Of a stretch of 64,000 nt of DNA, positions 1 through 64,000 are shown piece by piece. Below the pieces are notes generated by a model that had not been told where the DNA came from, did no database searches, and saw only the letters and a program-made list of their open reading frames with translations. The translations under genes were made by a program, and so were the position numbers. The DNA is from a virus (lineage: Duplodnaviria > Caudoviricetes), in the IMG/VR virus record IMGVR_UViG_3300021400_000130, positions 89,614 to 153,613 of that record. The stretch is one strand, 5' to 3'. Positions within the stretch are counted from its first letter, which is position 1. Each line of letters starts with the position of its first letter.

Positions 1-4
1 TAAT

Positions 5-352
5 ATGTTTTCAAGTGAGAAAGTAAATATATATAAAGACAAAGAAGCCACAAAGACAAATTTAAAATTACTGTTATCAACTGAGGTAACTTCTTTGTTT
101 GGAGACCCCGGTTACGGTAGCAGACTAATGCAAACAATCTATTCACAGAATAATATGATTCTTCGGGATCTAGTTATAGATGAAATATATACATGTATAA
201 AGACGTATATGCCTCAGATAATTGTTGAAAGAAAAAATATTGTAATTGTTGCTGATGACGATGCTTTATACGCAGAGATAAAAGCAGTGAGCACATCTGA
301 TTATAGTATTGACTTATATAGGATACGGTTAATTGACACAGATGAAATCTAA
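5..352 (+). CDS. Baseplate wedge subunit, gp25/GPW-like (may extend beyond window start)
   Basis: NLKLLL..FGDPGYGSRL..I..YMPQI pattern typical of gp25 family; directly upstream of gp6-like gene. Confidence 0.75.
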   Translation: MFSSEKVNIYKDKEATKTNLKLLLSTEVTSLFGDPGYGSRLMQTIYSQNNMILRDLVIDEIYTCIKTYMPQIIVERKNIVIVADDDALYAEIKAVSTSDYSIDLYRIRLIDTDEI

Positions 353-376
353 GTAATAGAATTGGAGTATTAATAA

Positions 377-3300
377 ATGAGTGTACAAAATCCATTAGGC
401 CCGATTAGCTATACTGATAAAGACTTTGAAAGTGTTTATGTAGAGTTACTAGATTTAGTTAAACAACTTACATATAAGTGGGACCCGTCTGTGTCAAACG
501 AGTCAGACCCAGGTGTTATACTTTTAAAGTTGAATGCTATTATAGCAGACAAGATTAACTACAATATTGATAGTAATATTCTTGAATGCTTCCCAGAGAC
601 TGTCTCACAGCTTCCTAATGCTCGTCAGTTATTTGCTCAACTTGGGTACAATATGAAGTGGTATCGGTCTGCTGGTACTATTGCTTCCTTAAAGTATATA
701 GGAAATGAAACTAGTGTTCCTTCATATACTATCCCGAAGTTTACAATGATAACAGATAGCGAAAGAGAAATTATTTATTCTATCATCGGTTCGACTACAA
801 CAAATTCTACTGATGCTACTGTAAGTGATGTTCAATTACTGACTGATGGAACTGTTTCTTCTGTTCTTGTTATGGAAGGTGTTGCAACTAACTATTCAAT
901 AAATGGTGAAACTAACATCAATGTTTCTCATCTTGACACAAAAAATAGATTGTATTTTGACACTAACATGGTAGCGGAGAATGGAGTATTCATTACCAAC
1001 TCTGACAACACAAATTATAATCAGTGGGTAAGAAAAGATAATCTGCTTGTTGAAGAGCCAGGTCAAACAATCTACAAATTTGGTGTTACGAATGATGGTA
1101 ACTACTGTTATCTAGAGTTCCCTGAGGATGCTGAGTTATTATTCAAGAATGGAATAAACATAACATACCTGAGAACTGACGGCCAAAGCGGAAATATTGC
1201 TGCCAATGTCTTGAATGATTTCTATTATTCATTTGCTCCTATTGAGGATACTTCCGTAACTATCAACTCTGACAATGTAAAAGTGATGAACATCTACAGT
1301 GCTGTAGATGGTAGAGATCCAGAATCAATTGAAGATGGATATAAGAATTATAAAAGAGTCGTAGGAACATTTGATACTCTAGTTACATTAAGAGACTATC
1401 TAAACTACGTCTTAACTTCTGAATTAGTTTCTAACGGATTTGTTTGTGATAGAACAAATGATTTGCAAGATACTTACAATATTGTTACTCTAAATGATAG
1501 TATTATTTCTTCCGTACATGTGATTGAAAATGATGCACTACCAGGATACTTACATAATGGAGTATTCTATGCGGGAAAGATTGGAAGTATATACTATAAT
1601 GAATATACAGAGGAAAAGATAGGAACATCTTACTGCTACGATTTAGATACTGGAAAGGTATATAATTTGGTTAACAGTTCATTTGATGAAGTTGAAACTG
1701 TTCCAACCTTTGATGCTTTCTCATTGAAACTATACTTATTACAGTATATGCCGTCAGTAACAACAGCTGCTGGGCATCAATTAACATTCAATATGTTAAG
1801 TAATACTCAACAAGATACTGTTAAAGATTATTTACAGGATGTTAAATCTTTACAGCATGATTTCAAGAACCTTGAGTCTCCTTCAAGTATTTCTTCTCAC
1901 TTCTGTTTCTTTAAGAATAAGTTCCCTATTGACTGCAGAATAACTACACAGTACCCATTAAGTGCTGTAGAAGCAAATGATATGTTAGGAACTATAAAGA
2001 GAGCACTTTATAATAGATTAAGTTCAAAAGAAGTTGAGTTTGGGTCTGAAATAACATTAGAATATGTTAAAGAGATAGTAAAAAATTCTGATGCAAGAAT
2101 TAAAGATGTGAATATGTCAAATATTCAGTTTACTACATATGCTGTTTATTATGATTCTTCATTAGAAGAAGGAACTTATCCTTTTGTTGAAGTAGAAATC
2201 AACACTCCAGAAGATGAAGTTAACATTGAGTATACATTTACAAATGATTCTGAAGCAGTAGTTGATTCTCAGACATTCATGCACAAAGCAGGTCAGATAA
2301 ATTACGAGCCTATAAAATTTGTTTATAGTAATCCTAACTGGAAGATAAATAGTACAAATGTAAATATAACTGAGTATGGCATCTATTTTAGATATACCGA
2401 GTCATTCATGGCTACAGCGGGCCAGACACAATTTACTGTAAGTAACTCCATTAACAGAATTGAAAGTGTTCTCAGAAGTAAAGTAGAACTATCCGGAGTA
2501 ACATTTAGTGGTAGTACTGTTACACTTCCGTCTGCATCTTCAGTTGGAGCACCAGTTGTTATTACATATTGGTCATCAGATAATAGTGATCTTGTTACTG
2601 GCGATAGTATAACAGCTCGTATATCTTACAGAACGCAATTCAGAGACGAAATATTTGCAAAATCTGTTCTAGCAGGTAAGACTCCCCTGATTGTTTCTGG
2701 TAATAAATATACACATAGATTTGATCAAACATATAATTCAAACAGACCCAATACTTCAGAACAAGATAAGTATGAAATAAATGGTATTAGTCATATTCAA
2801 ACAAATGTAGATATTTCTGTTAGCAATCTTTCTAATGAGTATACTCTTCGTAATAATGAGAGTATTCAATTCTACTCTCCAAACTTACTTGATATAACAA
2901 GTTATTCGAACTATGTCAAGTTTGAGTTCTATACACCGAACGCTTCTAGTAAAGTAATAAATGCTGATACTAATTATCAACTATTACAGAATGAGTATTT
3001 ATTCTTATATTGGAAAGACAGCGATAACCCTGATGCTTATTATAAGTTTGCTAGTTATGGTAAAGGACATATTATCTGCCCGACATTTGAACTAACTTCC
3101 AGCAACACTTCAGTTGGCGGAGCATATCTGCAAGCTGAAACTGATCTGAGTCCAGAAAATTATATAAGCACTGACAATCTAGGTTACTTAGCGGATCTTT
3201 CAAGTCTTGTTAGCTTGAATGTAAACTCTGCGGCAAATATTCTTTCCGGTACAAAGACTATAACTGTAAAAGCAGTAAATGAAGTTACAATTACTTCTAC

Positions 3301-4951
3301 AGACGGTTGTTACTGTTATTGGATACTAAATGAAACTACTGATGATCTTCAGTATTATGAATTCCCAGTAAATCATGGCCAAGACACTTCAAATGATAAA
3401 CTACTAGATGCTGGTGAATATTTTATCTATTCTAATTCAGATCTAACAGAAATGTATATTATGGGAACAGGAACTAAGATCCACATTGTTGAACCAAATG
3501 TGGAAATCAATGTTTGGAGAGTTAAAGTTCTTGATTCATCTGTAATTCTAAATTCTGGTGCATCTGCATTAGCTAATTACTGGAAAGAAATTCCTACTAA
3601 TGGAAGAGTAGAACTAACAGAAAATAAAATATATACACTTAACGCTGGAACTAAGTTCAGACTTGTTAACGATGAACTAACATCCTGGTCAAGAACATTT
3701 GACAGAACTGGTGTTAAGTCTGGCTCGAATATAACGCCATATACAACAACAAAGACTATTAACTCTTGGGCTGATGGAACAAGTAACGAAATAACATTTA
3801 CTCAAACATCTGTTACATCTGTTGCTTCTGTTGTTTATACTTCTGGTGGAGAAGGAACAGTTACGGTAACTAACTATACATTTGATCAGGCTACTCAGAA
3901 GTGTACGGTAGACCTGGGAGTAATTCCTAATGGAGCAACCGTAGTTGTTACTTATACATATATCGAACAAAATACCGATCCTGATACATTAACCTTACAA
4001 GGTTTTGCTATTTCCTATATGAGTCCTGAGAGTAAAGAGTGGGTATACTTACCACAGATGGAACTACAGAATAGCAGTGGTAATGTTGTTTCTTGGAATG
4101 CTCAGTCCTTACTTAATTTAAATATAGGACCCGACACAGAACAAGTACTTCTTGGAAATCAAACAGTGAAATTCCAGCTGTCAACTTCAGATACTTTTTC
4201 TGATTATGTAATTACTGGTGCGGATAAAGGAAGTTACAATTACTATCAAACAGCTATTATATCTTCTCTTTCTATTGATTCTGATGGTAGTAGCGATAGA
4301 TTACCAACATATCTTGTTGACACAGATGGTAATAGAAAATATCTTGACCTCTTTGTATATCAGAAACAGCTTTCTTCAAATACAGTTGTTTATGGTGAAG
4401 ATAATGTTAAGATAAAACTTCTGCCTGGTTCTAGCGGAAGAACAGCAACAATAGAATTTATTCTTCCAAAAGGAAACTACATAATACCATTTAGTAATAC
4501 AAATGTATTTGCTGATTCAGACAGTTTGAATATTCAGTTTGATGGAGTGAATTTAACTTCTTTAAATTCTTCTCAATCTGATTTAAAAGAACAGAGGACT
4601 TACTATCTGACACTTGAAGTAACAGATGATAAGATTACAAGTAATCATCAATTAACTGTATCAAGAACACTTGCTACAGAGGAAGTTACTATCACGCTAC
4701 AGAACCCATTCTTGTATACTCACACAGATAATATAAATGATGAGTATTTTGAAAGAATGTTATTATTAATCCCAAGATTTGATAGAGATAATGTTTTCAA
4801 CTATACATATCAAGTTGATGAAGATGAACTCATTGAAGATCCTCTAGAAGCATCATCTTTCTTGAATCCTAATCATATATTCAACAAGTTTACTATATGT
4901 GAACTTGATACATCAGATAATACTTCAATATATATTGCAGGTAAGAAATAA
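377..4951 (+). CDS. Large baseplate wedge protein (T4 gp6 / baseplate J-like N-terminus with long beta-rich extension)
   Basis: SYTDKDFESVY..W...ESDPGVILL N-terminus, A..LGY, YLRTDGQSGN and AVDGRDPESIE..VTLRDY motifs of gp6/BplJ; 1524 aa. Confidence 0.8.
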   Translation: MSVQNPLGPISYTDKDFESVYVELLDLVKQLTYKWDPSVSNESDPGVILLKLNAIIADKINYNIDSNILECFPETVSQLPNARQLFAQLGYNMKWYRSAGTIASLKYIGNETSVPSYTIPKFTMITDSEREIIYSIIGSTTTNSTDATVSDVQLLTDGTVSSVLVMEGVATNYSINGETNINVSHLDTKNRLYFDTNMVAENGVFITNSDNTNYNQWVRKDNLLVEEPGQTIYKFGVTNDGNYCYLEFPEDAELLFKNGINITYLRTDGQSGNIAANVLNDFYYSFAPIEDTSVTINSDNVKVMNIYSAVDGRDPESIEDGYKNYKRVVGTFDTLVTLRDYLNYVLTSELVSNGFVCDRTNDLQDTYNIVTLNDSIISSVHVIENDALPGYLHNGVFYAGKIGSIYYNEYTEEKIGTSYCYDLDTGKVYNLVNSSFDEVETVPTFDAFSLKLYLLQYMPSVTTAAGHQLTFNMLSNTQQDTVKDYLQDVKSLQHDFKNLESPSSISSHFCFFKNKFPIDCRITTQYPLSAVEANDMLGTIKRALYNRLSSKEVEFGSEITLEYVKEIVKNSDARIKDVNMSNIQFTTYAVYYDSSLEEGTYPFVEVEINTPEDEVNIEYTFTNDSEAVVDSQTFMHKAGQINYEPIKFVYSNPNWKINSTNVNITEYGIYFRYTESFMATAGQTQFTVSNSINRIESVLRSKVELSGVTFSGSTVTLPSASSVGAPVVITYWSSDNSDLVTGDSITARISYRTQFRDEIFAKSVLAGKTPLIVSGNKYTHRFDQTYNSNRPNTSEQDKYEINGISHIQTNVDISVSNLSNEYTLRNNESIQFYSPNLLDITSYSNYVKFEFYTPNASSKVINADTNYQLLQNEYLFLYWKDSDNPDAYYKFASYGKGHIICPTFELTSSNTSVGGAYLQAETDLSPENYISTDNLGYLADLSSLVSLNVNSAANILSGTKTITVKAVNEVTITSTDGCYCYWILNETTDDLQYYEFPVNHGQDTSNDKLLDAGEYFIYSNSDLTEMYIMGTGTKIHIVEPNVEINVWRVKVLDSSVILNSGASALANYWKEIPTNGRVELTENKIYTLNAGTKFRLVNDELTSWSRTFDRTGVKSGSNITPYTTTKTINSWADGTSNEITFTQTSVTSVASVVYTSGGEGTVTVTNYTFDQATQKCTVDLGVIPNGATVVVTYTYIEQNTDPDTLTLQGFAISYMSPESKEWVYLPQMELQNSSGNVVSWNAQSLLNLNIGPDTEQVLLGNQTVKFQLSTSDTFSDYVITGADKGSYNYYQTAIISSLSIDSDGSSDRLPTYLVDTDGNRKYLDLFVYQKQLSSNTVVYGEDNVKIKLLPGSSGRTATIEFILPKGNYIIPFSNTNVFADSDSLNIQFDGVNLTSLNSSQSDLKEQRTYYLTLEVTDDKITSNHQLTVSRTLATEEVTITLQNPFLYTHTDNINDEYFERMLLLIPRFDRDNVFNYTYQVDEDELIEDPLEASSFLNPNHIFNKFTICELDTSDNTSIYIAGKK

Positions 4952-6036
4952 TGAGTATATTAAAAGTACAAGAATTAACTCCTTCGGTCTACACTGAAGA
5001 TTCAAGAGATTTTCAATTACTAGGCAGACTGTACGACAGTGTGTTTAATGGAATGAAGTTTGATACAGATTCTATTATTTCTTTAATAGATACAAAGGAG
5101 TGTAGAACGAGTGTCTTACAATTACTTCAAACTAAGTTAGGCTTCTTTACAGAAAGAAAAATAGATGACGAAAAACTTAGGAGTATACTTGAATGCTTTC
5201 CAATAGTAGTTCGTAACAAAGGTTCATTGAAAGCAATCAAAGAAACATTATATCTATTTCTAAGAATGTATTCAGTAGCCTCTGATATGGATATCTACTA
5301 TCTTAAGACGCCAACAAGTCCACCTTTTTCAGAAGATGGTCCATGTGTTCTTTCAAATGGTAAGTTGCCTGATAATAATAGTTTGATAGTAAGAATACAC
5401 TCTTTCCATACAAAACCAGATACTTCTGTTTTAGAAGAATTATTTAGATATATTCTTCCTGCAGGAATTAACTACTATATAGAATTTGATAAAGGTACTT
5501 CTCTTCCGGACATTGTATTAAAGAGTGAAGATTCCGCAGAACTACTATTTCTTTCTGATAATATTAGTGCCAACTTAAGAGGGCATGACCAGTCACAGTC
5601 TTATAAGTTAGGTTCTGCAAATACGTCATCAATTATTTCAAATACTAGTTATGTAAGTAATCGTTTCATTGGGTACTACGATTCAGAACAAGATGCTGAC
5701 GATTATCTTGAAACTTTATCAACTCAAGTTTACAGTACCGCAATTATAAACTATACTTCTGAAGATAGTACCTCAACAGAATCAAGACCAATGATATGTG
5801 TTGCATATTCAAATAATACTCCTACTTGGTATAGAATTAATTTCTTAGGAAATATAAGTACTGAAGAAGTTAGTACAGAGGGAGGAATTATTTCAGCTCT
5901 TGAAGAAAAAGGTATAACTGTTAATAATGGAGATCTTATATTATATAATGATGTATATCTTTTAAGAGTTGAAAATAATTGGCAAGAATGTAATTATGCA
6001 AGATATATTCTAAATACATACTCTATAACGGGATAA
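4951..6036 (+). CDS. Baseplate/tail protein (P2 gpI-like N-terminus)
   Basis: P.VY...SRDFQLL, LQLL..KLGF, RNKGSLKAI and YILPAGI motifs; stop/start overlap with gp6-like gene. Confidence 0.6.
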   Translation: MSILKVQELTPSVYTEDSRDFQLLGRLYDSVFNGMKFDTDSIISLIDTKECRTSVLQLLQTKLGFFTERKIDDEKLRSILECFPIVVRNKGSLKAIKETLYLFLRMYSVASDMDIYYLKTPTSPPFSEDGPCVLSNGKLPDNNSLIVRIHSFHTKPDTSVLEELFRYILPAGINYYIEFDKGTSLPDIVLKSEDSAELLFLSDNISANLRGHDQSQSYKLGSANTSSIISNTSYVSNRFIGYYDSEQDADDYLETLSTQVYSTAIINYTSEDSTSTESRPMICVAYSNNTPTWYRINFLGNISTEEVSTEGGIISALEEKGITVNNGDLILYNDVYLLRVENNWQECNYARYILNTYSITG

Positions 6037-6045
6037 GGAGTACAC

Positions 6046-6552
6046 ATGAATATTACTAACACTTGGTATGTAGGAACAGTAAATGTTAAACTAAAGATAA
6101 AAGATAAAGTATTTTCTTATCAATCTCATAATGAAGGTCTACCTGGATTATTTGAATCATTTGCAAGAATAATGAGCGGAAACTATCGCGGAGACTGCGA
6201 TATTCCTAAATATATTGATATAAGAAAATTAGTACCAGGAACAGAAGATGAATATCTTTCTTTCTTAACACTTAACAGACTTCCTCTAACAGGAGCTAAC
6301 TGGAGTGTTAACGACCAAGGAGAATTTACCGCTAATTTCACTGCTACAGTATCTAGTGATATGTTATACAATCAAGTTCCTGTAACTTCAACTGACACCT
6401 TCAAATTATATCTTATTACAGATAATGAAAGTAAGACAGGAAAGAGAGATTTAGCAAGATTAGATATTCCTGCAGAACAGCTCTCTCGTATAGTTCCTGG
6501 TGTGAATGCTATCATAGAATGGTCAATGAAACTAACAAATCCGACTGAATAA
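6046..6552 (+). CDS. Hypothetical virion/tail protein
   Basis: AAGGAG SD; within structural operon. Confidence 0.55.
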   Translation: MNITNTWYVGTVNVKLKIKDKVFSYQSHNEGLPGLFESFARIMSGNYRGDCDIPKYIDIRKLVPGTEDEYLSFLTLNRLPLTGANWSVNDQGEFTANFTATVSSDMLYNQVPVTSTDTFKLYLITDNESKTGKRDLARLDIPAEQLSRIVPGVNAIIEWSMKLTNPTE

Positions 6553-6563
6553 GGAGAAAAGTA

Positions 6564-7091
6564 ATGTCAACAATAGCATCTGAAAAAATAAGTGTTTTTC
6601 CTGCAGTTAGAAGAGCAGGAAGTAAACCATTAGCGAGACTGATGTCAGAACAGGCTCTAGTAGGTATTGTAAACAAATTAATCAACCTTGAAGGATTTGT
6701 TATTTCTAGTTCTTTATCTGACGATATTCCACTAGAGTTCAATCTCTATGGTTACTATTTTAAGATAGTTAATCCTGTAACTTCTTTAGGGTTAGGAACA
6801 ACATATACTTCAGGCAGTGTATATGCCCACATTGAACTTGTTACTTCAACAGCAGGGGATAATTTACAGTACGAAGAATTGTTTGGTCAAGACGACAACG
6901 GAAACTATACAGGTCTTGTAATTGATAGTTCTCCCGATTATACTCCTGTAAATGGAGGAGTTGTTAGAACTTTAAGAATTGCAGAATTTTCTTCTTCTGC
7001 AAGTGGCTGGCAGATTCCTTCTGAAAGTAAAATACGATTCTCTAAAGATTCTTTAGACTTATCAGTCATTGACGGTGGTATTATTCAATAA
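6564..7091 (+). CDS. Hypothetical virion protein, last gene of structural operon
   Basis: AAGGAG SD; followed by terminator. Confidence 0.55.
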   Translation: MSTIASEKISVFPAVRRAGSKPLARLMSEQALVGIVNKLINLEGFVISSSLSDDIPLEFNLYGYYFKIVNPVTSLGLGTTYTSGSVYAHIELVTSTAGDNLQYEELFGQDDNGNYTGLVIDSSPDYTPVNGGVVRTLRIAEFSSSASGWQIPSESKIRFSKDSLDLSVIDGGIIQ

Positions 7092-7111
7092 ATTACTAAT
7101 ACACTGTATAT

Positions 7112-7146
7112 AATGAGGACATCTCTTAGAGGTGTTCTCATTTTTG
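7112..7146 (+). terminator. Rho-independent terminator ending structural operon
   Basis: AATGAGGACATCTC-TTA-GAGGTGTTCTCATT stem followed by T-run. Confidence 0.8.
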
Positions 7147-7155
7147 TTGTTTAGA

Positions 7156-7213
7156 AAGTTAACAGCAAGTTCTTTACTAAGTTAAGAACAAGATCTTTAG
7201 TAAGTAAAGACAA
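7156..7213. repeat. 23-bp tandem repeat (about 2.5 units), iteron-like, copy A
   Basis: AAGTTAACAGCAAGTTCTTTACT / AAGTTAAGAACAAGATCTTTAGT / AAGTAAAGACAA; 7171-7199 identical to 61655-61683. Confidence 0.8.
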
Positions 7214-7258
7214 ATAATAACAATATATAAAAATAATAAAATAAATAACAATATTAAG

Positions 7259-7287
7259 TTGATTTTTCTTAATATTTTTAATAAAAT
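7259..7287 (+). promoter_or_regulatory. Sigma-A-like phage promoter
   Basis: AG-TTGATT-N17-TAAAAT. Confidence 0.7.
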
Positions 7288-7320
7288 ATAATTGAAAAAC
7301 AAACAATAGGAGAATAGTAT

Positions 7321-7623
7321 ATGAAGAAAACAGTGATTGTTTGTCCGAACTGCGGAGCGGAGTATCTCCCTCAGGAGATATATATTCCGAACTCGTTTTT
7401 CGGAAAAGCTATTCACATTGAAAGAGACGAGCAAAATCAGATTACAGATATAGTTGGAAGTAATCTTGATACCGAAGAAACTTATACCTGTAATTTCTGC
7501 AATGTTCCATTTTCTGTGACAGCTAAAATTAGTTTCAATACAAAAGTAGATTTAAAAAGAAATTTTGAAGAAGATTACGCTACTAGGATAACAAAAGAAA
7601 AGTTCTTGTTTGACGAAGAATAA
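7321..7623 (+). CDS. Small zinc-ribbon protein
   Basis: CPNC and CNFC pairs; AGGAG SD. Confidence 0.6.
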   Translation: MKKTVIVCPNCGAEYLPQEIYIPNSFFGKAIHIERDEQNQITDIVGSNLDTEETYTCNFCNVPFSVTAKISFNTKVDLKRNFEEDYATRITKEKFLFDEE

Positions 7624-7639
7624 TTAAGGAGTGCTGATA

Positions 7640-7789
7640 ATGAAAAAGATCAACATGACAGTAGTGAACATTGTCCTCTTTATCCTTATGCTTATTTTTA
7701 ATTGTGAGATTTTTTCTCTTCTTTGTCTGACGGTATTTGCTGCTCAGCTTTTGTCATGGATCTTTAAGCATTATCCAAAGAACTATTAA
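7640..7789 (+). CDS. Small membrane protein (49 aa, not in ORF track)
   Basis: AAGGAG SD; MKKINMTVVNIVLFILMLIFNCEIFSLLCLTVFAAQLLSWIFKHYPKNY, hydrophobic. Confidence 0.55.
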   Translation: MKKINMTVVNIVLFILMLIFNCEIFSLLCLTVFAAQLLSWIFKHYPKNY

Positions 7790-7790
7790 T

Positions 7791-8048
7791 ATGAATAGAA
7801 CAACACAGTATAGACGCTTCCAGGATTTTATTCATAGAAAGCGTTTGAAAAGATTGAGTGAGAATTCCCCAATGCTGGTCTGGTGGAATAGTTTTTCTAA
7901 TCCTAGATATCTGAAACGGTATTACTGTGGCAATCAATTTTTCAAACGACAATCAAGAAAGAAAACTCGTAATCTTCCACTAGAATATAACTTGCCAAAA
8001 GGTAATATTGGTCATAAGTATTATGACTACTGGTGGACCATTATTTAA
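7791..8048 (+). CDS. Basic hypothetical protein
   Basis: ATG two bases after previous stop; K/R-rich, ends YYDYWWTII. Confidence 0.5.
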   Translation: MNRTTQYRRFQDFIHRKRLKRLSENSPMLVWWNSFSNPRYLKRYYCGNQFFKRQSRKKTRNLPLEYNLPKGNIGHKYYDYWWTII

Positions 8049-8060
8049 GGAGAACTTAGT

Positions 8061-9740
8061 TTGATAACAATTGAGGAAAAATTAAATAAGAAGATACCTG
8101 GTATATCTTCTTTATATATAAAGTTTGATTATAACAAAGACATTGTTGAAGCACTGAAAGAGAGCGTTACTGTTGGAGAGTTTGATAGAAAGACTTTAAC
8201 ATGGGAAGTTCCGGCTTCTGATCTAGCAAAGATTATCGACCGTCTTTCTGTTTTTGATTCTGTTGATCTTACTCTTCTTTCTGATGTTGAAGAAAAGAAA
8301 CAAAAGGAACCAACACTTCATTCTTTCAAGACTAAACCTTTCCCTTATCAAGAAGAAGGAATAAAGTATGGTCTTCAGCATGATAACTGGTTGTTACTTG
8401 ATGCTCCTGGTCTTGGTAAAACTCTTCAGATGCTTTATCTTGCGCTTGAGTTGAAGAAGGCAGGAAAGATTGAGCACTGTTTGATTATTTGTGGAGTAAA
8501 TACACTTAAGTTTAACTGGAAGAAAGAAATTGAAAAGCATACAGACGAACAGTGCTATATTCTCGGACAGCGTATTAGTAAGAACGGAAAGTTTTCTATC
8601 GGAAGTGTTAGCGACAGAGTTAAAGACCTTAACAGTAAAATTAAAGAATTCTTTGTTGTAACCAACATTGAAACTTTACGAGATAACGATGTTGTTAAAG
8701 GAATAAACAAAGGAGCAAATAAGTTTGATTTAGTTGTTGTTGATGAGGTACACAGATGTAAGAATCCACAATCACAACAAGGAAAGAACTTTTTGAAACT
8801 TACAGGACCAAAATATAAAGTAGCTCTGACTGGAACTCTATTGTTAAATAGCCCACTTGATGCTTATGTTCCTCTTAAGTGGATTGGTAGAGAAAGATGC
8901 AGTTTCAGTAACTTCAAATATTATTATTGTAACTATACGGGATTTTTCAATAATGAGTTTATAGGTTATAGAAATATTGATACCTTGAAAGAACAACTTT
9001 CGAGCTGTTCTCTTCGTAGAACAAAAGATCTTCTTGACCTGCCACCTAAAACAATTATTCCAGAAATAATTGAAATGAATACAGCACAGTCTACATTCTA
9101 TTCAAATATTAAAGAAGGAATTGTTGCACAAGTCGATAAAGTTGATATGTCAACAGCAAGCATTCTGTCAATGGTTGCCAGACTAAGACAGGCTACAGAG
9201 TGCCCTTCTGTTTTAACAACGGAGCCTATCAAATCAGAGAAAGTACTTAGAGCTATAGACTTAGTAGAACAAATTGTTTCTAATAATGAGAAAGTTGTAG
9301 TATTTAGTACTTTCAAAGAAACACTTAATATATTGAAAGAAGAACTTAAGCAGTATAATCCTTTGCTGTGTACAGGCGATGTTAAAGATTCTGAAATCAG
9401 TAACAATATAACAATGTTTCAGAATGATGATACTCATATGGTTATGCTTGCTACAACAAGTAAAATGGGTACGGGTGTTACTCTTAACAGAGCAAGTCAC
9501 GCAATTTTTGTTAGCAATCCGTGGACGGCAGCAGATTGTCAACAGTGTGAAGATAGAATACACCGTATTGGTTCAAAAGATCCTGTTTTTATTCATTATT
9601 TAATATGCAATGGAACAATAGATCAAAGAGTCGATGAGCTAGTTCACGATAAAGGTGCTATCAGTGATTATGTTATTGACGATAAGATTGAAGAAAGATC
9701 TATTGACAGTCTGCGAAAATATATTTGTGAGCTAACTTAG
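8061..9740 (+). CDS. SNF2-family (SF2) helicase/ATPase
   Basis: PYQEEG, DAPGLGKT, VVVDEVH, LTGT, GTGVTL, QCEDRIHRIG motifs. Confidence 0.9.
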   Translation: MITIEEKLNKKIPGISSLYIKFDYNKDIVEALKESVTVGEFDRKTLTWEVPASDLAKIIDRLSVFDSVDLTLLSDVEEKKQKEPTLHSFKTKPFPYQEEGIKYGLQHDNWLLLDAPGLGKTLQMLYLALELKKAGKIEHCLIICGVNTLKFNWKKEIEKHTDEQCYILGQRISKNGKFSIGSVSDRVKDLNSKIKEFFVVTNIETLRDNDVVKGINKGANKFDLVVVDEVHRCKNPQSQQGKNFLKLTGPKYKVALTGTLLLNSPLDAYVPLKWIGRERCSFSNFKYYYCNYTGFFNNEFIGYRNIDTLKEQLSSCSLRRTKDLLDLPPKTIIPEIIEMNTAQSTFYSNIKEGIVAQVDKVDMSTASILSMVARLRQATECPSVLTTEPIKSEKVLRAIDLVEQIVSNNEKVVVFSTFKETLNILKEELKQYNPLLCTGDVKDSEISNNITMFQNDDTHMVMLATTSKMGTGVTLNRASHAIFVSNPWTAADCQQCEDRIHRIGSKDPVFIHYLICNGTIDQRVDELVHDKGAISDYVIDDKIEERSIDSLRKYICELT

Positions 9741-9744
9741 TTAG

Positions 9745-9773
9745 TTGATTTTGTTTGATGATTATTATATAAT
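9745..9773 (+). promoter_or_regulatory. Sigma-A-like phage promoter
   Basis: AG-TTGATT-N17-TATAAT. Confidence 0.8.
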
Positions 9774-9802
9774 TAAACTATAATAAAGAAGGAGTTACAG
9801 TT

Positions 9803-9997
9803 ATGGATGAGTTTATGGAAGCTATGAAAGAAGTACTTGTTGATAACTTCAATGCTTATGGAGCTGACCCTGGATTTCGTGAGAATGTTGAAGTAATCAA
9901 GGATTGGAGAGAATCCGGGGAGATTACAGAAGATCAGTATAGAGAACTTCGTAGTTTCAATCGTAGTACTTACTCAGATCTTCCTCTTGATATGTGA
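9803..9997 (+). CDS. Small acidic hypothetical protein
   Basis: AAGGAG SD directly after promoter. Confidence 0.6.
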   Translation: MDEFMEAMKEVLVDNFNAYGADPGFRENVEVIKDWRESGEITEDQYRELRSFNRSTYSDLPLDM

Positions 9998-10020
9998 TAG
10001 AGAATTACGGAGGGACAGAA

Positions 10021-10188
10021 ATGAAAAAGAATGTTATTATGATCACTAAAGTTTTCCCTGACGGAAAAGTCCGTATTAGTGCTATTCCTCTTCCTAAGTG
10101 TTCTTCTTTTCTTAGCTCTGTTGTCAAAGAAATGAACCAGCAGGTAAAGAAAGGGATTATCTATAGTTATGAGATTGAATTTATCTGA
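10021..10188 (+). CDS. Small hypothetical protein
   Basis: GGAGGG SD before ATG 10021. Confidence 0.5.
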   Translation: MKKNVIMITKVFPDGKVRISAIPLPKCSSFLSSVVKEMNQQVKKGIIYSYEIEFI

Positions 10189-10206
10189 GTATAAAGGAGA
10201 AAATAA

Positions 10207-10551
10207 TTGTTGGTTACAAGGGAAGAGATTTTGAAAGAAGATTTTTCAGAAGCATTTGTTTCCAAGATGAAAAGTGCTATTGAAATGTCCTACTATAAAT
10301 ATGGCAATGCAAAAAAGACTTACCCAAATTTGGCTCAAGCGTATAAATGTATTCAGCAGAGGTTAGATCTTTATATTAAGACTCATAATACGGAATATCT
10401 TGTAGATGTTGCAAATTTTGCTATGCTTGAGTTTATGTTTCCTTCGTGGGAAGACGCTAAGTATAATCCTACTGACAGCGACGGGTCACCTGGTCTTGCT
10501 GACGGTATCTCTTATAAAGAGATGATGGATAATTTACATTCTATGTGTTAA
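10207..10551 (+). CDS. Putative MazG-like / dATP-dGTP diphosphohydrolase-type protein
   Basis: YKYG ... EYLVDVANFAMLEF helix typical of all-alpha NTP pyrophosphatases. Confidence 0.5.
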   Translation: MLVTREEILKEDFSEAFVSKMKSAIEMSYYKYGNAKKTYPNLAQAYKCIQQRLDLYIKTHNTEYLVDVANFAMLEFMFPSWEDAKYNPTDSDGSPGLADGISYKEMMDNLHSMC

Positions 10552-10562
10552 AGGATACAAAG

Positions 10563-12154
10563 ATGAATACAGAATATTATAATGGAACACCACATTTCAA
10601 TGATTTACGAACACCTATTAATTCATATCCTAGAACAAATTTTGAAAAATACTCATTGCAGTATTGTGAGAACTATCTCCCTTGCGGAGTATGTCGTATC
10701 ACGGGGAAACTTTGTCCTAGAATGAATGATTGTCGTTATCCTAATATAACTTGGAAGTGTTCATAAGGTGCATAAGAAGGAAATGCTATGAGAGATTGTA
10801 TTGAAAGATCGTTAGCAATTGACGAACTAACAGAGAGAAATCTAGTTGTTCATATGGATTCTGTAAACGACGGCCTAGTAGCTTCCTGTCACAGAGCGGC
10901 ACAAAGAATAATTGCAGGTCTTCCAGCTGTAGATCTGTCAAATGAAAGAGCTGTAGTATTCTGTAAAGACTGTCGTCATCGCGATCCTGAGGATCATAAG
11001 TGTGATTGCGGACAGCTTGAGAGGGCTGGTTGTATTTTTCCTGTTAGCGATACATACTTCTGTGCTTATGGTGAACTATGAAAGAATGTTGTGCTACTTG
11101 TCGTAGACAGTATAAACTGATAAAGTTTGATTATTCTCAAGGAGGCTGTAAACATACAGATATGGACGGGTATGTCTGTATGGCTTTTGCAGATCAGAAA
11201 CAGGCTGTGTGGATGGTTGGCAGCCATGAACAGTTTGACCTGTGTGAGTGTTACTTATCAAAGGAAGGTATATAATATGTATGTTATTGAAACGTGCCCG
11301 AAGTGTGGCGGAGATTTGGATCTTCTTACATTAACCTCAAACCCCCCGATACCAGCGCGAAGATGTAGACGGTGCGGATGGTACTGGCAAGGCAAGATGG
11401 AACTGCCAGTGCGTATCCCATTTCAACCGAAGGAGTGAAGGACATGATTGAAGTAGTAGATAGACAAGTTGTTCCTGTCTATGAAGTAGAATGTGTTGAG
11501 TGCCATTCAAAGATTAGATACACAGCATCAGATGTCTCGTGGTGTCACATTCAGTGCCCTGTTTGTGGAATTTCTTTATGTGCTAATACAATATGTCCTG
11601 TCAATTACAAAGAGTTAAAACATGACAAATCCGATAAATGAGTCTCTTTGTATAAGATGTATCAATAAAGATTCTTGCGAGATGTATGATGAAAATCCCC
11701 CATACATTACATCTTGCTATACATTTAAAAGAGCAAAACCTACAAGAGCAGACAAACTACGGTCGATTACAAATACAGAGGAGCTTGTTAATGAAATCTA
11801 TCGCCTTGTAAAGTTGGGTACGAGTTACTCAGATTCAAGGCTTGGTTTAATTGACTATCTTAATCAATATGTCGATTGAGCTAGAAAGGAACTCCGATGT
11901 TGTGGGAGAAGCTAAAAAGATATCTAGAGAAAGCAAAAGAAGAAGATATTGAATGTATGAGACCTAGAAAAGGTGACCACGGATATACTAAGGGATACTG
12001 GATTCACAAAGAAACAAAAAGTTATGCAGGTGGTGGAGCAACTTTCTGTTCTGAATGTGGGTATGGGTATTCCGATCAATACTTTTTTGAAGTAGATCGG
12101 TTTAATTATTGCCCGAATTGTGGCAAGAAAATGAAAGTAGCAAAATTGAAATGA
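10563..12154 (+). other. Run of small, mostly Cys/Zn-finger hypothetical genes (10563-10766, 10788-11081, 11078-11275, 11277-11438, 11444-11641, 11622-11879, 11897-12154)
   Basis: Abutting or overlapping + strand ORFs with CxxC pairs; PAVD..VFCKDC and W..CSEC..NYCPNCG modules recur at 52-57 kb. Confidence 0.6.
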
Positions 12155-12630
12155 ATATTGGGCAGATAATATCTAATAAGATACTTGAACGCTCAAAGGG
12201 ACAGAATGAAAAGATGAATGAAATTGTATACTTTGAATTGAATAATTGGTTCTGCGGAAGAGATTATCCACCGGATGGTAATTTGAAAACATGGGTAGAA
12301 AGTAGTCAATTCAACAATGATACCTGGTGTAAAGAGAATAAGATCTGTGTTAGATCAGGTATCATTGATATGTCTGAAAATTGGTGCATCACTGCAACAA
12401 AAGATTGGGTTGAAAAATGGTGCCCGGAACTTCTTACTGACAAGAGTTATACTTATACAGTATGTATGTACTCTCGTGGAGAGCACACTAAGAAAGAAGA
12501 ACAGGGGTGTTATGCTCAGTTCTTACGACATGAAGATGAAGAGGGAGAAGTATACGGTACATTTGGTTGGCCTTTTCTTGAGTATGAAGAAGGAAACTTT
12601 GGATCTACATATTATAGTGAAGAGGATTAA
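12151..12630 (+). CDS. Hypothetical protein (start uncertain: 12151 or 12214)
   Basis: Fills gap up to promoter; YFELNNW..GRDYP. Confidence 0.55.
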   Translation: MNIGQIISNKILERSKGQNEKMNEIVYFELNNWFCGRDYPPDGNLKTWVESSQFNNDTWCKENKICVRSGIIDMSENWCITATKDWVEKWCPELLTDKSYTYTVCMYSRGEHTKKEEQGCYAQFLRHEDEEGEVYGTFGWPFLEYEEGNFGSTYYSEED

Positions 12631-12635
12631 TTTTG

Positions 12636-12664
12636 TTGATTGTTAAGTTGTTATACTATATAAT
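12636..12664 (+). promoter_or_regulatory. Sigma-A-like phage promoter
   Basis: TG-TTGATT-N17-TATAAT. Confidence 0.75.
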
Positions 12665-12697
12665 TATAATGTAATAACTTATTGAAAGAGTGTACAG

Positions 12698-13600
12698 ATG
12701 AACGAATTTATCATGCTTGTTGGCCCGGCAGGTAGCGGGAAGAGTACTGTTGCGAATAATCTTAGGTCTGAAAATAACAATTATGTGATTGTTAGTTCAG
12801 ATTCTATTCGCTATGAGCTTTTTGGTGATGAGTCCGTCCAGGGCAACCCCGCAGAAATTTTTGCTATCTGTAGATCAAGATGTGCTAATCTTCTCAGTAT
12901 TGGGCACAGCGTTATTTTTGATGCTACTAATCTGAATAGGAAGAAGCGGAAAAGTTTCCTTAATGATGTTAAGAGCCGAGCTGGTGTAGAGTTTACTAAA
13001 CACTGTATTGTTGTTGCGATTACTTATGAAGATTGTTGTGTTCAGAATAAGAATCGTCAGCGTACTGTTCCTGACTTTGTTATTCGTAGGCACTTCAATG
13101 AGTTTCAGATGCCTCTTTATAGCGAAGGCTGGGACAAGATTACTGTTGTTCAGAGGAGTAATATTACATTAGATTCTATTCTTGATAAATGCAGAGGTCT
13201 TGCTCACGATAATCATCATCATAAGTATGATGTTTATGAACATTGTAAACAAACTCAGTCATGGATAAGTTCTAACGTAGACCCTCTTTCTGAACAGTAT
13301 GGAATTCTTCTTCATCTTGCATTGTGGCATGATGTTGGAAAATTTTACACAAAAGTTTTTACTGACAAGAAGGGCAACCCCACTGAGGAAGCACATTTTT
13401 ATTGTCACGAAAATTGGTCTTGTATGTATAACCTTTGTGATGATTACTATACAGGAGATTTCAAGATTAAACTTGCTCAACTTATTTCTTTACATATGAT
13501 GAAGTATCAACCTGAGTATGGTAGATTTATTGAGAAGTGGGCACCAGAGTATAAAGACATTCTTGATATATTCAATAGAGCAGATGCGGAAAGTGCATAA
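12698..13600 (+). CDS. Polynucleotide kinase (AAA_33) fused to HD phosphohydrolase
   Basis: GPAGSGKST, SSDSIR, FDATNL..R, R.R.VP in kinase; HH..VYEH, LWHDVGK, FYCHE, LHM in HD domain. Confidence 0.85.
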   Translation: MNEFIMLVGPAGSGKSTVANNLRSENNNYVIVSSDSIRYELFGDESVQGNPAEIFAICRSRCANLLSIGHSVIFDATNLNRKKRKSFLNDVKSRAGVEFTKHCIVVAITYEDCCVQNKNRQRTVPDFVIRRHFNEFQMPLYSEGWDKITVVQRSNITLDSILDKCRGLAHDNHHHKYDVYEHCKQTQSWISSNVDPLSEQYGILLHLALWHDVGKFYTKVFTDKKGNPTEEAHFYCHENWSCMYNLCDDYYTGDFKIKLAQLISLHMMKYQPEYGRFIEKWAPEYKDILDIFNRADAESA

Positions 13601-13605
13601 TGTAG

Positions 13606-13634
13606 TTGATTTTTACAGAAGAATATACTATAAT
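13606..13634 (+). promoter_or_regulatory. Sigma-A-like phage promoter
   Basis: AG-TTGATT-N17-TATAAT. Confidence 0.8.
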
Positions 13635-13690
13635 TAGTAGTAAGGGCAACCTATATGTTGTTTTTACTACTATTTTTATGAGGGAGTAAA

Positions 13691-14503
13691 GTGTTAGACG
13701 AATACAGACAAGCCTATACGCAGTCTGCTAACCAAATACCTGATTGGAAGAAAGTTAATCGTAATGAATTATGTAGAAGGTATAAAGAAGCAGAACGAGA
13801 TGGTGAAACAGAATTACTGAGTTCCTATATAAGCGCTATTGTTCTAAACTTCTGGCATGTTTTGACAAAAACATATAACAAACAACCTGTTAAAGTATTG
13901 TCAGAAGAAGATTGTTATGAATGCTTGATTGAATCAATACTTTTTGTTTTAGGGCGGGCTGCTTGGGAAGATCCTACTCAGAGTATATACAAAGATGAAA
14001 AAGGTCCAGAAAAAGCAATCAATCTAACTTTTCAACAGAGCATAACAAATCTTTTTGTCGCTGATCAAAGACATAAAAGGAAAGCTATGAGCAATGCTTT
14101 GTCTCTTGATAATACACTGAAAGATGAAGAAGATTCACAAACATTTGTTTCTTTGTTAGCAAAGGATGAATTATCTCCTTTGCTAGAAAATCTGTTTTGG
14201 GGTAAAAAGATAAAACAATATTTTCAAAACAATGACTTTATTGCTGCATTTGTTCTAGATCTTTTAATCAAAGATCCTTCTTTGATTGAAAACAAAGATG
14301 AGAAGTATATTATCAATTCAAGAAAGATTGCAAAACAATTGAATGAACTTCCTGATAATTATGCTCGTGAGTTTTCAAAAGAGTACGGTATCTCTGTTGA
14401 AAAAGTTGAATCTGTTCTTAGTTATCTATATAATGTAAATAGTAGAAATATTGATAAGATATTATATCCTCTGATACAGGATATAAAGAAAGAGTGTGAG
14501 TAG
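13691..14503 (+). CDS. Hypothetical protein, possibly sigma-factor-like/regulatory
   Basis: Helical; RHKRKA..ALSLD resembles sigma region 2/3 junction; heads replication operon. Confidence 0.4.
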   Translation: MLDEYRQAYTQSANQIPDWKKVNRNELCRRYKEAERDGETELLSSYISAIVLNFWHVLTKTYNKQPVKVLSEEDCYECLIESILFVLGRAAWEDPTQSIYKDEKGPEKAINLTFQQSITNLFVADQRHKRKAMSNALSLDNTLKDEEDSQTFVSLLAKDELSPLLENLFWGKKIKQYFQNNDFIAAFVLDLLIKDPSLIENKDEKYIINSRKIAKQLNELPDNYAREFSKEYGISVEKVESVLSYLYNVNSRNIDKILYPLIQDIKKECE

Positions 14504-15220
14504 TTGATTACCAGTAATGATTGCTGGATGAAGGATACTTGTAAAAAATTCTTAAATCAGAGTAAAGAGTGTGAATGTAGAGATAACGATGTGTTCTGCA
14601 TAAAGTTGTTTAAGTTACAACAGCTTTATGACCTGTCTTTACTTACTGATAAACAGCGTATCCGTATTCCTCTAAGAATTGATGCAGATGGGACAGATCG
14701 ACAAGCGTTTGAGCGTTTAAGCGCTATAGAGTCTGACGGAGTTAAACATTTTGTAGATTCAGGAAGTAACTTATATATTTATTCTTCTAATGTGGGAAAT
14801 GGAAAGACGACTTGGGCGATAAGACTTATACAGTCTTATCTAACAAATGTCTGGTATAAGTGTGACATTGATTGTAAAGCACTTTTTGTCAGTGTTCCTA
14901 AATACTTAATCTCAATAAAGGAGAATATTTCAGAACCAAGTGAGTATGCACAACATATTAAGAAGTATGTATACTCTGCAGATATAGTTGTGTTTGACGA
15001 TATTGCAACAAAATCTGCAACAGCGTTTGAACACGAAATGCTTTTTAATATAATTGATGCTCGTGTTAATCTTGGTAAATCAAATATTTTTACTTCTAAT
15101 ATGGATTATACAGGTCTTGTTAATACAGTTGGTGAGCGCATAGCAAGTAGAATTTTTAATACTTCGGAAAAAATTAGATTTGACGGAAAAGATAAAAGAG
15201 CTCTGGGGGTGAGTATTTGA
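14504..15220 (+). CDS. DnaC/IstB-like helicase loader ATPase
   Basis: N-terminal Cys cluster; VGNGKTT Walker A; VVFDDI Walker B; IFTSN; RIASRI. Confidence 0.85.
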   Translation: MITSNDCWMKDTCKKFLNQSKECECRDNDVFCIKLFKLQQLYDLSLLTDKQRIRIPLRIDADGTDRQAFERLSAIESDGVKHFVDSGSNLYIYSSNVGNGKTTWAIRLIQSYLTNVWYKCDIDCKALFVSVPKYLISIKENISEPSEYAQHIKKYVYSADIVVFDDIATKSATAFEHEMLFNIIDARVNLGKSNIFTSNMDYTGLVNTVGERIASRIFNTSEKIRFDGKDKRALGVSI

Positions 15221-16476
15221 TTATTCAAGCTCAGGTTCTTAATAAGATGGTTGCTAATAATGATACTTCTCTTCTTATTGGTAACAATCTTGACGAAGAA
15301 TACTTTAGCGATTATAAAGAAGAATTTAAGTTCATAAAAGAACATTTTAATAAGTACGGGAGAATTCCTGACTTAGCGACTTTTGTTTCTCAGTTTCCTG
15401 ATTTTGATGTGTTGCAAGTCGATGAACCAAATAACTATCTTGTTGATGAACTAGTAAAGGATAAGAATACAAGACTCCTCGCATCTATTTTCAATAAAGT
15501 AAGAGATCTACTTATGAAGAATAAAGTAGATGAAGCTCTTGCGCTCTATACTACGGCTCAGGAGTCTGTTGTAAAAGCAAAGCATTTTCAGTCTGTTGAT
15601 ATCCTAACAGACTCTTCTCGTTATGATGCGTATGTTGAACGTTGCAGAGATTTTGAAAAGTACTATGTCAAAACAGGATTTCCAGAGTTAGATAAACTAA
15701 TCGGTGGTTGGGACAGACTTGAAGAACTTGCTACTATTTCTGCTCGTCCTGGTGTTGGTAAGAGCTGGGTTCTTCTGAAGTGTGCAGTTGCTGCTCTGGA
15801 ACAAGGATTAACAGTAGGTATGTATTCGGGCGAGATGTCAACGAACAAAGTCGGATATAGATTTGATACTTTGTATGGTCATCTTTCTAACTACGGAATC
15901 ACTAGAGGTAATGCAGATCTACAAAATGATTACAAGAGATATATTGATTCTCTGAGCAGTAAGTTCAAGAATTCTTTTAAAGTTCTTACTCCGAATGATA
16001 TTAACGGGCCTGCTGGTGTTACTGCTCTACGAGCATTTATTGACCAAGACAAATTAGATATTCTGTTTGTCGACCAGCATTCTCTTCTAGAAGATGACCG
16101 TAAAGCAAGAACTCCTGTTGAGAAAGCAGCAAACATTTCTAGGGACCTGAAAAACTTACAAGTAATGGAAAAGATTCCGATTATTGCAGTTTCTCAGCAG
16201 AATAGGAATGATACCTCTGGCGGAGTAGATGTCAGTCATATCGCACAGTCAGATAGAATTTCTCAAGATAGCACTATTGTAATCTTTCTTGAGCATAAAG
16301 ATGATATCTTAACTCTTAACTTAGCAAAGGCTAGAGATGCTGTTAATGATAGGAAGATAAAATATGCAGCAGATTTTGATAAGGGCATATTCAGTTATGT
16401 TCCTGAAGAAAGTAATGCACTAGAAGGCGAAGGTTCTGAAGAACTTGCAAAAGAATTTGAGGAAGATGTGTTTTAA
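15217..16476 (+). CDS. dnaB: DnaB-like replicative helicase
   Basis: TGFPELD, ARPGVGKS, SGEM, FVDQ, AVSQQNR, SDRISQDS, KARD. Confidence 0.92.
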   Translation: MIIQAQVLNKMVANNDTSLLIGNNLDEEYFSDYKEEFKFIKEHFNKYGRIPDLATFVSQFPDFDVLQVDEPNNYLVDELVKDKNTRLLASIFNKVRDLLMKNKVDEALALYTTAQESVVKAKHFQSVDILTDSSRYDAYVERCRDFEKYYVKTGFPELDKLIGGWDRLEELATISARPGVGKSWVLLKCAVAALEQGLTVGMYSGEMSTNKVGYRFDTLYGHLSNYGITRGNADLQNDYKRYIDSLSSKFKNSFKVLTPNDINGPAGVTALRAFIDQDKLDILFVDQHSLLEDDRKARTPVEKAANISRDLKNLQVMEKIPIIAVSQQNRNDTSGGVDVSHIAQSDRISQDSTIVIFLEHKDDILTLNLAKARDAVNDRKIKYAADFDKGIFSYVPEESNALEGEGSEELAKEFEEDVF

Positions 16477-17433
16477 TTGGAGTTAGTAATAAACAATAAA
16501 GTAATTGATGCTCCTGTTTACGATATACTCAAACAAGTACATAAAGAAACAAACGGACGGTATCTGAACACAATTATCGACAAGGGAGATAATGTATTTA
16601 TCCAGTGCCCTTTTCATTCAGATGGTAAAGAAAAACATCCGAGTTGTACAGTCTTTGCTAGAGATGATGATAAGTATACAGATAAAGGAATTACTCACTG
16701 TTTTGCTTGTGGTATAAGCGTACCTCTTTTTACTCTTGTAGGTCACTGCTTTGATCAAGATGATGAGTTTGGAAAAGAATGGCTTGTTCAAAGATATTCA
16801 AATATCTTTATTGAGAAGCAAACATATCTACCTGAAATTCAAATTGGTAAGCCCAAAGAGACAGTGCTTGATGAATCTATTCTTGATCAATTTGCATATT
16901 TTCATCCGTATCAGTTTCAGAGAAAACTTTCTCAAGAAATAATCTTGAAGTATAAAGTTGGATATGATAAAGAGACTGATAGTATAACATTTCCTGTGTG
17001 GGATGAACATAATAGATTAAAATTTATAACTAAAAGATCTGTTAAGACAAAACAATTTTTTATACCACAAGGAGTTAAGAAGCCTGTTTATCTTCTTAAC
17101 TTTATGCTAAAGGAAAACAGAGATACAGTATTTGTTTGTGAGAGTCAAATAAACGCTCTCTATATGAATACTCTTGGTTATCCTGCAGTAGCCCTTATAG
17201 GAACAGGAACAAGAGATCAATATGAAATACTCAACAAGTCTCCCATTCGTCATTACATACTAGCATTTGATGGGGACGAAGCAGGAGATAAGGGCATAAC
17301 AAGATTCTTAACTAATATAAGAAAAGATGTATTTGTAGACATCATGTTATTACCTAGAGGAAAGGACTGTAATGATTTAACTGGTGAAGAAATAGCAAAC
17401 CTACCTTTGGTTTCTCAGTATTCAATTAGTTGA
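16477..17433 (+). CDS. dnaG: DNA primase (CHC2 zinc finger + TOPRIM)
   Basis: CPFH..HCFAC zinc finger; VCES, FDGDEAG, KDCND. Confidence 0.9.
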   Translation: MELVINNKVIDAPVYDILKQVHKETNGRYLNTIIDKGDNVFIQCPFHSDGKEKHPSCTVFARDDDKYTDKGITHCFACGISVPLFTLVGHCFDQDDEFGKEWLVQRYSNIFIEKQTYLPEIQIGKPKETVLDESILDQFAYFHPYQFQRKLSQEIILKYKVGYDKETDSITFPVWDEHNRLKFITKRSVKTKQFFIPQGVKKPVYLLNFMLKENRDTVFVCESQINALYMNTLGYPAVALIGTGTRDQYEILNKSPIRHYILAFDGDEAGDKGITRFLTNIRKDVFVDIMLLPRGKDCNDLTGEEIANLPLVSQYSIS

Positions 17434-17458
17434 TTTTTTACAGTATTTTCTATATATT
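17430..17458 (+). promoter_or_regulatory. Sigma-A-like phage promoter
   Basis: AG-TTGATT-N17-TATATT. Confidence 0.7.
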
Positions 17459-17511
17459 ATATGTGTAAAAAGCCAAATCTAGAAAAATGAAATTTAAGGA
17501 GTAATGAAATT

Positions 17512-18360
17512 ATGGCAAGAGTAACTTTTGAAGAAGCAACTGAAATGCAGAATGCAATTAACCCGAATTATGTAGAATCCTTTGCACTGAAGAATGATGG
17601 CGATGAAGCGCTTGTTCGTTTCATGCACGATGACGTTTCTTCCTTTGATATTGTAACCACTCACAATGTTACTATCAATGGTAAGTTCCGTTCCGTGAAC
17701 TGCCTCCGTAATCCTCGCGATCCTATGGAAAATTGTCCTCTTTGTGCTACTGGTGCGAATACTCAGAATGTGATGTTTATTCATCTTATTGAGTATCGTG
17801 TTGGTGAAAATGGTACCATTGTTCCTGTTCCTAAGGTGTGGGCAAGAGGTCTGAGCTATGCGACCAGAATCAAGAGTCTCATCAATGAGTATGGTCCGCT
17901 GTCCCAGTGCCTGTTCAAGATTCACCGTAATGGAGCAGCGGGTAGCAGAGATACTAGTTATGATATTCTGTTTGCCCCTGACCGGATCTATCCTTCTCAG
18001 AACTATCCTATTCCTGAAGGAGCGTTCAAAGACTATAGCGCTACTGGAACGATTGTTCTTGATAAGAGCTTTGAAGATCTGACCATTTTTGTTAATACTG
18101 GTAGAATGCCTGAAGCCAGTCAGGAAACCACTCCTGCTTATGGTGCTCAGCAGAATTATGTCCCGCAGACGACTCAGTTTGTGCCGACTGGAGCTTCTGT
18201 TGGTGCCCCGCAGGCGTATGCTCCTCAGGTAACTGCACCTGCACCGAATCCCCAGCAGCAAGTGACCGCGTATAATGCTCCTCAGCAGACTTTTATTAAT
18301 CAGTATCCGCCGGCAGCACCCGCTGGCAATCCTGTTGTAGCAAGACCCGTTCGTAACTAA
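17512..18360 (+). CDS. Phage single-stranded DNA-binding protein (gp32-like, Zn-binding)
   Basis: F.LKNDGDEA.VRF, H..C..CPLC, KIHRNG..DTSY; low-complexity C-tail; between primase and polymerase. Confidence 0.75.
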   Translation: MARVTFEEATEMQNAINPNYVESFALKNDGDEALVRFMHDDVSSFDIVTTHNVTINGKFRSVNCLRNPRDPMENCPLCATGANTQNVMFIHLIEYRVGENGTIVPVPKVWARGLSYATRIKSLINEYGPLSQCLFKIHRNGAAGSRDTSYDILFAPDRIYPSQNYPIPEGAFKDYSATGTIVLDKSFEDLTIFVNTGRMPEASQETTPAYGAQQNYVPQTTQFVPTGASVGAPQAYAPQVTAPAPNPQQQVTAYNAPQQTFINQYPPAAPAGNPVVARPVRN

Positions 18361-18379
18361 GAGAAGGAGATCTGTTTAA

Positions 18380-19990
18380 ATGTCCCTATGGGGTGAAGAT
18401 TTTGAAATAAAACCTGTCAAGAAGGAAGTTAAGAAAGTTACAACAAAAATTAACTCTCCAAAGAAGCCAAAGGTTGAAACTCAGAAAGTTATTAGCTCTA
18501 AGAGTGTTTCTGTATATGATAAACTACAGTTAATCTATGCAGAAGTAGACCGTATCCTTGGCAGGTATAAAGAGAATACTCAAGTTATAAGGACAAAACA
18601 AGATCTTGTTGATTATATTGATGCCTCCATCAGTAATGGTGCAATTGCAATCGACACCGAGACCAACAATAGTCTTGATCCGATTACTTGCCTTCTGATG
18701 GGGGCATGTATTTATACTCCCGGTAAAAAGAGCGCCTATATTCCCGTAAATCATGTAGATTATGTTTCTCATAATAAGTTAGAAAATCAGCTTACAGAAG
18801 AAGAAATAAAAGAACAATTTGATAGGCTGAAAAATACTAAAATCATTATGCACAACGGCAAGTTTGACTATGAAGTTATCAAGTGCACTTGTGGTTGTGT
18901 TTTAGATATATACTGGGATACAGAAATTGCAGCCCGTATCCTTGATGAGAATGAATTAGCAGCTCTAAAGAAACAGTACATACTACATATTGATAGTACT
19001 CAAGAGAAGTACGATATTGAGCATTTATTCCAAGGTATTGAATACGAAGTTGTTGACCCTGATGTTTTCGCACTATATGCAGCTACTGATGCTCTAATTA
19101 CATATCGGTTATATGAATGGCAGAAGGAACAATTCAGTAAGCCTGGAAATGAAAATCTTTATAGTGTGTTCATGAATGTTGAGATGCCAGTTGTTCAAGT
19201 TTCTGCAGAGATGGAACTTCTTGGTGTTGAAATTGACAAGGATTATGCGTCAAGATTAAGTACTAAATATCACAAGAAAGTTGAAGCAGTTGATAAAGAG
19301 ATTGACGAAGAACTTTCTAAATATTCTGATAAGATTGCTGCATGGAGACAAACAAAAGAAGCTAATTATAAAGAGTTAAATTCTAAACAAAATAAATCAG
19401 GAGAGTATACTTACAAGAAGTCAAAGAATGAACAACTTGCAGATCCTCCTCAGTTAAATAGCCCAACACAGTTAGCAATTTTGTTGTATGATATATTACA
19501 AGTTCCTATACAAGATAAGAAAGCGCCAAGAGGAACAGGAGAAGAAATTCTCAAGAAAATAAATATTCCTCTTTGTGATCTTATTCTCAAGAAAAGAGGG
19601 CTTGAGAAGTTAATAGGAACATATATTGATAAGATTCCTGCTTGTGTAAGTCCGAAAGATAACAGACTTCATGCTCATTTCAATCAACTAGGGGCAGGTA
19701 CTGGACGATTTAGTTCTAGCGACCCTAATCTTCAAAATATCCCTTCAAAGAATAAAGAAATTAGATTGATGTTTAGAGCTGGGCATACTGAACGAGAAGT
19801 TTCTAGTGAATATAACAGCTATACATTTAGTATGAATGAAGAAGTTCTTACGAGTACGGGTTGGAAAGCTGTTTCCGAACTAGTACCCAACGATGTACTT
19901 GTTTCTGATGAAGGAGAACAGGTTATTAGCACAGTAATGAAGATTGATAACTCTATTGTAGCATATGTTTCAGAGGAGGTGATTGAGTGA
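18380..19990 (+). CDS. polA: Family A DNA polymerase, N-terminal part (3'-5' exonuclease, thumb, first palm segment) ending in a Hint/intein-like tail
   Basis: IDTET, HNGKFD, YAATDA exo motifs; LNSPTQL; TGRFSSSDPNLQNIP; ends before motif A. Confidence 0.92.
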   Translation: MSLWGEDFEIKPVKKEVKKVTTKINSPKKPKVETQKVISSKSVSVYDKLQLIYAEVDRILGRYKENTQVIRTKQDLVDYIDASISNGAIAIDTETNNSLDPITCLLMGACIYTPGKKSAYIPVNHVDYVSHNKLENQLTEEEIKEQFDRLKNTKIIMHNGKFDYEVIKCTCGCVLDIYWDTEIAARILDENELAALKKQYILHIDSTQEKYDIEHLFQGIEYEVVDPDVFALYAATDALITYRLYEWQKEQFSKPGNENLYSVFMNVEMPVVQVSAEMELLGVEIDKDYASRLSTKYHKKVEAVDKEIDEELSKYSDKIAAWRQTKEANYKELNSKQNKSGEYTYKKSKNEQLADPPQLNSPTQLAILLYDILQVPIQDKKAPRGTGEEILKKINIPLCDLILKKRGLEKLIGTYIDKIPACVSPKDNRLHAHFNQLGAGTGRFSSSDPNLQNIPSKNKEIRLMFRAGHTEREVSSEYNSYTFSMNEEVLTSTGWKAVSELVPNDVLVSDEGEQVISTVMKIDNSIVAYVSEEVIE

Positions 19991-21072
19991 GTAAAGTCAA
20001 AGCCCGAAAGAAAAATATTTTTTGTGGAGCTGACTTTTCTTAGTCTCAACAAGAGCCTCGACTCTTGTCAGCTTATTCTCAAGATGAGAGAATGATAACT
20101 GCATATAAAGAAAATAAAGATTTATATGCAACTATTGCTTCTGGTGTATATAAGAATGATTACTGGGACAATATGGAGCATCATCAAGACGGGTCTCCTA
20201 ATCCGGATGGTAAGAAAAGAAGAAGTAATTGTAAAAGTCTTCTATTAGGAATTATGTACGGAAGAGGCGCTCCCAGTATTGCGGAACAGATACACTCTTC
20301 TGTTGAGGAAGCTCAGAAGATTATAAATGATTTTTATTCTCAGTTTCCAAAAGTGAAAGCGTGGACGGATAAAACAGAGCATGATGCTAAGGTTACAGGA
20401 TATGTAGAAGACCTTTGGGGTAGAAGAAGAAGACTACCAGACATTCTTTTACCGAAGTATACAATAAAAACAAAACAAGCGTCTACAGAATTTAATCCGT
20501 TACTTTATACATTAGGAAAAGTAAATAACTCCTCACAAGATCTTGTTGAAAATTATAGGAAGAAACTTGACAAAGTAAGGTCAAGAAAAGATTATCAAAC
20601 AATACAACAGGAAGCAGAAAAGAATGGTGTTACAATTGTAGACAACGGTGCTTTTATAAGTCAGGCTGAACGACAGTGTGTAAACGCTCGTATTCAGGGC
20701 GGAGCAGCTTCGATGACAAAAGTGTGCATGAGAAAGATTTTTGATGATAAAGAATTGAATGATCTACAGGCACACTTAGTATTACAGATACATGATGAAG
20801 TAATTGTAGAGTGTCCCGAAGAAAATGCAGATAAAGTTATTGATAGGTTAACTTATGTAATGAAGAATTCCGTTACTGATAAAGTAAATGTACCTTTCAA
20901 GTGTGACGGATACAAAGTAACAAGATGGTATGAAGATGACTTTGGAGATATTTTAAGAGAAAAATATCAAGCGTTGTTAGATGAAGGAAAAACAGAATCT
21001 CAAGCGTTTGATATTATGCTTGAAGAAAATAGCGAACTGACGAAAGAAGAGCTTTCTTCTTTCTTAAGTTGA
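19987..21072 (+). CDS. polA: Family A DNA polymerase, C-terminal part (motifs A, B, C) with in-frame TAG at 20041-20043
   Basis: GAGGAGGT SD, GTG overlapping upstream stop; VSKVKARKKNIFCGADFS*SQQEPR; motif B RSNCKSLLLGIMYG; motif C QIHDEV. The ORF-track start at 20065 omits the catalytic Asp. Confidence 0.85.
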
Positions 21073-21097
21073 TTTCCTTTGTTAGATATTATATTAT
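21069..21097 (+). promoter_or_regulatory. Sigma-A-like phage promoter
   Basis: AG-TTGATT-N17-TATTAT. Confidence 0.65.
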
Positions 21098-21158
21098 ATA
21101 TTGTATATAAAGGAAGTGATTGCGTGCTGTAGCAAGTGTACACTTTAGGAGGTTATTG

Positions 21159-21410
21159 ATGATTATAGATAACATATTCATTAGAGAGGTATTTGGACTT
21201 TCAGCTTCAGTCTTTGTCCTTCTCTCTATGATGATTAAATCAAATGACCGTAAGGGTAATATTAGAATGAGATTACTGAACTTAACAGGAAGTGTCCTGA
21301 TGATAATCTACGGATTTTGGATCGGTTCTTTTAGTACAATATTTCTAAATATTATCTGTTTGGTCGCACATATTTATTATTTAATAACTTTGTTTAGAAT
21401 AAAAGACTGA
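21159..21410 (+). CDS. Small 3-TM membrane protein (YgjV/PQ-loop-like)
   Basis: AGGAGG SD; G..ASVFVLLS..MRLLNLTGSVLMIIYG..LN pattern. Confidence 0.6.
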   Translation: MIIDNIFIREVFGLSASVFVLLSMMIKSNDRKGNIRMRLLNLTGSVLMIIYGFWIGSFSTIFLNIICLVAHIYYLITLFRIKD

Positions 21411-21414
21411 TTTA

Positions 21415-21478
21415 GTGGGCCGGGTTGTTCGAAAGTCCCACCAACCCGAACCTTACAATAAAATAAAAATAATAGGAG
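21415..21478 (+). promoter_or_regulatory. Structured 5' leader of yhhQ-like gene; candidate preQ1-I-like riboswitch/pseudoknot
   Basis: CGGGTTG/CAACCCG stem, loop TTCG..CCAC, GTGGG/CCCAC crossing pair, A-rich tail to AGGAG. Confidence 0.45.
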
Positions 21479-21487
21479 TAATTTACT

Positions 21488-22252
21488 ATGATTGAAAAAT
21501 TAAAAAGAGAATGGGAAGAAACAAAAGTACTTTTTAACTGTATGCCAACAATTCCGTTTGCATTTCTTGTTTGCTCTCTGATTGCAATGAACTTTCTTGC
21601 AAATAGAGGAGGAGCTATTGGTCCTGTAGCATTTGATTGCGGTATTGTTGTTTCTTGGGTAGTGTTCCTTGCTTCTGACATGCTTGTTAAGAGGTTTGGT
21701 GCTAAAGCAGCAATTAAGATTAATATTGCAGCAATTATTCTTCAGTTAGTTTCAGTTGGTCTAATGACTCTTGGCGCAGTTATTCCTTGGGCAACTTATG
21801 GTTCTACTCCTGAAGAGTCTGCAGTATTTACTATGATTTTCAAAGCGGCTCCTTGGCCTCTGTTTGCTAGTGCAGGTGCTGCCCTGATTTCAAATGTTAT
21901 TAACTCTCTTATTTCTAAAGGCATTCTTTTGAGATTTAAAAATCGTACATCAGGTAAAGCGTATGTAACAGCCTCTTGGATTTCTACTACTGCTGGTCAG
22001 TTCTTTGACAATTTCTTGTTTGGTCTGTTTTTCAGTATCTGGCAGCCTTGGTTCCCTTGTTACGGAACATGGAAGGCTATTCCAATGCTAATTCCAATGG
22101 CCTTTGTCGGTGCACTTCTTGAACTCCTGTGTCAAGTAATCTTCACTCCGGTAGGTTTTAAGATTGCTGAGACCTGGAGAAAGAAAGGTGTAGGACAAGA
22201 ATACGTAGATATGGTAGCTGAAGCTCAAGAAGTAAATACAAATCTTGCCTAA
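21488..22252 (+). CDS. yhhQ: VUT/YhhQ-family queuosine-precursor (preQ0/preQ1) transporter
   Basis: Multi-TM; MNFLAN, G....W.VFLASDMLVKRFG, STTAGQFFDN motifs. Confidence 0.8.
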   Translation: MIEKLKREWEETKVLFNCMPTIPFAFLVCSLIAMNFLANRGGAIGPVAFDCGIVVSWVVFLASDMLVKRFGAKAAIKINIAAIILQLVSVGLMTLGAVIPWATYGSTPEESAVFTMIFKAAPWPLFASAGAALISNVINSLISKGILLRFKNRTSGKAYVTASWISTTAGQFFDNFLFGLFFSIWQPWFPCYGTWKAIPMLIPMAFVGALLELLCQVIFTPVGFKIAETWRKKGVGQEYVDMVAEAQEVNTNLA

Positions 22253-22291
22253 TCACATTAATAGAAGAAGGATCTTTTCAAAACTACGTAT

Positions 22292-22912
22292 ATGAATATT
22301 CTATGTTTTGGCGATTCTAATACTTGGGGATTTGATGCGGATAATCTGTGTCGATTCCCCAAGGAGGTCCGTTGGACCGGTAAACTATGTGAGCATCTTG
22401 GTCCGGAATATCAAGTATCTGAATTCGGAATATGTGACATGACATTTGGGACAGACGATCCTTTTTATAAATCATGTAACGGAATTCAAAATATTATTCC
22501 AGCAATAAGAGCAAACTCTCCTCTAGATTATGTTATTGTATCTCTTGGCATAAATGATTGTAAGAGATATCATTGTAATAGTGTAGAGAAGATTTTAGAT
22601 GATGCTGGAAGATTAATATATCTAATACAAGGATATTCCGACCTTAATACAGAAAGAGCACAGGTGATTGTCTGTGGTCAATGTGTTCCTACTATCGACA
22701 TTCCTCGTTGTTATCCGAGAGAATTTGATAGTGCTTCTATTTGCAAGATATATGAATTAAACAGAGAACTACGAAGATTTTGTAAGACGATTGACGTTCC
22801 TTTTATTGATCCTCCTGGAGAAATGAAATTCTGTAAAGACGGAGGGCATTACTCTAAAGAAGGTCATGAAATTTTTGCAAGAAATGTTGCACAATATATA
22901 AAATCTTTGTAA
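22292..22912 (+). CDS. SGNH/GDSL hydrolase
   Basis: FGDSNTWG, LGIND, DGGH catalytic blocks. Confidence 0.9.
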   Translation: MNILCFGDSNTWGFDADNLCRFPKEVRWTGKLCEHLGPEYQVSEFGICDMTFGTDDPFYKSCNGIQNIIPAIRANSPLDYVIVSLGINDCKRYHCNSVEKILDDAGRLIYLIQGYSDLNTERAQVIVCGQCVPTIDIPRCYPREFDSASICKIYELNRELRRFCKTIDVPFIDPPGEMKFCKDGGHYSKEGHEIFARNVAQYIKSL

Positions 22913-22946
22913 AGATTACTCATCAATAATCTCCTAAAGTGTATAG

Positions 22947-22975
22947 TTGAATTTGAATTGTTTTTATATTATACT
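22947..22975 (+). promoter_or_regulatory. Sigma-A-like phage promoter
   Basis: AG-TTGAAT-N17-TATACT. Confidence 0.7.
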
Positions 22976-23006
22976 ATAGAACAAATACGAGCAAAGGATC
23001 TTTGGA

Positions 23007-23930
23007 ATGAAAAACGAAAAAACAATCTACTATTTTTCTGGTATGTCTTACCAGGATATGAAGAGACGGTTGAATGTTGATCAGCTATTTTCTCAGTGGC
23101 ACGAGCGTAAAGGAATTGAATCTCTGATTGAGTATAAGAAGGAGCATCCAGAGCATACAGGTCGTATTATGGTGGACTCTGGATCCTTTACTGCTTATAC
23201 AAAAGGCGTCCATATTGATATTGATGACTATCTGAAGTTTATTGATAAGGTTGGAGACTATGTTACTGTGTTTGTTGCAGTTGATGATGTTCCCGACCCA
23301 ATGAACATGGATTATACAAAAGCGGAAACTACTTGGAAGAATTATCTTTATATGGTTGAAAGAATCAGACCAGAGTTACGCGATAAGCTCATTCCGGTAT
23401 TTCACTACGGCGAGGACTTCAAGTGGCTCCGTAATATGTTGGAGTATACACATCCTGACGGGTCTCATATTAAGTATATTGGACTTGCTATTTCTCTTGA
23501 AGGAACAAAAAGAGTTAGAGTTAACTGGGGTAGAGAGTGTATGCGAGTTATCGCAGAAAGTTCTAATCCGAATGTAATGACTCATGCTTTTGGTGTTGGA
23601 GTTAAATCTGTTCTTGATAATATTACAGTAACTTCTACGGATGCTACAAGCTGGGTAAAAAGAGCGGCTTACGGAATGATTAGTATTGATGACCAGTCGA
23701 TTCATGTCTCAGAAGTTATGAAAAATCGTGCAGACGACAGATATCTTGGTCAGCAAAATGTAGCACTTCAAGAAGAAGTAATGAAGCGTATTAAAGAAAA
23801 AGGATTTACTTTTGAAGAGTTAGAGCAAGATTCAGGTAAACGAGCAGAGTTTAATATTCTTGATACTCTTGACTGGGTAGCAAAACTTGAACCGCACAAC
23901 ACAACTTTTAAGAACGGATTAGGGTGGTAA
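23007..23930 (+). CDS. dpdA: tRNA-guanine transglycosylase-like protein, probable DpdA-type DNA 7-deazaguanine insertion enzyme
   Basis: MVDSGSFT, VDDVP, IPVFHYGE, YIGL, HAFG, STDATSW motifs of TGT/DpdA barrel; downstream of yhhQ. Confidence 0.7.
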   Translation: MKNEKTIYYFSGMSYQDMKRRLNVDQLFSQWHERKGIESLIEYKKEHPEHTGRIMVDSGSFTAYTKGVHIDIDDYLKFIDKVGDYVTVFVAVDDVPDPMNMDYTKAETTWKNYLYMVERIRPELRDKLIPVFHYGEDFKWLRNMLEYTHPDGSHIKYIGLAISLEGTKRVRVNWGRECMRVIAESSNPNVMTHAFGVGVKSVLDNITVTSTDATSWVKRAAYGMISIDDQSIHVSEVMKNRADDRYLGQQNVALQEEVMKRIKEKGFTFEELEQDSGKRAEFNILDTLDWVAKLEPHNTTFKNGLGW

Positions 23931-23931
23931 T

Positions 23932-24639
23932 ATGTCAGTACTTATTACAGGAACTAGTTATGGTGTAGGAAGAGCAACTGCTCTTAAGTTTATGGAAGAG
24001 GGTTATTCTGTAATCGGGCTTGATTGGAAGCCTGCTACTATTCCTCTTTCCAATAGTTATATTCATCATCAATGTGATGTAAGTGATTTCAATTCTCTTC
24101 CTGATCTGATTAACATTGAATATATTGTTAATAATGCAGGAATTGTAACCCCGAAGGCTAATGCTATTGCTGTAAACCTCATTGGCTATATGAATATTAT
24201 AAAGAAGTATAGCGGAGACCCCGCACTGAAATCAATTGTTCAGATTGGTAGTACAGCTTCTATCAAAGGTTATGACAATATGGAATATTGTTGCTCTCAG
24301 GGAGGTCGTGATGCTCTTACTAAGTGGGCCGCGAACAATCTAGGTCACGATAGTCGTCACGTATTAGTTAATTCTTTGAATATTGATGGCATTGTTCCCG
24401 CTCCTGAAGGTAGTCTTGATGGAACGGCACTAGAGCCAGAGCTCTACGCAGACCCCGAACTTATGAAGGCAATTCAAGACCTGAGTATTACAGGTCGTCT
24501 GTCTACTGTTCATGATATTGCAGAATGGATATTCTTTGTACTTACTAAGAACAGAATTATGACAGGTGAAATTATTAAAATTGACGGCGAACTTATGAAC
24601 TGTTATAAGTTTATCCCCTATCCTGGATGGGATACTTGA
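23932..24639 (+). CDS. Short-chain dehydrogenase/reductase
   Basis: LITGTSYGVG, CDVSD, VNNAG, IGSTAS, YCCSQ (YxxxK Lys replaced by Gln), TGEIIKIDG. Confidence 0.88.
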   Translation: MSVLITGTSYGVGRATALKFMEEGYSVIGLDWKPATIPLSNSYIHHQCDVSDFNSLPDLINIEYIVNNAGIVTPKANAIAVNLIGYMNIIKKYSGDPALKSIVQIGSTASIKGYDNMEYCCSQGGRDALTKWAANNLGHDSRHVLVNSLNIDGIVPAPEGSLDGTALEPELYADPELMKAIQDLSITGRLSTVHDIAEWIFFVLTKNRIMTGEIIKIDGELMNCYKFIPYPGWDT

Positions 24640-24661
24640 TTATTATTAAGAAGAGGTATAT

Positions 24662-25777
24662 TTGATGAAAATTAGGCTTGATACTATCCAGAAGCCCTGT
24701 TCGACTATTTCAAATGCAGTTGATGCAAAATCAATTTCTCAACTCACAGAGGTTCTTGAACTTGAAGTTGTAGAAAATGTTCTTCAGATTTCTGTAACTA
24801 ACAAAGAATATTTTGTTACTGTTAATGTTCCAGTAGATGATCCTGAAGAGTTTCATGCTACTGTTGATGCTGAGCTGTTTACTAAACTTATCTCAAGGAT
24901 TACTACAGAATATGTAGAGCTTTCTGTTACAGATAAGTTCCTTGTTGTTCAAGGAAATGGTACTTACAAACTTCCGTTGATCTTTGAAGATTCTGTTATG
25001 ATGGTACTTCCAAAGATTGAAGTTAATAATGTCACCTCCGAATTTGATGTTTCTTCTGACCTGTTGAATAGTATTATGAGTTCAAATAGCAGACAGCTTG
25101 AAGTTGGTGTTATCTCTAATGCTGTACAGAAATATTTCTATATTGATAAGAACGGAGCAATCACTTTCACCTCAGGTGCAACTGTTAATTCTTTTGAACT
25201 TGGTGATGATGTAAAGCTACTTCTTAGCGCTCGTATTGTTAAGTTATTCAAACTATTTGAAAATGAACAGGTACATTTTAGATATGGTTCAGAGAAGCTA
25301 AGCGACGAAATTATTCAGACTAGAATGTCTCTAACTACTCCTACGGTTTCTCTTTCTGCTATACTTTCTTGCGACGATACGATGTTAAAGAGTGTTCCTG
25401 TTGATAGAATTAGAGGTCTTGCTTCAGGCGAGCTTCCGTATACTGTTTCTATTCAGAGGGCAAATCTTCTTGAGACTCTGGAACGTTTTTCGTTATTCTC
25501 ACAGGATGCTATGCTTTCGTCTGCTTGTCTTGATTTCCATAGAGAGTATCTTGCAGTTAGTGATAGTAAGAAAAATAGCATCGAAAAGGTTCAGTATGAA
25601 AATCCGAATAATGAGATTTCCGAACCTTATTCTACAATGATTGATATCATTGAATTGACAAAGATGTTAGACAGTAATAGAACAAAGAATGTGCGTATTT
25701 CTTTCGGAAATAACTCAGCTATTCTTCTTGTGTCCAACAATGTTACTAATGTAATTCCGGAGATCCGAATTCAGTAA
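24662..25777 (+). CDS. dnaN: DNA polymerase III beta sliding clamp-like protein
   Basis: 371 aa three-domain beta pattern (LQISVTNKE, ATVDAELFTKLI, LLETLER); near clamp loader genes. Confidence 0.75.
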   Translation: MMKIRLDTIQKPCSTISNAVDAKSISQLTEVLELEVVENVLQISVTNKEYFVTVNVPVDDPEEFHATVDAELFTKLISRITTEYVELSVTDKFLVVQGNGTYKLPLIFEDSVMMVLPKIEVNNVTSEFDVSSDLLNSIMSSNSRQLEVGVISNAVQKYFYIDKNGAITFTSGATVNSFELGDDVKLLLSARIVKLFKLFENEQVHFRYGSEKLSDEIIQTRMSLTTPTVSLSAILSCDDTMLKSVPVDRIRGLASGELPYTVSIQRANLLETLERFSLFSQDAMLSSACLDFHREYLAVSDSKKNSIEKVQYENPNNEISEPYSTMIDIIELTKMLDSNRTKNVRISFGNNSAILLVSNNVTNVIPEIRIQ

Positions 25778-26245
25778 ATGCCAAATTATGGCAAACAGTT
25801 TGAAGTAAAATTCAAACAAGATTGGCTCAAGTCATTTCCCGAATCATTTTTACTTAGGTTGAACGACCAAGTATCTGGTTACAAATATACTTCCTCTAAC
25901 ATATGCGACTTTATTGGGTACACAGACGGGAAGTTGTATCTACTTGAGTGTAAGAGTCATGCTGGGGCTTCGCTTCCGTTTAGCGATGTCCCTCAGTATG
26001 ATAGATTGAAAAGATATGTTGGACTTACAGGAATTCGTGCGGGCGTTATTGTATGGCTATACGATAAAGATAAGTGTTTCTATGTTCCTGTTAAGACTAT
26101 AATGGAATTAATAAAAGACGGGCAGAAATCCGTAGGAATTAGAAATTTAGATAGTGATAAAATAAAAGAAATACCCTCTGTTAAAAAGAGAGTGTTTATG
26201 GATTCTGATTATTCAGTATTAAGAGACTTACCCGAAGGTTGGTAA
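25778..26245 (+). CDS. recU: RecU-like Holliday junction resolvase
   Basis: NYGKQFE, CDFI, LLECKS, Q motif. Confidence 0.75.
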   Translation: MPNYGKQFEVKFKQDWLKSFPESFLLRLNDQVSGYKYTSSNICDFIGYTDGKLYLLECKSHAGASLPFSDVPQYDRLKRYVGLTGIRAGVIVWLYDKDKCFYVPVKTIMELIKDGQKSVGIRNLDSDKIKEIPSVKKRVFMDSDYSVLRDLPEGW

Positions 26246-26256
26246 AGGAGATAACA

Positions 26257-26823
26257 ATGCAGATTACTTTAGAAGATATCCAAAGTGTTGTTAAAGAAAC
26301 AGAAGAAAATTATGATGTGTATTCAAGTGTTGCTGACGAAGTAGTAAACAGATATACAAAAAGTCTAGATGATATAATGCAGAAAATTCATGATGAAATT
26401 ATTGAAGTAGCTGATCCTTCTATTTCTACATTTGAAAAATATCATCTTGAACTATCTAACTGTTTGTATTTCATGCAAGAAAGATTAGAGAAACTTGGCT
26501 CTCTTGATTATCTAAGCAAGACAAAATATAAGGAAGTTTACAATCAAGCATATCTTGATAGCCAGTTGCCTGATGCAACAAGCAACAAGAAAAAGACTGT
26601 TAATGAGTTGATAGCTATTAGCGAGGAAGCTTCAAAAGCAGAAGCTGTTACAAATGACATCTATGCAAGGGCTTATAAGATCTTGAAGAATAAGATCGAT
26701 GCAGCTAATACGATGATTTCTACGCTTTCAAAGTCTATTAGTAGACGAATGAGCGAGGAGTATCTACCCTCAACTCCTGTAACAGGAACAAGGCAGATTC
26801 TTAATGAAGAAATAACTCTTTAA
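26257..26823 (+). CDS. Helical protein, possible UvsY-like recombination mediator
   Basis: Coiled-coil, KKKTV.E; directly upstream of recA. Confidence 0.4.
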   Translation: MQITLEDIQSVVKETEENYDVYSSVADEVVNRYTKSLDDIMQKIHDEIIEVADPSISTFEKYHLELSNCLYFMQERLEKLGSLDYLSKTKYKEVYNQAYLDSQLPDATSNKKKTVNELIAISEEASKAEAVTNDIYARAYKILKNKIDAANTMISTLSKSISRRMSEEYLPSTPVTGTRQILNEEITL

Positions 26824-26846
26824 GCAGATAGAGAAAGGTATAGTTT

Positions 26847-28031
26847 ATGGCAGATAGTAAAAGTCTGAATGAAGTTCTAAAATCAATTTCAAAGAAGTAC
26901 GGAGATTCTGTTGTTAAGTTTGGTGTAGATGACCTGTGTGTTGACGGCGTGCTTTCGCTTGGTAGCCCGGGTCTTGATTTTGCAATCTACGGAGGAATTC
27001 CTGAAGGAAGAGTAGTAGAGTTTTCTGGTCAAGAAGGAAGTGGCAAGACCACCAATGCGTTTCTTGCAGCTGCATCCTATCAGAAGATTGAGCTACAGCG
27101 TAATCCTGATAACCCGAGAGCTATTGTATTCCTTGATAATGAAGGAACTGCTGACCCTGTTTGGGCTGCAAAACTTGGCTACGACATGAGTGAGGATGCT
27201 CCTGTTAAGACTGTCTGTATTCGTCCTGAAGCACAGTCTGCTGAAGAGATTTTTGATATGGCACTTGATATGTTAAAGACAGGCGAAGTAGGCCTGCTTA
27301 TCTTTGACAGTATTGCTACTCTTGTTCCAGCTCAGATTGCTGACGAGTCTATGGAAAAGCAGCAGATGGGCGGAATTGCAAAAGCTCTTACTAGATTTGC
27401 TAATACAGCTATTGGTCTTCTGAGGAAGTATAAAGCTACACTGATTGCAATCAATCAAGTTAGAGAGAACATGACTGGATATGGTGACCCTCTGACTACT
27501 CCTGGTGGTCGGGCATGGAAACATGCTTGTTCTATGAGACTTATGTTTAAGAGAGGAGACTTCTTTGACGAGGACGGAAATGTTTTAACTAAGAAAGCAG
27601 AGTCTCCTGCAGGTCATATTATTGAGTGTTACGTTCTTAAGACGAAGGTCTGCAAGTGGGACCGTAAACTTGGGATGGCTCATCTAAACTATACAAAGGG
27701 TATTGACTGGTTACAGGATACGATTGATATTGCTACGCATCTAGGACTAATTGATAATTCTGTTCAAGGATCTTTTAAGATTATTGATCCTGATACTGGA
27801 GAGCTTGCTCACGATGAGGAAGGTAACGAGATTAAGATCCGAGGGAAAAAGAATGTGTATACATACTTCCAGACCCACCCAGTAGAAGCTCGTAAACTCT
27901 ACGACAGATGTTATGACAGACTTCGTCAGAAAGAAGATCCATTCATTAAGAGCTTCGAGTCGCTACTTTCCATTGACCTTAGCGAGAAGCTGGGAGTTGA
28001 TATTGCAAATACAAACCTTGAGGAACTGTAA
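26847..28031 (+). CDS. recA: RecA recombinase
   Basis: GGIPEGRVVEFSGQEGSGKTT, IFDSIA, INQVRE, TPGGRAWKH. Confidence 0.95.
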   Translation: MADSKSLNEVLKSISKKYGDSVVKFGVDDLCVDGVLSLGSPGLDFAIYGGIPEGRVVEFSGQEGSGKTTNAFLAAASYQKIELQRNPDNPRAIVFLDNEGTADPVWAAKLGYDMSEDAPVKTVCIRPEAQSAEEIFDMALDMLKTGEVGLLIFDSIATLVPAQIADESMEKQQMGGIAKALTRFANTAIGLLRKYKATLIAINQVRENMTGYGDPLTTPGGRAWKHACSMRLMFKRGDFFDEDGNVLTKKAESPAGHIIECYVLKTKVCKWDRKLGMAHLNYTKGIDWLQDTIDIATHLGLIDNSVQGSFKIIDPDTGELAHDEEGNEIKIRGKKNVYTYFQTHPVEARKLYDRCYDRLRQKEDPFIKSFESLLSIDLSEKLGVDIANTNLEEL

Positions 28032-28384
28032 TGACAAGTAACAAAGAAGCGACGAGATATTATAGCGACTTGCATGAGAAGTCTGTTTGTAGAGCTCTTG
28101 ATGCTACACAGACTCCAAATAGCGGAGCAACGAAATGGAGAAAAGGAGACGTTGTACAAAAACAAGCGTCTCTTTTGATTGAATGTAAAACAGTTATGAC
28201 AGAAAAGCAATCCGTTTCTATTAAAAAAGAATGGATTGATAAAAATAGAGAAGAGGCTTTCTCTAATCGTCTTGATAATAGTTGTCTTTGTATTAATTTT
28301 GGACCCAACACTGACAACTACTATGTCATTAGTGAAAAGTTAATGAAATTTCTTGTTGAAAAACTTCAAGACGAGAATAGTTGA
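28031..28384 (+). CDS. PD-(D/E)XK nuclease, Hjc-like resolvase
   Basis: HE, PNSGA, KGDV, IECKT. Confidence 0.7.
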   Translation: MTSNKEATRYYSDLHEKSVCRALDATQTPNSGATKWRKGDVVQKQASLLIECKTVMTEKQSVSIKKEWIDKNREEAFSNRLDNSCLCINFGPNTDNYYVISEKLMKFLVEKLQDENS

Positions 28385-28409
28385 AATTTAGTCAATTATA
28401 CTATATAAT
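28381..28409 (+). promoter_or_regulatory. Sigma-A-like phage promoter
   Basis: AG-TTGAAA-N17-TATAAT. Confidence 0.75.
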
Positions 28410-28444
28410 ATAAGTGTAAATAAAAATTGACGGAGGTCTTAGTT

Positions 28445-28864
28445 ATGAGTTACGATTTCGAGTTTGATTTTGATTCTTTCGGCAACGTCATCATGAATGA
28501 TGTTGATTTTGAAGAGACTGAGTTTGACGATGCTGACCCGTATGATATGGAATGGGATGACCATTATTATGATTATGCGGATTGGAACTCTGACTACTTG
28601 GACGATGGTTGTCCCATTGACGATGATTATGAGGATGATGATCTGTTCTATGAGGATCAGCTTCACGATTACGAGCGTAAACTTCGTTCTCGTATCGCTA
28701 ATAACGAAACTATCTATTCTTCGGAGATCGACATGTATTCTGACCTCTTTAAAGATGCTTTCGGATTTCGTCCTCATGGTCTTATGGGCTGGCTTACTGA
28801 GTATGAAAACATTATTGATGACTATGCTGAAGCCCGTGCAAAGATTGAAGCTAATAGGAAGTGA
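28445..28864 (+). CDS. Highly acidic protein
   Basis: GGAGG SD; D/E plus aromatic-rich N-half; YSDLFKDAFGFRP C-terminal motif. Confidence 0.7.
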   Translation: MSYDFEFDFDSFGNVIMNDVDFEETEFDDADPYDMEWDDHYYDYADWNSDYLDDGCPIDDDYEDDDLFYEDQLHDYERKLRSRIANNETIYSSEIDMYSDLFKDAFGFRPHGLMGWLTEYENIIDDYAEARAKIEANRK

Positions 28865-29022
28865 CCCTGTTTGAGATATATATTAGCAAAAGATCTTATA
28901 CCTTTATTAGAGCGGAAGCCTAATAGAAAAATATCCGAAAATATTGTACATTACTGGTTTGTAATGTATGGACAGAATAGTTCAGTTCAGGATCCTATTC
29001 CTGAACAACCTCCCACAAATAG

Positions 29023-29077
29023 TTGAATTAACTGAATATTTATTATATAATACTACTATATCTAATATAGTAGTATT
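29023..29077 (+). promoter_or_regulatory. Promoter with overlapping 13-bp perfect inverted repeat (operator-like)
   Basis: TTGAAT-N17-TATAAT; AATACTACTATAT-CTA-ATATAGTAGTATT at 29049-29077. Confidence 0.75.
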
Positions 29078-29099
29078 TCTGTATTGAGGAGATTATAAT

Positions 29100-29825
29100 A
29101 TGATTACAGATGAACAGATTCAGAAGAATAAAGAGCGTTTCCTTGAGTTGGTGTCTTCTATTGAAAGACCAAATTCCAACCTTGAAGGTTTGATTAATTG
29201 GCTACAGAATTCTGACTTCTTTGTAGCTCCTGCAAGTCATAAATATCATTCAGCTTATAAAGGAGGTCTTTGTGCACACTCCTTGAACGTTTATGACAAC
29301 CTTGTAGCTCTTGTAAAGGATTTTGGTATGGAGGGAATTATCTCCGAAGATACTTGCAAGATTGTTGGATTGTTGCACGATCTTGCAAAGATTAATTTCT
29401 ATAAGATTGATTATAGGAATAAGAAGATCTATAGCGATACCGGTAGCAAACGCGACGAGCAAGGCAGATTTGATTGGGTTACTGTTAAAGAGTATGCTTG
29501 TCTGGAGGACACCGAAAGGTTTATTTACGGCAATCATGAGACGACATCTGAATATTACATTAGATCCTTCATTCCTCTGACGTATATTGAATCTATCGCA
29601 ATTATTCATCATCATGGAAATATGTCGTGGGATAGCATGCAGGATAATGTAGCCAGCGTCTGGAATACATATCCGCTCTCTACTCTTATCTTTATTGCAG
29701 ATCTTGAAGCGGCGTTTATCAATGAGAATACAAACGGAAATATCTTCTTTAGGGTGAATAGAAATGAACAAAATAATACAGAAGCAGTTGGAGAAGTTGA
29801 CAATACCGAACAAACCTCAGTATGA
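29100..29825 (+). CDS. HD-domain phosphohydrolase
   Basis: APAS..YH...GGL..HSLNV, LLHDLAK, H, HHH, AD. Confidence 0.85.
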   Translation: MITDEQIQKNKERFLELVSSIERPNSNLEGLINWLQNSDFFVAPASHKYHSAYKGGLCAHSLNVYDNLVALVKDFGMEGIISEDTCKIVGLLHDLAKINFYKIDYRNKKIYSDTGSKRDEQGRFDWVTVKEYACLEDTERFIYGNHETTSEYYIRSFIPLTYIESIAIIHHHGNMSWDSMQDNVASVWNTYPLSTLIFIADLEAAFINENTNGNIFFRVNRNEQNNTEAVGEVDNTEQTSV

Positions 29826-30153
29826 TGAAAATACAACACATCTAGTATTCCCGAAAAGAGATTCCACTTCTAGACCTGTTGATACTGGGTTAGTTGTAAA
29901 TGGTGTTTATAAGATTGTCCTAGCAAATTATATTGTTAATCCTCCTCCTGACTTCACGCTGGATATAGATTGGAACAAAGGAAAGAAAATTTTGGACACA
30001 ACTTTGTTTGTTCAGATAAATCAGATCGCTGGTAAGATGATTCGGTTTACGGGTAGAGGATATAATTTCAATACGGACGAAACAAACAATAACTTCTATG
30101 ATAGCATGTGGGTACCAGCGAAATCTATTATAAGTTATGAGAGGGCAGAATGA
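29764..30153 (+). CDS. Hypothetical protein
   Basis: ORF abutting dnaX. Confidence 0.55.
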   Translation: MNKIIQKQLEKLTIPNKPQYDENTTHLVFPKRDSTSRPVDTGLVVNGVYKIVLANYIVNPPPDFTLDIDWNKGKKILDTTLFVQINQIAGKMIRFTGRGYNFNTDETNNNFYDSMWVPAKSIISYERAE

Positions 30154-31167
30154 ATGTCGCTAGCAACAAAGTACAGACCAAAAACTCTTGAAGAAGTAAT
30201 CTCACAAGGTTCTATTGTAAAGATTCTTAACAGGCAGATTGAAACAGGGCAGATCAAAAATGCTTATGTATTTTCAGGCGCTAGTGGTTGTGGTAAAACC
30301 ACCTCTGCTAGAGCATTTGCTTCTGCTATTAACAAAGGCCAAGGATCTCCTATTGAAATAGACGGAGCATCTAACAATGGTGTTGATAACATCAAGGCTA
30401 TTATAAAATCTGCAAGTGAGAGAGCTCTTGATAGCGAATATAAAGTTTACATAATTGACGAGGCTCATGCTCTTACAAATGCTAGTTGGCAAGCCTTGCT
30501 TAAGACATTAGAAGAACCTCCTCTGTATACTATATTTATTTTCTGCACTACAGATCCGCAGAAGATTCCGGCAACTATTATGAATCGTGTAATGAAGTTT
30601 AACTTCAATAGAATTGGTTCAAAACAGATTCGAGATCGCCTAATGTATATTTGTAAACAAGAAGGTTTTACAGATTACGAAGAATCTTGTGATTACATAA
30701 GCCGTATATGTAACGGTGAGATGCGAGCAGGTATTGCTTATCTTGAAAAGTGTGCAGATTATAGTAAGAGTATTACTATAGAAAATACACTTCAAGCGAT
30801 TGGAAATTATTCTTATGACATCTTTTTCAATCTTCTAAACGCAGTTATTGATGCTAATGAATCAGATGTTTTAATGAAGATCGACGAAGTTTATAACTCA
30901 GGAAATGATCTAAAACTATTTGTTGAGCAGTTTTTATCTTTCTGTTTAGATGTCGATAAGTATGCTCTATTTAAAGATTATACTCTAACTCAGATACCTT
31001 CAAGTATGCAATCAAAGTTAGAATATTGTGTTAATTTTGAAGGAGCACCAAAGTATTACAGCTACATTGTTGATAAATTATTAGTTCTAAAGAATATGTT
31101 AAAGAATGATAACAACCCTAGAACTTCTATTGATGTTGTCTTTCTTCAGATGTGTAGGTTGGTGTAA
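30154..31167 (+). CDS. dnaX: Clamp loader gamma/tau subunit
   Basis: LATKYRPK, GASGCGKTT, EIDGASNNGVD, IIDEAH, LLKTLEEPP, TTDPQKIPATI. Confidence 0.93.
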   Translation: MSLATKYRPKTLEEVISQGSIVKILNRQIETGQIKNAYVFSGASGCGKTTSARAFASAINKGQGSPIEIDGASNNGVDNIKAIIKSASERALDSEYKVYIIDEAHALTNASWQALLKTLEEPPLYTIFIFCTTDPQKIPATIMNRVMKFNFNRIGSKQIRDRLMYICKQEGFTDYEESCDYISRICNGEMRAGIAYLEKCADYSKSITIENTLQAIGNYSYDIFFNLLNAVIDANESDVLMKIDEVYNSGNDLKLFVEQFLSFCLDVDKYALFKDYTLTQIPSSMQSKLEYCVNFEGAPKYYSYIVDKLLVLKNMLKNDNNPRTSIDVVFLQMCRLV

Positions 31168-31958
31168 TGTCAGGACAAGAGTTACTACTAGAAAGAATTG
31201 ATAATTATACACTTGATTCCTTTCCTCGCTCTGTAATACTTCTTGGTCAGAAAGGTTCGGGAAGACATCTACTAGCAGAGTATATTTCTATGAAACTTCA
31301 TGTTGAGAAAGTTGAGATAAAAACTTCTGTCTCGTACGAAGATATAGAACAGTTTATAACAAGACCTCAACCGTATTTATATCTTTTTGATGCTTCTTTG
31401 CTATCAATTAAACAACAGAATGTTATTCTTAAGTTTCTTGAAGAGCCTCTAAAAAATTGTTATATCATCATTGTATGTGAAACAAAACAGCAACTTCTGG
31501 ATACAATTCTAAATAGATGTCAGATATGGACACTAGCAACATATACCCCACAATCACTTAAAAGTATGTTTCCGGAAGTAACTGAATTCCAGCTAACTAT
31601 TGCTACTACACCTGGTCAAGTAATTGATATTCTTAAAATATCTGACCAAAAGCTTCAATATATGAATGAGTTATCTGAAAAGATTGTTCACAGTATTTCA
31701 AGGGCGGGAATTGCAAACACACTTTCTGTAGCAGATAGATTCTATTATGGAGAAGCTGAAGACGGAAAATATAGTTTTGAAATCTTTATAAAAATTCTTC
31801 TTAAGTGTATTAAGAAAGCAATTGTTGAAAATACAGATCCGGTATTTTATAACATATATTGTTTAACTTCCGAGCTGTATAATCAAACATTTATTCCGAA
31901 CATTAACAAGAAACAACTGTTTGAGTGTTATCTCATGAAACTGAAACTAGGTGTTTGA
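31167..31958 (+). CDS. holB: Clamp loader delta-prime-like subunit
   Basis: Degenerate Walker A GQKGSGRH, QNVILKFLEEP, LLDTILNRC. Confidence 0.75.
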   Translation: MSGQELLLERIDNYTLDSFPRSVILLGQKGSGRHLLAEYISMKLHVEKVEIKTSVSYEDIEQFITRPQPYLYLFDASLLSIKQQNVILKFLEEPLKNCYIIIVCETKQQLLDTILNRCQIWTLATYTPQSLKSMFPEVTEFQLTIATTPGQVIDILKISDQKLQYMNELSEKIVHSISRAGIANTLSVADRFYYGEAEDGKYSFEIFIKILLKCIKKAIVENTDPVFYNIYCLTSELYNQTFIPNINKKQLFECYLMKLKLGV

Positions 31959-32882
31959 ATGGATCTACAACAGATAAAGGCTTCCGTAGAGAATAAGAAT
32001 TTGATAAAAGGTCTTGTAGTGTTTGTTTGCAAGAATGGTACTTTTATTCCTTTACAGTATTTAAGTTGGTACAGAAAAAATAACATAGAAGTTGAATATG
32101 TTGAAGATATTTTAAAACTTAAAAATAATTCAAATAGTCTGTTTGGATCTTGGGACGATACTTCTGATAAACAGTATGTGTTCTCTTGTGAATTGTTTGA
32201 ACTTCCTGACGATTGTCTTTCGTATTTTCAAACAACAGATAAAAACATCTGGGTCATTTGTAATAAAGTATCTGATTCTGTTTCAAAGCAACTTAAAGAA
32301 AATATTGTTGTAGTTCCTAAGTTAGAAAAGTGGCAAATTGAAGATCTTGCATATTCAATGGCAGACGGAGCTGATACGGGAGACATTGAATATATATTAA
32401 AAGTTTGTGGTAATGACATAAATCGTCTTTATTCCGAACTTGAAAAGATTTCTTTATTTACTTCACAAGAAAGAAAGTCTGTTGTTAAGGATTTCATATA
32501 TGATGGTGTTTTCAATGATCTTAGCCGATATACTATATTTGATATATCAAGTGCAATTATCAAAAAAGACATTCCATCTTTGAAAACTGTGTATACAGAA
32601 ATTGAAAATATTGATTGTGATCCTCTTGGCCTTGTAGCAATATTAATCAAAAATTTTCGTGATGTTATTTCTGTTCAGTGTACAAACAATCCTTCAGCTC
32701 AATCTTGTGGAATGGATAGTAAGAAGTTCTGGGCAGTTAAGTATTCTTGTGGTTTCTATACAAGAGATCAACTAGTAAAGATTTATAGTATGTTAACTTC
32801 TGTTGACAGGCGTTTAAAGACAGGAGATATAACTACTGACATTATTATAGATTACATAATTACATATATTCTAAGTGTATAA
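31959..32882 (+). CDS. holA: Clamp loader delta-like subunit
   Basis: ELEKISLF, IFDISSAI, D..LKTG C-terminal motif; follows holB. Confidence 0.7.
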   Translation: MDLQQIKASVENKNLIKGLVVFVCKNGTFIPLQYLSWYRKNNIEVEYVEDILKLKNNSNSLFGSWDDTSDKQYVFSCELFELPDDCLSYFQTTDKNIWVICNKVSDSVSKQLKENIVVVPKLEKWQIEDLAYSMADGADTGDIEYILKVCGNDINRLYSELEKISLFTSQERKSVVKDFIYDGVFNDLSRYTIFDISSAIIKKDIPSLKTVYTEIENIDCDPLGLVAILIKNFRDVISVQCTNNPSAQSCGMDSKKFWAVKYSCGFYTRDQLVKIYSMLTSVDRRLKTGDITTDIIIDYIITYILSV

Positions 32883-32893
32883 AGGAGAAGTTT

Positions 32894-33211
32894 ATGGATA
32901 AAATCGCTCGTCATGAAGAAATTACTAAGGGTCTAACAGAGTTGTATTGCTCAAAGAATGCAGATTACGGGGACAGTGTTCACAATACATATAAGAGATA
33001 CGGTCTAACTTCTTTTCTTGTTAGAATGGAAGATAAATTAAACAGAGTTTATTCTCTTACTAGAAAGCCTCAGGAAGAACAAAAAGTAAAGGATGAATCT
33101 ATTCGGGACACTCTTCTTGATCTGGCAAACTATGCTATTATTGCTGTTGTTGAATTAGACGAGGAGAAAGCAAAGCTCACAAGTTACGGTTCCGATATTA
33201 ATAAGGAGTAA
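32894..33211 (+). CDS. DUF1599 / nucleotide-modification-associated domain 1 protein
   Basis: KNADYGDS, VRMEDKLNR, DESIRDTLLDLANYAI. Confidence 0.8.
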   Translation: MDKIARHEEITKGLTELYCSKNADYGDSVHNTYKRYGLTSFLVRMEDKLNRVYSLTRKPQEEQKVKDESIRDTLLDLANYAIIAVVELDEEKAKLTSYGSDINKE

Positions 33212-33212
33212 T

Positions 33213-34280
33213 ATGCGTATTCTTCTATTTAGTGATGTTCATTGGTCCACATATTCTTCTATTGTAAGAGCAAGAGGACAAAAATATTCACTCCGTTTAG
33301 AAAACCTCATAAATTCTATGAACTGGGTAGAGGAGTGTGCAAAAGAATACGGATGTAAACAAGTAATCTGTTTAGGTGACTTCTTTGATAAAGCAGAACT
33401 TGATGCAGAAAGTATTACCGCACTTAATGATATTCAGTGGAGTTCAATTCCTCATACATTTCTTGTGGGAAATCATGAAGTAAATTCTGCTGATTTGAAA
33501 TACAGTACTGCTCATCTGTTTAATCTAAAAGACAGTAAAGTTATAAATACTCCTTGCATTGAAGAACTCGCAGATTGTCAGATTTTATATCTCCCTTATT
33601 ATCTTGAGAAAGATAGACCTAGCCTAACAGAGCTGTTTAAAGATAGAGACCCTTCTGCAAAGAAGCTCCTGTTGAGTCATAATGATATAAAAGGAATAAA
33701 CTACGGAAAGTTTATTTCTAAAGAAGGGTTTTCTGTATCAGAAATAGAATCTGTCTGTGATATATGCGTTAATGGTCATCTTCATAATGAAAGTCAGGTT
33801 ACTAGTAAGATTAGAAATATCGGTAATCTGACAGGGCAGAATTTTTCAGAAGATGCTTTTCACTACGGTCATAAGATTGTTATTGTTGATACTTATGAGT
33901 GGAAGTTTTATATATTGCAGAATCCATTTGCTTTCAATTTTTATAAGTTAGAACTTGTGGATGATTGGAATATAGATGACTTGAATCGTCTTTGTGCTAG
34001 TCTTAAGAATAATTCTATCCTGACGGTGCATTGTAAACAAGATGACGGTTACCAATGTTTAAGGGCAAGGTTTGATCCTAAGTGGCCTGACAATGGATTT
34101 CCGAAATGCTCGAATGTACTTGTTAGTAAATTCATTGTTGAGAGGCCAAGAAGTGAAAACAGTCCTACTGAGGAAATATCATTTTCAGTTGACCACTTGA
34201 ACCAGTTCAAGGAATATATACTTGAAAATATTGGTTCGGACGATGTTACGCTATCTGAACTTCAGGAGATTTGTAAATGA
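33213..34280 (+). CDS. sbcD: SbcD/Mre11-like nuclease
   Basis: FSDVH, LGDFFD, VGNHE, SH, NGHLH; coupled to SbcC. Confidence 0.85.
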   Translation: MRILLFSDVHWSTYSSIVRARGQKYSLRLENLINSMNWVEECAKEYGCKQVICLGDFFDKAELDAESITALNDIQWSSIPHTFLVGNHEVNSADLKYSTAHLFNLKDSKVINTPCIEELADCQILYLPYYLEKDRPSLTELFKDRDPSAKKLLLSHNDIKGINYGKFISKEGFSVSEIESVCDICVNGHLHNESQVTSKIRNIGNLTGQNFSEDAFHYGHKIVIVDTYEWKFYILQNPFAFNFYKLELVDDWNIDDLNRLCASLKNNSILTVHCKQDDGYQCLRARFDPKWPDNGFPKCSNVLVSKFIVERPRSENSPTEEISFSVDHLNQFKEYILENIGSDDVTLSELQEICK

Positions 34281-36160
34281 TTATTAAATTCAATAGTATT
34301 CGTCTGAGTAACTTTATGAGTTTCAATGATGAGACTGTTAAACTTGACGATCTTGGATATACTCTTGTTTCTGGAAGAAATGAAGCTGTAGAAGATTCTG
34401 CTTTAAGTAATGGCTCAGGAAAAAGTTCTCTTTGGGAAGGAATTGTATGGGCTTTAACTGGAGAAACTATTAGAGGAAATAAGAATGTTGTAAACATCTT
34501 TGGAAATGACGGTGCAGTTGTTGCACTTGATTTTGATGTTGATTCAAACCACTTTACTATTCAGCGGTCAAAAGATCATAGTAAGCTAAAGAGTTCTCTA
34601 ACAATCTTTTTGAATGGAACAGATGTTTCTGGAAAAGGAATTAGAGATAGCGAAGCAATTTTAAAACAGTATCTGCCAGATTTAACTAGTTCTTTATTGA
34701 GTAGTGTTATTATTCTTGGTCAAGGTCTTCCTCAACGATTTTCAAATAATACCCCTTCGGGAAGAAAACAAGTACTTGAAGAGCTTTCAAAATCTGATTT
34801 CATGATTGAAGATCTAAAACAGCGTATCTGTAGCAGAAAGACTGTTTTGTCTGATTCTGTTCAAGATATACAAAAGAAGGCTTTATCTGAGAATACCAAG
34901 AGGGACATTTTCGTTAAACAGCTACAAGAAGCAAAAGAAAAACTTTCAAGTTATTCAGACGATAATATTCACTCTTTTGAAAAAGATGTTCTTGATCTAC
35001 AAAAAGAAAAAGAACAGGTTGAAGACAAACTAGAAAAACTTAGTAAGATAATCGACTCAAAAGAGAAAGACATTTCAGCTCTTCATGAAGAATTCTATGC
35101 AAAGAAGTCTGAAAGTACTTCAAAAGTAGCAGAAGTTACTTCTAAATATTCTGAAAAACTTACAGAAGTTACAGTTAAGATTTCATCCTTGCAACTGAAG
35201 GAAACTTTGGAAAAGAAAGAACTTTCTAGGCTGGAAAGCATTACTGATGTATGTCCTACTTGTGGGCAGAAATTAGTTGGAGTTACAAAGCCCGACACTA
35301 CTTCTATCAAAGAAAGTATAAAACAGATAAGCGAAGAACTTCAAAAACTAAATAGTGAAAAAGTTTCTATAACTAATGATAAGCAGAAAAAGCAACAGGA
35401 AGTAGAATCCTCTTTTTCAGAAGTACTGAAAGAGATACAAAGGAAAAAGGATCTACTGTGTGAAGAGTTAGCAGAGGAAGAAAGAAACAATCGTTCACTA
35501 CTCTCAGAAAGAGAAAATGTTTATAAAAGTCTCCAAGAGGCAGAATATTTCCTGAGTGCTGCAGAAGCAGAAAGAAAGAATATAGAGCAGAAGATTAAAG
35601 AGCTTGTTTCTCAGATTGAAACTACTGAGGCACAGTTATTGTATTATAATAACGAAGAGGAAGATACAAAGAACCACCTCGCTGTAGTTAACAAGATGGA
35701 AACTGTTGTCAAAAGAGATTTTCGTGGATGCCTACTTAAGAATGTTATTGATTTCATTAATAACAGAGCTAAGATATACTCGGAAGTTGTTTTCGGAAAT
35801 AACCTAATTGATTTCAAACAAGAAGGAAATAATATTTCAATCTCATTTGACAACAAAGAATATGAGTCTTTAAGTGGCGGAGAACAGAAGAAGCTAGATG
35901 TAATTATACAGTTGGCTATCAGAGATATGTTGTGTCGTCTAATGAATTTCTCAAGTAATATTCTTGTTTGTGACGAAATATTTGATGCTCTTGATATAAC
36001 TGGATGTCAAAAAATTATAGATTTAGTCTCTACTAATCTTGAGGATGTTAGTAGCGTATTCATTGTTACACACCGAGATAATCTTTGTATTCCTTGCGAT
36101 AATCAAATTACTGTTGTCAAGGATGTAAATAAGATTAGTCATGTTATACAGGAAACCTAA
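34277..36160 (+). CDS. sbcC: SbcC/Rad50-like SMC ATPase
   Basis: NGSGKSS, coiled coil, CPTCGQ zinc hook, LSGGE, VCDEIFDALD, VTH. Confidence 0.92.
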   Translation: MIIKFNSIRLSNFMSFNDETVKLDDLGYTLVSGRNEAVEDSALSNGSGKSSLWEGIVWALTGETIRGNKNVVNIFGNDGAVVALDFDVDSNHFTIQRSKDHSKLKSSLTIFLNGTDVSGKGIRDSEAILKQYLPDLTSSLLSSVIILGQGLPQRFSNNTPSGRKQVLEELSKSDFMIEDLKQRICSRKTVLSDSVQDIQKKALSENTKRDIFVKQLQEAKEKLSSYSDDNIHSFEKDVLDLQKEKEQVEDKLEKLSKIIDSKEKDISALHEEFYAKKSESTSKVAEVTSKYSEKLTEVTVKISSLQLKETLEKKELSRLESITDVCPTCGQKLVGVTKPDTTSIKESIKQISEELQKLNSEKVSITNDKQKKQQEVESSFSEVLKEIQRKKDLLCEELAEEERNNRSLLSERENVYKSLQEAEYFLSAAEAERKNIEQKIKELVSQIETTEAQLLYYNNEEEDTKNHLAVVNKMETVVKRDFRGCLLKNVIDFINNRAKIYSEVVFGNNLIDFKQEGNNISISFDNKEYESLSGGEQKKLDVIIQLAIRDMLCRLMNFSSNILVCDEIFDALDITGCQKIIDLVSTNLEDVSSVFIVTHRDNLCIPCDNQITVVKDVNKISHVIQET

Positions 36161-36977
36161 TAACCTAAAATATACGACAATGGCGATGTATATTGATGAG
36201 AATATATATAAGCCTGAGCATAATCAAGAAATAATCTATAAGTATTTATATTTCTTAGCAATAATGCTTTCGCACAAAGGGAATCTTTTTAATATAGAAG
36301 AAGAATACGAACAGTTTGCGATCTACTATGCTTCTCAGCTGTATTTGAGATTAACAAACAAGAAACAGTTTGAATATAATGATAACGGCGAGCCCAAACT
36401 GAAAAGAATAAAAAGTATTCTTAATTATATGAAGAGTACAATAAGTCAAAGGGCAGCTGAATTTGACAAGTATGAATATGAAAATAATTCTGGTCAGTTA
36501 CCTGAAGACGTTATTGGTGAATATTCGTTTCGTCAGTTAGTTTCAGAATCTACTGACTCGCTTAGTAGAGTAGAGTTTGAATCTTGTTTAGGAGATATTA
36601 TAACGGGATTAAGAGCATATCTAGAACACATTCCGTATAAGAAAAATAGCGTATTATACACTAATATATATTTAAGTTGTCTTTTAAGTTTTTTAAATTC
36701 CATTGTTCTTGATAACAAGAGTTTACGAAAATTTTGTTCCGCATCTTCTATATCTCCAGATCAATTAGAAATGTTGTATAGGAAGCAAAATAAAGATTTT
36801 GTTATATTGTTTCATCTTCCAACAGAGATGAAGGGTTATATTCAAACTTTAACAAATGGTATGAAACATTTTATAGCGGAAGATTTATCCTGGCAAGGAA
36901 GGGACTATATATCATCTCATTCAAATATGTTATCTCTACTAGCAAATAGTATAAACAATAATGAAGGAACGGAATAA
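36141..36977 (+). CDS. Hypothetical protein
   Basis: 278 aa ORF coupled to neighbours. Confidence 0.6.
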   Translation: MLYRKPNNLKYTTMAMYIDENIYKPEHNQEIIYKYLYFLAIMLSHKGNLFNIEEEYEQFAIYYASQLYLRLTNKKQFEYNDNGEPKLKRIKSILNYMKSTISQRAAEFDKYEYENNSGQLPEDVIGEYSFRQLVSESTDSLSRVEFESCLGDIITGLRAYLEHIPYKKNSVLYTNIYLSCLLSFLNSIVLDNKSLRKFCSASSISPDQLEMLYRKQNKDFVILFHLPTEMKGYIQTLTNGMKHFIAEDLSWQGRDYISSHSNMLSLLANSINNNEGTE

Positions 36978-37351
36978 TGCGTGTAAAAGAAGATCTAGCA
37001 AAACTAAATGAAGTAGACACTTATTCTCTTATTCTGTTTGTGCTATACAGATTAAGAGGTGTTCCTGAGTACTCTGCTATAAGTGAATTAGCTTATGTAC
37101 TTGACAAAAACAATCTATTAAGACTACTTGAATATTTTGGTGGACTTACAATTACAATTCCAACAGTAGAAGAATTAGAGGAAATTGTTCAATCTTTATT
37201 ACTGTATCAATACATAGATATTGATGGTAAATCCTTTGAAGAAGCTCTGAAGTTAGTTGGTAAGAAAACAACTGACATCAGAATTGTAAAGAGAAATTAC
37301 AGTAAGATTAAAGAAATACTAGAACAATATAGTTTTATCAATGGATCTTAA
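36977..37351 (+). CDS. Hypothetical protein, possibly Mor-like DNA-binding
   Basis: LLEYFGGLTITIP motif resembles Mor/C activators. Confidence 0.45.
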   Translation: MRVKEDLAKLNEVDTYSLILFVLYRLRGVPEYSAISELAYVLDKNNLLRLLEYFGGLTITIPTVEELEEIVQSLLLYQYIDIDGKSFEEALKLVGKKTTDIRIVKRNYSKIKEILEQYSFINGS

Positions 37352-37855
37352 TATAATACTTAAAGATTTACAAAAGTATAAAAGAAGTAAGGATACGTTA
37401 CTTCCTATGTATATTCAACTAAGGTTAGACAAATCGTTAGTAACATATTACAAACAATTAGCTTCAAGTATTAAGTACTATGATAAGAAAGACGAATTAA
37501 AGATACTAAAGAACTTAGGGGGCACAAAATGACTGACCTTATTGAAGATCTAAAAACACTGACCACTATACCAAGATCCGCACTAGAACAGTTACAAGAG
37601 AAGTCTGAATCTATTATTTGTCATTCCTTATTTGAGTCAAGACAGAATGGTGAATCTATTACAGAAATTGATCTTGGTATTGGTTATTTAAATATACTTA
37701 ATGAAGGGGATTACATAAAGTATAAGTTTATACCCTCTTCTAGGCTCGAAAAGAAGCTCATTGAAGCTACAAAATCAGATTATAGCCCGTTAACTACAGA
37801 AGTAGAATCTGCACTCAAGTCAAAGGTAATGGATGTGTATAAAAATCTTTTCTGA
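37341..37855 (+). other. Two hypothetical CDS (37341-37532, 37529-37855)
   Basis: Overlapping stop/start chain. Confidence 0.55.
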
Positions 37856-38363
37856 GGACATTGTTATGAATGAAGAACCAAAAGAGCAAGAAATAACTGA
37901 AAAGTTTTTAACTGAGACTGACCCGAAAGAGTTGCAATCTATTGTTGATTTGTTCAATCTTAACTTACGCAAAAAGAATATGTTAAGAACAACACGAATC
38001 AGCGAGATTCAAGATAACATTGTAAATCAGATATTTGAACGGGTCAATTCAAGACCAGATGAATTTAGTAATACTGATCTTATAAATTACTTTAAAGTAA
38101 TGCAGGAAACTCTACTTAAGAATCCAGCCGAAGGGGAACTACCTCAGATACACATCAATCAGAATAACCAAGTAAATATCAGTGTAGACAATGAAGGTCT
38201 TGATAGAATGTCACGAGAAAGAGTTGCTAATGCAATCCGTAATATTCTTAATCAAGCTAAAGGAGAGTTGATTTCTACTGATAATAACGGTATAATTAAT
38301 ACTGATGAGCCAGAAATTATAGAATCGGAGGATATTCCTTTTGAGTTACAACACGAAGAATGA
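37833..38363 (+). CDS. Hypothetical protein (likely start 37866)
   Basis: Helical, QIHINQNNQVNI segment. Confidence 0.5.
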   Translation: MCIKIFSEDIVMNEEPKEQEITEKFLTETDPKELQSIVDLFNLNLRKKNMLRTTRISEIQDNIVNQIFERVNSRPDEFSNTDLINYFKVMQETLLKNPAEGELPQIHINQNNQVNISVDNEGLDRMSRERVANAIRNILNQAKGELISTDNNGIINTDEPEIIESEDIPFELQHEE

Positions 38364-39540
38364 TAACAACCAGATAAACGAATTTATTGTAAGATGGTAT
38401 GATCAAGAAAAAGTAAACAACCCGATGCTGACTTGGCTTGACTGTGCGGCGCAAGTCTTTAAATATTTTGGGAAACAGTTAACAGCTGATGCTTGCAGGG
38501 CAAGATATTGGAGAATGACTTTTGTTCCAGAACATACTAGAGAAGAGCAACCGGAACAACTTGTCATTGATGACCCTGCTTTCCAAGAAAAGATTGAAAA
38601 GCAGAAGGAAAAGTATAAGAAGAGCGACGAACGCATACAAGTAAATGCTCTTGTACGAAGAATGTCTAGAGAAGAGACAATCAAAGAGATTGCTCATGAA
38701 GTCGCTGAGAAGTTTGAAGAAAAATATCCATTTGTTATTGATCTGAGTAATCATAGTAATAAGAAGAATGAAGAAAAAGAAGCAATTCTTCAGATCAGTG
38801 ATTGGCACTATGGAATTGTTATAGATAGTCCGTATAATAAATATAATCCCGAGATTTGTAAGGAAAGAGTTACTCGTCTTGCGAAGGAAGTTGCTGAAAG
38901 ATGTGCGAAGAATGACATCAATAAGCTCCATGTAGTTAATCTCGGTGATATGATTGCGGGTAGGATACACCTAACCATTCGTCTAAACAGTAGAATTGAT
39001 GTTGTCACACAGACAATAGAAGTAGCAGAACTGATTGCTAACTTCCTCTATTCTCTGTCTACATTTCTTGACATTGAGTATTATGATACTCTTGATAATC
39101 ATAGTAGGTTAGAACCTACTTTGTGCGACTCCCTTGATCTTGAATCCTTAGTTAGAATCATTACTTGGTTCTTGAAGGAAAGACTTAAGAATGTACCTAC
39201 TATTCATTTCAATGACAACACGCTGGGAGACGATATTGCATCGTTCAGTTGTCTTGGTCATAAGATTATTGCTGTACATGGGGACAAGGATAAGCCTGAA
39301 ACAGTTGTTCAGAATCTTTCCCTGATGTCCAAATCTTATTATGATCTAGCTCTTATGGCTCATAGACATCATTTCTTCTGTGACGAGAAGAATAGAACAG
39401 TTCTTGTTTCTAATAGTAGTCTTATGGGAACTGACGAGCTTGCACAGAATCTTCGGTTATCCGCCGCCGCGTCACAGAATCTGATTATTGTGACAAAGAA
39501 GAATGTAGTAGATACTATATGCAGAATTGATGTTGAATAA
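38341..39540 (+). CDS. Calcineurin-like metallophosphoesterase with N-terminal HTH-like region
   Basis: ISDWHYG, NLGDMI, DNHSR, VHGD, MAHRHH. Confidence 0.8.
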   Translation: MSYNTKNDNNQINEFIVRWYDQEKVNNPMLTWLDCAAQVFKYFGKQLTADACRARYWRMTFVPEHTREEQPEQLVIDDPAFQEKIEKQKEKYKKSDERIQVNALVRRMSREETIKEIAHEVAEKFEEKYPFVIDLSNHSNKKNEEKEAILQISDWHYGIVIDSPYNKYNPEICKERVTRLAKEVAERCAKNDINKLHVVNLGDMIAGRIHLTIRLNSRIDVVTQTIEVAELIANFLYSLSTFLDIEYYDTLDNHSRLEPTLCDSLDLESLVRIITWFLKERLKNVPTIHFNDNTLGDDIASFSCLGHKIIAVHGDKDKPETVVQNLSLMSKSYYDLALMAHRHHFFCDEKNRTVLVSNSSLMGTDELAQNLRLSAAASQNLIIVTKKNVVDTICRIDVE

Positions 39541-39614
39541 TTCAAACTTTATATAGAAGATAAATCTATAAGCACTTGGTTAAGTAAAGCACCAAGTTAA
39601 GGAGGAAATGAAAA

Positions 39615-40028
39615 ATGAAGAAAATGTTCTATAGCGAAGTTCTTGACAAGTATTTTGATTCTGAGGAAGAGTGCCTCAGACAGGAACTGGTTGAGAAGAA
39701 AAAGGTTGCTGTTAAGAAAGAGGAACAGCTCAAAACCGATTCAAGAAAGCAGGCAGCAAAAGAAGTAGAGGAAGCTGTAAAGGCAGTATTCGATGCTTGG
39801 GATGACCTGAAGGATGCAGAAGCTCGAGCGAAAGTTGCGTATACGCAGATTGTCACCCCGGCAAAGGAAAAGCTGAAAGAAGCTGAACAGAAGCGCATGA
39901 AGGCCATTCAGGAATTTAACAAGAAGTTTGGCGTATATACCAAACGGTATACCGGTGAAGAAGCGAAAGATGAATTCCTTCGCACTATTGCTGGTATTGA
40001 AGACCTTTTCAATATTTTCAATATCTAA
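39615..40028 (+). CDS. Coiled-coil hypothetical protein
   Basis: AAGGAGG SD; K/E/A-rich. Confidence 0.65.
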   Translation: MKKMFYSEVLDKYFDSEEECLRQELVEKKKVAVKKEEQLKTDSRKQAAKEVEEAVKAVFDAWDDLKDAEARAKVAYTQIVTPAKEKLKEAEQKRMKAIQEFNKKFGVYTKRYTGEEAKDEFLRTIAGIEDLFNIFNI

Positions 40029-40064
40029 ATTAATTTAACTATATAAAGTTTGTTTTATTATATA

Positions 40065-40090
40065 GAGGCGAATAATTTTCGCCTCCTTAT
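40065..40090 (+). terminator. Hairpin, possible terminator or processing site
   Basis: GAGGCGAA-TAATT-TTCGCCTC, weak U-tail. Confidence 0.5.
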
Positions 40091-40140
40091 GTTAACTTAA
40101 CGACAGGGTTATTAAATGAGTTCAATTCTCATGGTTAACT
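40091..40140 (+). ncRNA. Mini tRNA-like structure (acceptor stem + T-arm, no anticodon arm)
   Basis: GTTAACT/GGTTAAC 7-bp stem; ATGAG-TTCAATT-CTCAT T-arm adjoining the 3' strand; TAAC/GTTA short arm. Confidence 0.5.
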
Positions 40141-40157
40141 TGTAAAGGAGAGATACA

Positions 40158-40931
40158 ATGCAATATTTCATTGTTGCTGATGTTCATAGTTTCTACAATG
40201 AACTGATTACAGCATTAAATAATGCAGAATGGAAGAATGAAGACAATCAGTGTTTTGTTTCTTTAGGAGATCTTTGTGACAGAGGTCCAGACACTATTAA
40301 GTGTTTAGAGTTTGTTAATAATCTTCCCGATAATAGAAAGATATTGATTCGTGGAAATCACGAAGATTTGATGGAACAAGCAATCTGTAGAAAATTGTTT
40401 AAGTTTCATGATATTCATAATGGAACGGTGAAGACTGCAGAAGCTATTGCATTACACGAAGGTTGGAATAGCAAAGAGTGGGGCCTGACAGAATCAGATG
40501 ACAGAGAAATTCTGAATCTAGTTAAAGATTCATCTCTTTGGAATAACTATGTAAATAAAACTGTTAATTTTGCTGAAGTAGGAAAGAATATATTCGTTCA
40601 TGGATGGATACCTACAAAGCTAGATACATGGGAGAAGCAATCAAACTGGAGGTCAGATCTGGCTGATTGGGATAGTGCTCGTTGGATTAACGGAATGGAA
40701 GCATGGAGTAACGGTGCAAAGATAAAAGGTAAGACCATCTGGTGTGGTCATTGGCACACTTCTTGGGGTCATTCTGTTCTTCATCATGACGGTGTAGAGT
40801 TTCCTGAAGCAAAAGGCGACATAGCACACTTTTCACCATTTATTGATAAAGGTATTGTAGCAATGGATGCTTGTACAGCTTTTTCACACAAAGTAAATTG
40901 TAAAGTTATTGAGGTCGATAATGATAAGTAA
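40158..40931 (+). CDS. Metallophosphoesterase (Ser/Thr phosphatase-like)
   Basis: ADVHS, LGDLCDRGP, RGNHE, VHG, CGHWH. Confidence 0.88.
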   Translation: MQYFIVADVHSFYNELITALNNAEWKNEDNQCFVSLGDLCDRGPDTIKCLEFVNNLPDNRKILIRGNHEDLMEQAICRKLFKFHDIHNGTVKTAEAIALHEGWNSKEWGLTESDDREILNLVKDSSLWNNYVNKTVNFAEVGKNIFVHGWIPTKLDTWEKQSNWRSDLADWDSARWINGMEAWSNGAKIKGKTIWCGHWHTSWGHSVLHHDGVEFPEAKGDIAHFSPFIDKGIVAMDACTAFSHKVNCKVIEVDNDK

Positions 40932-41244
40932 AGAAAACTTCTGTGCTCTTCTCTGTTCTTGTAGAGAATTAGATGAATATATTCAAAAGTTGCGTAGGTC
41001 ATTGTGTATCGAACTTATGGATGCCCATCCTTGTTTTTCAACACTTGATACTATTATCGAATGTTTGGATAAGGAGTTTAATTGTGATAGTGTTTCTTAC
41101 TACTTCTATGAAAGGAACTGTAATGGGACCGAGATGAGTGGCAAGCCTACACCATTCCTCTGGGAAGCAGACGGTACAGAAGTATGGATACATTCAGATG
41201 AGGAATTGTATGATTATCTATTAGCAAACAAGAAAGAGGACTAA
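40921..41244 (+). CDS. Hypothetical protein
   Basis: GAGG SD; MISKENF..EELYDYL. Confidence 0.55.
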   Translation: MISKENFCALLCSCRELDEYIQKLRRSLCIELMDAHPCFSTLDTIIECLDKEFNCDSVSYYFYERNCNGTEMSGKPTPFLWEADGTEVWIHSDEELYDYLLANKKED

Positions 41245-41246
41245 TT

Positions 41247-41576
41247 ATGTCGGTAAAAGATGTACACGAATATTACAATAAAGTTTCTTCAGACTATCAT
41301 GATCTAATTCTAACTTTGAAAGACATGGAGGAAGAATATAAAAACAATCTTGTTAGCCCAGAAACACTCAAGAATTTAGAAAAACAGATTGAACCTATAA
41401 AGACAAACTTCCGGACAATATCTTATATTATTTTCTTGTTAAATAAACCAACAAAGAAATCAAAACATGCAAGATATAAGAAGCAGAATAAAAAACTTCT
41501 AGAGAATTGCAGAACTCTTGAAGAAGTACAGCAAGAGAATAAAACTGTATTAAATAATATTAAAGCTGGTAATTAA
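41247..41576 (+). CDS. Hypothetical protein
   Basis: GAGGA SD; followed by terminator. Confidence 0.6.
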   Translation: MSVKDVHEYYNKVSSDYHDLILTLKDMEEEYKNNLVSPETLKNLEKQIEPIKTNFRTISYIIFLLNKPTKKSKHARYKKQNKKLLENCRTLEEVQQENKTVLNNIKAGN

Positions 41577-41596
41577 ATACTACCAGCTTTCTTTTT
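41562..41596 (+). terminator. Rho-independent terminator
   Basis: AAAGCTGGTA..TACCAGCTTT followed by CTTTTT. Confidence 0.75.
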
Positions 41597-41649
41597 AAGC
41601 AGTTTATAATTGTGCTAAATTTCATATTTAAAAGGAAGTTTGTGATTCA

Positions 41650-42067
41650 ATGAGTATAGTAACAATTATACTTTTGATTGTAAGCGTCCTGTATGTCATT
41701 ATTGTTGTAAGAGCAATAATTCAAAAACTGATTCTTGAAAAAGAAATGTCAAAATTAATTAGAAATATAAAATCAAAGAAAGCGAGAAATGATACGGATG
41801 GAACAACTACTACAAGAGATAGGAATTCATGAAACACCGCAGATAGGATCTGACGGAACTTATGTCATAGACATCAAAGATTCAAACGAGTATGGAGTTT
41901 ATTATTCAAAATTAGACAGATCTGATTTACTGGATGAAGATGAAGAAAGTTCTAATGTAACAATAGACGGATCTACAATTGTATATATTAGTGATGATTA
42001 TACACTGACACTGATTGCTGATTTTGCTAGCGATCAGTATAAGCTTACAATCAGAGAAAACGATTAA
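41650..42067 (+). other. Small TM protein (41650-41832) and acidic hypothetical protein (about 41798-42067)
   Basis: Hydrophobic N-terminus in first; overlapping second ORF. Confidence 0.5.
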
Positions 42068-42087
42068 ATTAATTAGGAGAAGACAAA

Positions 42088-42741
42088 ATGATTGCAGGAA
42101 CTAAAGACATCATTACAGATGAAATTCAACTAAGCGAAAGATCAGAAGAAATTGATACATTACATGAAGGTCAATTACTTCAAGAGATTACAAAGTATTT
42201 GAAGAGGACTTTAAGAAAAAGAGAAGATTTGTTTGCTCTGTCAGCACCAGCAATTGGATACAACAAACGAATTTTCTGTATGAAGTTTGAACATGACCAG
42301 ATAAAGACATTTGTAAATCCTATTATTGAATCTTATTCACCGAATGGGATGCAACTGTCAAGAGAAAAGTGTTCTTCACTTCCTGGTAAAGAATACATTA
42401 GGGTCAGAAATAACGATATTAGAGTAATGTATCAGAAACCAACAGGAGAAGCAGAAAGTAATCGGTTACTCGGAAAAGCTGCTTTAGTATTTCAGCATGA
42501 AATGGATCATCTTGAGGGTGTTTTGATTTCAGACATTGGTCTTGAAGTTATTCCTGAATTTGATGAAGCAACAGACGAAGAAAGAGCAGAAGTAATCAAA
42601 GAATATCTTGACTCTCTTGACATTCGTCTAAAAGAAACTAATAAAGAAATACAGAATGATCCGGAATTGAAACAGATTGATGACGCAACAAAATTTATGA
42701 CCGGAGTCTTAACAGGAGAAATCAAACAAACAGAAGATTAA
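42088..42741 (+). CDS. def: Peptide deformylase (divergent)
   Basis: ALSAPAIG, FVNP, EKCSSLPG, VFQHEMDHLEG. Confidence 0.85.
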   Translation: MIAGTKDIITDEIQLSERSEEIDTLHEGQLLQEITKYLKRTLRKREDLFALSAPAIGYNKRIFCMKFEHDQIKTFVNPIIESYSPNGMQLSREKCSSLPGKEYIRVRNNDIRVMYQKPTGEAESNRLLGKAALVFQHEMDHLEGVLISDIGLEVIPEFDEATDEERAEVIKEYLDSLDIRLKETNKEIQNDPELKQIDDATKFMTGVLTGEIKQTED

Positions 42742-42765
42742 CCCGAGAGGATTTATTCAAGTCGT

Positions 42766-43413
42766 ATGGACACAACAATATTACTACGCAGAAGTCACAG
42801 TTTAGGTACTGCCGCTAATGTCCAGTTACAATATGGCGAACCTTTATATACTGACGATCAATATTTTACCGTTGGTAATGAGGCAGAATCATTAGTTAGT
42901 CAGCGAAATGTTATTCGTCTAGTTCCAAAGGCACAAGCTGATTCTCAGTTATACTATACTGTTAATGGTTCAGGACAAATTGTTATTAATATTTTGAATG
43001 GAACGACCTTGACTCCAATTACAACTCTTGGAACAGCCGCTTCAAAAGATGTTGTTAGTGAAGCAGTAGCAAATAGCGATGATCTAATCACAAGTGGTGC
43101 TGTTAAAGAAATTCAGACTCAGTTAGAAAGTTCAATTCAAGATGTCCAGTCTAACATACAGGATTTAGAAGAAGGAATTTCTGATTTAGTAGGAAAAACA
43201 TTAGAAACTACAGTTACTTCTAATTCTGAGAATCCCGTAACAGGAGGGGCAGTATATGCTTTTGTAAATCAGATGATTTCAGAAGCTTTTAACAATTATA
43301 AGCCTTGGACAACAGATTCGTCTGATAACAAGAGATTCTATCTTAACAATACCACTGGGCTACAGTATCATGACGGAACTAAATGGGTAACAGTCCCGGT
43401 AGGATACACTTAA
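42766..43413 (+). CDS. Putative tail-fibre/virion protein
   Basis: TILLRR..LQYGEPLY N-terminus, LGTAASKDV, repeated NS..(L/P)(I/V)T(S/G)GAV, short coiled coil, LQYHDGTKW; all common in phage fibres. Confidence 0.5.
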   Translation: MDTTILLRRSHSLGTAANVQLQYGEPLYTDDQYFTVGNEAESLVSQRNVIRLVPKAQADSQLYYTVNGSGQIVINILNGTTLTPITTLGTAASKDVVSEAVANSDDLITSGAVKEIQTQLESSIQDVQSNIQDLEEGISDLVGKTLETTVTSNSENPVTGGAVYAFVNQMISEAFNNYKPWTTDSSDNKRFYLNNTTGLQYHDGTKWVTVPVGYT

Positions 43414-43440
43414 TAAAAACTAGAGGAGAGATAATAAGAA

Positions 43441-43710
43441 ATGAAAGAGATTCAAATAACAGAAGAACTAAGAGATAAGATTCAGGCAGTGGATTTTGAA
43501 CTTACTGCAACGAAGGATATTATCAATTACATATGGGGTCAGTCTCCTGTTAATATGGAGGCTGTAGAATATTATACTAAACAGCAGAAAGAACTCTTTA
43601 TTGAGTTTGAACTTGCAAAAAACACTCTTGTTAAAATGTATGATCTTAACGGGAAGGATTGGAATCTAGATTATCATACTGCTACTCTTACAATATTCGA
43701 GGAAGAGTAA
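43441..43710 (+). CDS. Small accessory protein of CXXX-repeat modification system (possible RRE-like partner)
   Basis: 89 aa, I.ITEE.RD.IQ..W.LDY.T..LTI pattern; abuts radical SAM gene. Confidence 0.55.
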   Translation: MKEIQITEELRDKIQAVDFELTATKDIINYIWGQSPVNMEAVEYYTKQQKELFIEFELAKNTLVKMYDLNGKDWNLDYHTATLTIFEEE

Positions 43711-45042
43711 ATGATTGGTAATTATGAGGAATATCCAGAAACTTTAAATCGTCTCTTTATAGAAGATAAGACCAGAGGTTTTGATGCAAAAACTGATGGA
43801 ATATATGCAAGAACAATAACATTTCAAGTTACTGAAGATTGTTGCATGAAATGCACTTATTGTTATCAACACAATAAGAAACCAAATGTTATGTCCTTTG
43901 AAATAGCAAAACAGTTTATTGATGATTTACTTTCAGGTTCTGATAAATTATCAAACTATATTCCGAAAGACACAGTTGGAATTGTTCTTGAATTCATAGG
44001 CGGCGAACCATTTCTTGAAATAGATCTTATTAGTAAAATAACGGATTACTATTTTGAAGAGTGTACTAGATTGCATCACCCTTGGACAACAAAAACAAGA
44101 GTTTCAATTTCTACTAATGGACTTTTATATTTTGATCCAAGAGTTCAAGAGTACTTAAAAAAGCATCAGAAACATTTATCCCTCAATATAACAGTTGATG
44201 GAAATAAAGAGCTTCATGACAGTTGTAGAATTGATCTTGAAGGAAAAGGAACTTATGACAGAGTAATTTCTGCAGTAGACGATTATACTACAAAGTACGG
44301 TAAAGGTTCACTTCCTACAAAGATGACAATCTCTCCTGATAATGTTTCTAATCTATATAAAGCTGTTGTAGCAATGATTGAGTATGGATATCCGATTGTC
44401 AATTTCAATCCTGTTTATGAAGATGTTTGGAAAAGAGAAGATGCAAGAATTTTCTATAAAGAGTTAAAAAAACTTGCAGATTATCTCATAGAACATAATA
44501 AACTAGACCCACTCGTATGTCCTTATCTTGCTCCAATGTATTGTCACCCTATGTTACCTGACGATGACCACAATTGGTGTGGCGGAACAGGGGCAATGTT
44601 AGCAATAGATTGGCAAGGAAATCTATATCCTTGTATTCGTTACATGCCGAATGCGTTGGGAGACGAAAGACCCCCTTATGTTATTGGAACAGTTAAAGAC
44701 GGAATAATGAGCACAAAAGAACAGTGCGACAGAATTGATTGTCTTAATTGTATAACAAGAAAGAGTCAGTCTACCGAAGAATGTTTCAACTGTCCTATAG
44801 CAAGCGGCTGTGGATGGTGTTCCGGATACTGTTATGAATTATATGGTACACCCAATAAAAGAACTACATTTATATGTGATTTACATAAAGCAAGAGCACT
44901 TGCTTTAACATATATGTGGAATAAGTACTATAGAAAGATTGGGTCAAAAGATTCTTTCAAGATGGATATTCCTGAGGAATGGGCTTTACAAATAATTGAT
45001 ACAGATGAACTGAAGATGTTAAAAGATTTAGTAAAGGAGTAA
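43711..45042 (+). CDS. Radical SAM/SPASM peptide maturase, CXXX-repeat target family
   Basis: ITFQVTEDCCMKCTYCYQ (CxxxCxxC), FIGGEPF, STNG, SPASM Cys set CGGTG..YPC..CFNCPIASGCGWCSGYC..C. Confidence 0.9.
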   Translation: MIGNYEEYPETLNRLFIEDKTRGFDAKTDGIYARTITFQVTEDCCMKCTYCYQHNKKPNVMSFEIAKQFIDDLLSGSDKLSNYIPKDTVGIVLEFIGGEPFLEIDLISKITDYYFEECTRLHHPWTTKTRVSISTNGLLYFDPRVQEYLKKHQKHLSLNITVDGNKELHDSCRIDLEGKGTYDRVISAVDDYTTKYGKGSLPTKMTISPDNVSNLYKAVVAMIEYGYPIVNFNPVYEDVWKREDARIFYKELKKLADYLIEHNKLDPLVCPYLAPMYCHPMLPDDDHNWCGGTGAMLAIDWQGNLYPCIRYMPNALGDERPPYVIGTVKDGIMSTKEQCDRIDCLNCITRKSQSTEECFNCPIASGCGWCSGYCYELYGTPNKRTTFICDLHKARALALTYMWNKYYRKIGSKDSFKMDIPEEWALQIIDTDELKMLKDLVKE

Positions 45043-45048
45043 TCAGAA

Positions 45049-45855
45049 GTGGCTTCTATTACCCCAGAAAGATTTGTTGAATTAAAAAGTAGAATAACTG
45101 CTGAGTGTATCCGAAGAAGTAAAGTAGGAGATGCTGAAAATAGTGTTTCTTTACAACAGTATGGATCTTCAGCGTATAGTTTTTCTGAAGCACCAGTTGA
45201 AAATAAAAAGGTGCGTCACGAGCATCTTTCCAAGTGCTGGGACATTCTGAACAAAGTAAATGATAATGTTATTACTGATAAGAAAAATAAAGTAATACTC
45301 AATACAGACTTTGCAAAGATGGAAAACTTCGTAAGTGTTCTTGAATCAAATCCTGAACCTGAAACAGTAGTAAAGCAGAGCGGGACTAATTCTAATTACT
45401 CTGATTGTTCAGGGGGTTGTACAGGTCTTTGCTTTGGTTGCACTAGTTGTACTAACGCTTGTAAAGATCAATGTACGAGTTGTACTGGATGTACTAGTTG
45501 TACTGGATCTTGTGTAAACGGTTGTAGCGGAACTTGCACAGATACCTGTACAGGAGGATGTACTGGAACTTGTTCGGGACTTTGCACAACAGGATGTAAA
45601 GATCAGTGCACAGGCGGATGTCTTGGTTGTAGTGGAGGATGCAGAGGATACTGTATTGGAACTACGTCAAAAGGCTACTCTAGTTGCTCATCTTGTGATG
45701 TTGGATGCTATGGTGGTTGCTGTAGTGACTGCTCAAGTAATTGTGGAAATCACATTAATATACCAACAACAGGTTACTCCGCTAATAATAATCAGATAGT
45801 TGGTTGTATAAAACCTGGTTGGAGACCCGACTGGTGGAACGGCAGATATACATAA
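45049..45855 (+). CDS. Cys-rich CXXX-repeat protein, probable radical SAM substrate
   Basis: About 119-aa N-domain, then 30 Cys in CxxC/CxxxC spacing (45406-45744) with T/S/G fill. Confidence 0.85.
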   Translation: MASITPERFVELKSRITAECIRRSKVGDAENSVSLQQYGSSAYSFSEAPVENKKVRHEHLSKCWDILNKVNDNVITDKKNKVILNTDFAKMENFVSVLESNPEPETVVKQSGTNSNYSDCSGGCTGLCFGCTSCTNACKDQCTSCTGCTSCTGSCVNGCSGTCTDTCTGGCTGTCSGLCTTGCKDQCTGGCLGCSGGCRGYCIGTTSKGYSSCSSCDVGCYGGCCSDCSSNCGNHINIPTTGYSANNNQIVGCIKPGWRPDWWNGRYT

Positions 45856-45875
45856 TAAAAGGATAATAGATAGAA

Positions 45876-46490
45876 ATGAATAAGATAAGTTTGAAAGGGA
45901 TGCTCAGAAACATTGAGTATTCTCATAATGTAGAAGATGTTGAGTATCAGAAAGCAGAACTCATTGTTCCTAGAGATGACGGAGAAGATGATGTTCTAAA
46001 CCTTAAGTTTAAAAGATATTCAAACAGATATACAGAGGGTCAGATAGTCTCCTTACAAGGAAATATTCGTTCATATTCTCAAAGGTTAGATTCGGAAAAG
46101 AATAAAGTTGAGCTATATGTCTTTACTTATTTTGATATTCCACAGACAGATGAGAACGATAAAGAAATTATAAATCAACTTGAAATTGACGGGAAAGTAT
46201 GCAAGATTGATAAGTTAAGAAAGAATAAAGAAGGTAAAGAAAGTTTTCATTTTATTCTTGCTAATAACATATTTGTAGAAGATCGCGATACAAGAATTGA
46301 TACTTATTTACCTTGTGTATGTTTTGGAGAATGTGCAAGAAAGTTATCAAAAGAATTACATGTTAGCGATTATATAATTCTAAAAGGACAGTTACATTCA
46401 AGAACTTATAAGAAATATTATGAAAATGGTGAAATGGAGATTAAGACAGCTCATGAGGCGGTGATTTCATCTTATGAAGGCCTCGATTAA
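45876..46490 (+). CDS. ssb: Tandem OB-fold single-stranded DNA-binding protein (clostridial type)
   Basis: GNIRSY, YLPCVCFG..A, GQLHSRTYKK, TAHE. Confidence 0.8.
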   Translation: MNKISLKGMLRNIEYSHNVEDVEYQKAELIVPRDDGEDDVLNLKFKRYSNRYTEGQIVSLQGNIRSYSQRLDSEKNKVELYVFTYFDIPQTDENDKEIINQLEIDGKVCKIDKLRKNKEGKESFHFILANNIFVEDRDTRIDTYLPCVCFGECARKLSKELHVSDYIILKGQLHSRTYKKYYENGEMEIKTAHEAVISSYEGLD

Positions 46491-47044
46491 ATATCTCCCA
46501 GAAGAGTCTTATTTAGCCTCTGTAGAAATAGAGGATATTGGAAATGTCGCACTTGTTATGTATAACGACATGGGGCAAGAATGGTATCTGTTAACAACAA
46601 CAGAATTAGGCTGGACAAAGACTTACTTATTTGGTCCGTTGTTACCAGATGTGAACAGCTTAGTGATAAAGAATTTCTCTTTTTCTTATTCAGAAATAGA
46701 GTATAAAGAAACAAAGCTATTAAACACCATTGAAAAATTTATTCAAGACCCGAAGAAAAGTATAACACAAGTATTTGAAATTAATAGAGAAGATGTATTA
46801 GATAGATACAAGAGTCTTGAGATAGGTGACTGAAATGTATGTTAAAACAAGAACTCCAATAAGAGAATTTAGTGGAAGAATAATCGGATTTGTTGAGGAA
46901 GACGCACAAGGAGATCAACAGATAAGAGATTTTACTGGACATATTCTTGGATTTTATAGAAAGAGAGAAGATAAAACTCGAGACTTTCACGGAAGAATAG
47001 TCGGTAACGGAAATCTTTTAATGATGTTGTTAAATCGGAAATAA
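46474..47044 (+). other. Two hypothetical CDS (46474-46833; about 46826-47044 with three RDF.G.I.G repeats)
   Basis: Coupled ORFs before terminator. Confidence 0.55.
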
Positions 47045-47045
47045 G

Positions 47046-47080
47046 AAAACAGAGACAAGTATTATCTTGTCTCTGTTTTT
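47046..47080 (+). terminator. Rho-independent terminator (possibly bidirectional)
   Basis: AAAACAGAGACAAG-TATTAT-CTTGTCTCTGTTTT(T). Confidence 0.85.
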
Positions 47081-49098
47081 ATGTTAGTTGATATTAATTA
47101 AATGTTATTATATAATATACATGTAAAGTAAATTAATCTGAAAAGGAGAACTTCAAATGAAAATCTATGTTGTGATTGAGGATATTGATGATTACCCCGA
47201 AATGGGTGGCGGGTCGCATCTCGATGCGGTTTTTCTGAACTATACTAATGCGGAAAAATATGTAAAGCAGAAACAGCATGAAGCTGACGCTTGGGATGAT
47301 TTTTGTAGAGACCGCATTTCTTGGCATGTTGAGACTTGGGAAACTGCTGATGAAAGGGAGAATGAAAATGACTAAATATTCTGTCAGTGTTCTTCATAAT
47401 GGTAAGCGGACGGGGATAGCGTTGTTTGCTGATTACTATAGTATAGTAAGAAGAAGTGGAGTAAAAAAATGAGAACTTGTCAGAATTGCGGTTGCTACAT
47501 TCCTGATAAATGGACTACTTGCCCTGCCTGTTGGAGACGCGTAGAGCCTGTGCTCAAAGAGAAAAAGACTGAATGGAACTCTTGGAGAGATGGAACACGC
47601 TATACTGAGGAAAAACCGTATAAGGGTAGCTATTCAAAATGCTATTGCGTAAAGATTTACTATAAGGACGATACGACGGTAGACACCATCTTTACTACTC
47701 TTGAAAATGCACTCAACTATGCCCAAAAAAAGATAGACAAATTTTGGTATTACGTACAGTTTATTGAAGTGTGGGATTGTCAAACGCAAGCAAGGATAGG
47801 ACTTTTCTATCCTAACTCTTAACAAAGGAGAATAAAAAAATGGTTGCTGGTAAAATTATTGGTATGCTTATCTTGTGGATTGGCGTTGCTATGTACCCTC
47901 TCGCAGATGAGGATGCTACCCCGCAGGCTTGGCACAAATTCCTTCAAAATCTTTTAAATTCTGTCCCTATCGTGCTTGGGGCACTTATTATGACTTGTGT
48001 GTAAAGGAGATAAATAAAATGACAGTCTACAAAGTTACAGTTGAACGCTCTGGCAAGTATGATGGTGAGTATTTTGTCAACGTTGATGATAGACGCGCCG
48101 CCGTCAACAAAGTCCGCGCTCTTGGTCTTCAAGATGGCGACAGAGTAATTGTTACCAGTGCTTTCCCTTTTACCCTCTATAATGGGGACATTATCAAAGG
48201 CAAATACGTTATGTAAAGGAGGGCTGAAAATGTTTCATACAAATGAAATTATTGCCTTTTATTTCAAGGCTCATCCCTCTGTTTCTTATGAAACTATTGC
48301 CGCAACTCTGAAACTTGTCTATGATTTGACTGATAAAGAAATCGAAGAGGGGTATAAAATTTTCAAAGAAACTCTTGACAAGTAAATGAATCTATGTTAT
48401 ACTATAATCACAAAAGAAAAGGAGATAATAAAAATGATGGTTTATTTACTGTGGGAACACGATGGTAATGAAACTAATCTTTTTGGCGTTTATCGTCTGA
48501 AAGATAAGGCTGTCGCTTGGGAAGAATACCTTGAAAAAAGGGCTAAGGATGATAGCCTGTACTGGCTCCAGTATAGCGTTACGGAAGCGTATGTGAGGGA
48601 ATAAAATGTATGTTTATGTAATCGTTCATGTCTATGTAGACGAAGATGGCTATGGCCATGAAAAGGTGAGTAGCATTTACAGAAGTCATGATGAAGCGCA
48701 GGCGCGCGTCAACGAACTAAACTCTATGTGCTTCCCTTGGGACATTGAGTGGTATGAGATTGATGAAATGTGGATGCACTGAAAAGTAGCATAACTTTTT
48801 AGAGGAGATAAAAATGAAAAAGTTTGTTTATCAGGTTGATGGCTTTGAGTTTGTAGATACTGTTGCTTTTGGTGAAGCTTGGAAGGAAGCTAAGGAGGAA
48901 GCTACTGCACTCCATGTTCCGATTTATCGCCTTGTGATTGAAGATGGCAAGGTGCGCGAAGAGGTTTACGTCAAGTCTGGTTGTTTCCTGCGTTCTGACC
49001 TAGCCCTTGTAAAGAATGTAATGATTTTCTAAAGCCTTAACCACTTAAGTTGATTTTAATTTACTCTTATTATATAATATACTTGTAAAAAGAAAAGA

Positions 49099-49136
49099 GG
49101 TGCGCCAACCGGCTACGGTCGGAACACGCCGACACC
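49099..49136 (+). ncRNA. Structured leader motif, copy 1
   Basis: GGTG-CGCCAA-CCGGC-TACG-GTCGG-AACACGCCGA-CACC. Confidence 0.65.
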
Positions 49137-49566
49137 ACTCAGTGAAGCACAGAAGGAGATATGATATGTACGTTGTAAGAAGACTCCGTGATGACGGAGA
49201 GTGGGTCTATATGAATTGCTATCGGAAGTATAGCGAAGCACTGTTGGCCCGAGACACATTTGAAAAGAAATACGGAGGGAAATATCTTATTTCTTGGGAA
49301 GAATAAAAGGAGTGCATAGTATGGACTGGCAAGAAATGTATGATATCCTTCATGAGTATCTTGGTATTAGCGAAGAAGCACTCGGGATTGCATGTGCTAT
49401 CGGCGGATGTAATGAAGAGACAATGGAAAGAGTTCTTTTCTATAAAACAGGCTGGCGTACTTTTGAGGGTTGGTTCAGTGAGTTTGAAGAAGGCTAAGTT
49501 GATTTTAACTTAGCCTTATTATATAATATAAGTGTAAATAAAAAATATTTCCTCAGTAAGTTAGAA

Positions 49567-49604
49567 GATGCGCTCACTGACTACGGTCAGAACACGCCGA
49601 CATC
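49567..49604 (+). ncRNA. Structured leader motif, copy 2
   Basis: GATG-CGCTCA-CTGAC-TACG-GTCAG-AACACGCCGA-CATC; compensatory changes versus copy 1. Confidence 0.65.
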
Positions 49605-51308
49605 TAAAACTGAAATGGAATACTCTTCTGAGGAGGAAGGAAGTAAGATGGACAGACGTATCAAAGAAGAAAGAATCAAGTCTGTCAAAGCAATGGAGTT
49701 TCTTGCTCGGCAGATCAACAATGAGAATATTTTTGAAAGTTGGCTCATTAATGGTCCCGCGGATGGTGATATTTGCTACGGAGATCTTGAAGTGAAGCCC
49801 GAGGATTTCGAAGATCTTGAGTACTACATCGAAGATAATGAATTTCGAGATCTGATGAAAACATTTCTCAAGCTAATGTGCCAGGCTAAAGATGACGGAG
49901 GTCTTTACTGCGGTAATGTTTGCACAGAAGGGCCTATCTTCTATGGTGACTATTATTTTGGATGAATAGGTACTAATAAATACTCTAAAAAAATTGAAGG
50001 GAGAAATTACTGATGGCTATTCTTCTGCCGTTAACAATCGGAACCATCACGCTGATTATCGGATTCGGTAGTATTTTGACTGCCTGCATTATCAGTGAGA
50101 TCAAAAACAAACGTCACAAAAGGTAGAATTGAAAGGAATCTTATTGTTGATATTTACATATGTGTATTATATAATATAAGCGTAAATAAAAATTAACGGA
50201 GATACAACATGAAACACGAAGCACTCAAGTCTGAAGAATATAAGAAAGCCTACGCTTACATGAAAGAAGGCGTTAGCTTCTTTGTGTTAAACCAGTACGA
50301 GGAGCGCAAATTGTTTGTGAAGGGTTCCGTTATCTACAACCCTAACACATTGAAAACCTTTTTTAAACTGGCGTATGACCTGGAAGATCAACTTGTTATT
50401 GTCCCTTGTGCACTGTAAAGGAGAATATATATGAATACTTGGAAGATTGTGTGGCATTGGATTGATGAAGATGGCTACATTCGTAGTAAGGTCGTTTTCT
50501 CCGCTGATACTGAAGAAGCCGCCCTTAAAGAGTGGAGACAGCAAATAAGGCTGGGTACCTATGGTTGGTATGATATTGTGAAAGGGGAATAAGTATGAAC
50601 TATTACAATATTGATAAAGAGTCACATTATTATCTTTGTGTGCATCCTCTTGAAACATTCTTAGGGATTATTTCTTTTACTTCTTCTAATACTCCCACAA
50701 AGTGGGTTGAGTATCGTGTTGTTGAAGAAAACTATAAAGTAGACGACGGTTACAAAATTGAGCTTCGTCCTGAGGAAACCGGTTATGGGAAAGAGACGTT
50801 CTATCAAGAAGATTTTGTGTCAATGCTCAATCGTGGTCAGATTGTAAAAAAGAAACCTAACCATCATGTAGAAAAGATTCTCTGTGAAGAGCCTATTACT
50901 CCTTTGGCTCATATTATTCATGCAGGTTGGGCAATTATAGAAGAATAAGATAAATAAAATATAAAGGAGTGCTAATATATGCTTAGCAAGAAGATTACAG
51001 TCTATGCCATCAAAACTACAAAAGATGAATACCGTTCGTCTTATGACGAATTGTTCGACACACTCGAAGATGCCATCGACGCTTCCATGAACTATGCCGA
51101 CTGGTATACCAGCAATGGGACTTGTACTATCGACAAGATTCTCATCGGTTGTGGAAGTATCTATAGAGTAGAAGAACGCTGGCGTCTCGATAAGGGCTGC
51201 ATTGTGGAACACGAAAAGAAAAACTAGAAAAATAAAGAAGTTGAATTTTACCTGTTTTTACTATATAATATAATTGTAAAATAAATTGAAGTTTCAAAGG
51301 AGCAAGAT

Positions 51309-51743
51309 ATGCAGTTTACGTACAGTGACGGGGGAAGAAGTAAGTACTTCAAAGCTGTTAATGTAGGAGATTGCGTTACCAGAGCAATTTGCAATGCTAC
51401 AGGAAAAGACTATAAAGAAGTCTATAATGCTCTTAATGAACTTGCACTGAATGAAAAAGTTTCAAAACATAGCGGCGAGAAGCGTAGTAGCTCTCGCGAC
51501 GGTGTATTCAAAGAAACTTATAAAAAGTATTTGAAAGAGTTGGGCTGGGAATGGCATCCCACAATGATTTTTGGTCAGGGCTGTACTACCCACTTGAAAG
51601 CAGAAGAACTTCCGAGTGGAACTATCATTGTTAGTGTTAGTAAACATTTGACCTGTGTTAAAGACGGAGTGCTATACGATACTTACGACTGTTCTCGTGA
51701 TGGCACTAGATGTGTCTACGGATACTATATTAAAAAACTTTAA
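51309..51743 (+). CDS. Conserved phage protein with papain-like Cys-His-Asp pattern
   Basis: GDCVTRAI, KHLTCVKDG, YDTYD. Confidence 0.55.
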   Translation: MQFTYSDGGRSKYFKAVNVGDCVTRAICNATGKDYKEVYNALNELALNEKVSKHSGEKRSSSRDGVFKETYKKYLKELGWEWHPTMIFGQGCTTHLKAEELPSGTIIVSVSKHLTCVKDGVLYDTYDCSRDGTRCVYGYYIKKL

Positions 51744-51994
51744 GGAGAATAAATTTAATGAAGGTACTTATTAGAGATAAGAAAACAGGAGATTATTACA
51801 CTCCTGATCTTAAATATAAGATTGAGAAGGGTTCTGTTGGTTGGAATGTTAGCGAGCTTGATCCTAGAGGGTGGTACAACTACAGCTTTTCTTGTATGAC
51901 TTTGAAAGAGGTTCGAGATAGTCTTTAGTTGATTCTAAGTTAGATTTACTATATATTATAGTTATAACAAAGGAAGGACTGAAGGAGTATCTGA

Positions 51995-52594
51995 ATGAGT
52001 GAGGAGCGTTACGTTACAAAAAGAGCTGTCTTTCATGACATTGAAAATTATATTTATACTCATCCTATTATTAATGATAATGAACTATTTGCTTTGATAA
52101 GCACGATCCCAGAATCAGATGTTGTTCCCGTACCAAAAGAAGGTATTGGAGAACTTAGCGACGGCTATCATACTTTCAATGGCCTATACTATCAGAGAAT
52201 GATGCTCTTTGCAGCACTTGTTAATGTGTACAAGGACAGAGCATGGAAGTCTTGGAGACATGAAGACGGCGAACCCTGCTTTGGTAAAGATAATTATTTT
52301 ATAGTTGGGATTGATACACCAGAAGGTAGCTACACTTATCATTATCACGGTGAGTATTGGGATCTTTTCAATTGTAAAGAACTTCCTGTTGCAAAACACT
52401 GGGATGGTCATACTGAAAAAGATGTGACTCGTTTGCTTTCGCTGTCCGTAGAGAATCCTGTGGTATTGTGCCAGGATTGCAAGTGCTACCAACAGAGCCA
52501 TTACATCGACAATCACATGGAGTGCGCCCGTAGTGGGTTTCCTGTACATTCAGTCGACTTTTGCTCGTTTGGTGAAAAGAGAAAGGAAAGCTGA
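51995..52594 (+). CDS. Modular hypothetical protein with WDGH-type domain and C-terminal Zn-finger
   Basis: SDGYHTFN.LY..R, AWKS..H.DG, YTYHY, WDGHT; flanked by P..DVVPV and VLCQDC..FCS.G modules. Confidence 0.6.
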   Translation: MSEERYVTKRAVFHDIENYIYTHPIINDNELFALISTIPESDVVPVPKEGIGELSDGYHTFNGLYYQRMMLFAALVNVYKDRAWKSWRHEDGEPCFGKDNYFIVGIDTPEGSYTYHYHGEYWDLFNCKELPVAKHWDGHTEKDVTRLLSLSVENPVVLCQDCKCYQQSHYIDNHMECARSGFPVHSVDFCSFGEKRKES

Positions 52595-55500
52595 TGAAAT
52601 ATACTGAACAGGACAAATATATTAAATTGTCTCAAGCACTTGAAGTCCTTGATCGTTGCGCATGTTGGTGGGCGCATGAGCTAATGGAGGGCATCCCTGC
52701 CGCAGATGTTGTTTCGGCTGGCGCTTATGACCAAACCGACTGGGAACGTTGCGTTGCGCTGACTCAGCTGAAAGAAATCGGCAAATCGTTTGGAGAACGC
52801 ATGGATGATGTGCGGACCATAGTTTTGTGTAAGGATTGTAACTATTGGGGCCTATCAGAGATTGAACCATCGTTTCATGTTTGTAAATATCTCTACGGGG
52901 CGGAAGTTGTACGTAATGAAGATGATTTTTGTTCTCGCGGCAAAAAGGGAGAGGAAAGCTGATGGGAATTTATATCAATGGCATGAGCATGCCAAAAAGT
53001 TATAAGGACATTCGCATTTATGCAGATGGCAGAGTTGTAAGCAGATCACTTCACATGTACGGAGAACAAATTGCAATCGCCACCCCCGCCACCGCTGAAC
53101 GGCCTGTGGTGCGAGGAAAATGGATTTGGAAAGAGAACGGTGAAGTCGTTTGCTCTAAATGTAATTATTTGATGGCTGTTGTTGGGAATACGGAAGATTT
53201 CGTAACAGTAAAATCTTACCACAACTTCTGCCCCAACTGCGGGGCTGACATGAGGGAGGAAAGCTAATGGGACAGCACAAATATAACCCAACAGCAATTG
53301 CGGCGAAAAATGGCGAACTACAGCCCAAACCAAAGAAGCTAAGCAAGCGGGTAAGAGAAGCGTACTTGCACAACGCTGTTGAAAATGCAATGCGGAAAGT
53401 GGTTGGCGTTGCCCCGTCCGATTTGTTGGACACTTATACGGATGGGAAATGGTATTGAGGGAGGAAAGCTAATGAAATACAAGGTCGGATATTACGGTTT
53501 TGTCATTGTTGAGGCAGATGACGCGCAGGATGCACTTGACAAGGCGCAGAATGATGAAGAAGAGTACGAAGAATATGAGTGGGAATACCCAGAGTCGTTT
53601 GAAGAGGAAATCTGATGCCGATTAGTCCAAAATTTATTCGGATTGTTAGTTTCGGAAATCCGACATATATCAATGTGCAGTATATTGAGTCGGTTATTCT
53701 TATAGATGACAAAACTCGAATCTGTACTGTGTGTGGTGAAGGATATTTTGAGACGGATGAACCCTTAGAAGAAATCATGCGCAGAATACAGGAGGAAAGA
53801 TAATGGAAGAGATAAAGACAGGTTGGCTTTCTCCAACAGGAGAGTTCTTTCCTGCAGGCTTATATGATCACATTTATGTAGCACGTGAATTAGCAGATAG
53901 CCTGTCTTTACCAAGTTATGATCTTAAGACGAACAGAAGGATATCGGATGATGATAAACTTCTAAATGCTGGATGGGTCTATATTGGGATAGGCGTTTAT
54001 TTTGAGCATGAATGGCGCGTCGGATGGAACCTGACATTGACACCAGAACAGGTTCAGTTTTTAAGACCATATTTTGAAGATACCGACTTACCGATGAACG
54101 AGATAGCCAAAGAAAGATGGGAACTGGAAACGGAGGAAAGCTGATGGATGACGAACTAGTAAAGCGGCTCAGAAATCGTCGTATCTGCATTCAACAGTCT
54201 GGGAGCCTTGATGATTTCCCTCTGCTTAAAGAAGCTGCCGACGCAATAGAAGAACTGTTGCCTTTTAAGAAACAGGTTGAAAAAGGAATGGGACTTTTAG
54301 ATAAAGCTGAAGAACTTCTTAATGCGATAAAGCCACTCTGGACTCCTGTGACGAAAGGATTGCCGTCAGTAGATAAAGAGGTTTATGTTACAGATGGGGA
54401 ATATATTGCTAGAGCTAAGCTACTCGATGAAGTGTTTCCTGGCGATAAGCCGTGTTGGAGCTATTCAGGTCTCGGAGAAATCACACACTGGTGTGAGCAA
54501 ATTCCGTTGCCACAGAAGGAGAAACACTAATGCCTGAGCGATTTAGAGATAAAGTTTCACGCAAGTGGAAAGAGTTTAGACTGAACGCCATAAAGAGAAT
54601 TTTCAAATGGGCTATCGAACAATATGACAAACTTAACAACGGTGCATTTATGGCATTTTCATGGGGTATTGACGATGTAACAGATTATCATGTTATAGCG
54701 GAACGGTCATACCCTGATCACAATATATACGGAACAAGAGTTACGTGGTACGATACAGAGTCTCCGAAGGAGGAATAAGCATGAGCCTTTATTATGAACA
54801 GCGTTATTTTGAACAACTTACAGAAAAGGTTTATGAGAAGTATCCGAAAGATCCTGATATTTGGAATCTGTTGCAAGAAGTAGTGTCGATGCATCAAGAT
54901 TTAGAGAAGTGCAAGAAAGATATAGAAACTATCAGTAAAGCCATTTCTCCTATGTTGATGGCAGAAGTCGTTTGTCGTATGCGTAAGGAGGAATAAGCAT
55001 GGGAGTTCGTTGGTGGCGCGTTACTGAATATGATATTGAGTGCGACAAGTGTTACGCATCGGAAGTACTTTATTCCGGTGACAGTTCCGGCAATACTATT
55101 GTGTGTAGTATTCAGACCGCGATAAAGGTTGCTGGCTATCACAGAAGTCATGGATTACTTCTTTGTGACAGATGCTTTAAGGATTCCAGAGAAAGAGGCG
55201 ACAACGAATGAGCGGAGTTTACATCAGTGGCATTGAGATGCCAAAAACATATCCGTTGACGGTGACAATCTATCCCGACGGGCAAGTGCTGTCGGAGACA
55301 GTTGGTGCTAAAGATATACATGGCAAAGCAGTCCCTGTCCCGCCGCATGGGGATTTGATAAGCCGGGAAACCGCAAAGTTGTATCACAGCTATTTAGTGG
55401 ACGAAAGAACAGACATAAGAGTACCTGCGATTCCGTTGAGCGTTCTTAACGTAGTCCCCACCATCATCCCGGCAGAGGAGAGCTAAAAATGAGTGACATT

Positions 55501-58500
55501 CTAATCAAAGGCATAGACATGCCGAAAAATATTGAGCCAGGGCTTGTCATCGAATTTGCAGACGGTATTGATGGTAAACGATACGCGAGGCTCTATCATT
55601 ACCAACATGGCGGTTTGACAGAGTGGCTTGAAGCCGTCTCCGTCCCACCGCATGGGAGATGTATTGATGCGAATGCGCTGAAAGCGTCCCTTGCGTTTGC
55701 TGAGAAAACCGCAGAGTGGGCTGTTCCGGCGTTAAGGTCAGTTCTGATGGTTATTGACGAGATGCCAACTATCATCCCTGCAAACGATGAGGTGAAAGAA
55801 TGAGTGATGTCTTAATCAAAGATATAGAAATGCCAACGAGCGGGCGCATTTTAATTGTTTTTCCAAGTGGCAGAGTTTTAGAGGTTTCTGCAGATGCAAC
55901 ACAAGAAATTTTTAGAGAAACGCAGGCCATCCCCGTTCCACCCCATGAAGATTTGATAGAGCGTAAAGCAATTTATCTTACAGACTTTGAGATTGTAATG
56001 TGTGGAGGAGATTATAAAGACGGGATGAGAATGCTATTGGAGAAGGTAGAATCAGCTCCTACAATTATTCCCGCAAGCAAGGAGGAACAAACATGAATAA
56101 CGTCCTATTTACTATTATCGTAGGGATTTATGTTGTCGGCGTGTATTGCCTCGGATTTTATATGGGGAGACGAAGCAAATGAGCATTTTAGTTAAGGGCA
56201 TGGAAATGCCAAAGAACTGCTTAGCGTGTGATTGGTGTGCTCACACAATCCCTGCTGATAATTACATCTGTTATCGTCTTAATCGCGCTGTGATTGGAGT
56301 CGCAGAAGAGGATGTTAATGAAACTGTAAATGCGTGTTGCCCCATTATTCCCGTCCAGCTACATGGGAGGTTGGGCGATCTGGACGAGTTGTATGCCTCT
56401 CTTGAAAACTGGCTTATACAAAACAAGCACAGTATGACTGAGGCAACAAGAGTGTGGATTCGCGGCGTACTTGAAGGGATAGCCGCCGCTCCCACCATCA
56501 TCCCGGCAGAGTGGACAGAAACGTGAGAGGACCGAAAGGAACGACTGATGGCTGAGAAAAAGTATATTGAACTCGAGGCGGCAATAAGCAGCCTTGACGA
56601 ATTAGAAAAAACATCGCATCACAACTCCGTTCTGTGGCCGGATCATGTAGAAGAATGCCGAGAGGCTTTGCGCTCCATCCCCGCCGCTGATGTGCAGCCT
56701 GTTAGAAAAGGACGCTGGGAATACAATCCTGGTGACAATATTCCGTACTGTTCTGAGTGTATGATGCCACAAGATACTGAGTGTAATTTTTGTCCGTCTT
56801 GCGGTGCTGATATGAGGTAGTAATAAAAATGAGTGATATTTTAATTAAGGGCATGAAGATGCCGACAAGCTGTATTGCCTGTCGGATTAACTTCGGAGAG
56901 AAGAGGCCGGAGTATGGATTAACAATTTGTTGCCCGTATTCCGAAGGAGTTATTTCTTGGCGCGACCAAGCGTTCGATAATGGGCGGCTTGCTTCTTGCG
57001 GAATCGTTCCTGTTCTGAAGCATGGGAATTTGATTGACGAGGCGGAACTTTGGGTAGAAATCAACAAGATCTGTGATAGGCGAGATGCTGGGATTATATC
57101 TGATTTGACTTGCCTTCAGCAAATACTCTCAGCATTAAGACACGCTCCTACAATTATCTCTGCAAGTGAGGAGGAAACTAGATGAGCGATATCTTAATCA
57201 AGGGTATGGAAATGCCGAAAGAGCGAGAAAGTTTCACGGTGACAATTAAGTACAACGGCTTGGTTTTCGATACAGAGACTATGATTCAAGTTGCAGAAGC
57301 GCAAGAGGTTCCACCACATGGTAGGTGTATTGATGTAGATGCGCTGACAAAGTCAGATAGAATGGTTGGGAAGTTGATGATGTTTGGCGGCGAGTATGTT
57401 TATACGCAAACAGAAATAGACCGCGCTCCTACTATCCTTCCAGCAGAGGAGGACAACTGATGATAGTTGAATATGGTATAGGATTTAATAGCAAAGGAGA
57501 ACTAGTTGTAATTGAGTTTAACAGGACAACTGGAACGACCAAGTACATTCCACTTGTTGTAGTAGACGGGAAAGTGGTTATGCTCAATGAGGAGGAAAAG
57601 TAATGGGTCTATATTTTCCAAAACTCCATGAGCCAAAAAGCTGTGAAAGATGCTCAGAGAGAGATCCCGAATATGGAGGGGCATGTATGTTAATGCCCGG
57701 GGCTAATTTTGAAACGTTCGATGACCAATTTGCTTGTTGTCCGATTGTTGAATTAATTAAAAGTAATACATGCTATCACACAAAACCAGGTGATATTTTA
57801 ATTAGAGGAACTGTTTATCAGGAGACACCATAAATGAATAAATGGTATAGACCACAAGAGTGGTTCAAGAAAATCCGAAAAAGAAATCTGCGAGAAGTCT
57901 GCCGAGAAAAATATGGAGACGATTTTGTAAAAATGTATGATATGATTAACAGTGGTATTCCGATTGGTAACTTAGAAGAAACTCAAATTTTTCTCGCAAT
58001 GGTCAAAGCGGCACAGGAGGATAAGTAAGTATGGGCTACGTCAGAGTATGCGACTTGTGTGGAAAGCCTCTCCAAGAGATTGGGCGAGAATATAAAATCA
58101 AAAAACGCTGGTATTCGTGGCCTGCCGACAGTGGGTGGGAAACGATAGACGCGCATGACGAGTGCGTCAAGAAGTTGCTGAACGCTCGGGATGACCAACG
58201 TGAGGCAGAGGAGGGCTAAGAATGAAGTACATCTGCAAAGAAGGCTTTGCCGTTGAAAAATATGACGATGACGGTTGGCCTACAGACGAATACATGAGCA
58301 TCGAAGTTGGCGAAGTATATGAGGTAATTGATGATTGGCGAGTAGCCGGAGGATATGATTTTATCCGTCTTGAAAACAGCGAAAAAGGCAATTGGCTTGA
58401 GCTGCAACAGGAAACTATTGACCAATACTTCGAACCGGCAGATGAGGGCGAGTGATGGAGAGAGAATGTAGAACTTGTATGTGGCTATATCACATGGTGA

Positions 58501-59859
58501 CATACAATCCAACCGCTCCATGTTCCACGTGCCTTGACCACGACAAATGGCAGACTACAAAAAAGACTCATTATGACGAAATCCGAGCCATGAACATCGA
58601 AGAACTAGCAGAGTGGCTTGATGGAAGTTTTAGACACGCTGATTGGTGTGATCAGTCAAAGTTTCCAAATGGAGATTGTATGGAAGTGCCATGCCTTGGG
58701 TGCATCATTGATTGGTTGAAACAGGAGGTAAGTGATGGTTAAGTGTTCATGTTATCACGACGAGGTAAATTTTATCGGACAGCGCGGTGTGTGTTGGGGT
58801 ACGAAAGAGAAGGAACCATGTTCGTGCGGAGGCGATGAGGCGAAATGCGATTTTTATGATTATGTACGGGAAAGAGCAAAGAAGCCCTCCACCAATTATG
58901 ACTCTTTAATCCAAAAGACACCTGAAGAGATGGCAAAGTGGATAGAGAGCATAGAGCCTGCGGCGTGCCCCTCTCGTGAAGATCACGGAGATGATTGTCA
59001 CTTTGTTGGCACTTGCACAGAATGTTGGCTAGACTGGCTGAAACGGGAGTGTGAAGTATGAAAACAAGTCTTAAGAAATTTTTTATTACCATAGGTATCA
59101 TTATTTTTAGTCTTGTAATGTTTTCCGTTCCTATTTTGACTGCTTGTTCATTTTGTTTATCTTGGAGCCCGCATTCTAAATTCATATTAACTATTTTAAC
59201 AATAGTTCAATTAATAATTCTTGTTTCATATGTTTCATATCAAGTTAATACGGAGGATGCCTAAAATGAAAAGAGACTATAATGAAATTATTAGTGATTT
59301 GAAACACGGACTTTGTACTCCCGCACTTGCTAATAGGGCTGCCAGAGCTATTCAAGAGTTGATTACGACTCATGAACTTGACCAATCATTAATTGTTGAA
59401 CTTAGAAACCAGATTAAAGAACTAAAAAATAGACTCCCAGATGATACATAAATAACCAGGAGGTAATAATATGGCATCTTTTATTGATGAACATGGAGGC
59501 TGTGCTTGTAGTAGGACCGTTTGTGATTATGGTTGTATTACCTATGCTTCAAAAATGAATAGCAAATATGGTAAAACAGAATGCCAGTATAAACTTCCTT
59601 GTAATTATTGTTCTATAATTAAACAGCCTTGTTTAAAGTGCTCAGAAGGGAGCAAAGTATGACAGAATACAGAAAGAGCCTTCTTCATCGGATTATTGAG
59701 CTATACGGAGAAAATCATGCTTTTGTTCAAAGATTTACTGATCTGTGTGAAAGATACAGTAATACTCCATGGAATGATGAAGTACTTTCTCTGATTGTAA
59801 AAAGCCATGAAGATATGGAAGCCCCTTTCTTAACTGGAGATTGTAACAATGACGTATAA
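52594..59859 (+). other. Array of about 25 small translationally coupled hypothetical genes, including a paralog family (52962, 55208, 55489, 55800, 56179, 56829, 57182)
   Basis: Shared modules I(L/Y)IKG..MP, VPPHG.(L/C)I, (A/V/M)PTIIPA, PAADV, CS.C..NFCP.CGADMR; TGATG/TAATG overlaps; visibly more GC-rich than flanks. Confidence 0.7.
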
Positions 59860-60598
59860 TATAACACAACACAAAGATTATATTGATTTTTTCTATCCTA
59901 AAAATGAGCAGTTTATTCTCTCTCCTGTTGGAAGTTGGAATTACAATTGTGCAGACGAAAACAGTGATGTAGATTCAAAGGCAGTTATAATTCCGAACAT
60001 GAATGATATTGTTCATAATAATTGTGAATCACATACACATATATTTTCAAATCAAGAACACTGCGAAGTATCTGACATCCGTAATTTCATGAAAAGTATT
60101 CAGAAAGGTAACCCTCAATTTCTTGAGCTACTATTTAGTAGTAGAGCTGAATTCAATACGGAACTTTATGGTGAAGAGATACACGCTTTTATAGATTATC
60201 GAGAAAACATTGCAAGGTGCTCTCCTATGAATACTATGAGAGCGTTTCTTGGAATGGCTGAAAGAAATGACAAACTTTGTAACTCTCGTTATGAGGATCC
60301 TCATGCTAGTAAGTGGTTGTATCAACTTGTTCGTATCAATGAGTGTATGAAAAAGTTTCTTGAAGGAAGAGGTTACGAAGAATGTATTGTAACTAACAAA
60401 CGAGAAAAGTTGCTTGAAATTAAAAACAGTCACTATACACCTGAGCAGATTATGTCTCTTGCAGAGTCAACAATTGCAGACTGTAAAAGATTGTATGATA
60501 CTTACATAAGCACATCTAAAGAGCAAGAAAACAAGAGAATACAACTTCTAGTAGAGGAACTTGTTAAATCTATTCTAGTAAAGAATATAAAAGGATAA
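59849..60598 (+). CDS. Pol-beta-superfamily nucleotidyltransferase (RlaP/YcgL-like)
   Basis: GSWNY...ENSDVDSK, KGNPQFLELLFS. Confidence 0.75.
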   Translation: MTYNITQHKDYIDFFYPKNEQFILSPVGSWNYNCADENSDVDSKAVIIPNMNDIVHNNCESHTHIFSNQEHCEVSDIRNFMKSIQKGNPQFLELLFSSRAEFNTELYGEEIHAFIDYRENIARCSPMNTMRAFLGMAERNDKLCNSRYEDPHASKWLYQLVRINECMKKFLEGRGYEECIVTNKREKLLEIKNSHYTPEQIMSLAESTIADCKRLYDTYISTSKEQENKRIQLLVEELVKSILVKNIKG

Positions 60599-60764
60599 GC
60601 ATATTAGTTTGCATCCTTAGCTCTGGTATCAAATCAAAAGGTTTGATATAAAATAGTATAACAGAGTAGGGACTTAACAACTTATCTGTAATTATGGAAT
60701 ACAAAGGAGGCATAGTAAATATGTACTCCTTTTAATATTGTATTTACATATGGAGTATATAAAG

Positions 60765-60793
60765 TTGATTTTATACTAACTTTATACTATAAT
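60765..60793 (+). promoter_or_regulatory. Sigma-A-like phage promoter
   Basis: AG-TTGATT-N17-TATAAT. Confidence 0.8.
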
Positions 60794-60831
60794 AAGACTA
60801 ACAAAGGTTAAAAACGGTTTAGGAGTATATT

Positions 60832-61098
60832 ATGGGAAATAAAAAGATTATGAAAATTCTCGGAGCAATATATGCGCTTCGATCAAAGTACTATTCAGAA
60901 AAAGGCAATCAGAATATGGCAGTAGCATACAGCGATGCTTTTGACATGCTTGCGTATGCGTGTAATGGAAACTGGGAAAATCTTCGTCAGTTTGGATGGT
61001 CAGATGACGCAGAGGAAATAATTGATAATGCTGGTGAGAATATTAGCTTCTGGGATCTAGAAGAGTATATTAATTCATCAGAAGAGTATCCGCATTAA
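60832..61098 (+). CDS. Hypothetical protein
   Basis: AGGAG SD after promoter. Confidence 0.6.
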   Translation: MGNKKIMKILGAIYALRSKYYSEKGNQNMAVAYSDAFDMLAYACNGNWENLRQFGWSDDAEEIIDNAGENISFWDLEEYINSSEEYPH

Positions 61099-61119
61099 TA
61101 AGAAGTGAAAGAGGTTAAG

Positions 61120-61260
61120 ATGGATAAGCGTGTAAATAAAAAGAATAAGGAAGAATTACAGGCTTATCTGTCTTTCCGTAAACGAGGATTCAAAGTTCCC
61201 GCAAAGAAAGGAAAAGGCTCTTATTCTAGAAAGGAATTCAAAAACGGAGTATCAAAATAA
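61120..61260 (+). CDS. ArfA-like small basic protein (46 aa, not in ORF track)
   Basis: GAGG SD; MDKRVNKKNKEELQAYLSFRKRGFKVPAKKGKGSYSRKEFKNGVSK contains KKGKGSYxRK; stop overlaps next ATG. Confidence 0.6.
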   Translation: MDKRVNKKNKEELQAYLSFRKRGFKVPAKKGKGSYSRKEFKNGVSK

Positions 61261-61568
61261 TGAAACTATGGATAGATGATCTTAGAACCCCTCCCTCCAG
61301 TGATTGGCTTCATGCTGTTAGCGTGGATCAAGCTAAACTGGCTATTCAGATCTATCTTGAGAATGTAGACGGGGATCTTCTGATAGATATAGATCATGAT
61401 GCTGGCCAGTATGTTAAATATGGAGGGGACTATATCAAGTTACTTGACTGGCTCGAAAACTCGGGCATTGTAACAGATAGATTTTATTTTCATATTCATT
61501 CTATGAACCCTGTTGGTGTTCAGAATATGAGATCTATTATTCAACATAATAACTGGAAAGAAATTTAG
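61260..61568 (+). CDS. Cyclic-phosphate-processing receiver-like domain protein
   Basis: LWIDDLR, IDHDAG, HIHSMNPVG. Confidence 0.7.
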   Translation: MKLWIDDLRTPPSSDWLHAVSVDQAKLAIQIYLENVDGDLLIDIDHDAGQYVKYGGDYIKLLDWLENSGIVTDRFYFHIHSMNPVGVQNMRSIIQHNNWKEI

Positions 61569-61595
61569 AGAGGTATTCAATGTACCTCTCTTTTC
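61567..61595 (+). terminator. Rho-independent terminator
   Basis: AGAGAGGTA-TTCAATG-TACCTCTCT-TTTC. Confidence 0.75.
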
Positions 61596-61654
61596 TATAT
61601 ATTATATATGTAATATATAATATATTTTGTTAATTGTTCAATTGTTATTATTTA

Positions 61655-61700
61655 TCTTTACTAAGTTAAGAACAAGATCTTTACTTAGTTAAGAACTTGT
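61655..61700. repeat. 23-bp tandem repeat, iteron-like, copy B
   Basis: TCTTTACT-AAGTTAAGAACAAGATCTTTACT-TAGTTAAGAAC; 29 nt identical to 7171-7199. Confidence 0.8.
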
Positions 61701-61708
61701 ATTATTAG

Positions 61709-61737
61709 TTGATTTTTACTTTTTTATTTATTATAAT
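61709..61737 (+). promoter_or_regulatory. Sigma-A-like phage promoter
   Basis: AG-TTGATT-N17-TATAAT. Confidence 0.8.
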
Positions 61738-61768
61738 GTTATATGAAATCAATGTAGGAGGAGAATAG

Positions 61769-62092
61769 ATGACTGTATACAAAGTAGGTAATATATATTA
61801 CAATCAAGATAGTCTAGCACAGTACATTGACCAGAATCATTCCTTTTCTGATTTTCTGCTATCTAGTCTTTCAAATGATGAGACAGGAAATGTGAGAGGA
61901 CTTGTTAATACTATTTACACTGTTCTGAACAGTGACCAGAAGAATGAGGTTGTTAAATATCTGGAAGCATTAAACTATCTATATGTTGGGTATGTTAACA
62001 ATGTAATTTCAAATATTCCTCACTTTACTGTTCTAGAAGGTGGTAATAAGGATACACCTACTGAGTCTGAGTCAGAGAAAAACAATGACTAA
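61769..62092 (+). CDS. Hypothetical protein
   Basis: AGGAGG SD. Confidence 0.6.
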   Translation: MTVYKVGNIYYNQDSLAQYIDQNHSFSDFLLSSLSNDETGNVRGLVNTIYTVLNSDQKNEVVKYLEALNYLYVGYVNNVISNIPHFTVLEGGNKDTPTESESEKNND

Positions 62093-62663
62093 AGAAGAAT
62101 TAATTAAAAACTATCCTTGGATAGAAATGATAGAAAACAACACAAGAGTCTTGTGGTATGATATGCTTCCAGAAGGTTGGCGTACTGCTTTCGGAGAATT
62201 ATTTTTTAGTGAGCTAAATGACGCGTTACTGAAAACTTTTCCCGAAGGAATACCTGACGATTTTCATATTCTGGATATTAAGGAAAAGTGGGGAAAACTT
62301 AGAGTATCTCTATCCCATGATTCTGAATATATAAATGATGTTCTATTCAAATATGAATATATTAGTTCATTTATATGTATTGATTGTGGCGCACCTTATC
62401 CTTTTGCACAGATGACTTATGGATCATGGGTTATGCCTCTCTGTGAAAGATGTTATGTAGGTAATAATTCTAATGAGTTAAATAAATGGCATACTTCTTA
62501 CTTGCAAACCGTTTTGAGGGATAGTATAAGTGTACGTAATGGCCCGGAGGACAAGATATCAGTTGCAGTGTTTTCAGGAAAAGGAACAACTGAAAGAGAA
62601 ATTGAAATAAAGAGTACCTGGGAAAAGATTTTTAATTCTTATGTAGAGAGAACAATTGTTTAA
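62085..62663 (+). CDS. Conserved phage hypothetical protein
   Basis: MLPEGW, IKEKWGKLR, ICIDCG, LCERC. Confidence 0.6.
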   Translation: MTKEELIKNYPWIEMIENNTRVLWYDMLPEGWRTAFGELFFSELNDALLKTFPEGIPDDFHILDIKEKWGKLRVSLSHDSEYINDVLFKYEYISSFICIDCGAPYPFAQMTYGSWVMPLCERCYVGNNSNELNKWHTSYLQTVLRDSISVRNGPEDKISVAVFSGKGTTEREIEIKSTWEKIFNSYVERTIV

Positions 62664-62682
62664 TTAGAAAGGAAACATTTAG

Positions 62683-63936
62683 ATGCTTAATAAAGATAAT
62701 CAGAGAGAACTTGCATATGTAGTTCTTGTAGATGGAATTGAGGAACTTCCTGGCTATGACCGTGTAGAAAGTGCAGTAATTGGCGGCTGGCGTTGCATTG
62801 TTCCTAAGGGGCAGTTTCATGTGGGCGACCCTGGTATCTATTTTGAGATTGATAGTCGTGTACCTTCTGATAATCCTGCTTTTGCTTTTCTTGAGAAGCG
62901 GAATTATAAGATTAAGACGCAGAAGATGTGCAAGAGCATTTCACAAGGACTTCTAATGCACGCAAGTGATTTCGGGTGGAGTATTGGATGTAATTGGGGC
63001 ACTATGAATGATGAAAATAGTGATAGAAAGCTTGTAGCAATCATTGATGATAAAGGTATTGAACACCATACTGATGATGAATCTCGTTTCCTCACTAAAA
63101 TTCTCGGTGTAACTTATGCTGATGAGGAAGACAATCAGCGTAAGGCTCCTTCGGTAGATAAGTATAAGAAAATGGCACAGCGCCATCCTAACATCTTTAA
63201 GAAGCCTTTTGTTCGTTGGCTCATGAAGCGTTCTTGGGGCCGCCGGCTCATGTTCATGCTCTTTGGTAAAAAGAAAGACAAGAAGGGTGGATGGCCCACT
63301 TGGGTTAATAAAACAGATGAAGAGCGTGTTGAAAACATGCCCTGGGTTCTTCAGGATAAAAATAAAAAGTGGATTGCTACAGAAAAAGTTGATGGAACCA
63401 GTACCACCTTTACTATGAAGAGAGGCAAGCATAATAAGTATGAGTTTTATGTTTGTTCTCGTAATGTATGTTTTGATAGCATTGATAAACCCTGCTATTA
63501 TGATACTAATGTTTACTGGGAAATGGCAGAAAAATATAACATGTTTGATATTCTTAAGCGCTTCCTTGATGGGTATCCAGAAGTTGAATGGGTAACTATT
63601 CAGGGTGAGACTTATGGCGAAGGCGTCCAGAAGAATACCTATGATATCAGTGGACACGATTTCAAGGCGTTTAATCTTATTGATTCAGTTCGTGGACGCT
63701 GGAATAGCAGTCAGATGAAAGGGCTTCTTGAATATGAATGGGGAATTCCTTGCGTACCTATTCTTGACGGGAATTTCACTCTCCCTGATACTGTTGAAGA
63801 ACTTCGTGACTATGTAAATAGTATGCCGTCTGTTATCAATAATAAGATGAAGGAAGGCATTGTTTTCCGGGCTCTTGATGGAGTGCAATCTTCTAAATGT
63901 GTTAGTCCTGAATACCTATTAAAGTATCATAGTTAA
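62683..63936 (+). CDS. RNA ligase (Rnl2/DRB0094 family with N-terminal OB-like domain)
   Basis: YFEIDS, SQGLL, KTDEERV, TEKVDGTS (motif I), IQGETYG, FKAFN, VPIL, KEGIVF, K.VSPEYL. Confidence 0.88.
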   Translation: MLNKDNQRELAYVVLVDGIEELPGYDRVESAVIGGWRCIVPKGQFHVGDPGIYFEIDSRVPSDNPAFAFLEKRNYKIKTQKMCKSISQGLLMHASDFGWSIGCNWGTMNDENSDRKLVAIIDDKGIEHHTDDESRFLTKILGVTYADEEDNQRKAPSVDKYKKMAQRHPNIFKKPFVRWLMKRSWGRRLMFMLFGKKKDKKGGWPTWVNKTDEERVENMPWVLQDKNKKWIATEKVDGTSTTFTMKRGKHNKYEFYVCSRNVCFDSIDKPCYYDTNVYWEMAEKYNMFDILKRFLDGYPEVEWVTIQGETYGEGVQKNTYDISGHDFKAFNLIDSVRGRWNSSQMKGLLEYEWGIPCVPILDGNFTLPDTVEELRDYVNSMPSVINNKMKEGIVFRALDGVQSSKCVSPEYLLKYHS

Positions 63937-64000
63937 TTGTATAATATATTACAAAGAAGAAATGAGAATATAATATGACAATTTTAATTGACATGGATGA

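What the first reader, a model, noticed from the sequence alone, without database searches (positions are those of the whole stretch)
20026..20061. TCT-TAG-TCT inside catalytic motif A: candidate programmed ribosomal stop-hop in an essential polymerase
Seen: GGA GCT GAC TTT TCT TAG TCT CAA CAA GAG CCT CGA = GADFS*SQQEPR. Removing exactly 6 nt restores canonical DFSQQEPR. The stop is flanked by identical Ser codons, and motifs B and C downstream are intact. TAG is a real terminator elsewhere (9738, 14501, 28382), so this is not genome-wide recoding. Simple readthrough would put two extra residues in the active site, and restarting at 20065 loses the catalytic Asp. Known: matched take-off/landing codons around a stop define stop-hopping and T4 gene 60 bypassing. 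Inferred: a minimal 6-nt bypass gating polymerase synthesis, possibly sensing RF1 or tRNA-Ser status. Alternative: TCTTAG is a micro-intron or collapsed group I intron (exon ends in U, insert ends in G).
Basis: partly seen in the sequence, partly recalled or inferred. Interest (0 to 1): 0.92.

Follow-up and report, generated by a model that had tools for sequence, protein, structure and literature searches.

The report
Six-base ribosome hop in phage polymerase
The only DNA polymerase gene of this 154-kb gut phage has a stop codon plus three bases inserted into its catalytic motif. Comparison with about 35 related versions indicates that ribosomes hop over the insert, which would be a natural, very short form of the rare translational bypassing known from phage T4 gene 60.

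Summary
At 20038-20046 the sequence reads TCT TAG TCT inside motif A of a family A polymerase, and removing 6 nt gives the canonical DFSQQEPR.

Relatives decide the reading. Every unsplit relative has the plain motif. Relatives that carry the same mobile cassette have a stop directly after the Ser codon, or in one group after the Glu codon. The stop is followed by 0-7 extra bases and then a codon that matches the first. The cassette consists of an intein-like tail on gene part 1, an optional homing endonuclease, a strong ribosome-binding site and a 17-19-codon leader.

I found 37 distinct versions, with hop lengths of +5 to +10 in all three frame relations. TAG, TGA and TAA are all used as the stop, and the TAG-recoded phage in the set uses TGA. 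In every case a hop restores the exact motif. A covarying RNA hairpin runs from the start codon to the take-off site.

Readthrough, an intron, a pseudogene and an assembly error fit poorly.

The best explanation is a programmed +6 stop-hop that belongs to a homing-endonuclease cassette. This is a structural analogue of T4 gene 60/MobA, not a homologue. There is no experimental proof.

This scan had already flagged the same phenomenon on other DNA (e1-1067941, e1-5357855).

The parts
18380..19990 (+). ORF1: PolA N-part (3'-5' exonuclease plus the polymerase domain up to IRLMF) followed by a cassette-encoded C-terminal extension. The stop TGA is at 19988-19990.
   Evidence: Pfam DNA_pol_A_exo1 and DNA_pol_A profile positions 19-159; translation.
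19775..20046 (+). The whole inserted cassette: it replaces the parental DNA from just after IRLMF up to and including the landing codon.
   Evidence: DNA comparison with near-identical unsplit alleles. Identity stops after IRLMF and resumes at the resume codon: L008 vs L005, L042 vs L040, L037 and the window vs L038.
19775..19987 (+). C-terminal extension (CTE) of ORF1, about 71 aa, an all-beta Hint/intein-like half domain with no conserved splicing residues.
   Evidence: Homologous in all cassette lineages (A3). AF2 model has pLDDT 78 and six strands. The best PDB fold matches are inteins, at weak E-values: gp41-1 at 8.7e-3, DnaB inteins and hedgehog Hint. No Pfam or PHROG hit.
19973..19983 (+). 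Shine-Dalgarno sequence GAGGAGGTGAT of ORF2.
   Evidence: Read. The same strong SD precedes the leader in nearly all of the 32 Ser-type pattern-search versions.
19987..20043 (+). ORF2 leader of 18 codons: GTG start overlapping the ORF1 stop (GTGA), a basic N-terminal extension MSKVKARKK (19987-20013), the cassette's own copy of the motif A strand NIFCGADFS (20014-20040), then TAG.
   Evidence: The leader is 17-19 codons long in 30 of the 32 Ser-type pattern-search versions; for the other two my script called no start or a doubtful one.
20038..20040 (+). Take-off codon TCT (the Ser of DFS).
   Evidence: table of versions.
20041..20043 (+). TAG stop in the A site at take-off; it is the whole 3-nt gap between take-off and landing codons.
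   Evidence: The stop is TAG in 25, TGA in 4 and TAA in 3 of the 32 pattern-search versions. The TAG-recoded phage L010/L047 uses TGA.
20044..20046 (+). Landing codon TCT, identical to the take-off codon.
   Evidence: The landing triplet matches the take-off codon at 3 of 3 positions in 9 versions, 2 of 3 in 21 and 1 of 3 in 4, out of 34. Triplets shifted by 1-3 nt mostly match at 0-1 positions.
20047..21072 (+). Resumed reading frame: QQEPR and the rest of the palm and fingers, with motifs B and C. The stop TGA is at 21070-21072.
   Evidence: Pfam DNA_pol_A profile positions 160-381. dN/dS is 0.03-0.045 against relatives.
19985..20045 (+). RNA hairpin spanning the leader: 19993-19999 pairs with 20031-20037, 19988-19991 with 20039-20042, and 19985-19986 with 20044-20045. 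The start codon is in the 5' strand. Take-off codon, stop and landing codon are in the 3' strand.
   Evidence: MFE -20.3 kcal/mol, z -5.04. The pair next to GUC/GAC covaries and is paired in 32 of 34 versions: A-U 15, G-C 7, U-A 5, C-G 3, G.U 2. It is not significant in cassette lineages without a gap.

Best explanation
The TAG is the gap of a programmed translational bypass, a +6 stop-hop. ORF2 is translated from GTG 19987, with a strong Shine-Dalgarno sequence and a start that overlaps the ORF1 stop. After 18 codons the peptidyl-tRNA-Ser sits on TCT 20038-20040 with TAG in the A site. Before release factor 1 can act, the tRNA unpairs, the mRNA slides 6 nt, the tRNA re-pairs with TCT 20044-20046, and decoding resumes at CAA 20047. 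The product is ...NIFCGADFSQQEPR..., a normal motif A on the C-terminal half of a two-piece PolA. The insert is the 3' end of a mobile homing-endonuclease cassette that invaded the polymerase gene. The cassette has an intein-like tail on ORF1, an endonuclease gene (lost in this genome), a new RBS with a short N-terminal extension, its own copy of the motif A strand, and the gap. By analogy with T4 mobA/gene 60, the gap probably breaks the endonuclease target in the conserved motif A DNA. A conserved hairpin links the ORF2 start region to the take-off site. It may drive or tune the hop, or couple ORF2 initiation to upstream translation. What is shown: the sequence design, its conservation and covariation, the cassette boundaries, and purifying selection. 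What is inferred: the hop itself, its efficiency, the role of the hairpin, and the immunity function.
For: 1. Association. In 66 loci with a readable motif A, the distance from the Asp codon to the Glu codon is 15 nt in all unsplit genes. It exceeds 15 nt (21-25 nt) only in genes that carry the cassette.
2. Frame. Gaps give net shifts of +5, +6, +7, +8, +9 and +10, that is all three frame relations, so readthrough cannot be the common mechanism.
3. Stop. A stop always directly follows the take-off codon. TAG, TGA and TAA are all used, and the TAG=Gln recoded phage L010/L047 uses TGA.
4. Matching. The triplet just 5' of the resume codon matches the take-off codon at 2 or more of 3 positions in 30 of 34 versions, while shifted control triplets do not. 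When take-off is TCG, the landing codon ends in G in 5 of 6 versions, against 1 of 28 for other take-off codons (Fisher p = 1.3e-4).
5. Moved site. In the cassettes that carry an HNH endonuclease the site has moved three codons downstream to GAA|TGA CT|GAA. The codons are again matched and the product is again DFSQQEPR.
6. Selection. The downstream ORF has dN/dS of 0.03-0.045. The leader keeps the polymerase residues VG[SA]D[FY]S in the pattern-search versions and in the unbiased homology set.
7. Need. The genome is complete, with direct terminal repeats and a CheckV estimate of 100%. Profile searches for family A, family B and Pol III alpha (DnaE) polymerases found only this PolA.
8. Mobility. 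Gap-bearing and unsplit alleles are interspersed at 1-5% divergence on the tree, and identity to unsplit alleles resumes exactly at the resume codon. Manning and Atkins describe the same architecture for the gene 60 element (10.1101/2022.08.31.505936).
9. Hairpin. It has z -5.0 here and a covarying pair. In the Glu-type cassettes a different 12-13-bp helix ends exactly at the moved take-off codon. Cassette lineages without a gap have no significant hairpin.
10. Plausibility. Ribosomes stalled at stop codons are known to hop to codons that match the P-site anticodon (PMC6815119; PMC5009743).
Against: There is no protein, RNA or ribosome data, so everything is comparative. Stop-hops in E. coli test constructs are, from memory of Weiss et al. 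1987 (not checked here), only about 1% efficient. A replicative polymerase would need much more than that, and no stimulator has been proven. Matched codons could partly be a relic of how the insert arose, and the versions are not phylogenetically independent. Four of 34 landing codons match at only one position (TCC to GCT or ACT), and L046 is ambiguous. The pattern scans required a stop after Ser, so only the landing match and the gap length are unbiased in that subset. The unbiased homology set holds about 9 distinct gap types. The hairpin sequesters the start codon and may serve initiation control only. In this genome the hop is in frame, so readthrough is not excluded for this one member.
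Confidence: 0.76

Rival explanations
1. Termination and three pieces. ORF2 really ends at TAG and releases an 18-residue peptide. The C-part is made separately by reinitiation near 20044-20065. The polymerase then either works with the Asp-bearing strand supplied as a free peptide, or works without it.
For: A TTG lies at 20065, and a TTG follows the stop directly in the L001/L008 type. The gene is already split once and functions in pieces in relatives such as L016/L051.
Against: No start codon or SD is conserved after the gap across versions. A leader peptide would have no reason to keep VG[SA]D[FY]S. The matched landing codon and the exact restoration of motif spacing would be coincidences. 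Loss of the motif A Asp abolishes catalysis in family A polymerases (established knowledge).
Confidence: 0.08
2. Stop-codon readthrough. In this genome the TAG is decoded by a near-cognate or suppressor tRNA, giving DFS-X-S-QQEPR with two extra residues.
For: Here the gap is in frame. TAG is a rare terminator in this genome, ending 7 of 157 long plus-strand ORFs.
Against: No suppressor tRNA is encoded, and TAG terminates other genes. Twenty-four of the 37 distinct versions (21 Ser-type and all 3 Glu-type) are out of frame (+5, +7, +8, +10), and the closest relatives L037/L057 use +8 at another codon. Readthrough would change the Asp-to-Glu spacing, which is invariant at 15 nt in all unsplit relatives.
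Confidence: 0.05
3. Decaying or non-functional gene. The cassette broke the polymerase, and these phages rely on another polymerase.
For: Homing endonucleases do damage genes. The LAGLIDADG gene of L001 is itself broken by TAA.
Against: dN/dS is 0.03-0.045 downstream of the stop. There are 37 distinct versions, with 300-390-codon open frames wherever a contig end or a likely further interruption does not cut them short. Gap sequences evolve while the design is kept. Profile searches found no other polymerase in a complete genome that encodes its own helicase and primase next to the gene; earlier notes of this scan, not checked here, also list clamp and clamp-loader genes further downstream.
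Confidence: 0.04
4. Removal at the nucleic-acid level. The 6 nt are taken out of the mRNA (micro-intron or editing), or out of a fraction of genomes by slippage between the TCT repeats.
For: A group I-like intron occupies exactly this codon junction in L052. The insert is flanked by direct 3-nt repeats.
Against: A 5-10-nt insert cannot form a ribozyme, and Rfam finds nothing in the window. No such processing is known in bacteria or phages. A stop codon right after the first repeat would not be required. Many independent assemblies retain the gap.
Confidence: 0.03

Closest known systems
Phage T4 gene 60 50-nt translational bypass within the MobA homing-endonuclease element (Manning and Atkins, bioRxiv 10.1101/2022.08.31.505936)
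   Same: An essential replication-related gene is split by a free-standing homing endonuclease. The cassette adds a C-terminal extension to part 1 and an N-terminal extension plus its own copy of the replaced host segment to part 2. It ends at the landing codon. [quoted passage not shown] A stop follows take-off. The take-off site shifts to a neighbouring codon in some clades. The endonuclease is replaced or lost while the gap stays. A few lineages are split without a gap, and one has been re-fused.
   Different: A different gene (PolA motif A, not the topoisomerase Toprim domain). There is no detectable homology. The gap is 2-7 nt rather than about 50 nt, so no take-off stem-loop or mini-SD can lie inside it. 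Take-off is at codon 17-19 rather than 46. The conserved structure is a hairpin 5' of and including the take-off site. The endonucleases are LAGLIDADG, GIY-YIG or HNH. The extension on part 1 is intein-like. Hosts are probably Gram-positive gut and rumen bacteria, an inference from the nearest named relatives, which are Streptococcus, Clostridium and Bacillus phages.
Synthetic 'stop-hops' in E. coli (Weiss et al. 1987, as reviewed in PMC5009743)
   Same: Matched codons flank a stop, so that 9 nt specify one amino acid. This is exactly the TCT TAG TCT of this window.
   Different: Those were low-efficiency events in test constructs. The 2016 review states that no natural in-frame stop hopping was known. 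Here the design is conserved in an essential gene, together with a leader and a hairpin.
Mitochondrial bypass elements ('byps') of Magnusiomyces capitatus (cited in PMC5009743)
   Same: Short inserts in coding sequence are skipped by ribosomes. Take-off and landing codons match with some tolerance. The elements are mobile.
   Different: Byps are 27-55 nt long, sit in yeast mitochondria and are not tied to homing endonucleases or split genes (from the review and from memory; not tested here).
Genes in pieces and fractured genes: Aeh1 nrdA/MobE, split gp43, and split inteins with an intervening endonuclease (PMC2677866)
   Same: A free-standing homing endonuclease lies between two halves of an essential enzyme gene. 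The tail of part 1 has an intein-like fold, and its best PDB match is gp41-1, a split intein.
   Different: No conserved splice-junction nucleophiles are present, so protein splicing is unlikely. Those systems have no coding gap or stop inside the downstream half.

Membership tests
Programmed translational bypassing (hopping), as a mechanism | Take-off and landing codons can be read by the same peptidyl-tRNA | tested here: met
   TCT/TCT in the window. Thirty of 34 Ser-type versions match at 2 or more of 3 positions, and the Glu type is GAA/GAA. Shifted control triplets do not match.
Programmed translational bypassing (hopping), as a mechanism | A stop or slow-to-decode codon lies immediately 3' of the take-off codon | tested here: met
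   TAG at 20041. A stop follows take-off in all versions of the unbiased homology set. In the pattern-search set this feature was imposed by the query.
Programmed translational bypassing (hopping), as a mechanism | Conserved coding sequence on both sides, joined only if the gap is skipped, with gap length not constrained to triplets | tested here: met
   Hop lengths run from +5 to +10, and skipping restores D[FY]S[QAG]QEP in every version. dN/dS downstream is 0.03-0.045.
Programmed translational bypassing (hopping), as a mechanism | One polypeptide spans the gap without gap-encoded residues | not testable with these tools
   This needs mass spectrometry or reporters.
Programmed translational bypassing (hopping), as a mechanism | Cis stimulators (mRNA structure, nascent peptide) | tested here: inconclusive
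   A covarying hairpin ends at or includes the take-off site and is weak in lineages without a gap. A conserved basic leader is also present in lineages without a gap. Their function is not shown.
T4 gene 60 / MobA element (homologous family) | Insertion in the topoisomerase II large-subunit gene, a MobA HNH endonuclease, a gap of about 50 nt with a take-off stem-loop and a mini-SD | tested here: not met
   The host gene is PolA, the gap is 3 nt, and the endonucleases in relatives are LAGLIDADG, GIY-YIG or another HNH. This is an analogue, not a member.
Genome-wide stop-codon reassignment (TAG as sense) | Many in-frame TAGs in conserved genes, usually with a suppressor tRNA | tested here: not met
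   Only 20041 and 14501 join long frames. No suppressor is among the 18 tRNAs. TAG ends ORFs at 9738 and 14501.
Split intein (protein trans-splicing) | Cys/Ser/Thr at intein position 1, a C-terminal Asn followed by Cys/Ser/Thr, and a complete Hint fold from the two halves | tested here: not met
   The tail of ORF1 has an intein-like beta fold. No nucleophile is conserved at its start (A3). The N-terminal extension of ORF2 is only about 9 residues and has no conserved splice-junction residues by eye.
Group I intron | A ribozyme core (P3-P9) of 200 nt or more, removed from the RNA | tested here: not met
   The insert is 6 nt and Rfam finds no match in the window. True introns exist in relatives: RF00028 at 76.5 bits in L001, and an intron at this very junction in L052.

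The most novel reading that the evidence does not exclude
Very short, hairpin-assisted ribosomal hops are a general device carried by homing-endonuclease cassettes. They let the cassettes break the DNA of invariant catalytic motifs in essential phage genes, making their own allele immune to cleavage, without breaking the protein. This polymerase family would then be the first natural, efficient stop-hop system. Its compact signal of roughly 60 nt (RBS-proximal strand, 17-19-codon leader, take-off codon, stop, 2-7-nt gap, landing codon) would be enough to program high-efficiency bypass in Gram-positive hosts.
Probability: 0.45. Interest if true: 0.92.

Novelty: new variant of a known kind. Interest (0 to 1): 0.86.

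Why it matters
Efficient translational bypassing has rested for decades on essentially one bacterial-virus example, T4 gene 60 and its homologues. The 2016 recoding review states that natural in-frame stop-hops were unknown, although shorter counterparts were long expected.

This cassette family offers dozens of natural variants. They differ in hop length, stop codon, codon pair, hairpin and endonuclease type, and all sit in an essential polymerase. That makes the rules of take-off, landing and mRNA-structure assistance directly testable with small reporters.

It also matters for annotation. Such polymerases are called as broken or three-piece genes, and in-frame cases can be mistaken for stop-codon recoding.

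Finally, it extends the idea that selfish endonuclease cassettes carry their own fix for the damage they cause. Known fixes are introns, inteins and split-gene tails. This adds a minimal ribosomal hop.

Tried and rejected
- **No close phage match.** Megablast of the gene against GenBank phages found nothing.
- **TAG recoding rejected**.
- **Possible readthrough at 14501 considered.** Here a 270-aa ORF with no Pfam match (possibly a replication initiator, by position only) and a DnaC-like ORF lie in the same frame. I read them as two genes: there are no matched codons and the domains are separate.
- **Split-intein trans-splicing rejected.** It would explain neither the stop nor the missing junction residues.
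- **The earlier notes' downstream stem.** The stem GCTGAC 20029-34 with GTCAGC 20068-73, flagged in other notes of this scan, is not part of the minimum-energy fold, and its 3' arm is not conserved in relatives. The conserved structure is the 5' hairpin instead.
- **Failed or empty searches.** A search with the CTE alignment in IMG/VR failed for lack of a conserved block. The Glu-type pattern found nothing in IMG/VR, so those versions are known only from metagenome contigs.
- **Alignment unsuitable for pair counting.** The MAFFT alignment A4 misplaces a codon indel in the 18-codon leaders, so I counted the covarying pair with an anchored script rather than with the count of structure pairs.
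- **No complex prediction.** The leader is shorter than 30 residues, and a hop product would be an altered sequence.

Full report
**Observation**

The window shows GAC TTT TCT TAG TCT CAA CAA GAG CCT at 20032-20058, as reported. The frame is that of a 342-codon ORF ending at 21072, which carries polymerase motifs B and C.

ORF1 (18380-19990) holds the exonuclease and the polymerase domain up to IRLMF, then about 71 extra residues. Its TGA overlaps a GTG at 19987 that follows a strong Shine-Dalgarno sequence. The stop therefore lies only 18 codons into a second gene whose leader reads MSKVKARKKNIFCGADFS.

The window is part of a complete 153.6-kb virus record with direct terminal repeats. Profile searches for family A, family B and Pol III alpha polymerases found only this PolA.

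TAG is not reassigned in this genome:
- None of the 18 tRNA genes is a suppressor.
- Reading TAG as sense joins long frames only here and at 14501.
- TAG ends ORFs at 9738 and 14501.

**Relatives**

Named phages MS1, phiCTP1 and Flasso have D[FY]SQQEPR with no insert. A 4-kb gut-phage record (MT839691, 77-80% amino-acid identity) has the same split and the same in-frame TAG. Its flanking codons differ (TCG TAG TTG), and a LAGLIDADG endonuclease gene lies between the two halves.

Homology searches in IMG/VR and in metagenomes gave 80 further loci. In 66 loci with a readable motif A, the Asp-to-Glu distance is 15 nt in every unsplit gene. It is longer only in genes that carry the insertion.

The interrupted genes differ in the interruption:
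- TCT|TAG|TCT in the window (+6).
- TCG|TAG|TTG (+6).
- TCT|TGA G|TCA (+7), in a phage that reads TAG as Gln and even uses TAG for a Gln of QQEPR.
- TCG|TGA GT|TCG (+8).
- TCT|TAG T|TCC (+7).
- GAA|TGA CT|GAA (+8), three codons downstream, in the window's closest relatives L037/L057 (91-95% identical) and in L042/L045.

Two pattern scans of IMG/VR fixed only Asp, Phe or Tyr, Ser, a stop, and a QEP resume point up to 9 nt later. They raised the count to 32 distinct Ser-type versions in a PolA context. With L010, L046 and three Glu-type versions, the total is 37.

**Why a hop**

The shifts run from +5 to +10, so all three frame relations occur. No single readthrough or frameshift explains them. 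Skipping from the take-off codon to the triplet just before the resume codon restores the canonical motif in every case.

That landing triplet matches the take-off codon at three positions in 9 versions, at two in 21 and at one in 4, out of 34. Triplets shifted by 1-3 nt mostly match at 0-1 positions. When take-off is TCG, the landing codon ends in G in 5 of 6 versions, against 1 of 28 otherwise (p = 1.3e-4). This is what re-pairing of one tRNA would require. The versions are related, so these are not independent trials.

The stop is TAG in 25 versions, TGA in 4 and TAA in 3.

The downstream frame is under strong purifying selection, with dN/dS of 0.03-0.045 against both a gap-bearing and an unsplit relative. 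The leader keeps the polymerase residues VG[SA]D[FY]S.

Ribosomes stalled at stop codons are known to hop to codons matching the P-site anticodon (PMC6815119). Matched codons flanking a stop define the synthetic 'stop-hop' (PMC5009743).

**The cassette**

On a tree of the C-terminal parts, gap-bearing and unsplit alleles are interspersed at 1-5% divergence. The window (Ser-type), L037 (Glu-type) and L038 (unsplit) form one tight clade. The tree shown is the quick one, because the careful search did not finish.

DNA comparison with near-identical unsplit alleles shows that identity ends just after IRLMF and resumes exactly at the resume codon. The insert therefore comprises:
- the tail of ORF1,
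- the endonuclease where one is present,
- the RBS,
- a short N-terminal extension,
- a recoded copy of the motif A strand,
- the gap and the landing codon.

The endonuclease is LAGLIDADG, GIY-YIG or HNH in different lineages. It is absent in the window, L010 and L046. In this sample the HNH cassettes go with the Glu-type site and the other two with the Ser-type site.

Two lineages are split without a gap (L016/L051). One TGA=Trp lineage has the tail and the extension fused in frame (L020/54/55).

This is point for point the architecture that Manning and Atkins describe for the MobA/gene 60 element. That includes a shifted take-off codon, endonuclease replacement and loss, and rare loss of the gap. 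The gene, the sequences and the gap length differ.

A group I-like intron lies exactly between the Ser and Gln codons in L052. This shows that the junction is a recurrent target of mobile elements. By analogy with gene 60, the gap probably protects the cassette-bearing allele from cleavage. That is inference only.

The ORF1 tail folds as a six-stranded beta structure whose best PDB matches are inteins, at weak E-values. It has no conserved splice residues. It is most likely a dead Hint remnant that helps hold the two halves together.

**RNA structure**

The leader forms a hairpin with MFE -20.3 kcal/mol and z -5.0. In it, the start codon and codons 2-4 pair with the Asp, Phe and take-off codons and with part of the stop.

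Across versions, the base after GUC and the base before GAC form a pair in 32 of 34 cases, using all four Watson-Crick combinations. In about half of the versions the 3' strand extends through the landing codon and pairs with the 3' part of the SD.

In the Glu-type cassettes a different 12-13-bp helix ends exactly at the moved take-off codon, with z -3.9 and -5.0. Lineages without a gap show no significant hairpin, with z between -0.2 and +0.6.

The helix therefore tracks the hop site. It may re-form behind the ribosome and favour forward sliding, as proposed for mRNA pairing at the exit in gene 60 (10.1101/2024.12.09.627546, abstract seen). It may instead couple ORF2 initiation to upstream translation. 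Neither role has been tested.

The downstream stem proposed in other notes of this scan is not conserved.

**Verdict**

The most likely reading, at about 0.76, is a programmed +6 stop-hop that is part of a homing-endonuclease cassette. The rivals are a three-piece enzyme, readthrough in this in-frame member, a dead gene, and RNA-level removal. Each conflicts with several observations, but none is excluded without protein data.

I found no paper describing this in the searchable library. The library lacks most subscription journals.

Earlier notes of this scan report the same design on other phage DNA. I treat them as leads, not as evidence. Two of their versions, TCT|TAG G|TCA and TCG|TGA GT|TCG, also appear in my table.

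Noticed in passing
window 13691-15220: A 270-aa ORF with no Pfam match and a DnaC-like ORF (238 aa) lie in the same frame, separated only by TAG 14501 and followed at once by TTG. I read them as two genes (no matched codons), but this is the only other place in the genome where TAG separates two long open frames.
   Followed up: partly
L052:2395-2999: A relative's polymerase has two ORF-less group I-like introns: one in PNL|QNIP and one exactly between the Ser and Gln codons of motif A (the exon ends in T, the intron ends in G). The second is the junction where the window's gap sits. Rfam did not call either at gathering score.
   Followed up: partly
L001:1060-1293 and L001:1641-2675: MT839691 carries a group I intron (RF00028, 76.5 bits) in PNL|QNIP in addition to the cassette. 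Its LAGLIDADG gene is broken by an in-frame TAA, whereas the L008 copy is intact.
   Followed up: partly
L010/L047 and L020/L054/L055: Related phages use other genetic codes. L010/L047 read TAG as Gln, with TAG standing for a Gln of QQEPR. L020/54/55 read TGA as Trp, with TGA at the conserved Trp of the ORF1 tail. The TAG-recoded phage uses TGA as its hop stop.
   Followed up: partly
L016:1880-3010: In the lineage that is split without a gap, the polymerase is interrupted a second time inside motif B (between KSLLLG and IMYGRG) by about 1.1 kb that holds another 303-aa ORF. This may be an intron or a second cassette.
   Followed up: no
window 19775-19987: The extra tail of ORF1 models as a small beta domain whose nearest solved folds are inteins (gp41-1, DnaB inteins, hedgehog Hint), without splice-site residues. 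It looks like a dead intein half reused as a docking piece.
   Followed up: partly
window 21120-24639: Downstream of the polymerase lie a Vut_1/YhhQ-type transporter gene and an SGNH hydrolase gene (Pfam). Other first-stage notes read this region as a 7-deazaguanine cluster.
   Followed up: no
L037:1830-1850, L042, L045: In the HNH-type cassettes an SD-like AAGGAGGA lies inside the longer leader, directly 5' of the helix strand. No canonical start follows it. The only in-frame ATG is 9 codons upstream and has a weak SD.
   Followed up: no

Follow-up and report, generated by a model that had tools for sequence, protein, structure and literature searches.

A candidate salvage-fed 7-deazaguanine DNA-modification module in the replication operon of a gut phage

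Introduction

Modification of phage DNA with 7-deazaguanines is known as an anti-restriction strategy, and uptake of the precursor has been suggested before. In the gut bacterium Clostridioides difficile, queuine is reportedly salvaged by the hydrolase QueK, the importer QrtT and the radical-SAM lyase QueL, as Yuan and colleagues are said to have described in 2019. Among phages, the nearest isolate to the one considered here is Streptococcus phage Dp-1, which has dPreQ1 in its DNA (Hutinet et al. 2019, PMC6884629). Dp-1 makes its own preQ1 with FolE, QueD, QueE, QueC and a QueF-like enzyme, and uses QueT. The ‘Group 3’ phages have DpdA without the preQ0 pathway; reliance on host preQ0 or on uptake has already been proposed for them, and YhhQ was noted in some phages (Hutinet et al. 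2019, PMC6884629). PreQ0 uptake by Escherichia coli YhhQ is reported in work that PMC6884629 cites. Several phages with DpdA only have little or no modification, with none in Orion and traces in 7-11 (PMC6884629). Enzymes that tailor 7-deazaguanines in phages include DpdM (methyl), DpdN (formyl) and DpdL (Cui et al. 2023, PMC10516641); a dehydrogenase of the SDR type, YhhQ and CofD find no mention in that paper.

Here we analyse a window of 64,000 nucleotides (positions 89,614 to 153,613 of IMG/VR record IMGVR_UViG_3300021400_000130) from a complete gut phage genome of 153.6 kb (~154 kb) with 107-bp terminal repeats.

A gene cluster among replication genes

Five genes, all on the + strand, occupy positions 21159-24639 of the window, among replication genes, with a split PolA on one side and the sliding clamp on the other. 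They encode, in order, a membrane protein with three transmembrane helices (3-TM), a YhhQ/Vut_1 transporter, an SGNH hydrolase, a TGT-fold DpdA and a short-chain dehydrogenase (SDR). Gene calls and domain matches bore out this cluster between polymerase and clamp as a preliminary description of the window had placed it, and its co-occurrence across phages also held: many phage contigs, related and unrelated alike, group the same genes, so their clustering is not due to chance. We lean towards the view that the five genes, together with a leader RNA, form a salvage-fed 7-deazaguanine DNA-modification module within the replication operon.

The locus resembles that of Dp-1 in having a precursor transporter directly before dpdA, with the clamp, RecU and recombinase following in the same order. 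It differs in having none of the Dp-1 genes for preQ1 synthesis or QueT; compared with Dp-1 and its 9g-type DpdA, this phage instead has YhhQ, the 3-TM protein, the SDR and the SGNH protein. Like the Group 3 phages, it has DpdA without the preQ0 pathway. However, whereas PMC6884629 saw no YhhQ pattern and makes no mention of an SDR, here YhhQ, SDR and DpdA are conserved as a unit, and synthesis of both preQ0 and preQ1 is missing from the bacteria with the yhhQ–SDR pair, which serve as a stand-in for the probable host group.

Domain and profile searches of the complete 153.6-kb genome found no QueC, FolE, FolE2, QueD/PTPS or QueF. QueE is absent from the complete genome as well: two radical-SAM genes were considered for this role and rejected, one being a CXXX-repeat peptide maturase and the other matching an ‘Fe-S oxidoreductase’ phrog. 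The preliminary description had recognized no que genes in the window, which extends to the whole genome. The base must therefore be obtained from outside or from the host, and the proposal that the phage imports its precursor in place of making it is well supported.

Putative import genes and a candidate leader RNA

The small 3-TM membrane protein (21159..21410, + strand) starts at ATG 21159 after AGGAGG, although the longest open reading frame begins at TTG 21120. It has 83 amino acids in three hydrophobic helices, and matches Imp-YgjV weakly (PF10688, E = 0.002). In the protein atlas it neighbours viral clusters labelled ‘inner membrane protein’, with leads to PnuC/NMN_transporter and YgjV, which makes it a candidate PnuC/YgjV-like half-transporter. 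Homologues occur in the same cluster at seven other loci (L003, L008, L017, L031, L035, L039 and L041).

The transporter (21488..22252, + strand) is a YhhQ/COG1738 protein and a putative importer of queuosine-family bases. It passes Vut_1 (PF02592, E = 1.6e-19, 71.2 bits versus a cut-off of 27.2), and a six-frame search found this single copy in the genome (72.4 bits). It falls under the equivalog cut-off of TIGR00697, ‘queuosine precursor transporter’ (37.4 versus 50.95 bits), which marks it, by these profile scores, as a divergent family member. Its substrate is therefore not transferable from E. coli YhhQ.

Before yhhQ lies a candidate leader RNA (21421..21487, + strand). Positions 21421-21427 pair with 21442-21448 in a predicted 7-bp hairpin with the loop UUCGAAAGUCCCAC, followed by an A-rich spacer, the Shine–Dalgarno sequence AGGAG (21474-21478) and the yhhQ ATG. 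At locus L003 the loop is almost identical, and two stem pairs are altered on both sides. This architecture resembles that of the preQ1-I leaders that precede yhhQ in relatives. A search with 106 nucleotides gave no RF00522 match at E values up to 10, and two models of our own (R1 and R2) missed the window leader. RF00522 did find preQ1-type leaders before yhhQ at a bacterial locus (L048, 23.5 bits) and a phage locus (L025, 28.9 bits), both below its gathering score of 39, and 16 preQ1-type leaders were found with our own model.

A DpdA-type transglycosylase

The TGT-like gene (23007..23930, + strand), a predicted DpdA-type DNA guanine transglycosylase, matches phrog_887, ‘queuine tRNA-ribosyltransferase’ (E = 7.9e-39). 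In tblastn searches it retrieved DpdA genes in 175 phage records, the best being that of Dp-1 (37% identity, E = 1e-45), with DpdAs of 9g and CAjan-type phages at 26–27% identity (E = 1e-17 to 1e-19). Its structural model (pLDDT 88, pTM 0.86) is a TGT-type TIM barrel, and the top solved folds are ArcTGT (1j2b/1iq8) and Zymomonas mobilis TGT (probability 1.0, TM ~0.55). Residues D57, H193, G196, S210 and D212 are unchanged in 28 relatives, the most distant at 22% identity. D57 sits in VDSGSF and D212 in TSTDATSW, and by motif position these two would be the catalytic Asp pair of TGTs.

The preliminary description had asked whether this protein belongs with phage DpdA or with tRNA TGT, and its homology to the DpdAs of phages with modified DNA places it with the former. 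This bears on the alternative that the module serves translation, in which case the TGT-like protein and the yhhQ–SDR pair would increase queuosine in the tRNA of host or phage in infected cells. The bacterial yhhQ–SDR pair evidently supplies a tRNA-TGT, the preliminary reading of the sequence had seen tRNA-like genes on the genome, and 48 phages have precursor genes without DpdA, for which a boost of Q precursors has been proposed (Hutinet et al., PMC6884629). However, the TGT-like protein has no Pfam match and no Cys-rich Zn motif, and groups with DpdAs from phages whose DNA modification is proven; its gene is flanked by polymerase and clamp genes, the arrangement of Dp-1; and the yhhQ–SDR bacteria already own a TGT. 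We regard the translation role as very improbable, and consider it probable that a salvaged precursor ends as a 7-deazaguanine in phage DNA.

An SDR family tied to the transporter

The SDR gene (23932..24639, + strand) starts one base past the dpdA stop, and its product is a classical SDR of the NAD type (adh_short, E = 4.6e-12). It keeps the cofactor motif TGTSYGVG, NNAG, S107 and Y119. Alignment to solved SDRs showed that its YCCSQ (Y119 to Q123) aligns to YxxxK, which confirms the atypical motif noted in the preliminary description. The family signature is unchanged in 120 homologues, and Gln123 replaces the Lys in 121 of 121 close sequences. Across 58 SDR representatives, 48 have Lys at this site, none with Arg at +7 from the Tyr, whereas the eight with Gln or Met all have that Arg (R126 in the window protein). 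This pattern indicates that the Lys-to-Gln change is compensated by the invariant Arg three residues further on, and the change is therefore no sign of a dead enzyme. In classical SDRs, an Asp at the end of strand 2 denotes preference for NAD; Asp31 occupies that place in 54 of the 58 representatives. A search of 1.84 billion proteins gave only 116 clusters for this subfamily at E < 1e-10, and in a quick tree the subfamily formed a clade separate from five generic SDRs. We found no function described for it in the literature.

Matches to the SDR occur in at least 597 stretches of a bacterial species-genome set, the best 80 of which we examined. These 80 loci are mostly from gut Clostridia, and in at least 67 of them yhhQ lies directly upstream of the SDR gene, usually with a 4-nt overlap. 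DpdA was found in none of the 80, nor was any further conserved neighbour. We also examined 25 genomes with the yhhQ–SDR pair. QueC is missing from 24 of them (one has a real QueC) and only one has a strong QueF, whereas TGT is present in 23 and QueA in all 25. Bacteria of this make-up therefore need preQ1 and are unable to make it. Because the yhhQ–SDR operon lacks DpdA, and its hosts have TGT and QueA without QueC or QueF, the SDR is most likely a salvage enzyme that acts before DpdA, upstream of the transglycosylase, rather than a tailoring enzyme.

In phages, a DpdA-like gene was present in every SDR-bearing locus long enough to judge, as expected from the proposed link between SDR and dpdA, and all of these loci except L022 and L023 also have YhhQ. 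The yhhQ–SDR–dpdA linkage reaches distant phages (L024, L025, L036 and L045); YhhQ and SDR are missing from the DpdA loci of other clades, and also from Dp-1 and Flasso. The SDR is thus a genuine partner, more closely tied to the transporter than to DpdA.

These observations bear on two other roles for the SDR. One is that it replaces QueF without being homologous to it: YhhQ would import preQ0, and the SDR would reduce the nitrile to preQ1. The yhhQ–SDR bacteria lack QueF yet need preQ1, the QueF of Dp-1 and Flasso has been lost in this phage family, a Cys directly follows the catalytic Tyr in the clade of the window SDR, and preQ0 uptake is the activity of E. coli YhhQ cited in PMC6884629. 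However, neither this Cys nor any other is common to the whole SDR subfamily, an observation that speaks against a thioimide mechanism like that of QueF; Asp31 suggests NAD, in contrast to the NADPH of QueF; and L024 carries a two-domain QueF together with the yhhQ–SDR pair. To our knowledge, no SDR carries out a four-electron nitrile reduction. We judge replacement of QueF to be quite unlikely.

The other is that the SDR, the SGNH protein or both tailor the base after import or insertion, yielding a new DNA base such as a reduced, oxidized or acylated preQ derivative, and do not supply substrate. The preliminary description had favoured such tailoring into an undescribed base. The slot beside the core indeed holds varied group-transfer enzymes: in L024 a formyltransferase similar to DpdN, in L017, L018 and L022 a GT-A glycosyltransferase (alone or together with CofD-HAD and a nucleotidyltransferase), and elsewhere two unrelated SGNH families. 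This recalls the variable base-altering enzymes beside dpdA exemplified by DpdM, DpdN and DpdL, and the L024 formyltransferase is of such a kind. Moreover, the clade of the window SDR has an altered catalytic tetrad, a long branch and, among the sequences seen, only phage members, so its activity may differ from that of the bacterial Lys-type enzymes. By contrast, the bacterial SDR forms a two-gene operon with the importer, with neither DpdA nor tailoring genes; the SDR is constant where the tailoring-type genes vary; and the SGNH gene is missing from the closest relatives by DpdA. Tailoring by the SDR was not supported, since the subfamily is tied primarily to yhhQ and to bacteria without DpdA, and we consider this alternative as a whole unlikely. 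What fits best of the earlier idea is its side remark that scavenged queuine may be converted.

A recurrent but dispensable SGNH gene

The SGNH/GDSL hydrolase or acyltransferase (22292..22912, + strand) matches Lipase_GDSL_2 (PF13472, E = 1e-11) and PF00657. Its blocks GDSNTWG, the FG...FGT region, GIND and DGGH are present, with Ser-Asp-His intact, and GDS, GxND and DGxH are kept in 12 phage homologues at 50–94% identity. In block II, the window protein and most phage homologues have a remodelled substrate loop, EFGICDMTFGT, versus EEGLxGRTT in Clostridia relatives, which speaks for a tailoring role.

That SGNH is linked to dpdA in relatives, as had been proposed, holds. The window type occupies the same slot in two more contigs, and an unrelated SGNH family lies there, directly after yhhQ, in L008, L035, L036 and L041. 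The link is not universal: the nearest relatives, with DpdAs 91% identical, have a nucleoside deoxyribosyltransferase-like gene instead of SGNH. The SGNH gene is thus a recurrent yet dispensable accessory that varies between lineages, and a tailoring role is possible. It may also be an unrelated passenger, such as an esterase acting on the cell envelope or a host metabolite, in a permissive insertion slot. The slot after yhhQ elsewhere accepts the deoxyribosyltransferase-like gene, a DUF7487 protein, small open reading frames or nothing, and the closest non-phage relatives of the window protein are ordinary Clostridia GDSL esterases (31–34% identity). However, two unrelated SGNH families were recruited directly after yhhQ in separate phage lineages, and the window type retains its place and catalytic triad throughout its range of identity. 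We consider the passenger explanation possible, if doubtful.

Discussion

In its cargo, in what the SDR catalyses, in the choice of DNA over tRNA and in the part given to SGNH, the following scheme is inferred from these comparisons. YhhQ would supply the infected cell with a compound of the queuosine family, possibly with help from the small PnuC/YgjV-like protein. The NAD-type SDR would turn this cargo, of which queuine or a related hydroxylated form seems the likeliest, into a base that the transglycosylase can use, most likely preQ1. DpdA would then swap guanines in new phage DNA for the salvaged base, which would protect it from host nucleases. The optional SGNH enzyme might deacylate the precursor, or acylate the inserted base at its aminomethyl group. 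We give a little under an even chance to the step in which the SDR works before insertion and yields preQ1, and regard queuine itself as a tentative choice of cargo.

Some points count against this salvage reading. Several phages with DpdA alone show little modification or none, the window leader escapes RF00522 and our own models, the transporter is a divergent YhhQ, and the clade of the window SDR has a long branch with only phage members among the sequences seen. If YhhQ imports preQ1 itself, the SDR would be unneeded, and may have another role. An alcohol oxidation meant to free preQ1 from queuine would still leave a C–N bond to be cleaved, a step to which no enzyme is assigned. The GT-A glycosyltransferase that follows the SDR in relatives, with or without its companions, leaves room for a tailoring role.

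The proposed salvage route shares with that of C. difficile the passage from import of a Q-family compound through preQ1 to a transglycosylase, the presence of preQ1-type leaders, and a setting in gut Firmicutes that lack the de novo pathway. It differs in the importer family and in using an NAD-type SDR, whose reaction is predicted, in contrast to a radical-SAM lyase. We tentatively suggest that the YhhQ-coupled SDR is an undescribed, non-radical enzyme of queuosine salvage, which would make preQ1 from a Q-family import, queuine being the likeliest, in hundreds of species of gut Clostridia, that phages captured it to feed DpdA, and that the remodelled SGNH of this lineage might acylate the inserted base to give an undescribed DNA base.

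What is new here is a defined and widely conserved salvage unit, an importer with a dedicated SDR, that replaces a five-gene de novo pathway and links phage DNA modification to the queuine and preQ1 economy of the gut. The variable slot, with its SGNH, deoxyribosyltransferase-like, glycosyltransferase and formyltransferase genes, points to this phage group as one in which to look for new DNA bases. The SDR family itself extends to several hundred or more species of gut bacteria that depend on preQ1 and are unable to make it. Knowing what it does would supply a missing piece of queuosine salvage, a micronutrient pathway common to the microbiota and its host.

Gene order and identification of DpdA

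The virus record is complete (153,613 bp, with terminal repeats of 107 bp), and the window is its final 64 kb. The + strand carries nearly all of the genes. The five co-directional genes of the cluster encode a small membrane protein (21159-21410, +), a Vut_1/YhhQ transporter (21488-22252, +), an SGNH hydrolase (22292-22912, +), a 307-aa protein without a Pfam hit (23007-23930, +) and an SDR (23932-24639, +). Genes for a DnaB-like helicase and a primase lie 5' of the cluster together with PolA, which is split in two genes, and a beta-clamp-like gene, RecU and RecA lie 3' of it; we found no convincing + strand terminator between genes from the cluster region through the downstream genes. Near-identical phage DNA was absent from the GenBank phage collection. 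The family A DNA polymerase is present as two ORFs of 536 and 335 aa (18380-21072); among related loci, it is whole in L018 (773 aa) and interrupted by a GIY-YIG/NUMOD3 homing-endonuclease gene in L008 and L033.

The 307-aa protein is a DpdA. It matched phrog_887 (8e-39), and a tblastn search with it found DpdA genes in 175 phage records, the top match being Dp-1 (37% identity), followed by Bacillus phage Flasso and the 9g and CAjan groups. Solved structures gave no useful match by sequence, so a fold search was needed; the model, folded with 28 relatives, was confident (pLDDT 88), and its closest solved folds were archaeosine and bacterial tRNA-guanine transglycosylases. Asp57 of the DSG motif and Asp212 of the S-x-D motif were invariant across DpdA and the 28 relatives. 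Because its C-terminal part contains no Cys, the protein lacks the Zn motif of the tRNA enzymes. In one sub-group of DpdA proteins (395-406 aa; L017:5512-6732, L031:8782-9990; proteins P0210-P0240), about 90 additional residues are inserted ahead of the last helices.

Absence of precursor synthesis

The preliminary description proposed that the phage imports its deazaguanine precursor instead of making it, and called for a search of the rest of the genome for que genes. Searched in six frames against family models, the whole genome showed no QueC, FolE, FolE2, QueD/PTPS or QueF, and none of the QueE models tried matched either of its two radical-SAM genes. The product of one (window 43711-45042) belongs to the CXXX-repeat target family of radical-SAM/SPASM peptide maturases (TIGR04115, E 1e-126); that of the other, of 304 aa (genome 27564-28478; L001:1378-2292), matches phrog_16999 'Fe-S oxidoreductase' and bears only a faint likeness to MoaA. 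Since no genes for precursor synthesis were found, import in place of synthesis holds for the complete genome.

An atypical SDR subfamily

The YCCSQ motif noted earlier in place of YxxxK was borne out by alignment, in which Y-C-C-S-Q falls onto the YxxxK of solved SDRs. The surrounding stretch, GSTASxKGYDNxxYCxSQG(A/G)RDA, is almost invariant among 120 homologues (63-97% identity), and the subfamily is narrow, a search of 1.84 billion proteins giving 116 clusters at E < 1e-10. Most of the more distant members retain the Lys. All eight representatives with Gln or Met at the Lys position carry an Arg three residues on, and none of the 48 Lys-bearing representatives does; we read this pattern in the alignment as a relocated positive charge, not a lost function. 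The second strand ends in Asp31 in 54 of 58 representatives, and an Asp at this position classically signals NAD preference in SDRs. The Cys beside the catalytic Tyr was considered as a QueF-like nucleophile and ruled out, as the subfamily has no conserved Cys. A predicted complex of DpdA and the SDR, computed with alignments, scored 0.00; this prediction had no controls and counts neither way.

The SDR is linked to DpdA in phages and to YhhQ in bacteria

We collected related loci with two narrower SDR alignments (A2 and A5). All contexts of the close and distant SDR members, those from the bacterial search aside, were phage contigs, and every contig long enough to judge had a DpdA-like gene as well as the SDR. 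A YhhQ gene was also seen in all of these phage loci except L022 and L023. The replication module is common to the close relatives; the distant loci are L024, L025, L036, L044 and L045. L024 retains the adjacent yhhQ-SDR pair even with a full FolE-QueD-QueE-QueC-QueF set, and also encodes a formyltransferase. DpdA loci of other clades, Dp-1 and Flasso had neither YhhQ nor this SDR, and the SDR was not found among isolate phages in the GenBank phage collection. Hutinet et al. (PMC6884629) and Cui et al. (PMC10516641), on 7-deazaguanines, make no mention of an SDR, and a full-text search for one gave only unrelated papers.

With Lys-type members as queries, a search of bacterial genomes, one for each species, yielded at least 597 matches. 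The best 80 loci of these came mostly from gut Clostridia; yhhQ lay directly upstream of the SDR in 67 of them, usually with an overlap of four bases, and these 80 contained no DpdA and no conserved neighbour other than yhhQ. A tree made by a quick method did not show in which direction the SDR was transferred. Among 25 genomes with the yhhQ-SDR pair, a real QueC was present in one (191 bits), the remaining QueC matches being weak and partial and taken as paralogues; a strong QueF was found in 1, TGT in 23 and QueA in all 25. These bacteria require preQ1 for tRNA and have no means to make preQ0 or to reduce it, which makes the importer-SDR pair the obvious supplier.

Leaders upstream of yhhQ

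Many loci have a conserved leader ahead of yhhQ, with a covarying stem of 5-8 bp, an A-rich tail and an SD; in most copies the loop starts with UUC and ends with AUC. The commonest form of the leader is CGACAG-UUCGUUUGUACCAUC-CUGUCG with an A-rich tail, which a terminator-like hairpin often follows. A covariance model built from six copies recovered 16 copies at E <= 1e-6, and the leader lies directly upstream of yhhQ-SDR in L048 (a bacterium), L025 (a phage) and 13 further bacterial loci (for example, L050:3572-3618). Focused Rfam searches gave sub-threshold PreQ1 matches in L048 (5136-5182; 23.5 bits) and L025 (2726-2772; 28.9 bits) only, both below the gathering score of 39; L063 had no match and L068 matched preQ1-II at chance level only. 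At the gathering score, Rfam detected no riboswitch in 11 bacterial loci. Because the family scores below the PreQ1 gathering score or goes undetected, the yhhQ-SDR leader may be an uncatalogued preQ1-I variant. Three MAFFT leader alignments (A6-A8) were structurally inconsistent and were discarded.

The phage itself has a candidate leader ahead of yhhQ and 3' of the small membrane gene (21421-21487): a 7-bp hairpin with the loop UUCGAAAGUCCCAC, followed by an A-rich spacer and AGGAG. Compared with the related locus L003, the loop is kept and two stem pairs are compensatorily changed on both sides, and it looks like the preQ1-I leaders of relatives. It matched neither Rfam, including in a search of the window to E 1, nor R1 and R2, our covariance models made with leaders from other loci; we therefore keep it as a candidate and do not call it a riboswitch.

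A variable accessory slot

The SGNH hydrolase keeps the GDS, GxND and DGxH motifs and has a remodelled block II, a feature common to most of its 12 phage homologues. It recurs in this slot in two further contigs, one of which (L127) also has a nucleoside 2-deoxyribosyltransferase-like gene, and an unrelated SGNH family fills that slot in L008, L035, L036 and L041. The closest relatives (DpdA 91%) lack SGNH and have the deoxyribosyltransferase-like gene only. Being conserved in the slot in some relatives and missing from the closest, SGNH is a recurrent, dispensable accessory. It may de-acylate the precursor or transfer an acyl group to the base. The deoxyribosyltransferase-like gene (PF05014, E 7.5e-18) lies between yhhQ and dpdA in close relatives (L003:5404-5892, L127:4520-5011), and its product may free the base from a scavenged nucleoside or nucleotide. 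That it and SGNH are mutual alternatives was ruled out by the presence of both in L127.

Many relatives encode, after the SDR, a 295-aa protein with a GT-A glycosyltransferase fold, whose best fold matches were the nucleoside glycosyltransferase AvpGT and TarP. Often next are a CofD-like protein (571-581 aa), in whose C-terminal half a HAD-like DxDxT motif is visible by eye, and a MobA-like nucleotidyltransferase (the set spans L018:8711-12024, L017:7480-10850 and L022:6323-9660). All three are absent from this genome. The extra genes suggest that some lineages further decorate the base, and may act by glycosylation or phospho-transfer on it.

A proposed salvage route to modified DNA

In our proposed mechanism, the two-gene salvage unit that the phage shares with gut Clostridia, its probable host group, would replace the de novo pathway of the Dp-1 type. 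Because this bacterial group makes no precursor, the phage would have to import a Q-family compound, which the SDR would convert and DpdA would insert. PreQ1 is the most likely product, given that the bacterial system supplies TGT/QueA and that Dp-1 DNA holds dPreQ1, at about 1.7% of G (PMC6884629). We infer that queuine or another hydroxylated cargo would suit an NAD-type alcohol dehydrogenase better than nitrile reduction would. The gene order of Dp-1 (QueT transporter, DpdA, clamp, RecU, recombinase) is mirrored in the window, and Hutinet et al. (PMC6884629) had earlier suggested uptake of the precursor and pointed out YhhQ in some phages. Systems of this kind are already known; the new elements of this variant are its atypical SDR, its conserved importer-SDR-DpdA unit and an accessory slot of variable content.

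Follow-up and report, generated by a model that had tools for sequence, protein, structure and literature searches.

Peptide maturases of the radical-SAM/SPASM class are known from the biosynthesis of small natural products that are secreted. Among the systems that resemble the locus described here, the bacterial CXXX-repeat system comprises a TIGR04115 maturase, a TIGR04116 associated protein, a TIGR04119 second maturase and TIGR04114/04117/04118 targets, all of which are bioinformatic definitions (NCBIfam). A literature search found no experimental paper on this system and no characterised TIGR04115 member. In the ranthipeptide/SCIFF systems, i.e., PapB/PapA (freyrasin) and CteB/CteA (5WGG), a radical-SAM/SPASM enzyme acts on a Cys-rich substrate, which is a short peptide with a cleaved leader.

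QhpD, also a SPASM radical-SAM enzyme, puts several Cys thioether bridges into the QhpC subunit, which stays in a larger assembly. In phages, the fibre-tip adhesins and tail-fibre assembly proteins of the T-even gp38 type are encoded just 3' of the fibre gene. The literature searched contains no description of a phage cassette with a radical-SAM enzyme, a cysteine ladder and a fibre gene; in one cyanophage paper a radical-SAM 'antibiotic synthesis' gene is merely listed.

Genome setting of the cassette

The window analysed is a 64,000-nucleotide stretch of a complete virus record (153,613 bp, with terminal repeats), and its phage identity is indicated by a tail sheath gene and by the single coding strand used for all genes. 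Four plus-strand ORFs occupy 42766-45855 with intergenic gaps of 27, 0 and 6 nt, so that the tight coupling of four genes noticed in the initial annotation holds. Its remark that genes for a protease, an exporter or immunity are missing next to the cassette was also borne out, the neighbours being a peptide deformylase (42088-42741) on one side and an SSB (45876-46490) on the other. The genes themselves are directly established, and the features of the region are as follows.

41562..41597, + strand: hairpin, AAAGCTGGTA...TACCAGCTTT then CTTTTT (a T-run), read directly; a scan listed the same palindrome on the minus strand
42766..43413, + strand: P0002, 215-aa fibre-type protein, first gene of the cassette (ORF list, homologues)
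43441..43710, + strand: P0003, 89-aa helper (ORF list, remote TIGR04116-like profile match)
43711..45042, + strand: P0004, 443-aa radical-SAM/SPASM maturase (TIGR04115 score)
45049..45855, + strand: P0001, 268-aa target, whole gene (GTG start, AGGAG 8 nt upstream)
45049..45402, + strand: N-domain of P0001, aa 1-118 (AF2, profile search)
45403..45744, + strand: cysteine ladder of P0001, aa 119-232, presumed site of modification (Cys counts)
45745..45855, + strand: C-terminal tail of P0001, aa 233-268 (...GCIKPGWRPDWWNGRYT), and stop codon (alignment within the lineage)
47045..47080, + strand: terminator-like hairpin with a 15-pair stem (scan)

Some 36 kb separate the cassette from the tail and baseplate block, which lies upstream, and its surroundings are replication, repair and auxiliary genes, a setting that the initial annotation did not mention. 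The position of the cassette between deformylase and SSB is kept in all six related contigs (L003-L008). The hairpin at 41562..41597 is likely, from its sequence, a terminator placed before the unit of transcription to which the cassette belongs, and the one at 47045..47080 probably ends that unit. Together they suggest that the cassette shares one unit with the deformylase/SSB-type neighbours. A sigma-70-like promoter follows 3' of the second hairpin (GTTGAT at 47087; TTGATA/TATAAT hexamers spanning 47088-47116; 11/12 match). Promoters of the GTTGAT-N17-TATAAT type front the other non-structural units of the genome and are absent from the unit of the cassette.

A candidate late promoter motif (TGCTAAAT / TTGTATA) was dropped, as its 7 copies against ~5 expected by chance represent no enrichment. 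An Rfam scan of 40000-48000 returned no RNA family, and a search of the genome for paralogues returned neither a second radical-SAM gene nor a second Cys-ladder gene. The possibility of a recent, unexpressed acquisition from a host was rejected, since at least six related contigs have the cassette in the same position, the synonymous sites have reached saturation and dN/dS is only 0.10-0.19.

The radical-SAM enzyme and its helper

P0004 scored 423.5 bits against TIGR04115 (curated NCBIfam cut-off 350) over model positions 1-358 of 359, and by this score it is a member of that catalogued but uncharacterised CXXX-repeat maturase family; this family assignment is directly established. Its CX3CX2C motif corresponds to C44/C48/C51, and its SPASM-type C-terminus has 11 Cys within the last ~150 residues, including CFNCPIASGCGWCSGYC, in line with the radical-SAM/SPASM maturase recognised at first reading. 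The next best models all scored below their cut-offs, i.e., PapB (165.5 bits, cut-off 340), the SCIFF maturase (114, cut-off 425) and QhpD (97.5, cut-off 453). Among solved structures CteB (5WGG; E 8.3e-24) is the closest, with an alignment that runs through the SPASM region. Because this alignment begins at CteB residue 75, P0004 is without a fused N-terminal recognition domain.

The nearest characterised relatives of P0004 (PapB, CteB and QhpD) are all formers of Cys thioethers, and the thioether chemistry proposed for the phage enzyme is taken from the PapB/CteB-type relatives. PapB and SCIFF are the best-scoring of the characterised relatives, yet P0004 is far below both cut-offs. As the literature search found no characterised TIGR04115 member, the predicted chemistry of its product rests on relatives matched below their own thresholds.

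A homologue of the helper, 86-104 aa in length, adjoins the enzyme gene in most loci examined. P0003 had no match to the TIGR04116 HMM. A profile of ten phage helpers, when aligned with a bacterial TIGR04116 member, gave an hhalign probability of 67.6% (E 5e-5) over 80 columns, end to end, and the motif W-x-L/I-D/N-Y/F-x-T is common to the phage helpers and that member. P0003 is therefore likely, at the level of remote sequence similarity, a counterpart of the TIGR04116 'CXXX repeat peptide modification system protein'. It probably helps P0004, and would stand in for the substrate-recognition domain that is fused in related enzymes.

The phage cassette resembles the bacterial CXXX-repeat system in having a TIGR04115 maturase and, next to it, a target in which Cys recurs every four residues, whereas the ~90-aa associated protein of the bacterial system is only remotely similar, by profile, to the phage helper. 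In a bacterial example (L002) the models score 630, 104.6 and 235.3 bits, the last of these for TIGR04119, which is a separate gene there. The complete phage genome is without a TIGR04119 partner, as the only match (17.6 bits) fell on the SPASM region of P0004 itself. The target in L002 has a twin-arginine signal, with TatA/TatC adjacent; in place of such a signal the phage target has a folded N-domain of ~100 aa. The phage cassette also differs in its carrier and in having a fibre-type gene as a constant fourth member.

The CXXX-repeat architecture proposed in the initial annotation holds for the maturase family and the Cys spacing. P0001 had no match to TIGR04114/04117/04118 or to Pfam PF27846 even at E<=10, and the family members P0009 and P0020 have only weak precomputed PF27846 matches.

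The cysteine-ladder target

P0001 contains 33 Cys, 30 of them within residues 120-232, the first ladder Cys being residue 120. Of the 29 Cys-to-Cys spacings in the ladder, 19 are of 4 residues and 8 of 3, and the spacers are made up largely of G (24), T (18) and S (16), which matches the CxxC/CxxxC register with Thr/Ser/Gly spacers that had been described for the C-terminal half. Across the target family the consensus is C-[ST]-G-[GST]-C, with a spacing of 4 in 959 cases and of 3 in 247, and an opening unit CxxxC[TS]G[LM]C in 36 of 52 members. The ladder is 87% identical with zero indels across six related phage contigs, in which the N-domain is 69% identical, and its dN/dS is ~0.10. Given these three features (no indels, 87% identity and low dN/dS), the ladder is not chance or drifting low-complexity sequence; by these sequence measures it is under strong purifying selection, which is directly established. 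The C-terminal tail is likewise 87% identical within the phage lineage, and wider family members end differently.

The ladder could instead remain uncross-linked and bind metal ions or Fe-S clusters, in the manner of a metallothionein or ferredoxin of great length, with the radical-SAM/SPASM protein doing another job, such as a different side-chain modification or help with cluster loading. We regard this reading, which is close to the metal- or Fe-S-binding effector offered as a side option in the initial annotation, as unlikely. The density of Cys (30 over 114 residues, the spacers being small) would suit it, as would the null result of AF2, which gave no confident structure for the ladder alone, and the twin-arginine signal of the L002 target with its TatA/TatC neighbours, Tat being a route for folded, often cofactor-bearing proteins. 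It fits poorly, however, with the closest characterised relatives of the enzyme, all of which form thioethers on peptide cysteines, with the position-specific spacers, which suggest defined acceptor residues, and with the presence of a dedicated maturase beside the target in all examined loci with flanking DNA.

AF2 models residues 1-100 of the N-domain at a pLDDT of ~90 and places helices at 6-22, 57-70 and 85-100. As modelled, this part of P0001 is a folded helical domain rather than a signal or leader. The stretch before the first ladder Cys agrees in length with the ~119 aa noted earlier as far longer than a typical leader. A profile search collected 79 clusters at E<=1e-3 in the N-domain family, mostly viral, with the motif RFxxLKxxVKAECxRR...YGG..YDY...P...EH..K; it is the N-domain together with the Cys ladder that characterises this family. 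In a wide PDB fold search with the P0001 model the highest Z was 5.4, for generic helical proteins, and no known fold was assigned; T6SS TssK was discarded as a fold relative (Z 4.2 and 3.6, too weak). The same model retrieved only unannotated gut-virome family members from BFVD. One family member, P0011, has an extra 180-aa domain fused N-terminally.

These properties bear on whether the locus makes a secreted antimicrobial RiPP, in which the N-domain would be a long leader that is cleaved off and the cross-linked Cys peptide would be freed at lysis to act against competing bacteria. The enzyme class is indeed typical of sactipeptide and ranthipeptide pathways, but we consider this reading very unlikely. 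The N-domain is a confidently folded 100-aa domain in the AF2 model, the core is more conserved than the supposed leader (87% vs 69%), P0011 carries its further N-terminal domain, relatives of the cassette are located in tail-fibre modules, and protease, exporter and immunity genes are absent from the cassette and from the scanned neighbour genes of its relatives.

The phage system differs from the ranthipeptide and sactipeptide pathways in that it has no protease or exporter gene and that the enzyme has as its substrate a protein of 268 aa and two domains, with 30 Cys, rather than a short PapA/CteA-type peptide. For the stapling of a structural protein, as opposed to the making of a peptide, QhpD/QhpC offers the closest precedent, although QhpC belongs to a bacterial periplasmic enzyme and has 3 bridges made by the radical-SAM enzyme, against a ladder of up to 30 in a phage part.

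Tail-fibre context and proposed role of the module

P0002 is the only fibre-type neighbour of the cassette in the window. It has 29 homologues of the same length, with identity down to 46% and invariant N- and C-termini, and a C-terminal motif, L-W/Y-I/V-D/N-T...G-L-K/Q-Y-x-x-G-x-x-W-x-x-V-P-V-G-Y-T. Its last 18-36 residues match the C-termini of genes directly upstream of the cassette in L009 (E 5e-6), L012 (E 2-3e-5) and L010 (E 1e-3), and the 435-aa upstream protein of L010 matches the PHROG tail collar fibre family (1.9e-17). The earlier description of P0002 as 'fibre-like' is thus upheld only in part, by a C-terminal motif in common with PHROG-annotated fibre genes but not by a match of its own, as P0002 had none in Pfam, PHROG or the PDB. 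Searches of PDB sequences with the P0002-family profile, and for longer fused homologues, returned nothing significant. The AF2 model of P0002 is poor (mean pLDDT 57), with a central helix at 111-138. A predicted complex of three P0002 copies with the P0001 N-domain scored 0.00, which is below the mark and counts neither way on binding.

A comparison of loci placed the cassette beside fibre-type genes in the relatives. Enzyme and target genes are adjacent in the window, in L003-L008, and in L001, L009, L010, L012, L015, L016 (two pairs) and L017, as well as in eight Clostridia-MAG loci found by a genome scan with a narrower N-domain alignment. The target family adjoins the enzyme and a fibre-type gene in all loci long enough to judge. 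The cassette is within or beside tail-fibre/baseplate genes in L001, L010, L016, L017 and L024, and between baseplate and lysis genes in L010, L016 and L024. In L010 the order is Sheath_initiator, Phage_Wedge1, the 435-aa tail collar fibre gene, cassette, DUF6273, XkdX and a CHAP gene, the presumed lysin. In L024 it is gp25, Baseplate_J, Tail_P2_I, fibre gene, helper, enzyme, target, further fibre-like genes and endolysin. The target of L016 is directly 3' of a 744-aa BppU_N tail fibre gene, and L017 is similar. Both the association of the four genes and the fibre-module context in relatives are direct observations.

The setting in the window itself could be taken to mean that the modified protein acts within the host cell, in takeover or counter-defence, and that the fibre-type neighbour is a relic of the origin of the cassette. 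The deformylase/SSB flanks and the replication and repair surroundings, kept in six related contigs, are in keeping with this, as is the single unit suggested by the hairpins at 41562 and 47045. We nevertheless hold it to be quite unlikely, as the fibre-type gene is intact and conserved with the cassette, the target family sits in tail modules elsewhere, and, as weak evidence, the unit is without the promoter type of the other non-structural units.

The target also invites comparison with gp38-type proteins, as an analogy only. Their gene position is like that of the target in L016, L017 and L024 (after or near a fibre gene), and in their layout, as in that of P0001, an attachment-type domain at the N-terminus precedes a repetitive Gly-rich one. 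However, no sequence or fold similarity to P0001 was found, and gp38-type proteins have neither a need for a radical-SAM enzyme nor a cysteine ladder.

We consider it rather probable that the cassette is a phage version of the CXXX-repeat system, in which the enzyme modifies a fibre-associated Cys-ladder protein, likely by thioether cross-linking. P0004 and P0003 would modify the 114-residue ladder of P0001 post-translationally, most likely by many bridges from Cys sulfur to carbon in Ser, Thr, Gly, Asp or Asn spacers, and the bridged ladder would form a compact domain proof against reduction and proteases. The folded N-domain would be retained, probably as a recognition handle for helper and enzyme, a docking part, or both. 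Mature P0001 may then work with P0002 as a virion component at the tip of the fibre or accessory to it, or as an assembly factor. The initial proposal that RiPP-type radical-SAM chemistry has been turned onto a fibre-linked phage protein is supported by the TIGR04115 enzyme, the folded N-domain, the mostly viral family and the baseplate/tail-fibre context of the relatives. On this reading the gut-type phage probably uses the enzyme to staple a part of its own host-recognition apparatus.

The named hosts of the target family are strict anaerobes (Christensenella, Oscillospiraceae and Clostridium), which fits an enzyme sensitive to oxygen and also the need for cross-links able to withstand a reducing environment. 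A fuller version, which we put forward as possible but rather doubtful, is that phages of the anaerobic gut use a private radical-SAM enzyme to install up to ~30 thioether bridges as a redox-proof substitute for disulfides, giving a hardened tail-fibre tip or adhesin whose N-domain serves as enzyme handle and fibre dock.

An enzyme class associated with small peptides here goes together with a folded protein of two domains and with tail-fibre genes; the four genes form a conserved phage module that is spread among many uncultured gut phages and Clostridia prophages. The cassette could also serve as an off-the-shelf means of introducing many thioether staples into a protein. Should the target prove to be a cross-linked component of the virion, enzymatic protein stapling would be added to the known ways in which phages build and stabilise their host-recognition apparatus, and would explain covalent cross-links without disulfides in particles from strict anaerobes. 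TIGR04115, so far uncharacterised, would then gain a first biological role, and the target would be the first host-recognition part of a virion built by RiPP-type enzymatic cross-linking.

The cassette and its predicted maturase

The initial annotation had proposed that radical-SAM chemistry was repurposed onto a phage protein linked to a fibre-like gene, and the four ORFs on which it was based were confirmed, separated by gaps of 27, 0 and 6 nt and each preceded by a ribosome-binding site:

42766-43413, + strand: P0002, upstream gene (215 aa)
43441-43710, + strand: P0003, helper (89 aa)
43711-45042, + strand: P0004, radical-SAM/SPASM enzyme (443 aa)
45049-45855, + strand: P0001, target (268 aa; N-domain, Cys ladder and C-terminal tail)

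P0001 contains 33 Cys, 30 of them within residues 120-232, and the ladder has spacings of four (n = 19) or three (n = 8) residues, the spacers being G, T and S. The enzyme matched NCBIfam TIGR04115 ('radical SAM peptide maturase, CXXX-repeat target family') with 423.5 bits against a cut-off of 350, whereas its scores for the remaining maturase families were all well under their own cut-offs (PapB, 165.5; SCIFF, 114; QhpD, 97.5 bits). Its CX3CX2C motif is formed by C44, C48 and C51, and the SPASM end is Cys-rich. Given this family membership and the exceptionless adjacency of the two genes, P0004 very probably modifies the Cys ladder of P0001. Multiple thioether bridges would be the somewhat favoured chemistry, as all characterised relatives form them, yet none of these families scores over its cut-off.

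The nearest solved structure to P0004 is the SCIFF maturase CteB (5WGG; E 8.3e-24), and because the alignment begins only at CteB residue 75, P0004 lacks a fused N-terminal substrate-recognition domain. For comparison, we used a record with the classical bacterial CXXX-repeat system (MT837480.1, 6.8 kb), which is filed as 'Bacteriophage sp.' and appears to be bacterial rather than phage. The set there is complete: besides a target with a twin-arginine signal, there are matches to TIGR04115 (630 bits), TIGR04119 (235.3 bits) and TIGR04116 (104.6 bits), and TatA and TatC come next. In contrast, no TIGR04119 gene was found across the complete genome of the window phage, P0001 opens with a domain instead of a signal and was unmatched by the CXXX-repeat target models, and P0003 was unmatched by the TIGR04116 model to which the bacterial helper belongs. 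A profile of ten phage helpers aligned end to end with the bacterial TIGR04116 protein (hhalign 67.6%, E 5e-5), and phage and bacterial helpers have a C-terminal W-x-L-D-Y-x-T motif in common. The helper could thus provide the missing recognition function with the N-domain as its handle. We give this role an even chance: P0004 has no such domain fused to it, most loci have helper, N-domain and enzyme together, and the helper remotely resembles TIGR04116.

As the enzyme family is already catalogued, we do not class the cassette as a new kind of system; what is new is a phage, fibre-linked, N-domain-bearing form without TIGR04119. Our literature search found no paper that characterises the TIGR04115 family or refers to a version of it in phages or linked to fibres.

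The target family and its conservation

In the AF2 model of P0001 (49-sequence alignment), residues 1-100 form three long helices with pLDDT ~90, and the ladder has pLDDT <55. A fold search of the N-domain against solved folds gave no convincing match. Searching exhaustively with an N-domain profile retrieved 79 clusters at 50% identity, ~50 of them full length and carrying 14-41 Cys (median 28) after the domain, whose consensus is RFxxLKxxVKAECxRR..GSV..YGG..YDY...P..G..I..EHY.K...PL.AIN. Of 52 family members, 36 have a ladder that starts with CxxxC[TS]G[LM]C, and throughout the family Cys are spaced by four residues in 959 cases and by three in 247, with C-[ST]-G-[GST]-C as the unit. Viral sequences make up 89-100% of the nearest Atlas clusters, and structural matches in BFVD were confined to proteins of uncultured sipho-, podo- and myoviruses that carry no annotation.

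The family also includes larger proteins: P0011 (L009:775-1902) has a ~180-aa additional domain ahead of the N-domain, and P0048 (L010:10001-11191; 396 aa) has an insert separating the N-domain from the ladder; neither addition matched a Pfam family. At another cassette-bearing locus (L015:1618-3989) the target is translatable only with TAG read as Gln, and L015 is therefore a stop-codon-recoded phage. The enzyme predicted there is 548 aa long and may include the helper as an N-terminal fusion.

Selection was evaluated on the window together with six related contigs, also viral, whose enzymes are 82-88% identical; all six contain both enzyme and target. In two of them (L004 and L007), reading the genes in succession gave deformylase, the 215-aa gene, helper, enzyme, target and SSB. 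Across this lineage, P0001 is 69% identical in the N-domain and 87% in both the C-terminal tail and the ladder, where non-Cys positions are 83% identical and no indel was found. For the nearest pair, we obtained a dN/dS of 0.10 in the ladder against 0.19 in the N-domain; in a more distant pair synonymous sites were saturated. These patterns indicate that P0001 is an expressed, tightly constrained protein. Drifting low-complexity sequence or a dead import is ruled out by the lineage conservation and dN/dS, and the same patterns speak against the recent, unexpressed host acquisition that the initial annotation had named as one of its counter-cases.

Genome setting in the window phage

The virus record (153,613 bp) is complete, with terminal repeats of 108-bp overlap and a CheckV value of 100%; the window is its right-hand 64 kb, and all genes of the record lie on a single strand. 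Landmarks, in window positions unless marked otherwise, are:

genome 69.2-70.6 kb: tail sheath gene; after it, a tape-measure-like gene encoding lysin domains
42088-42741, + strand: peptide deformylase
41562-41597: hairpin and T-run, candidate upstream boundary of the cassette's unit
47045-47080: hairpin, candidate downstream boundary
7258, 9744, 12635, 13605, 21068, 30382, 38267, 47087, 49049, 49498, 50146, 60764 and 61708, + strand: GTTGAT/TATAAT promoters

We read the very large ORFs reaching into window positions 1-7000 as the remainder of the tail and baseplate block, judged by size and position. From ~8000 onward the window encodes helicases, DnaB, DNA polymerase, clamp, UvsX, SbcCD, exonuclease and phosphoesterase. 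In this lineage the cassette, including the fibre-type gene, is located ~36 kb past the tail block, between the peptide deformylase and SSB genes. The deformylase (Pfam PF01327, E 5e-26) has a ~65-aa C-terminal extension, and its position directly upstream of the cassette is kept in related contigs.

The two hairpins probably delimit one unit of about ten genes. A sigma-70-like promoter, GTTGAT-N16-19-TATAAT, occurs 22 times in the genome on the + strand and, because none falls in the structural region (genome 27-96 kb), serves as a marker for early and middle units. None was detected from the first hairpin to the cassette, the next being at 47087, a gap weakly compatible with non-early expression. 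A search of the genome gave no late promoter motif that could be defined.

Fibre modules in relatives and a putative virion role

Outside the window lineage, the cassette is located among tail genes. On a 171-kb contig (L010), genes for tape measure, Dit-like protein, PAAR, sheath initiator, a 537-aa protein, Phage_Wedge1 and a 435-aa protein are followed by helper, enzyme, target, a 1076-aa protein, DUF6273, XkdX and a CHAP lysin; the 435-aa protein matched the PHROG tail collar fibre (1.9e-17) and tail fibre (1.3e-14) families. On a 207-kb contig of an Oscillospiraceae MAG (L024), the order is GPD hub, GpU, gp25, Baseplate_J, Tail_P2_I, a 349-aa fibre gene in the same position as tail-fibre gene H of phage P2, helper, enzyme, target, two further fibre-like genes, reverse transcriptase and endolysin. 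The reverse transcriptase (CAKTTB010000001.1, L024:12879-14180; RVT_1, E 9.7e-13), a few genes past the cassette in the same prophage tail-fibre module, may represent a diversity-generating retroelement directed at a fibre-like gene.

In phage contig L016 a target lies immediately after the gene for a 744-aa BppU_N tail fibre protein, and two target and enzyme pairs occur ~4 kb apart (L016:7762-14719):

7762-8565 and 12089-12862: targets
9380-10741 and 13295-14719: enzymes

A fibre protein carrying a shared C-terminal domain precedes the target in L017 and L001, where the enzyme is followed by large proteins of fibre or tail type. All eight Clostridia MAG loci contain target and enzyme, six have a helper (no match in L025 and L028), and six have a fibre-type C-terminus just upstream, the exceptions being the short contigs L025 and L027.

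The proteins upstream of the cassette fall into two classes by C-terminus. One ends in L-W-I/V-D-T...G-G-L-K-Y-x-N-G-x-x-W-x-x-V-P-V-x-Y-T/S, as seen directly in P0002, L004, L009, L010 and L012; six MAG loci were added by BLAST match to the L009 or L010 proteins. The corresponding motif of P0002 is ...GLQYHDGTKWVTVPVGYT, and because it recurs in the upstream genes of relatives' cassettes, P0002 truly belongs to the module and is conserved in it. The 'fibre-like' label was upheld to this extent, but searches with P0002 itself gave no match to a fibre family, a solved chain or a longer protein. The C-terminal ends of the Cys-ladder protein (…WWNGRYT, 45745-45852) and the fibre-type protein (…VPVGYT, 43390-43410), noted as G-x-Y-T, may match by coincidence or reflect a common C-terminal signal.

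Given the context in relatives and the common fibre motif, the product is likely, at the level of the family, to be either a virion part associated with the fibre or a factor in its assembly; for the window phage we regard the same role as evenly balanced. Hosts named for this family are strictly anaerobic bacteria, which would fit an oxygen-sensitive enzyme, and reduction-resistant cross-links would be attractive in such hosts.

Follow-up and report, generated by a model that had tools for sequence, protein, structure and literature searches.

Alignment of 13 distinct sequences has shown that a 38-nt motif, found twice in the early region of an uncultured phage, is a conserved RNA element that folds on the sense strand of early transcripts in phages. 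The element is real and well supported, with a sharply defined invariant core; it is an uncatalogued phage RNA and probably controls how early messages are read. Among its possible roles, we tentatively favor that of a nut/put-like signal acting on the transcribing host RNA polymerase.

Early promoters of the phage

The phage (G000) is a 153,613-bp (154-kb) uncultured IMG/VR record with direct terminal repeats. We analyzed its final 64 kb, here called the window, in which GC content is ~35% and the + strand holds all large genes. From ~46.5 to 62 kb the window contains many small ORFs behind a repeated host-type promoter, consisting of TTGATT, a 17-nt spacer, TATAAT, and then a conserved TGTAAA start region. 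The extended consensus of these early promoters (TTGATTTT, spacer, TATAAT, ~6 nt, TGTAAA) implies a conserved initial transcribed sequence. Sites of this type are found at window positions 47088, 48375, 49050, 49499, 50147, 51241, 51929, 60765 and 61709, with ~20 more across G000. The 38-nt motif is present at only two of the extended-consensus promoters of the genome. Outside the window, promoters of the same type lead straight into tRNA-like sequences rather than ORFs (G000:C1, ~6036-6130, 12327-12420 and 14247-14340); no tRNA was found in the window itself.

Only two strong terminators were called between window positions 46000 and 62000. An 11-bp perfect hairpin with an A/U-rich tail (49490..49517, + strand), read from the sequence and not called by a simple terminator scan, forms a terminator-like end to the first of the two motif-bearing operons, and its loop carries the -35 element of the second operon's promoter. 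Elsewhere, a strong bidirectional terminator (47045-47080) adjoins the promoter at 47088. Both arrangements look like terminator-promoter cassettes that separate early gene blocks.

Two copies of the motif lie in early leaders

Copy 1 of the motif (type 1; 49099..49136, + strand) scored 70.8 bits with the covariance model and copy 2 (type 2; 49567..49604, + strand) scored 70.5 bits. At 468 nt apart, the copies are served by separate promoters just upstream, in agreement with a preliminary description of a 38-nt structured motif present twice, each time between a strong promoter and the first gene. Promoter 1 (49050..49078, + strand) has the -35 element TTGATT, the -10 element TATAAT and the genome-wide consensus ending in TGTAAA; promoter 2 (49499..49527, + strand) has near-consensus -35 and -10 elements. 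Each promoter matches the host-type consensus at 10 of 12 positions with a 17-nt spacer, and a 32-nt block is common to both. Assuming a start ~7 nt past the -10 element, copy 1 begins near +15 and copy 2 near +34. Searches with a 21-nt degenerate core, allowing up to three mismatches, detected these two sites and no others, either in the window or across the 153,613-bp genome (0 expected in shuffles).

The two copies differ at the seven positions listed in the preliminary description (2, 8, 9, 12, 14, 23 and 37), and all five stem changes keep pairing. From copy 1 to copy 2, pair 2/37 changes from G-C to A-U and pair 12/23 from C-G to U-A, both fully compensatory, and pair 14/21 changes from G-U to A-U; positions 8 and 9 are unpaired. 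The outer helix (P1) is thus GGUG/CACC in copy 1 and GAUG/CAUC in copy 2, and the upper helix (P2) is CCGGC/GUCGG and CUGAC/GUCAG, respectively, with the same invariant core of bulged helix and UACG loop.

Copy 1 is followed by gene A (46 aa; 49166..49306, + strand) and then by gene B (58 aa; 49321..49497, + strand), the second gene of the same operon. Family searches assigned neither to a family, and the gene B homolog in L016, a relative of G000, is placed in a different, motif-free operon. Copy 2 had been described with a flanking helix over part of the SD region. The helix exists, its 5' arm (49550..49556, + strand) pairing with a 3' arm (49628..49634, + strand) that overlaps the purine-rich ribosome-binding region. 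However, it is not maintained in relatives, as L016 and L118 each have an uncompensated mismatch in the 5' arm. Therefore, we place this helix outside the core element.

Compensatory changes support a bulged hairpin

The gap-free alignment (A4) holds 13 distinct rows of 50 nt, from which the consensus of the motif is GRUGCGCYMACNNNCUACGGNNNGRACWCGCCGACAYC. From base to tip, the element consists of a 4-bp lower helix, a bulged G-C helix of three pairs, a 3-by-5-nt internal loop, a 5-bp upper helix of free sequence, and a UACG loop. Invariant positions number 26 of the 38, including the short G-C helix with its two single-base bulges and the UACG tetraloop, which is unchanged across all 13 sequences as had been claimed from the two copies. 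The variable unpaired positions (8, 9, 25 and 28) are all within the remaining internal loop. In the GC-rich phages described below, P1 is lengthened to as many as 10 bp by sequences that are unrelated yet pair.

The P1 core (4 bp) and P2 (5 bp) are fully paired in 13 of 13 rows. Pairing holds in 95.6% of cells, compared to 23-51% once the 3' partners are slid by 1-3 columns, and no column shuffle attained the observed covariation score. The slide and shuffle controls, made on few and related sequences, support the structure, short of proof. Four core pairs covary among the 13 sequences: 2/37 (AU in 8, GC in 4 and GU in 1), 12/23 (GU in 5, CG in 4 and UA in 4), 13/22 (GC in 9, GU in 3 and UA in 1) and 14/21 (AU in 5, GU in 5 and GC in 3). 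Together with the complete pairing of the P1 core and P2, these pairs bear out the earlier proposal of a real structured RNA in early leaders, kept on the sense strand by compensatory changes.

RNAalifold independently yields the same fold, bulged helix included. Both RNAalifold and RNAfold add the invariant pairs C5-G33, G6-C32 and C7-G30 between P1 and P2, with A34 and C31 bulged, which leaves the 3-by-5-nt internal loop. Because these three pairs never vary, they remain a prediction. G-U pairs are found on the sense strand only, showing that the fold is that of RNA (or of sense-strand single-stranded DNA) and not of an operator in duplex DNA; a DNA operator was rejected, as the G-U pairs would be C-A mismatches on the opposite strand.

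A stable hairpin near the 5' end, preceded in the AT-rich clade by a purine-rich run, could also be a 5'-end stabilizer or an RNase processing signal of early mRNAs. We consider this role very unlikely. Protection alone would not call for 26 invariant positions, the helix of the AT-rich clade is too short for RNase III, and the motif is present at only 1-2 of roughly 20 similar promoters in G000.

The motif matches no known RNA family

The preliminary description recognized no family, and a search of the window with Rfam 15 likewise returned no match at the gathering score. Under relaxed settings, there was no sense-strand match over the motif at E up to 10 and none in four GC-rich loci at E up to 1. 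A literature search with the core sequence returned unrelated papers only.

We examined and rejected several specific identities. A preQ1-type riboswitch, prompted by a 7-deazaguanine cluster at 21159-24639, has no Rfam match here and the A-rich tail is absent. By inspection, the GA/AG dinucleotides required for a K-turn or loop-E motif are missing. A leader peptide was rejected because an in-frame GTG or ATG within the motif reaches a stop after 2-7 codons in the GC-rich copies. It should also be noted that two listed ORFs start within the motif in the window (ATG 49568, frame 49568-49795; GTG 49100, frame 49100-49165); these are artefacts of the motif sequence, and the frames are not conserved in relatives. 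A type III toxin-antitoxin RNA of the ToxI kind has tandem ~36-nt repeats, a terminator and a toxin gene, and the motif is present in single copy, with no tandem repeats, at every locus.

The motif also departs in form from three phage or operon signals. The HK022 put-type fold has two adjacent stem-loops in about 65-70 nt, whereas the motif is a single hairpin of 38-50 nt. For a lambda-type nut site, the loop is UACG rather than a GNRA-like pentaloop, and the boxA-like CGCUCAC of copy 2 is CGCCAAC in copy 1; no N-like arginine-rich protein was found by inspection of the downstream ORFs, which gave no family matches. An Aca-type 5' UTR operator was rejected because no operon gene has a Pfam or PHROG match and the motif is not repeated in the promoters. 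Finally, a riboswitch-like gene association was rejected because the downstream genes are unrelated and of no known family, and the motif was found in phage DNA only.

Distribution among phages

Motif instances were located by pattern scans and protein-guided look-ups, and phage records and genomes were also searched with a covariance model (R1). Searches of phage and metagenome sets, as had been proposed, found further homologues whose stem pairs covary. The 13 distinct versions come from relatives of the AT-rich G000 and from GC-rich phage contigs (51-60% GC) that have almost no genes in common with it. The relatives of G000 are L003/L005, L012-L015, L016, L017, L118 and L026. The GC-rich group comprises the short contigs L020 and L022; L080, a 28-kb contig of 60% GC; L023 (= L044 = G003:C2), a 72-kb contig of 54% GC binned into a Clostridiaceae MAG; L105 (= G154), a complete 78-kb IMG/VR phage of 51% GC; and L186/L187. 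By BLAST, only 10-19 ORFs are common to G000 and G154 or G003:C2, none of which looks RNA-binding, yet 26 of the 38 motif positions are identical.

Model R1 found two copies of the motif in G000 and one in every other phage record. Relaxed pattern scans of IMG/VR contributed only L105. A strict pattern scan of GTDB representative genomes returned 51 loci, of which one is real, the phage-like 72-kb contig. The motif is absent from 50,697 deposited (cultured) phage records, and R1 matched none of 150 other genomes from the order to which the instance-bearing MAG belongs. A host copy in that MAG was rejected, as the lone weak R1 match falls inside an integrase gene. Mimicry of rRNA was also rejected; the best R1 match to the 16S/23S operon of one genome of a candidate host order reached 10.5 bits, on the antisense strand. 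With just 13 distinct sequences, every one of them metagenomic, the family is small and may be narrow in reach.

Leader context and downstream genes

In the AT-rich clade, the motif starts 15 nt (type 1) to 34 nt (type 2) past the putative transcription start of strong promoters and ends 17-43 nt ahead of the start codon, with no terminator between. Upstream of the GC-rich copies no clear sigma-70 promoter was detected, and we therefore propose closeness to the 5' end for the AT-rich clade only. Three of the four GC-rich lineages (L020, L022/L080 and L023) have an intrinsic terminator between the motif and the next gene. In these, a canonical GC-rich hairpin and U tract lie 30-50 nt past the motif and the next ORF begins 25-50 nt beyond the terminator; the linkers between motif and terminator are unconserved. 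L080 has a second terminator 1.8 kb further along the same operon. In L023, the motif begins directly after the stop codon of the upstream gene, giving a layout that resembles gene, signal, terminator, next gene. In L105/L186, the hairpin past the motif has no U tract and the leader is ~150 nt long. This leader (L105:10700-10800, - strand; L186:262-360) holds a second hairpin and a possible long-range helix (CGGUUAU/AUAACCG), suggesting that the functional RNA may be larger there.

Several other sequence features were observed around the GC-rich copies. A conserved block of the AAATCTGTA type, followed by A-rich sequence and a ribosome-binding site, stands ahead of several unrelated genes in L020, L022/L080, L023 and L105 (two genes), and looks like a lineage-specific translation-start or gene-junction signal. 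Operator-like palindromes upstream of the motif have the forms GCACAAA-C-TTTGTGC and TTTTTCGC-N6-GCGAAAAA (L020, - strand, ~60-75 nt upstream; L022:424-452), and a AAAGGGGGT box recurs upstream in L020, L080 and L188. In its early region, G003:C2 also has a type II hammerhead ribozyme (RF02276; 51.7 bits, gathering score 37), which is encoded on the strand of the motif and lies ~800 nt downstream of it (L088:644-714, - strand).

The terminators allow for an RNA that is itself the product. In the three GC-rich lineages, motif and terminator would together form a compact transcription unit of two hairpins, upstream of the genes, from which a short, abundant early RNA of ~100 nt could act in trans, for example as a decoy or inhibitor of a host defence or RNA-binding protein. 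A single copy per genome would suffice for this, the motif is located in early regions crowded with small genes of no family, and its sequence is extremely conserved across unrelated phages. However, the motif of the AT-rich clade is simply part of an mRNA 5' UTR with no terminator, neither 151 genomes from one candidate host order nor 16S/23S rRNA yielded a host RNA resembling it, and the tandem repeats of type III antitoxins are missing. We regard a trans-acting RNA as improbable.

The same terminators, or the pairing at the ribosome site of copy 2, could serve as the expression platform of a small-molecule riboswitch aptamer. The motif has features of an aptamer, namely a compact fold, invariant unpaired and bulged nucleotides, and freely covarying helices. 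Terminators follow it in three lineages, the 5' strand of P1 in L020 is complementary to the 5' arm of the terminator as we read the sequence, and the flanking helix of copy 2 covers the ribosome-binding region. On the other hand, the gap of 30-50 nt to the terminator and its unconserved linkers do not fit a riboswitch, nor does the lack of conservation of the copy-2 helix, and copy 1 has no expression platform. The motif was found in phage DNA alone (one phage-like contig among the species-representative genomes and none in the 150 other genomes of one order) and the genes behind it are heterogeneous small proteins of no family. We therefore give little credence to a riboswitch.

The genes past the motif differ between lineages. 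The gene most often linked to it is gene C (105 aa; 49648..49965, + strand), which encodes an acidic, helical protein of no known family, modeled as a helical bundle (pLDDT 70) with no fold match in the PDB. Homology look-ups place gene C directly after the motif or in its operon in the window, L003, L012, L016-L018 and the GC-rich L080 (52% identity). Distant homologs in L018 and L019 have no motif, and a profile comparison found no relation between gene C and the downstream gene of G154.

A trans-acting RNA-binding protein, of phage or host, could use the motif as an operator to tune how well one or two early operons are translated or how stable they are as transcripts, in the manner of the hairpins bound by Aca1 and Aca2. 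Proteins typically recognize features such as the invariant single-base bulges of this short helix, and the motif begins just past the putative transcript start, as Aca RNA motifs do (PMC13551039). Furthermore, the two copies in one genome share the core and differ in P2, and gene C, which encodes an acidic protein, accompanies the motif in five contexts, the GC-rich L080 among them. Against this, no helix-turn-helix or other nucleic-acid-binding family is present among the operon genes, and no candidate protein is common to all motif-bearing phages, gene C itself being absent from G154 and G003:C2. Across all lineages, the start codon lies 17 to about 150 nt from the motif, and in most the ribosome-binding site is not overlapped; such a widely varying distance argues against a simple ribosome-site operator. 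A protein operator is thus possible but doubtful.

A possible role in antitermination

The preliminary description offered three functions (a riboswitch-like aptamer, a protein-binding site and a put/nut-like antitermination element) without choosing among them. The genomic context favors the nut/put-like element, with the motif close to the operon start and terminators behind it in GC-rich relatives, and weakens the riboswitch. The core is near-invariant, yet these phages have no plausible RNA-binding protein in common, which suggests that the partner comes from outside the phage and is either host machinery or a small molecule. Of the two, the small molecule is less likely because the motif was found in phage DNA only and precedes unrelated genes. 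The operon-entry position, the terminator directly after the motif in three lineages, and the presence of only 1-2 copies per genome all fit a signal to the elongation complex like nut or put; the low copy number is also more in keeping with a signal at operon entry than with a general leader.

Under this reading, the invariant bulged helix would be the recognition surface for a partner that is identical across these phages, most likely the transcription elongation complex of the host or a host factor attached to that complex. The RNA, made early in the nascent transcript, would act in cis so that polymerase reads through downstream terminators. Genes behind these terminators would then be expressed only from transcripts that carry the motif, as is the case with lambda nut or HK022 put.

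Several findings count against antitermination. The AT-rich clade has no terminator between the motif and the first gene, and the L105/L186 hairpin lacks the U tract of a terminator. That no good sigma-70 promoter was seen ahead of the GC-rich copies also weighs against it. Known antiterminators that consist of RNA alone or of RNA plus a factor include phage put (PMC9378689) and, from Gram-positive plasmids and conjugative elements, conAn2 (PMC8191782) and canT (PMC11658703). All are larger than the motif (about 70 nt in two hairpins for put, >100 nt for the others), and none is similar in sequence. A bolder version of this reading is a factor-independent "mini-put", in which a single 38-nt bulged hairpin would bind the gut-Clostridia RNA polymerase from which it emerges and make it resistant to terminators, as a module exchanged between unrelated phages. 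We consider this version unlikely; if it were true, the motif would be the smallest processive antiterminator RNA known.

Should the motif indeed target the transcription machinery, it would give phages of Firmicute-type hosts a very small and portable means of terminator read-through, and would be a new example of a regulatory RNA module common to lineages with almost no shared genes. Regardless of function, it is a well-supported new structured RNA family with a clearly defined invariant core that is open to direct mutation.

Comparison with known systems

The lambda nut site (boxA and boxB, with N protein) is, like the motif, a short hairpin signal in early transcripts, and in the GC-rich phages the order of upstream gene, motif and terminator recalls that of cro, nutR and tR1. 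The nut site differs in its GNRA-like pentaloop, where the motif has UACG, and in its boxA, which is not conserved here; furthermore, no arginine-rich N-like protein was found adjacent to the motif.

Hairpins fused to early promoters are reportedly also found between the small early genes of T4-type phages, as promoter-early stem-loop (PeSL) cassettes. The hairpin at 49490-49517 in the window, which overlaps promoter 2, is of this kind. The motif itself differs from PeSL in lying downstream of the promoter, inside the transcript, with a sequence-invariant core, and in being present 1-2 times per genome rather than at many junctions.

The 5' UTR hairpins of anti-CRISPR operons, associated with Aca1, Aca2, Aca10 and Aca12 (PMC13551039), resemble the motif in their placement, just past the transcript start in strong early phage operons for small acidic proteins, and in having a covarying stem with conserved core pairs. 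However, the motif loci have neither an aca-like helix-turn-helix gene nor a matching DNA inverted repeat in the promoter, and the motif mostly ends short of the ribosome-binding site.

The HK022 put RNA (putL/putR) is a factor-independent processive antiterminator (PMC9378689). It differs from the motif in size and form (about 70 nt and two stem-loops, compared to one hairpin of 38-50 nt), has no sequence similarity to it, and functions in E. coli, whereas the hosts of the motif-bearing phages are probably Clostridia. Nevertheless, the motif would, like put, be a cis-acting, orientation-specific phage RNA with no dedicated phage protein nearby; put lies past early promoters and ahead of terminators, as the motif does past promoters in the AT-rich clade and ahead of terminators in L020, L022/L080 and L023. 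As with put, a partner in the host machinery would explain why the motif is conserved across otherwise different phages.
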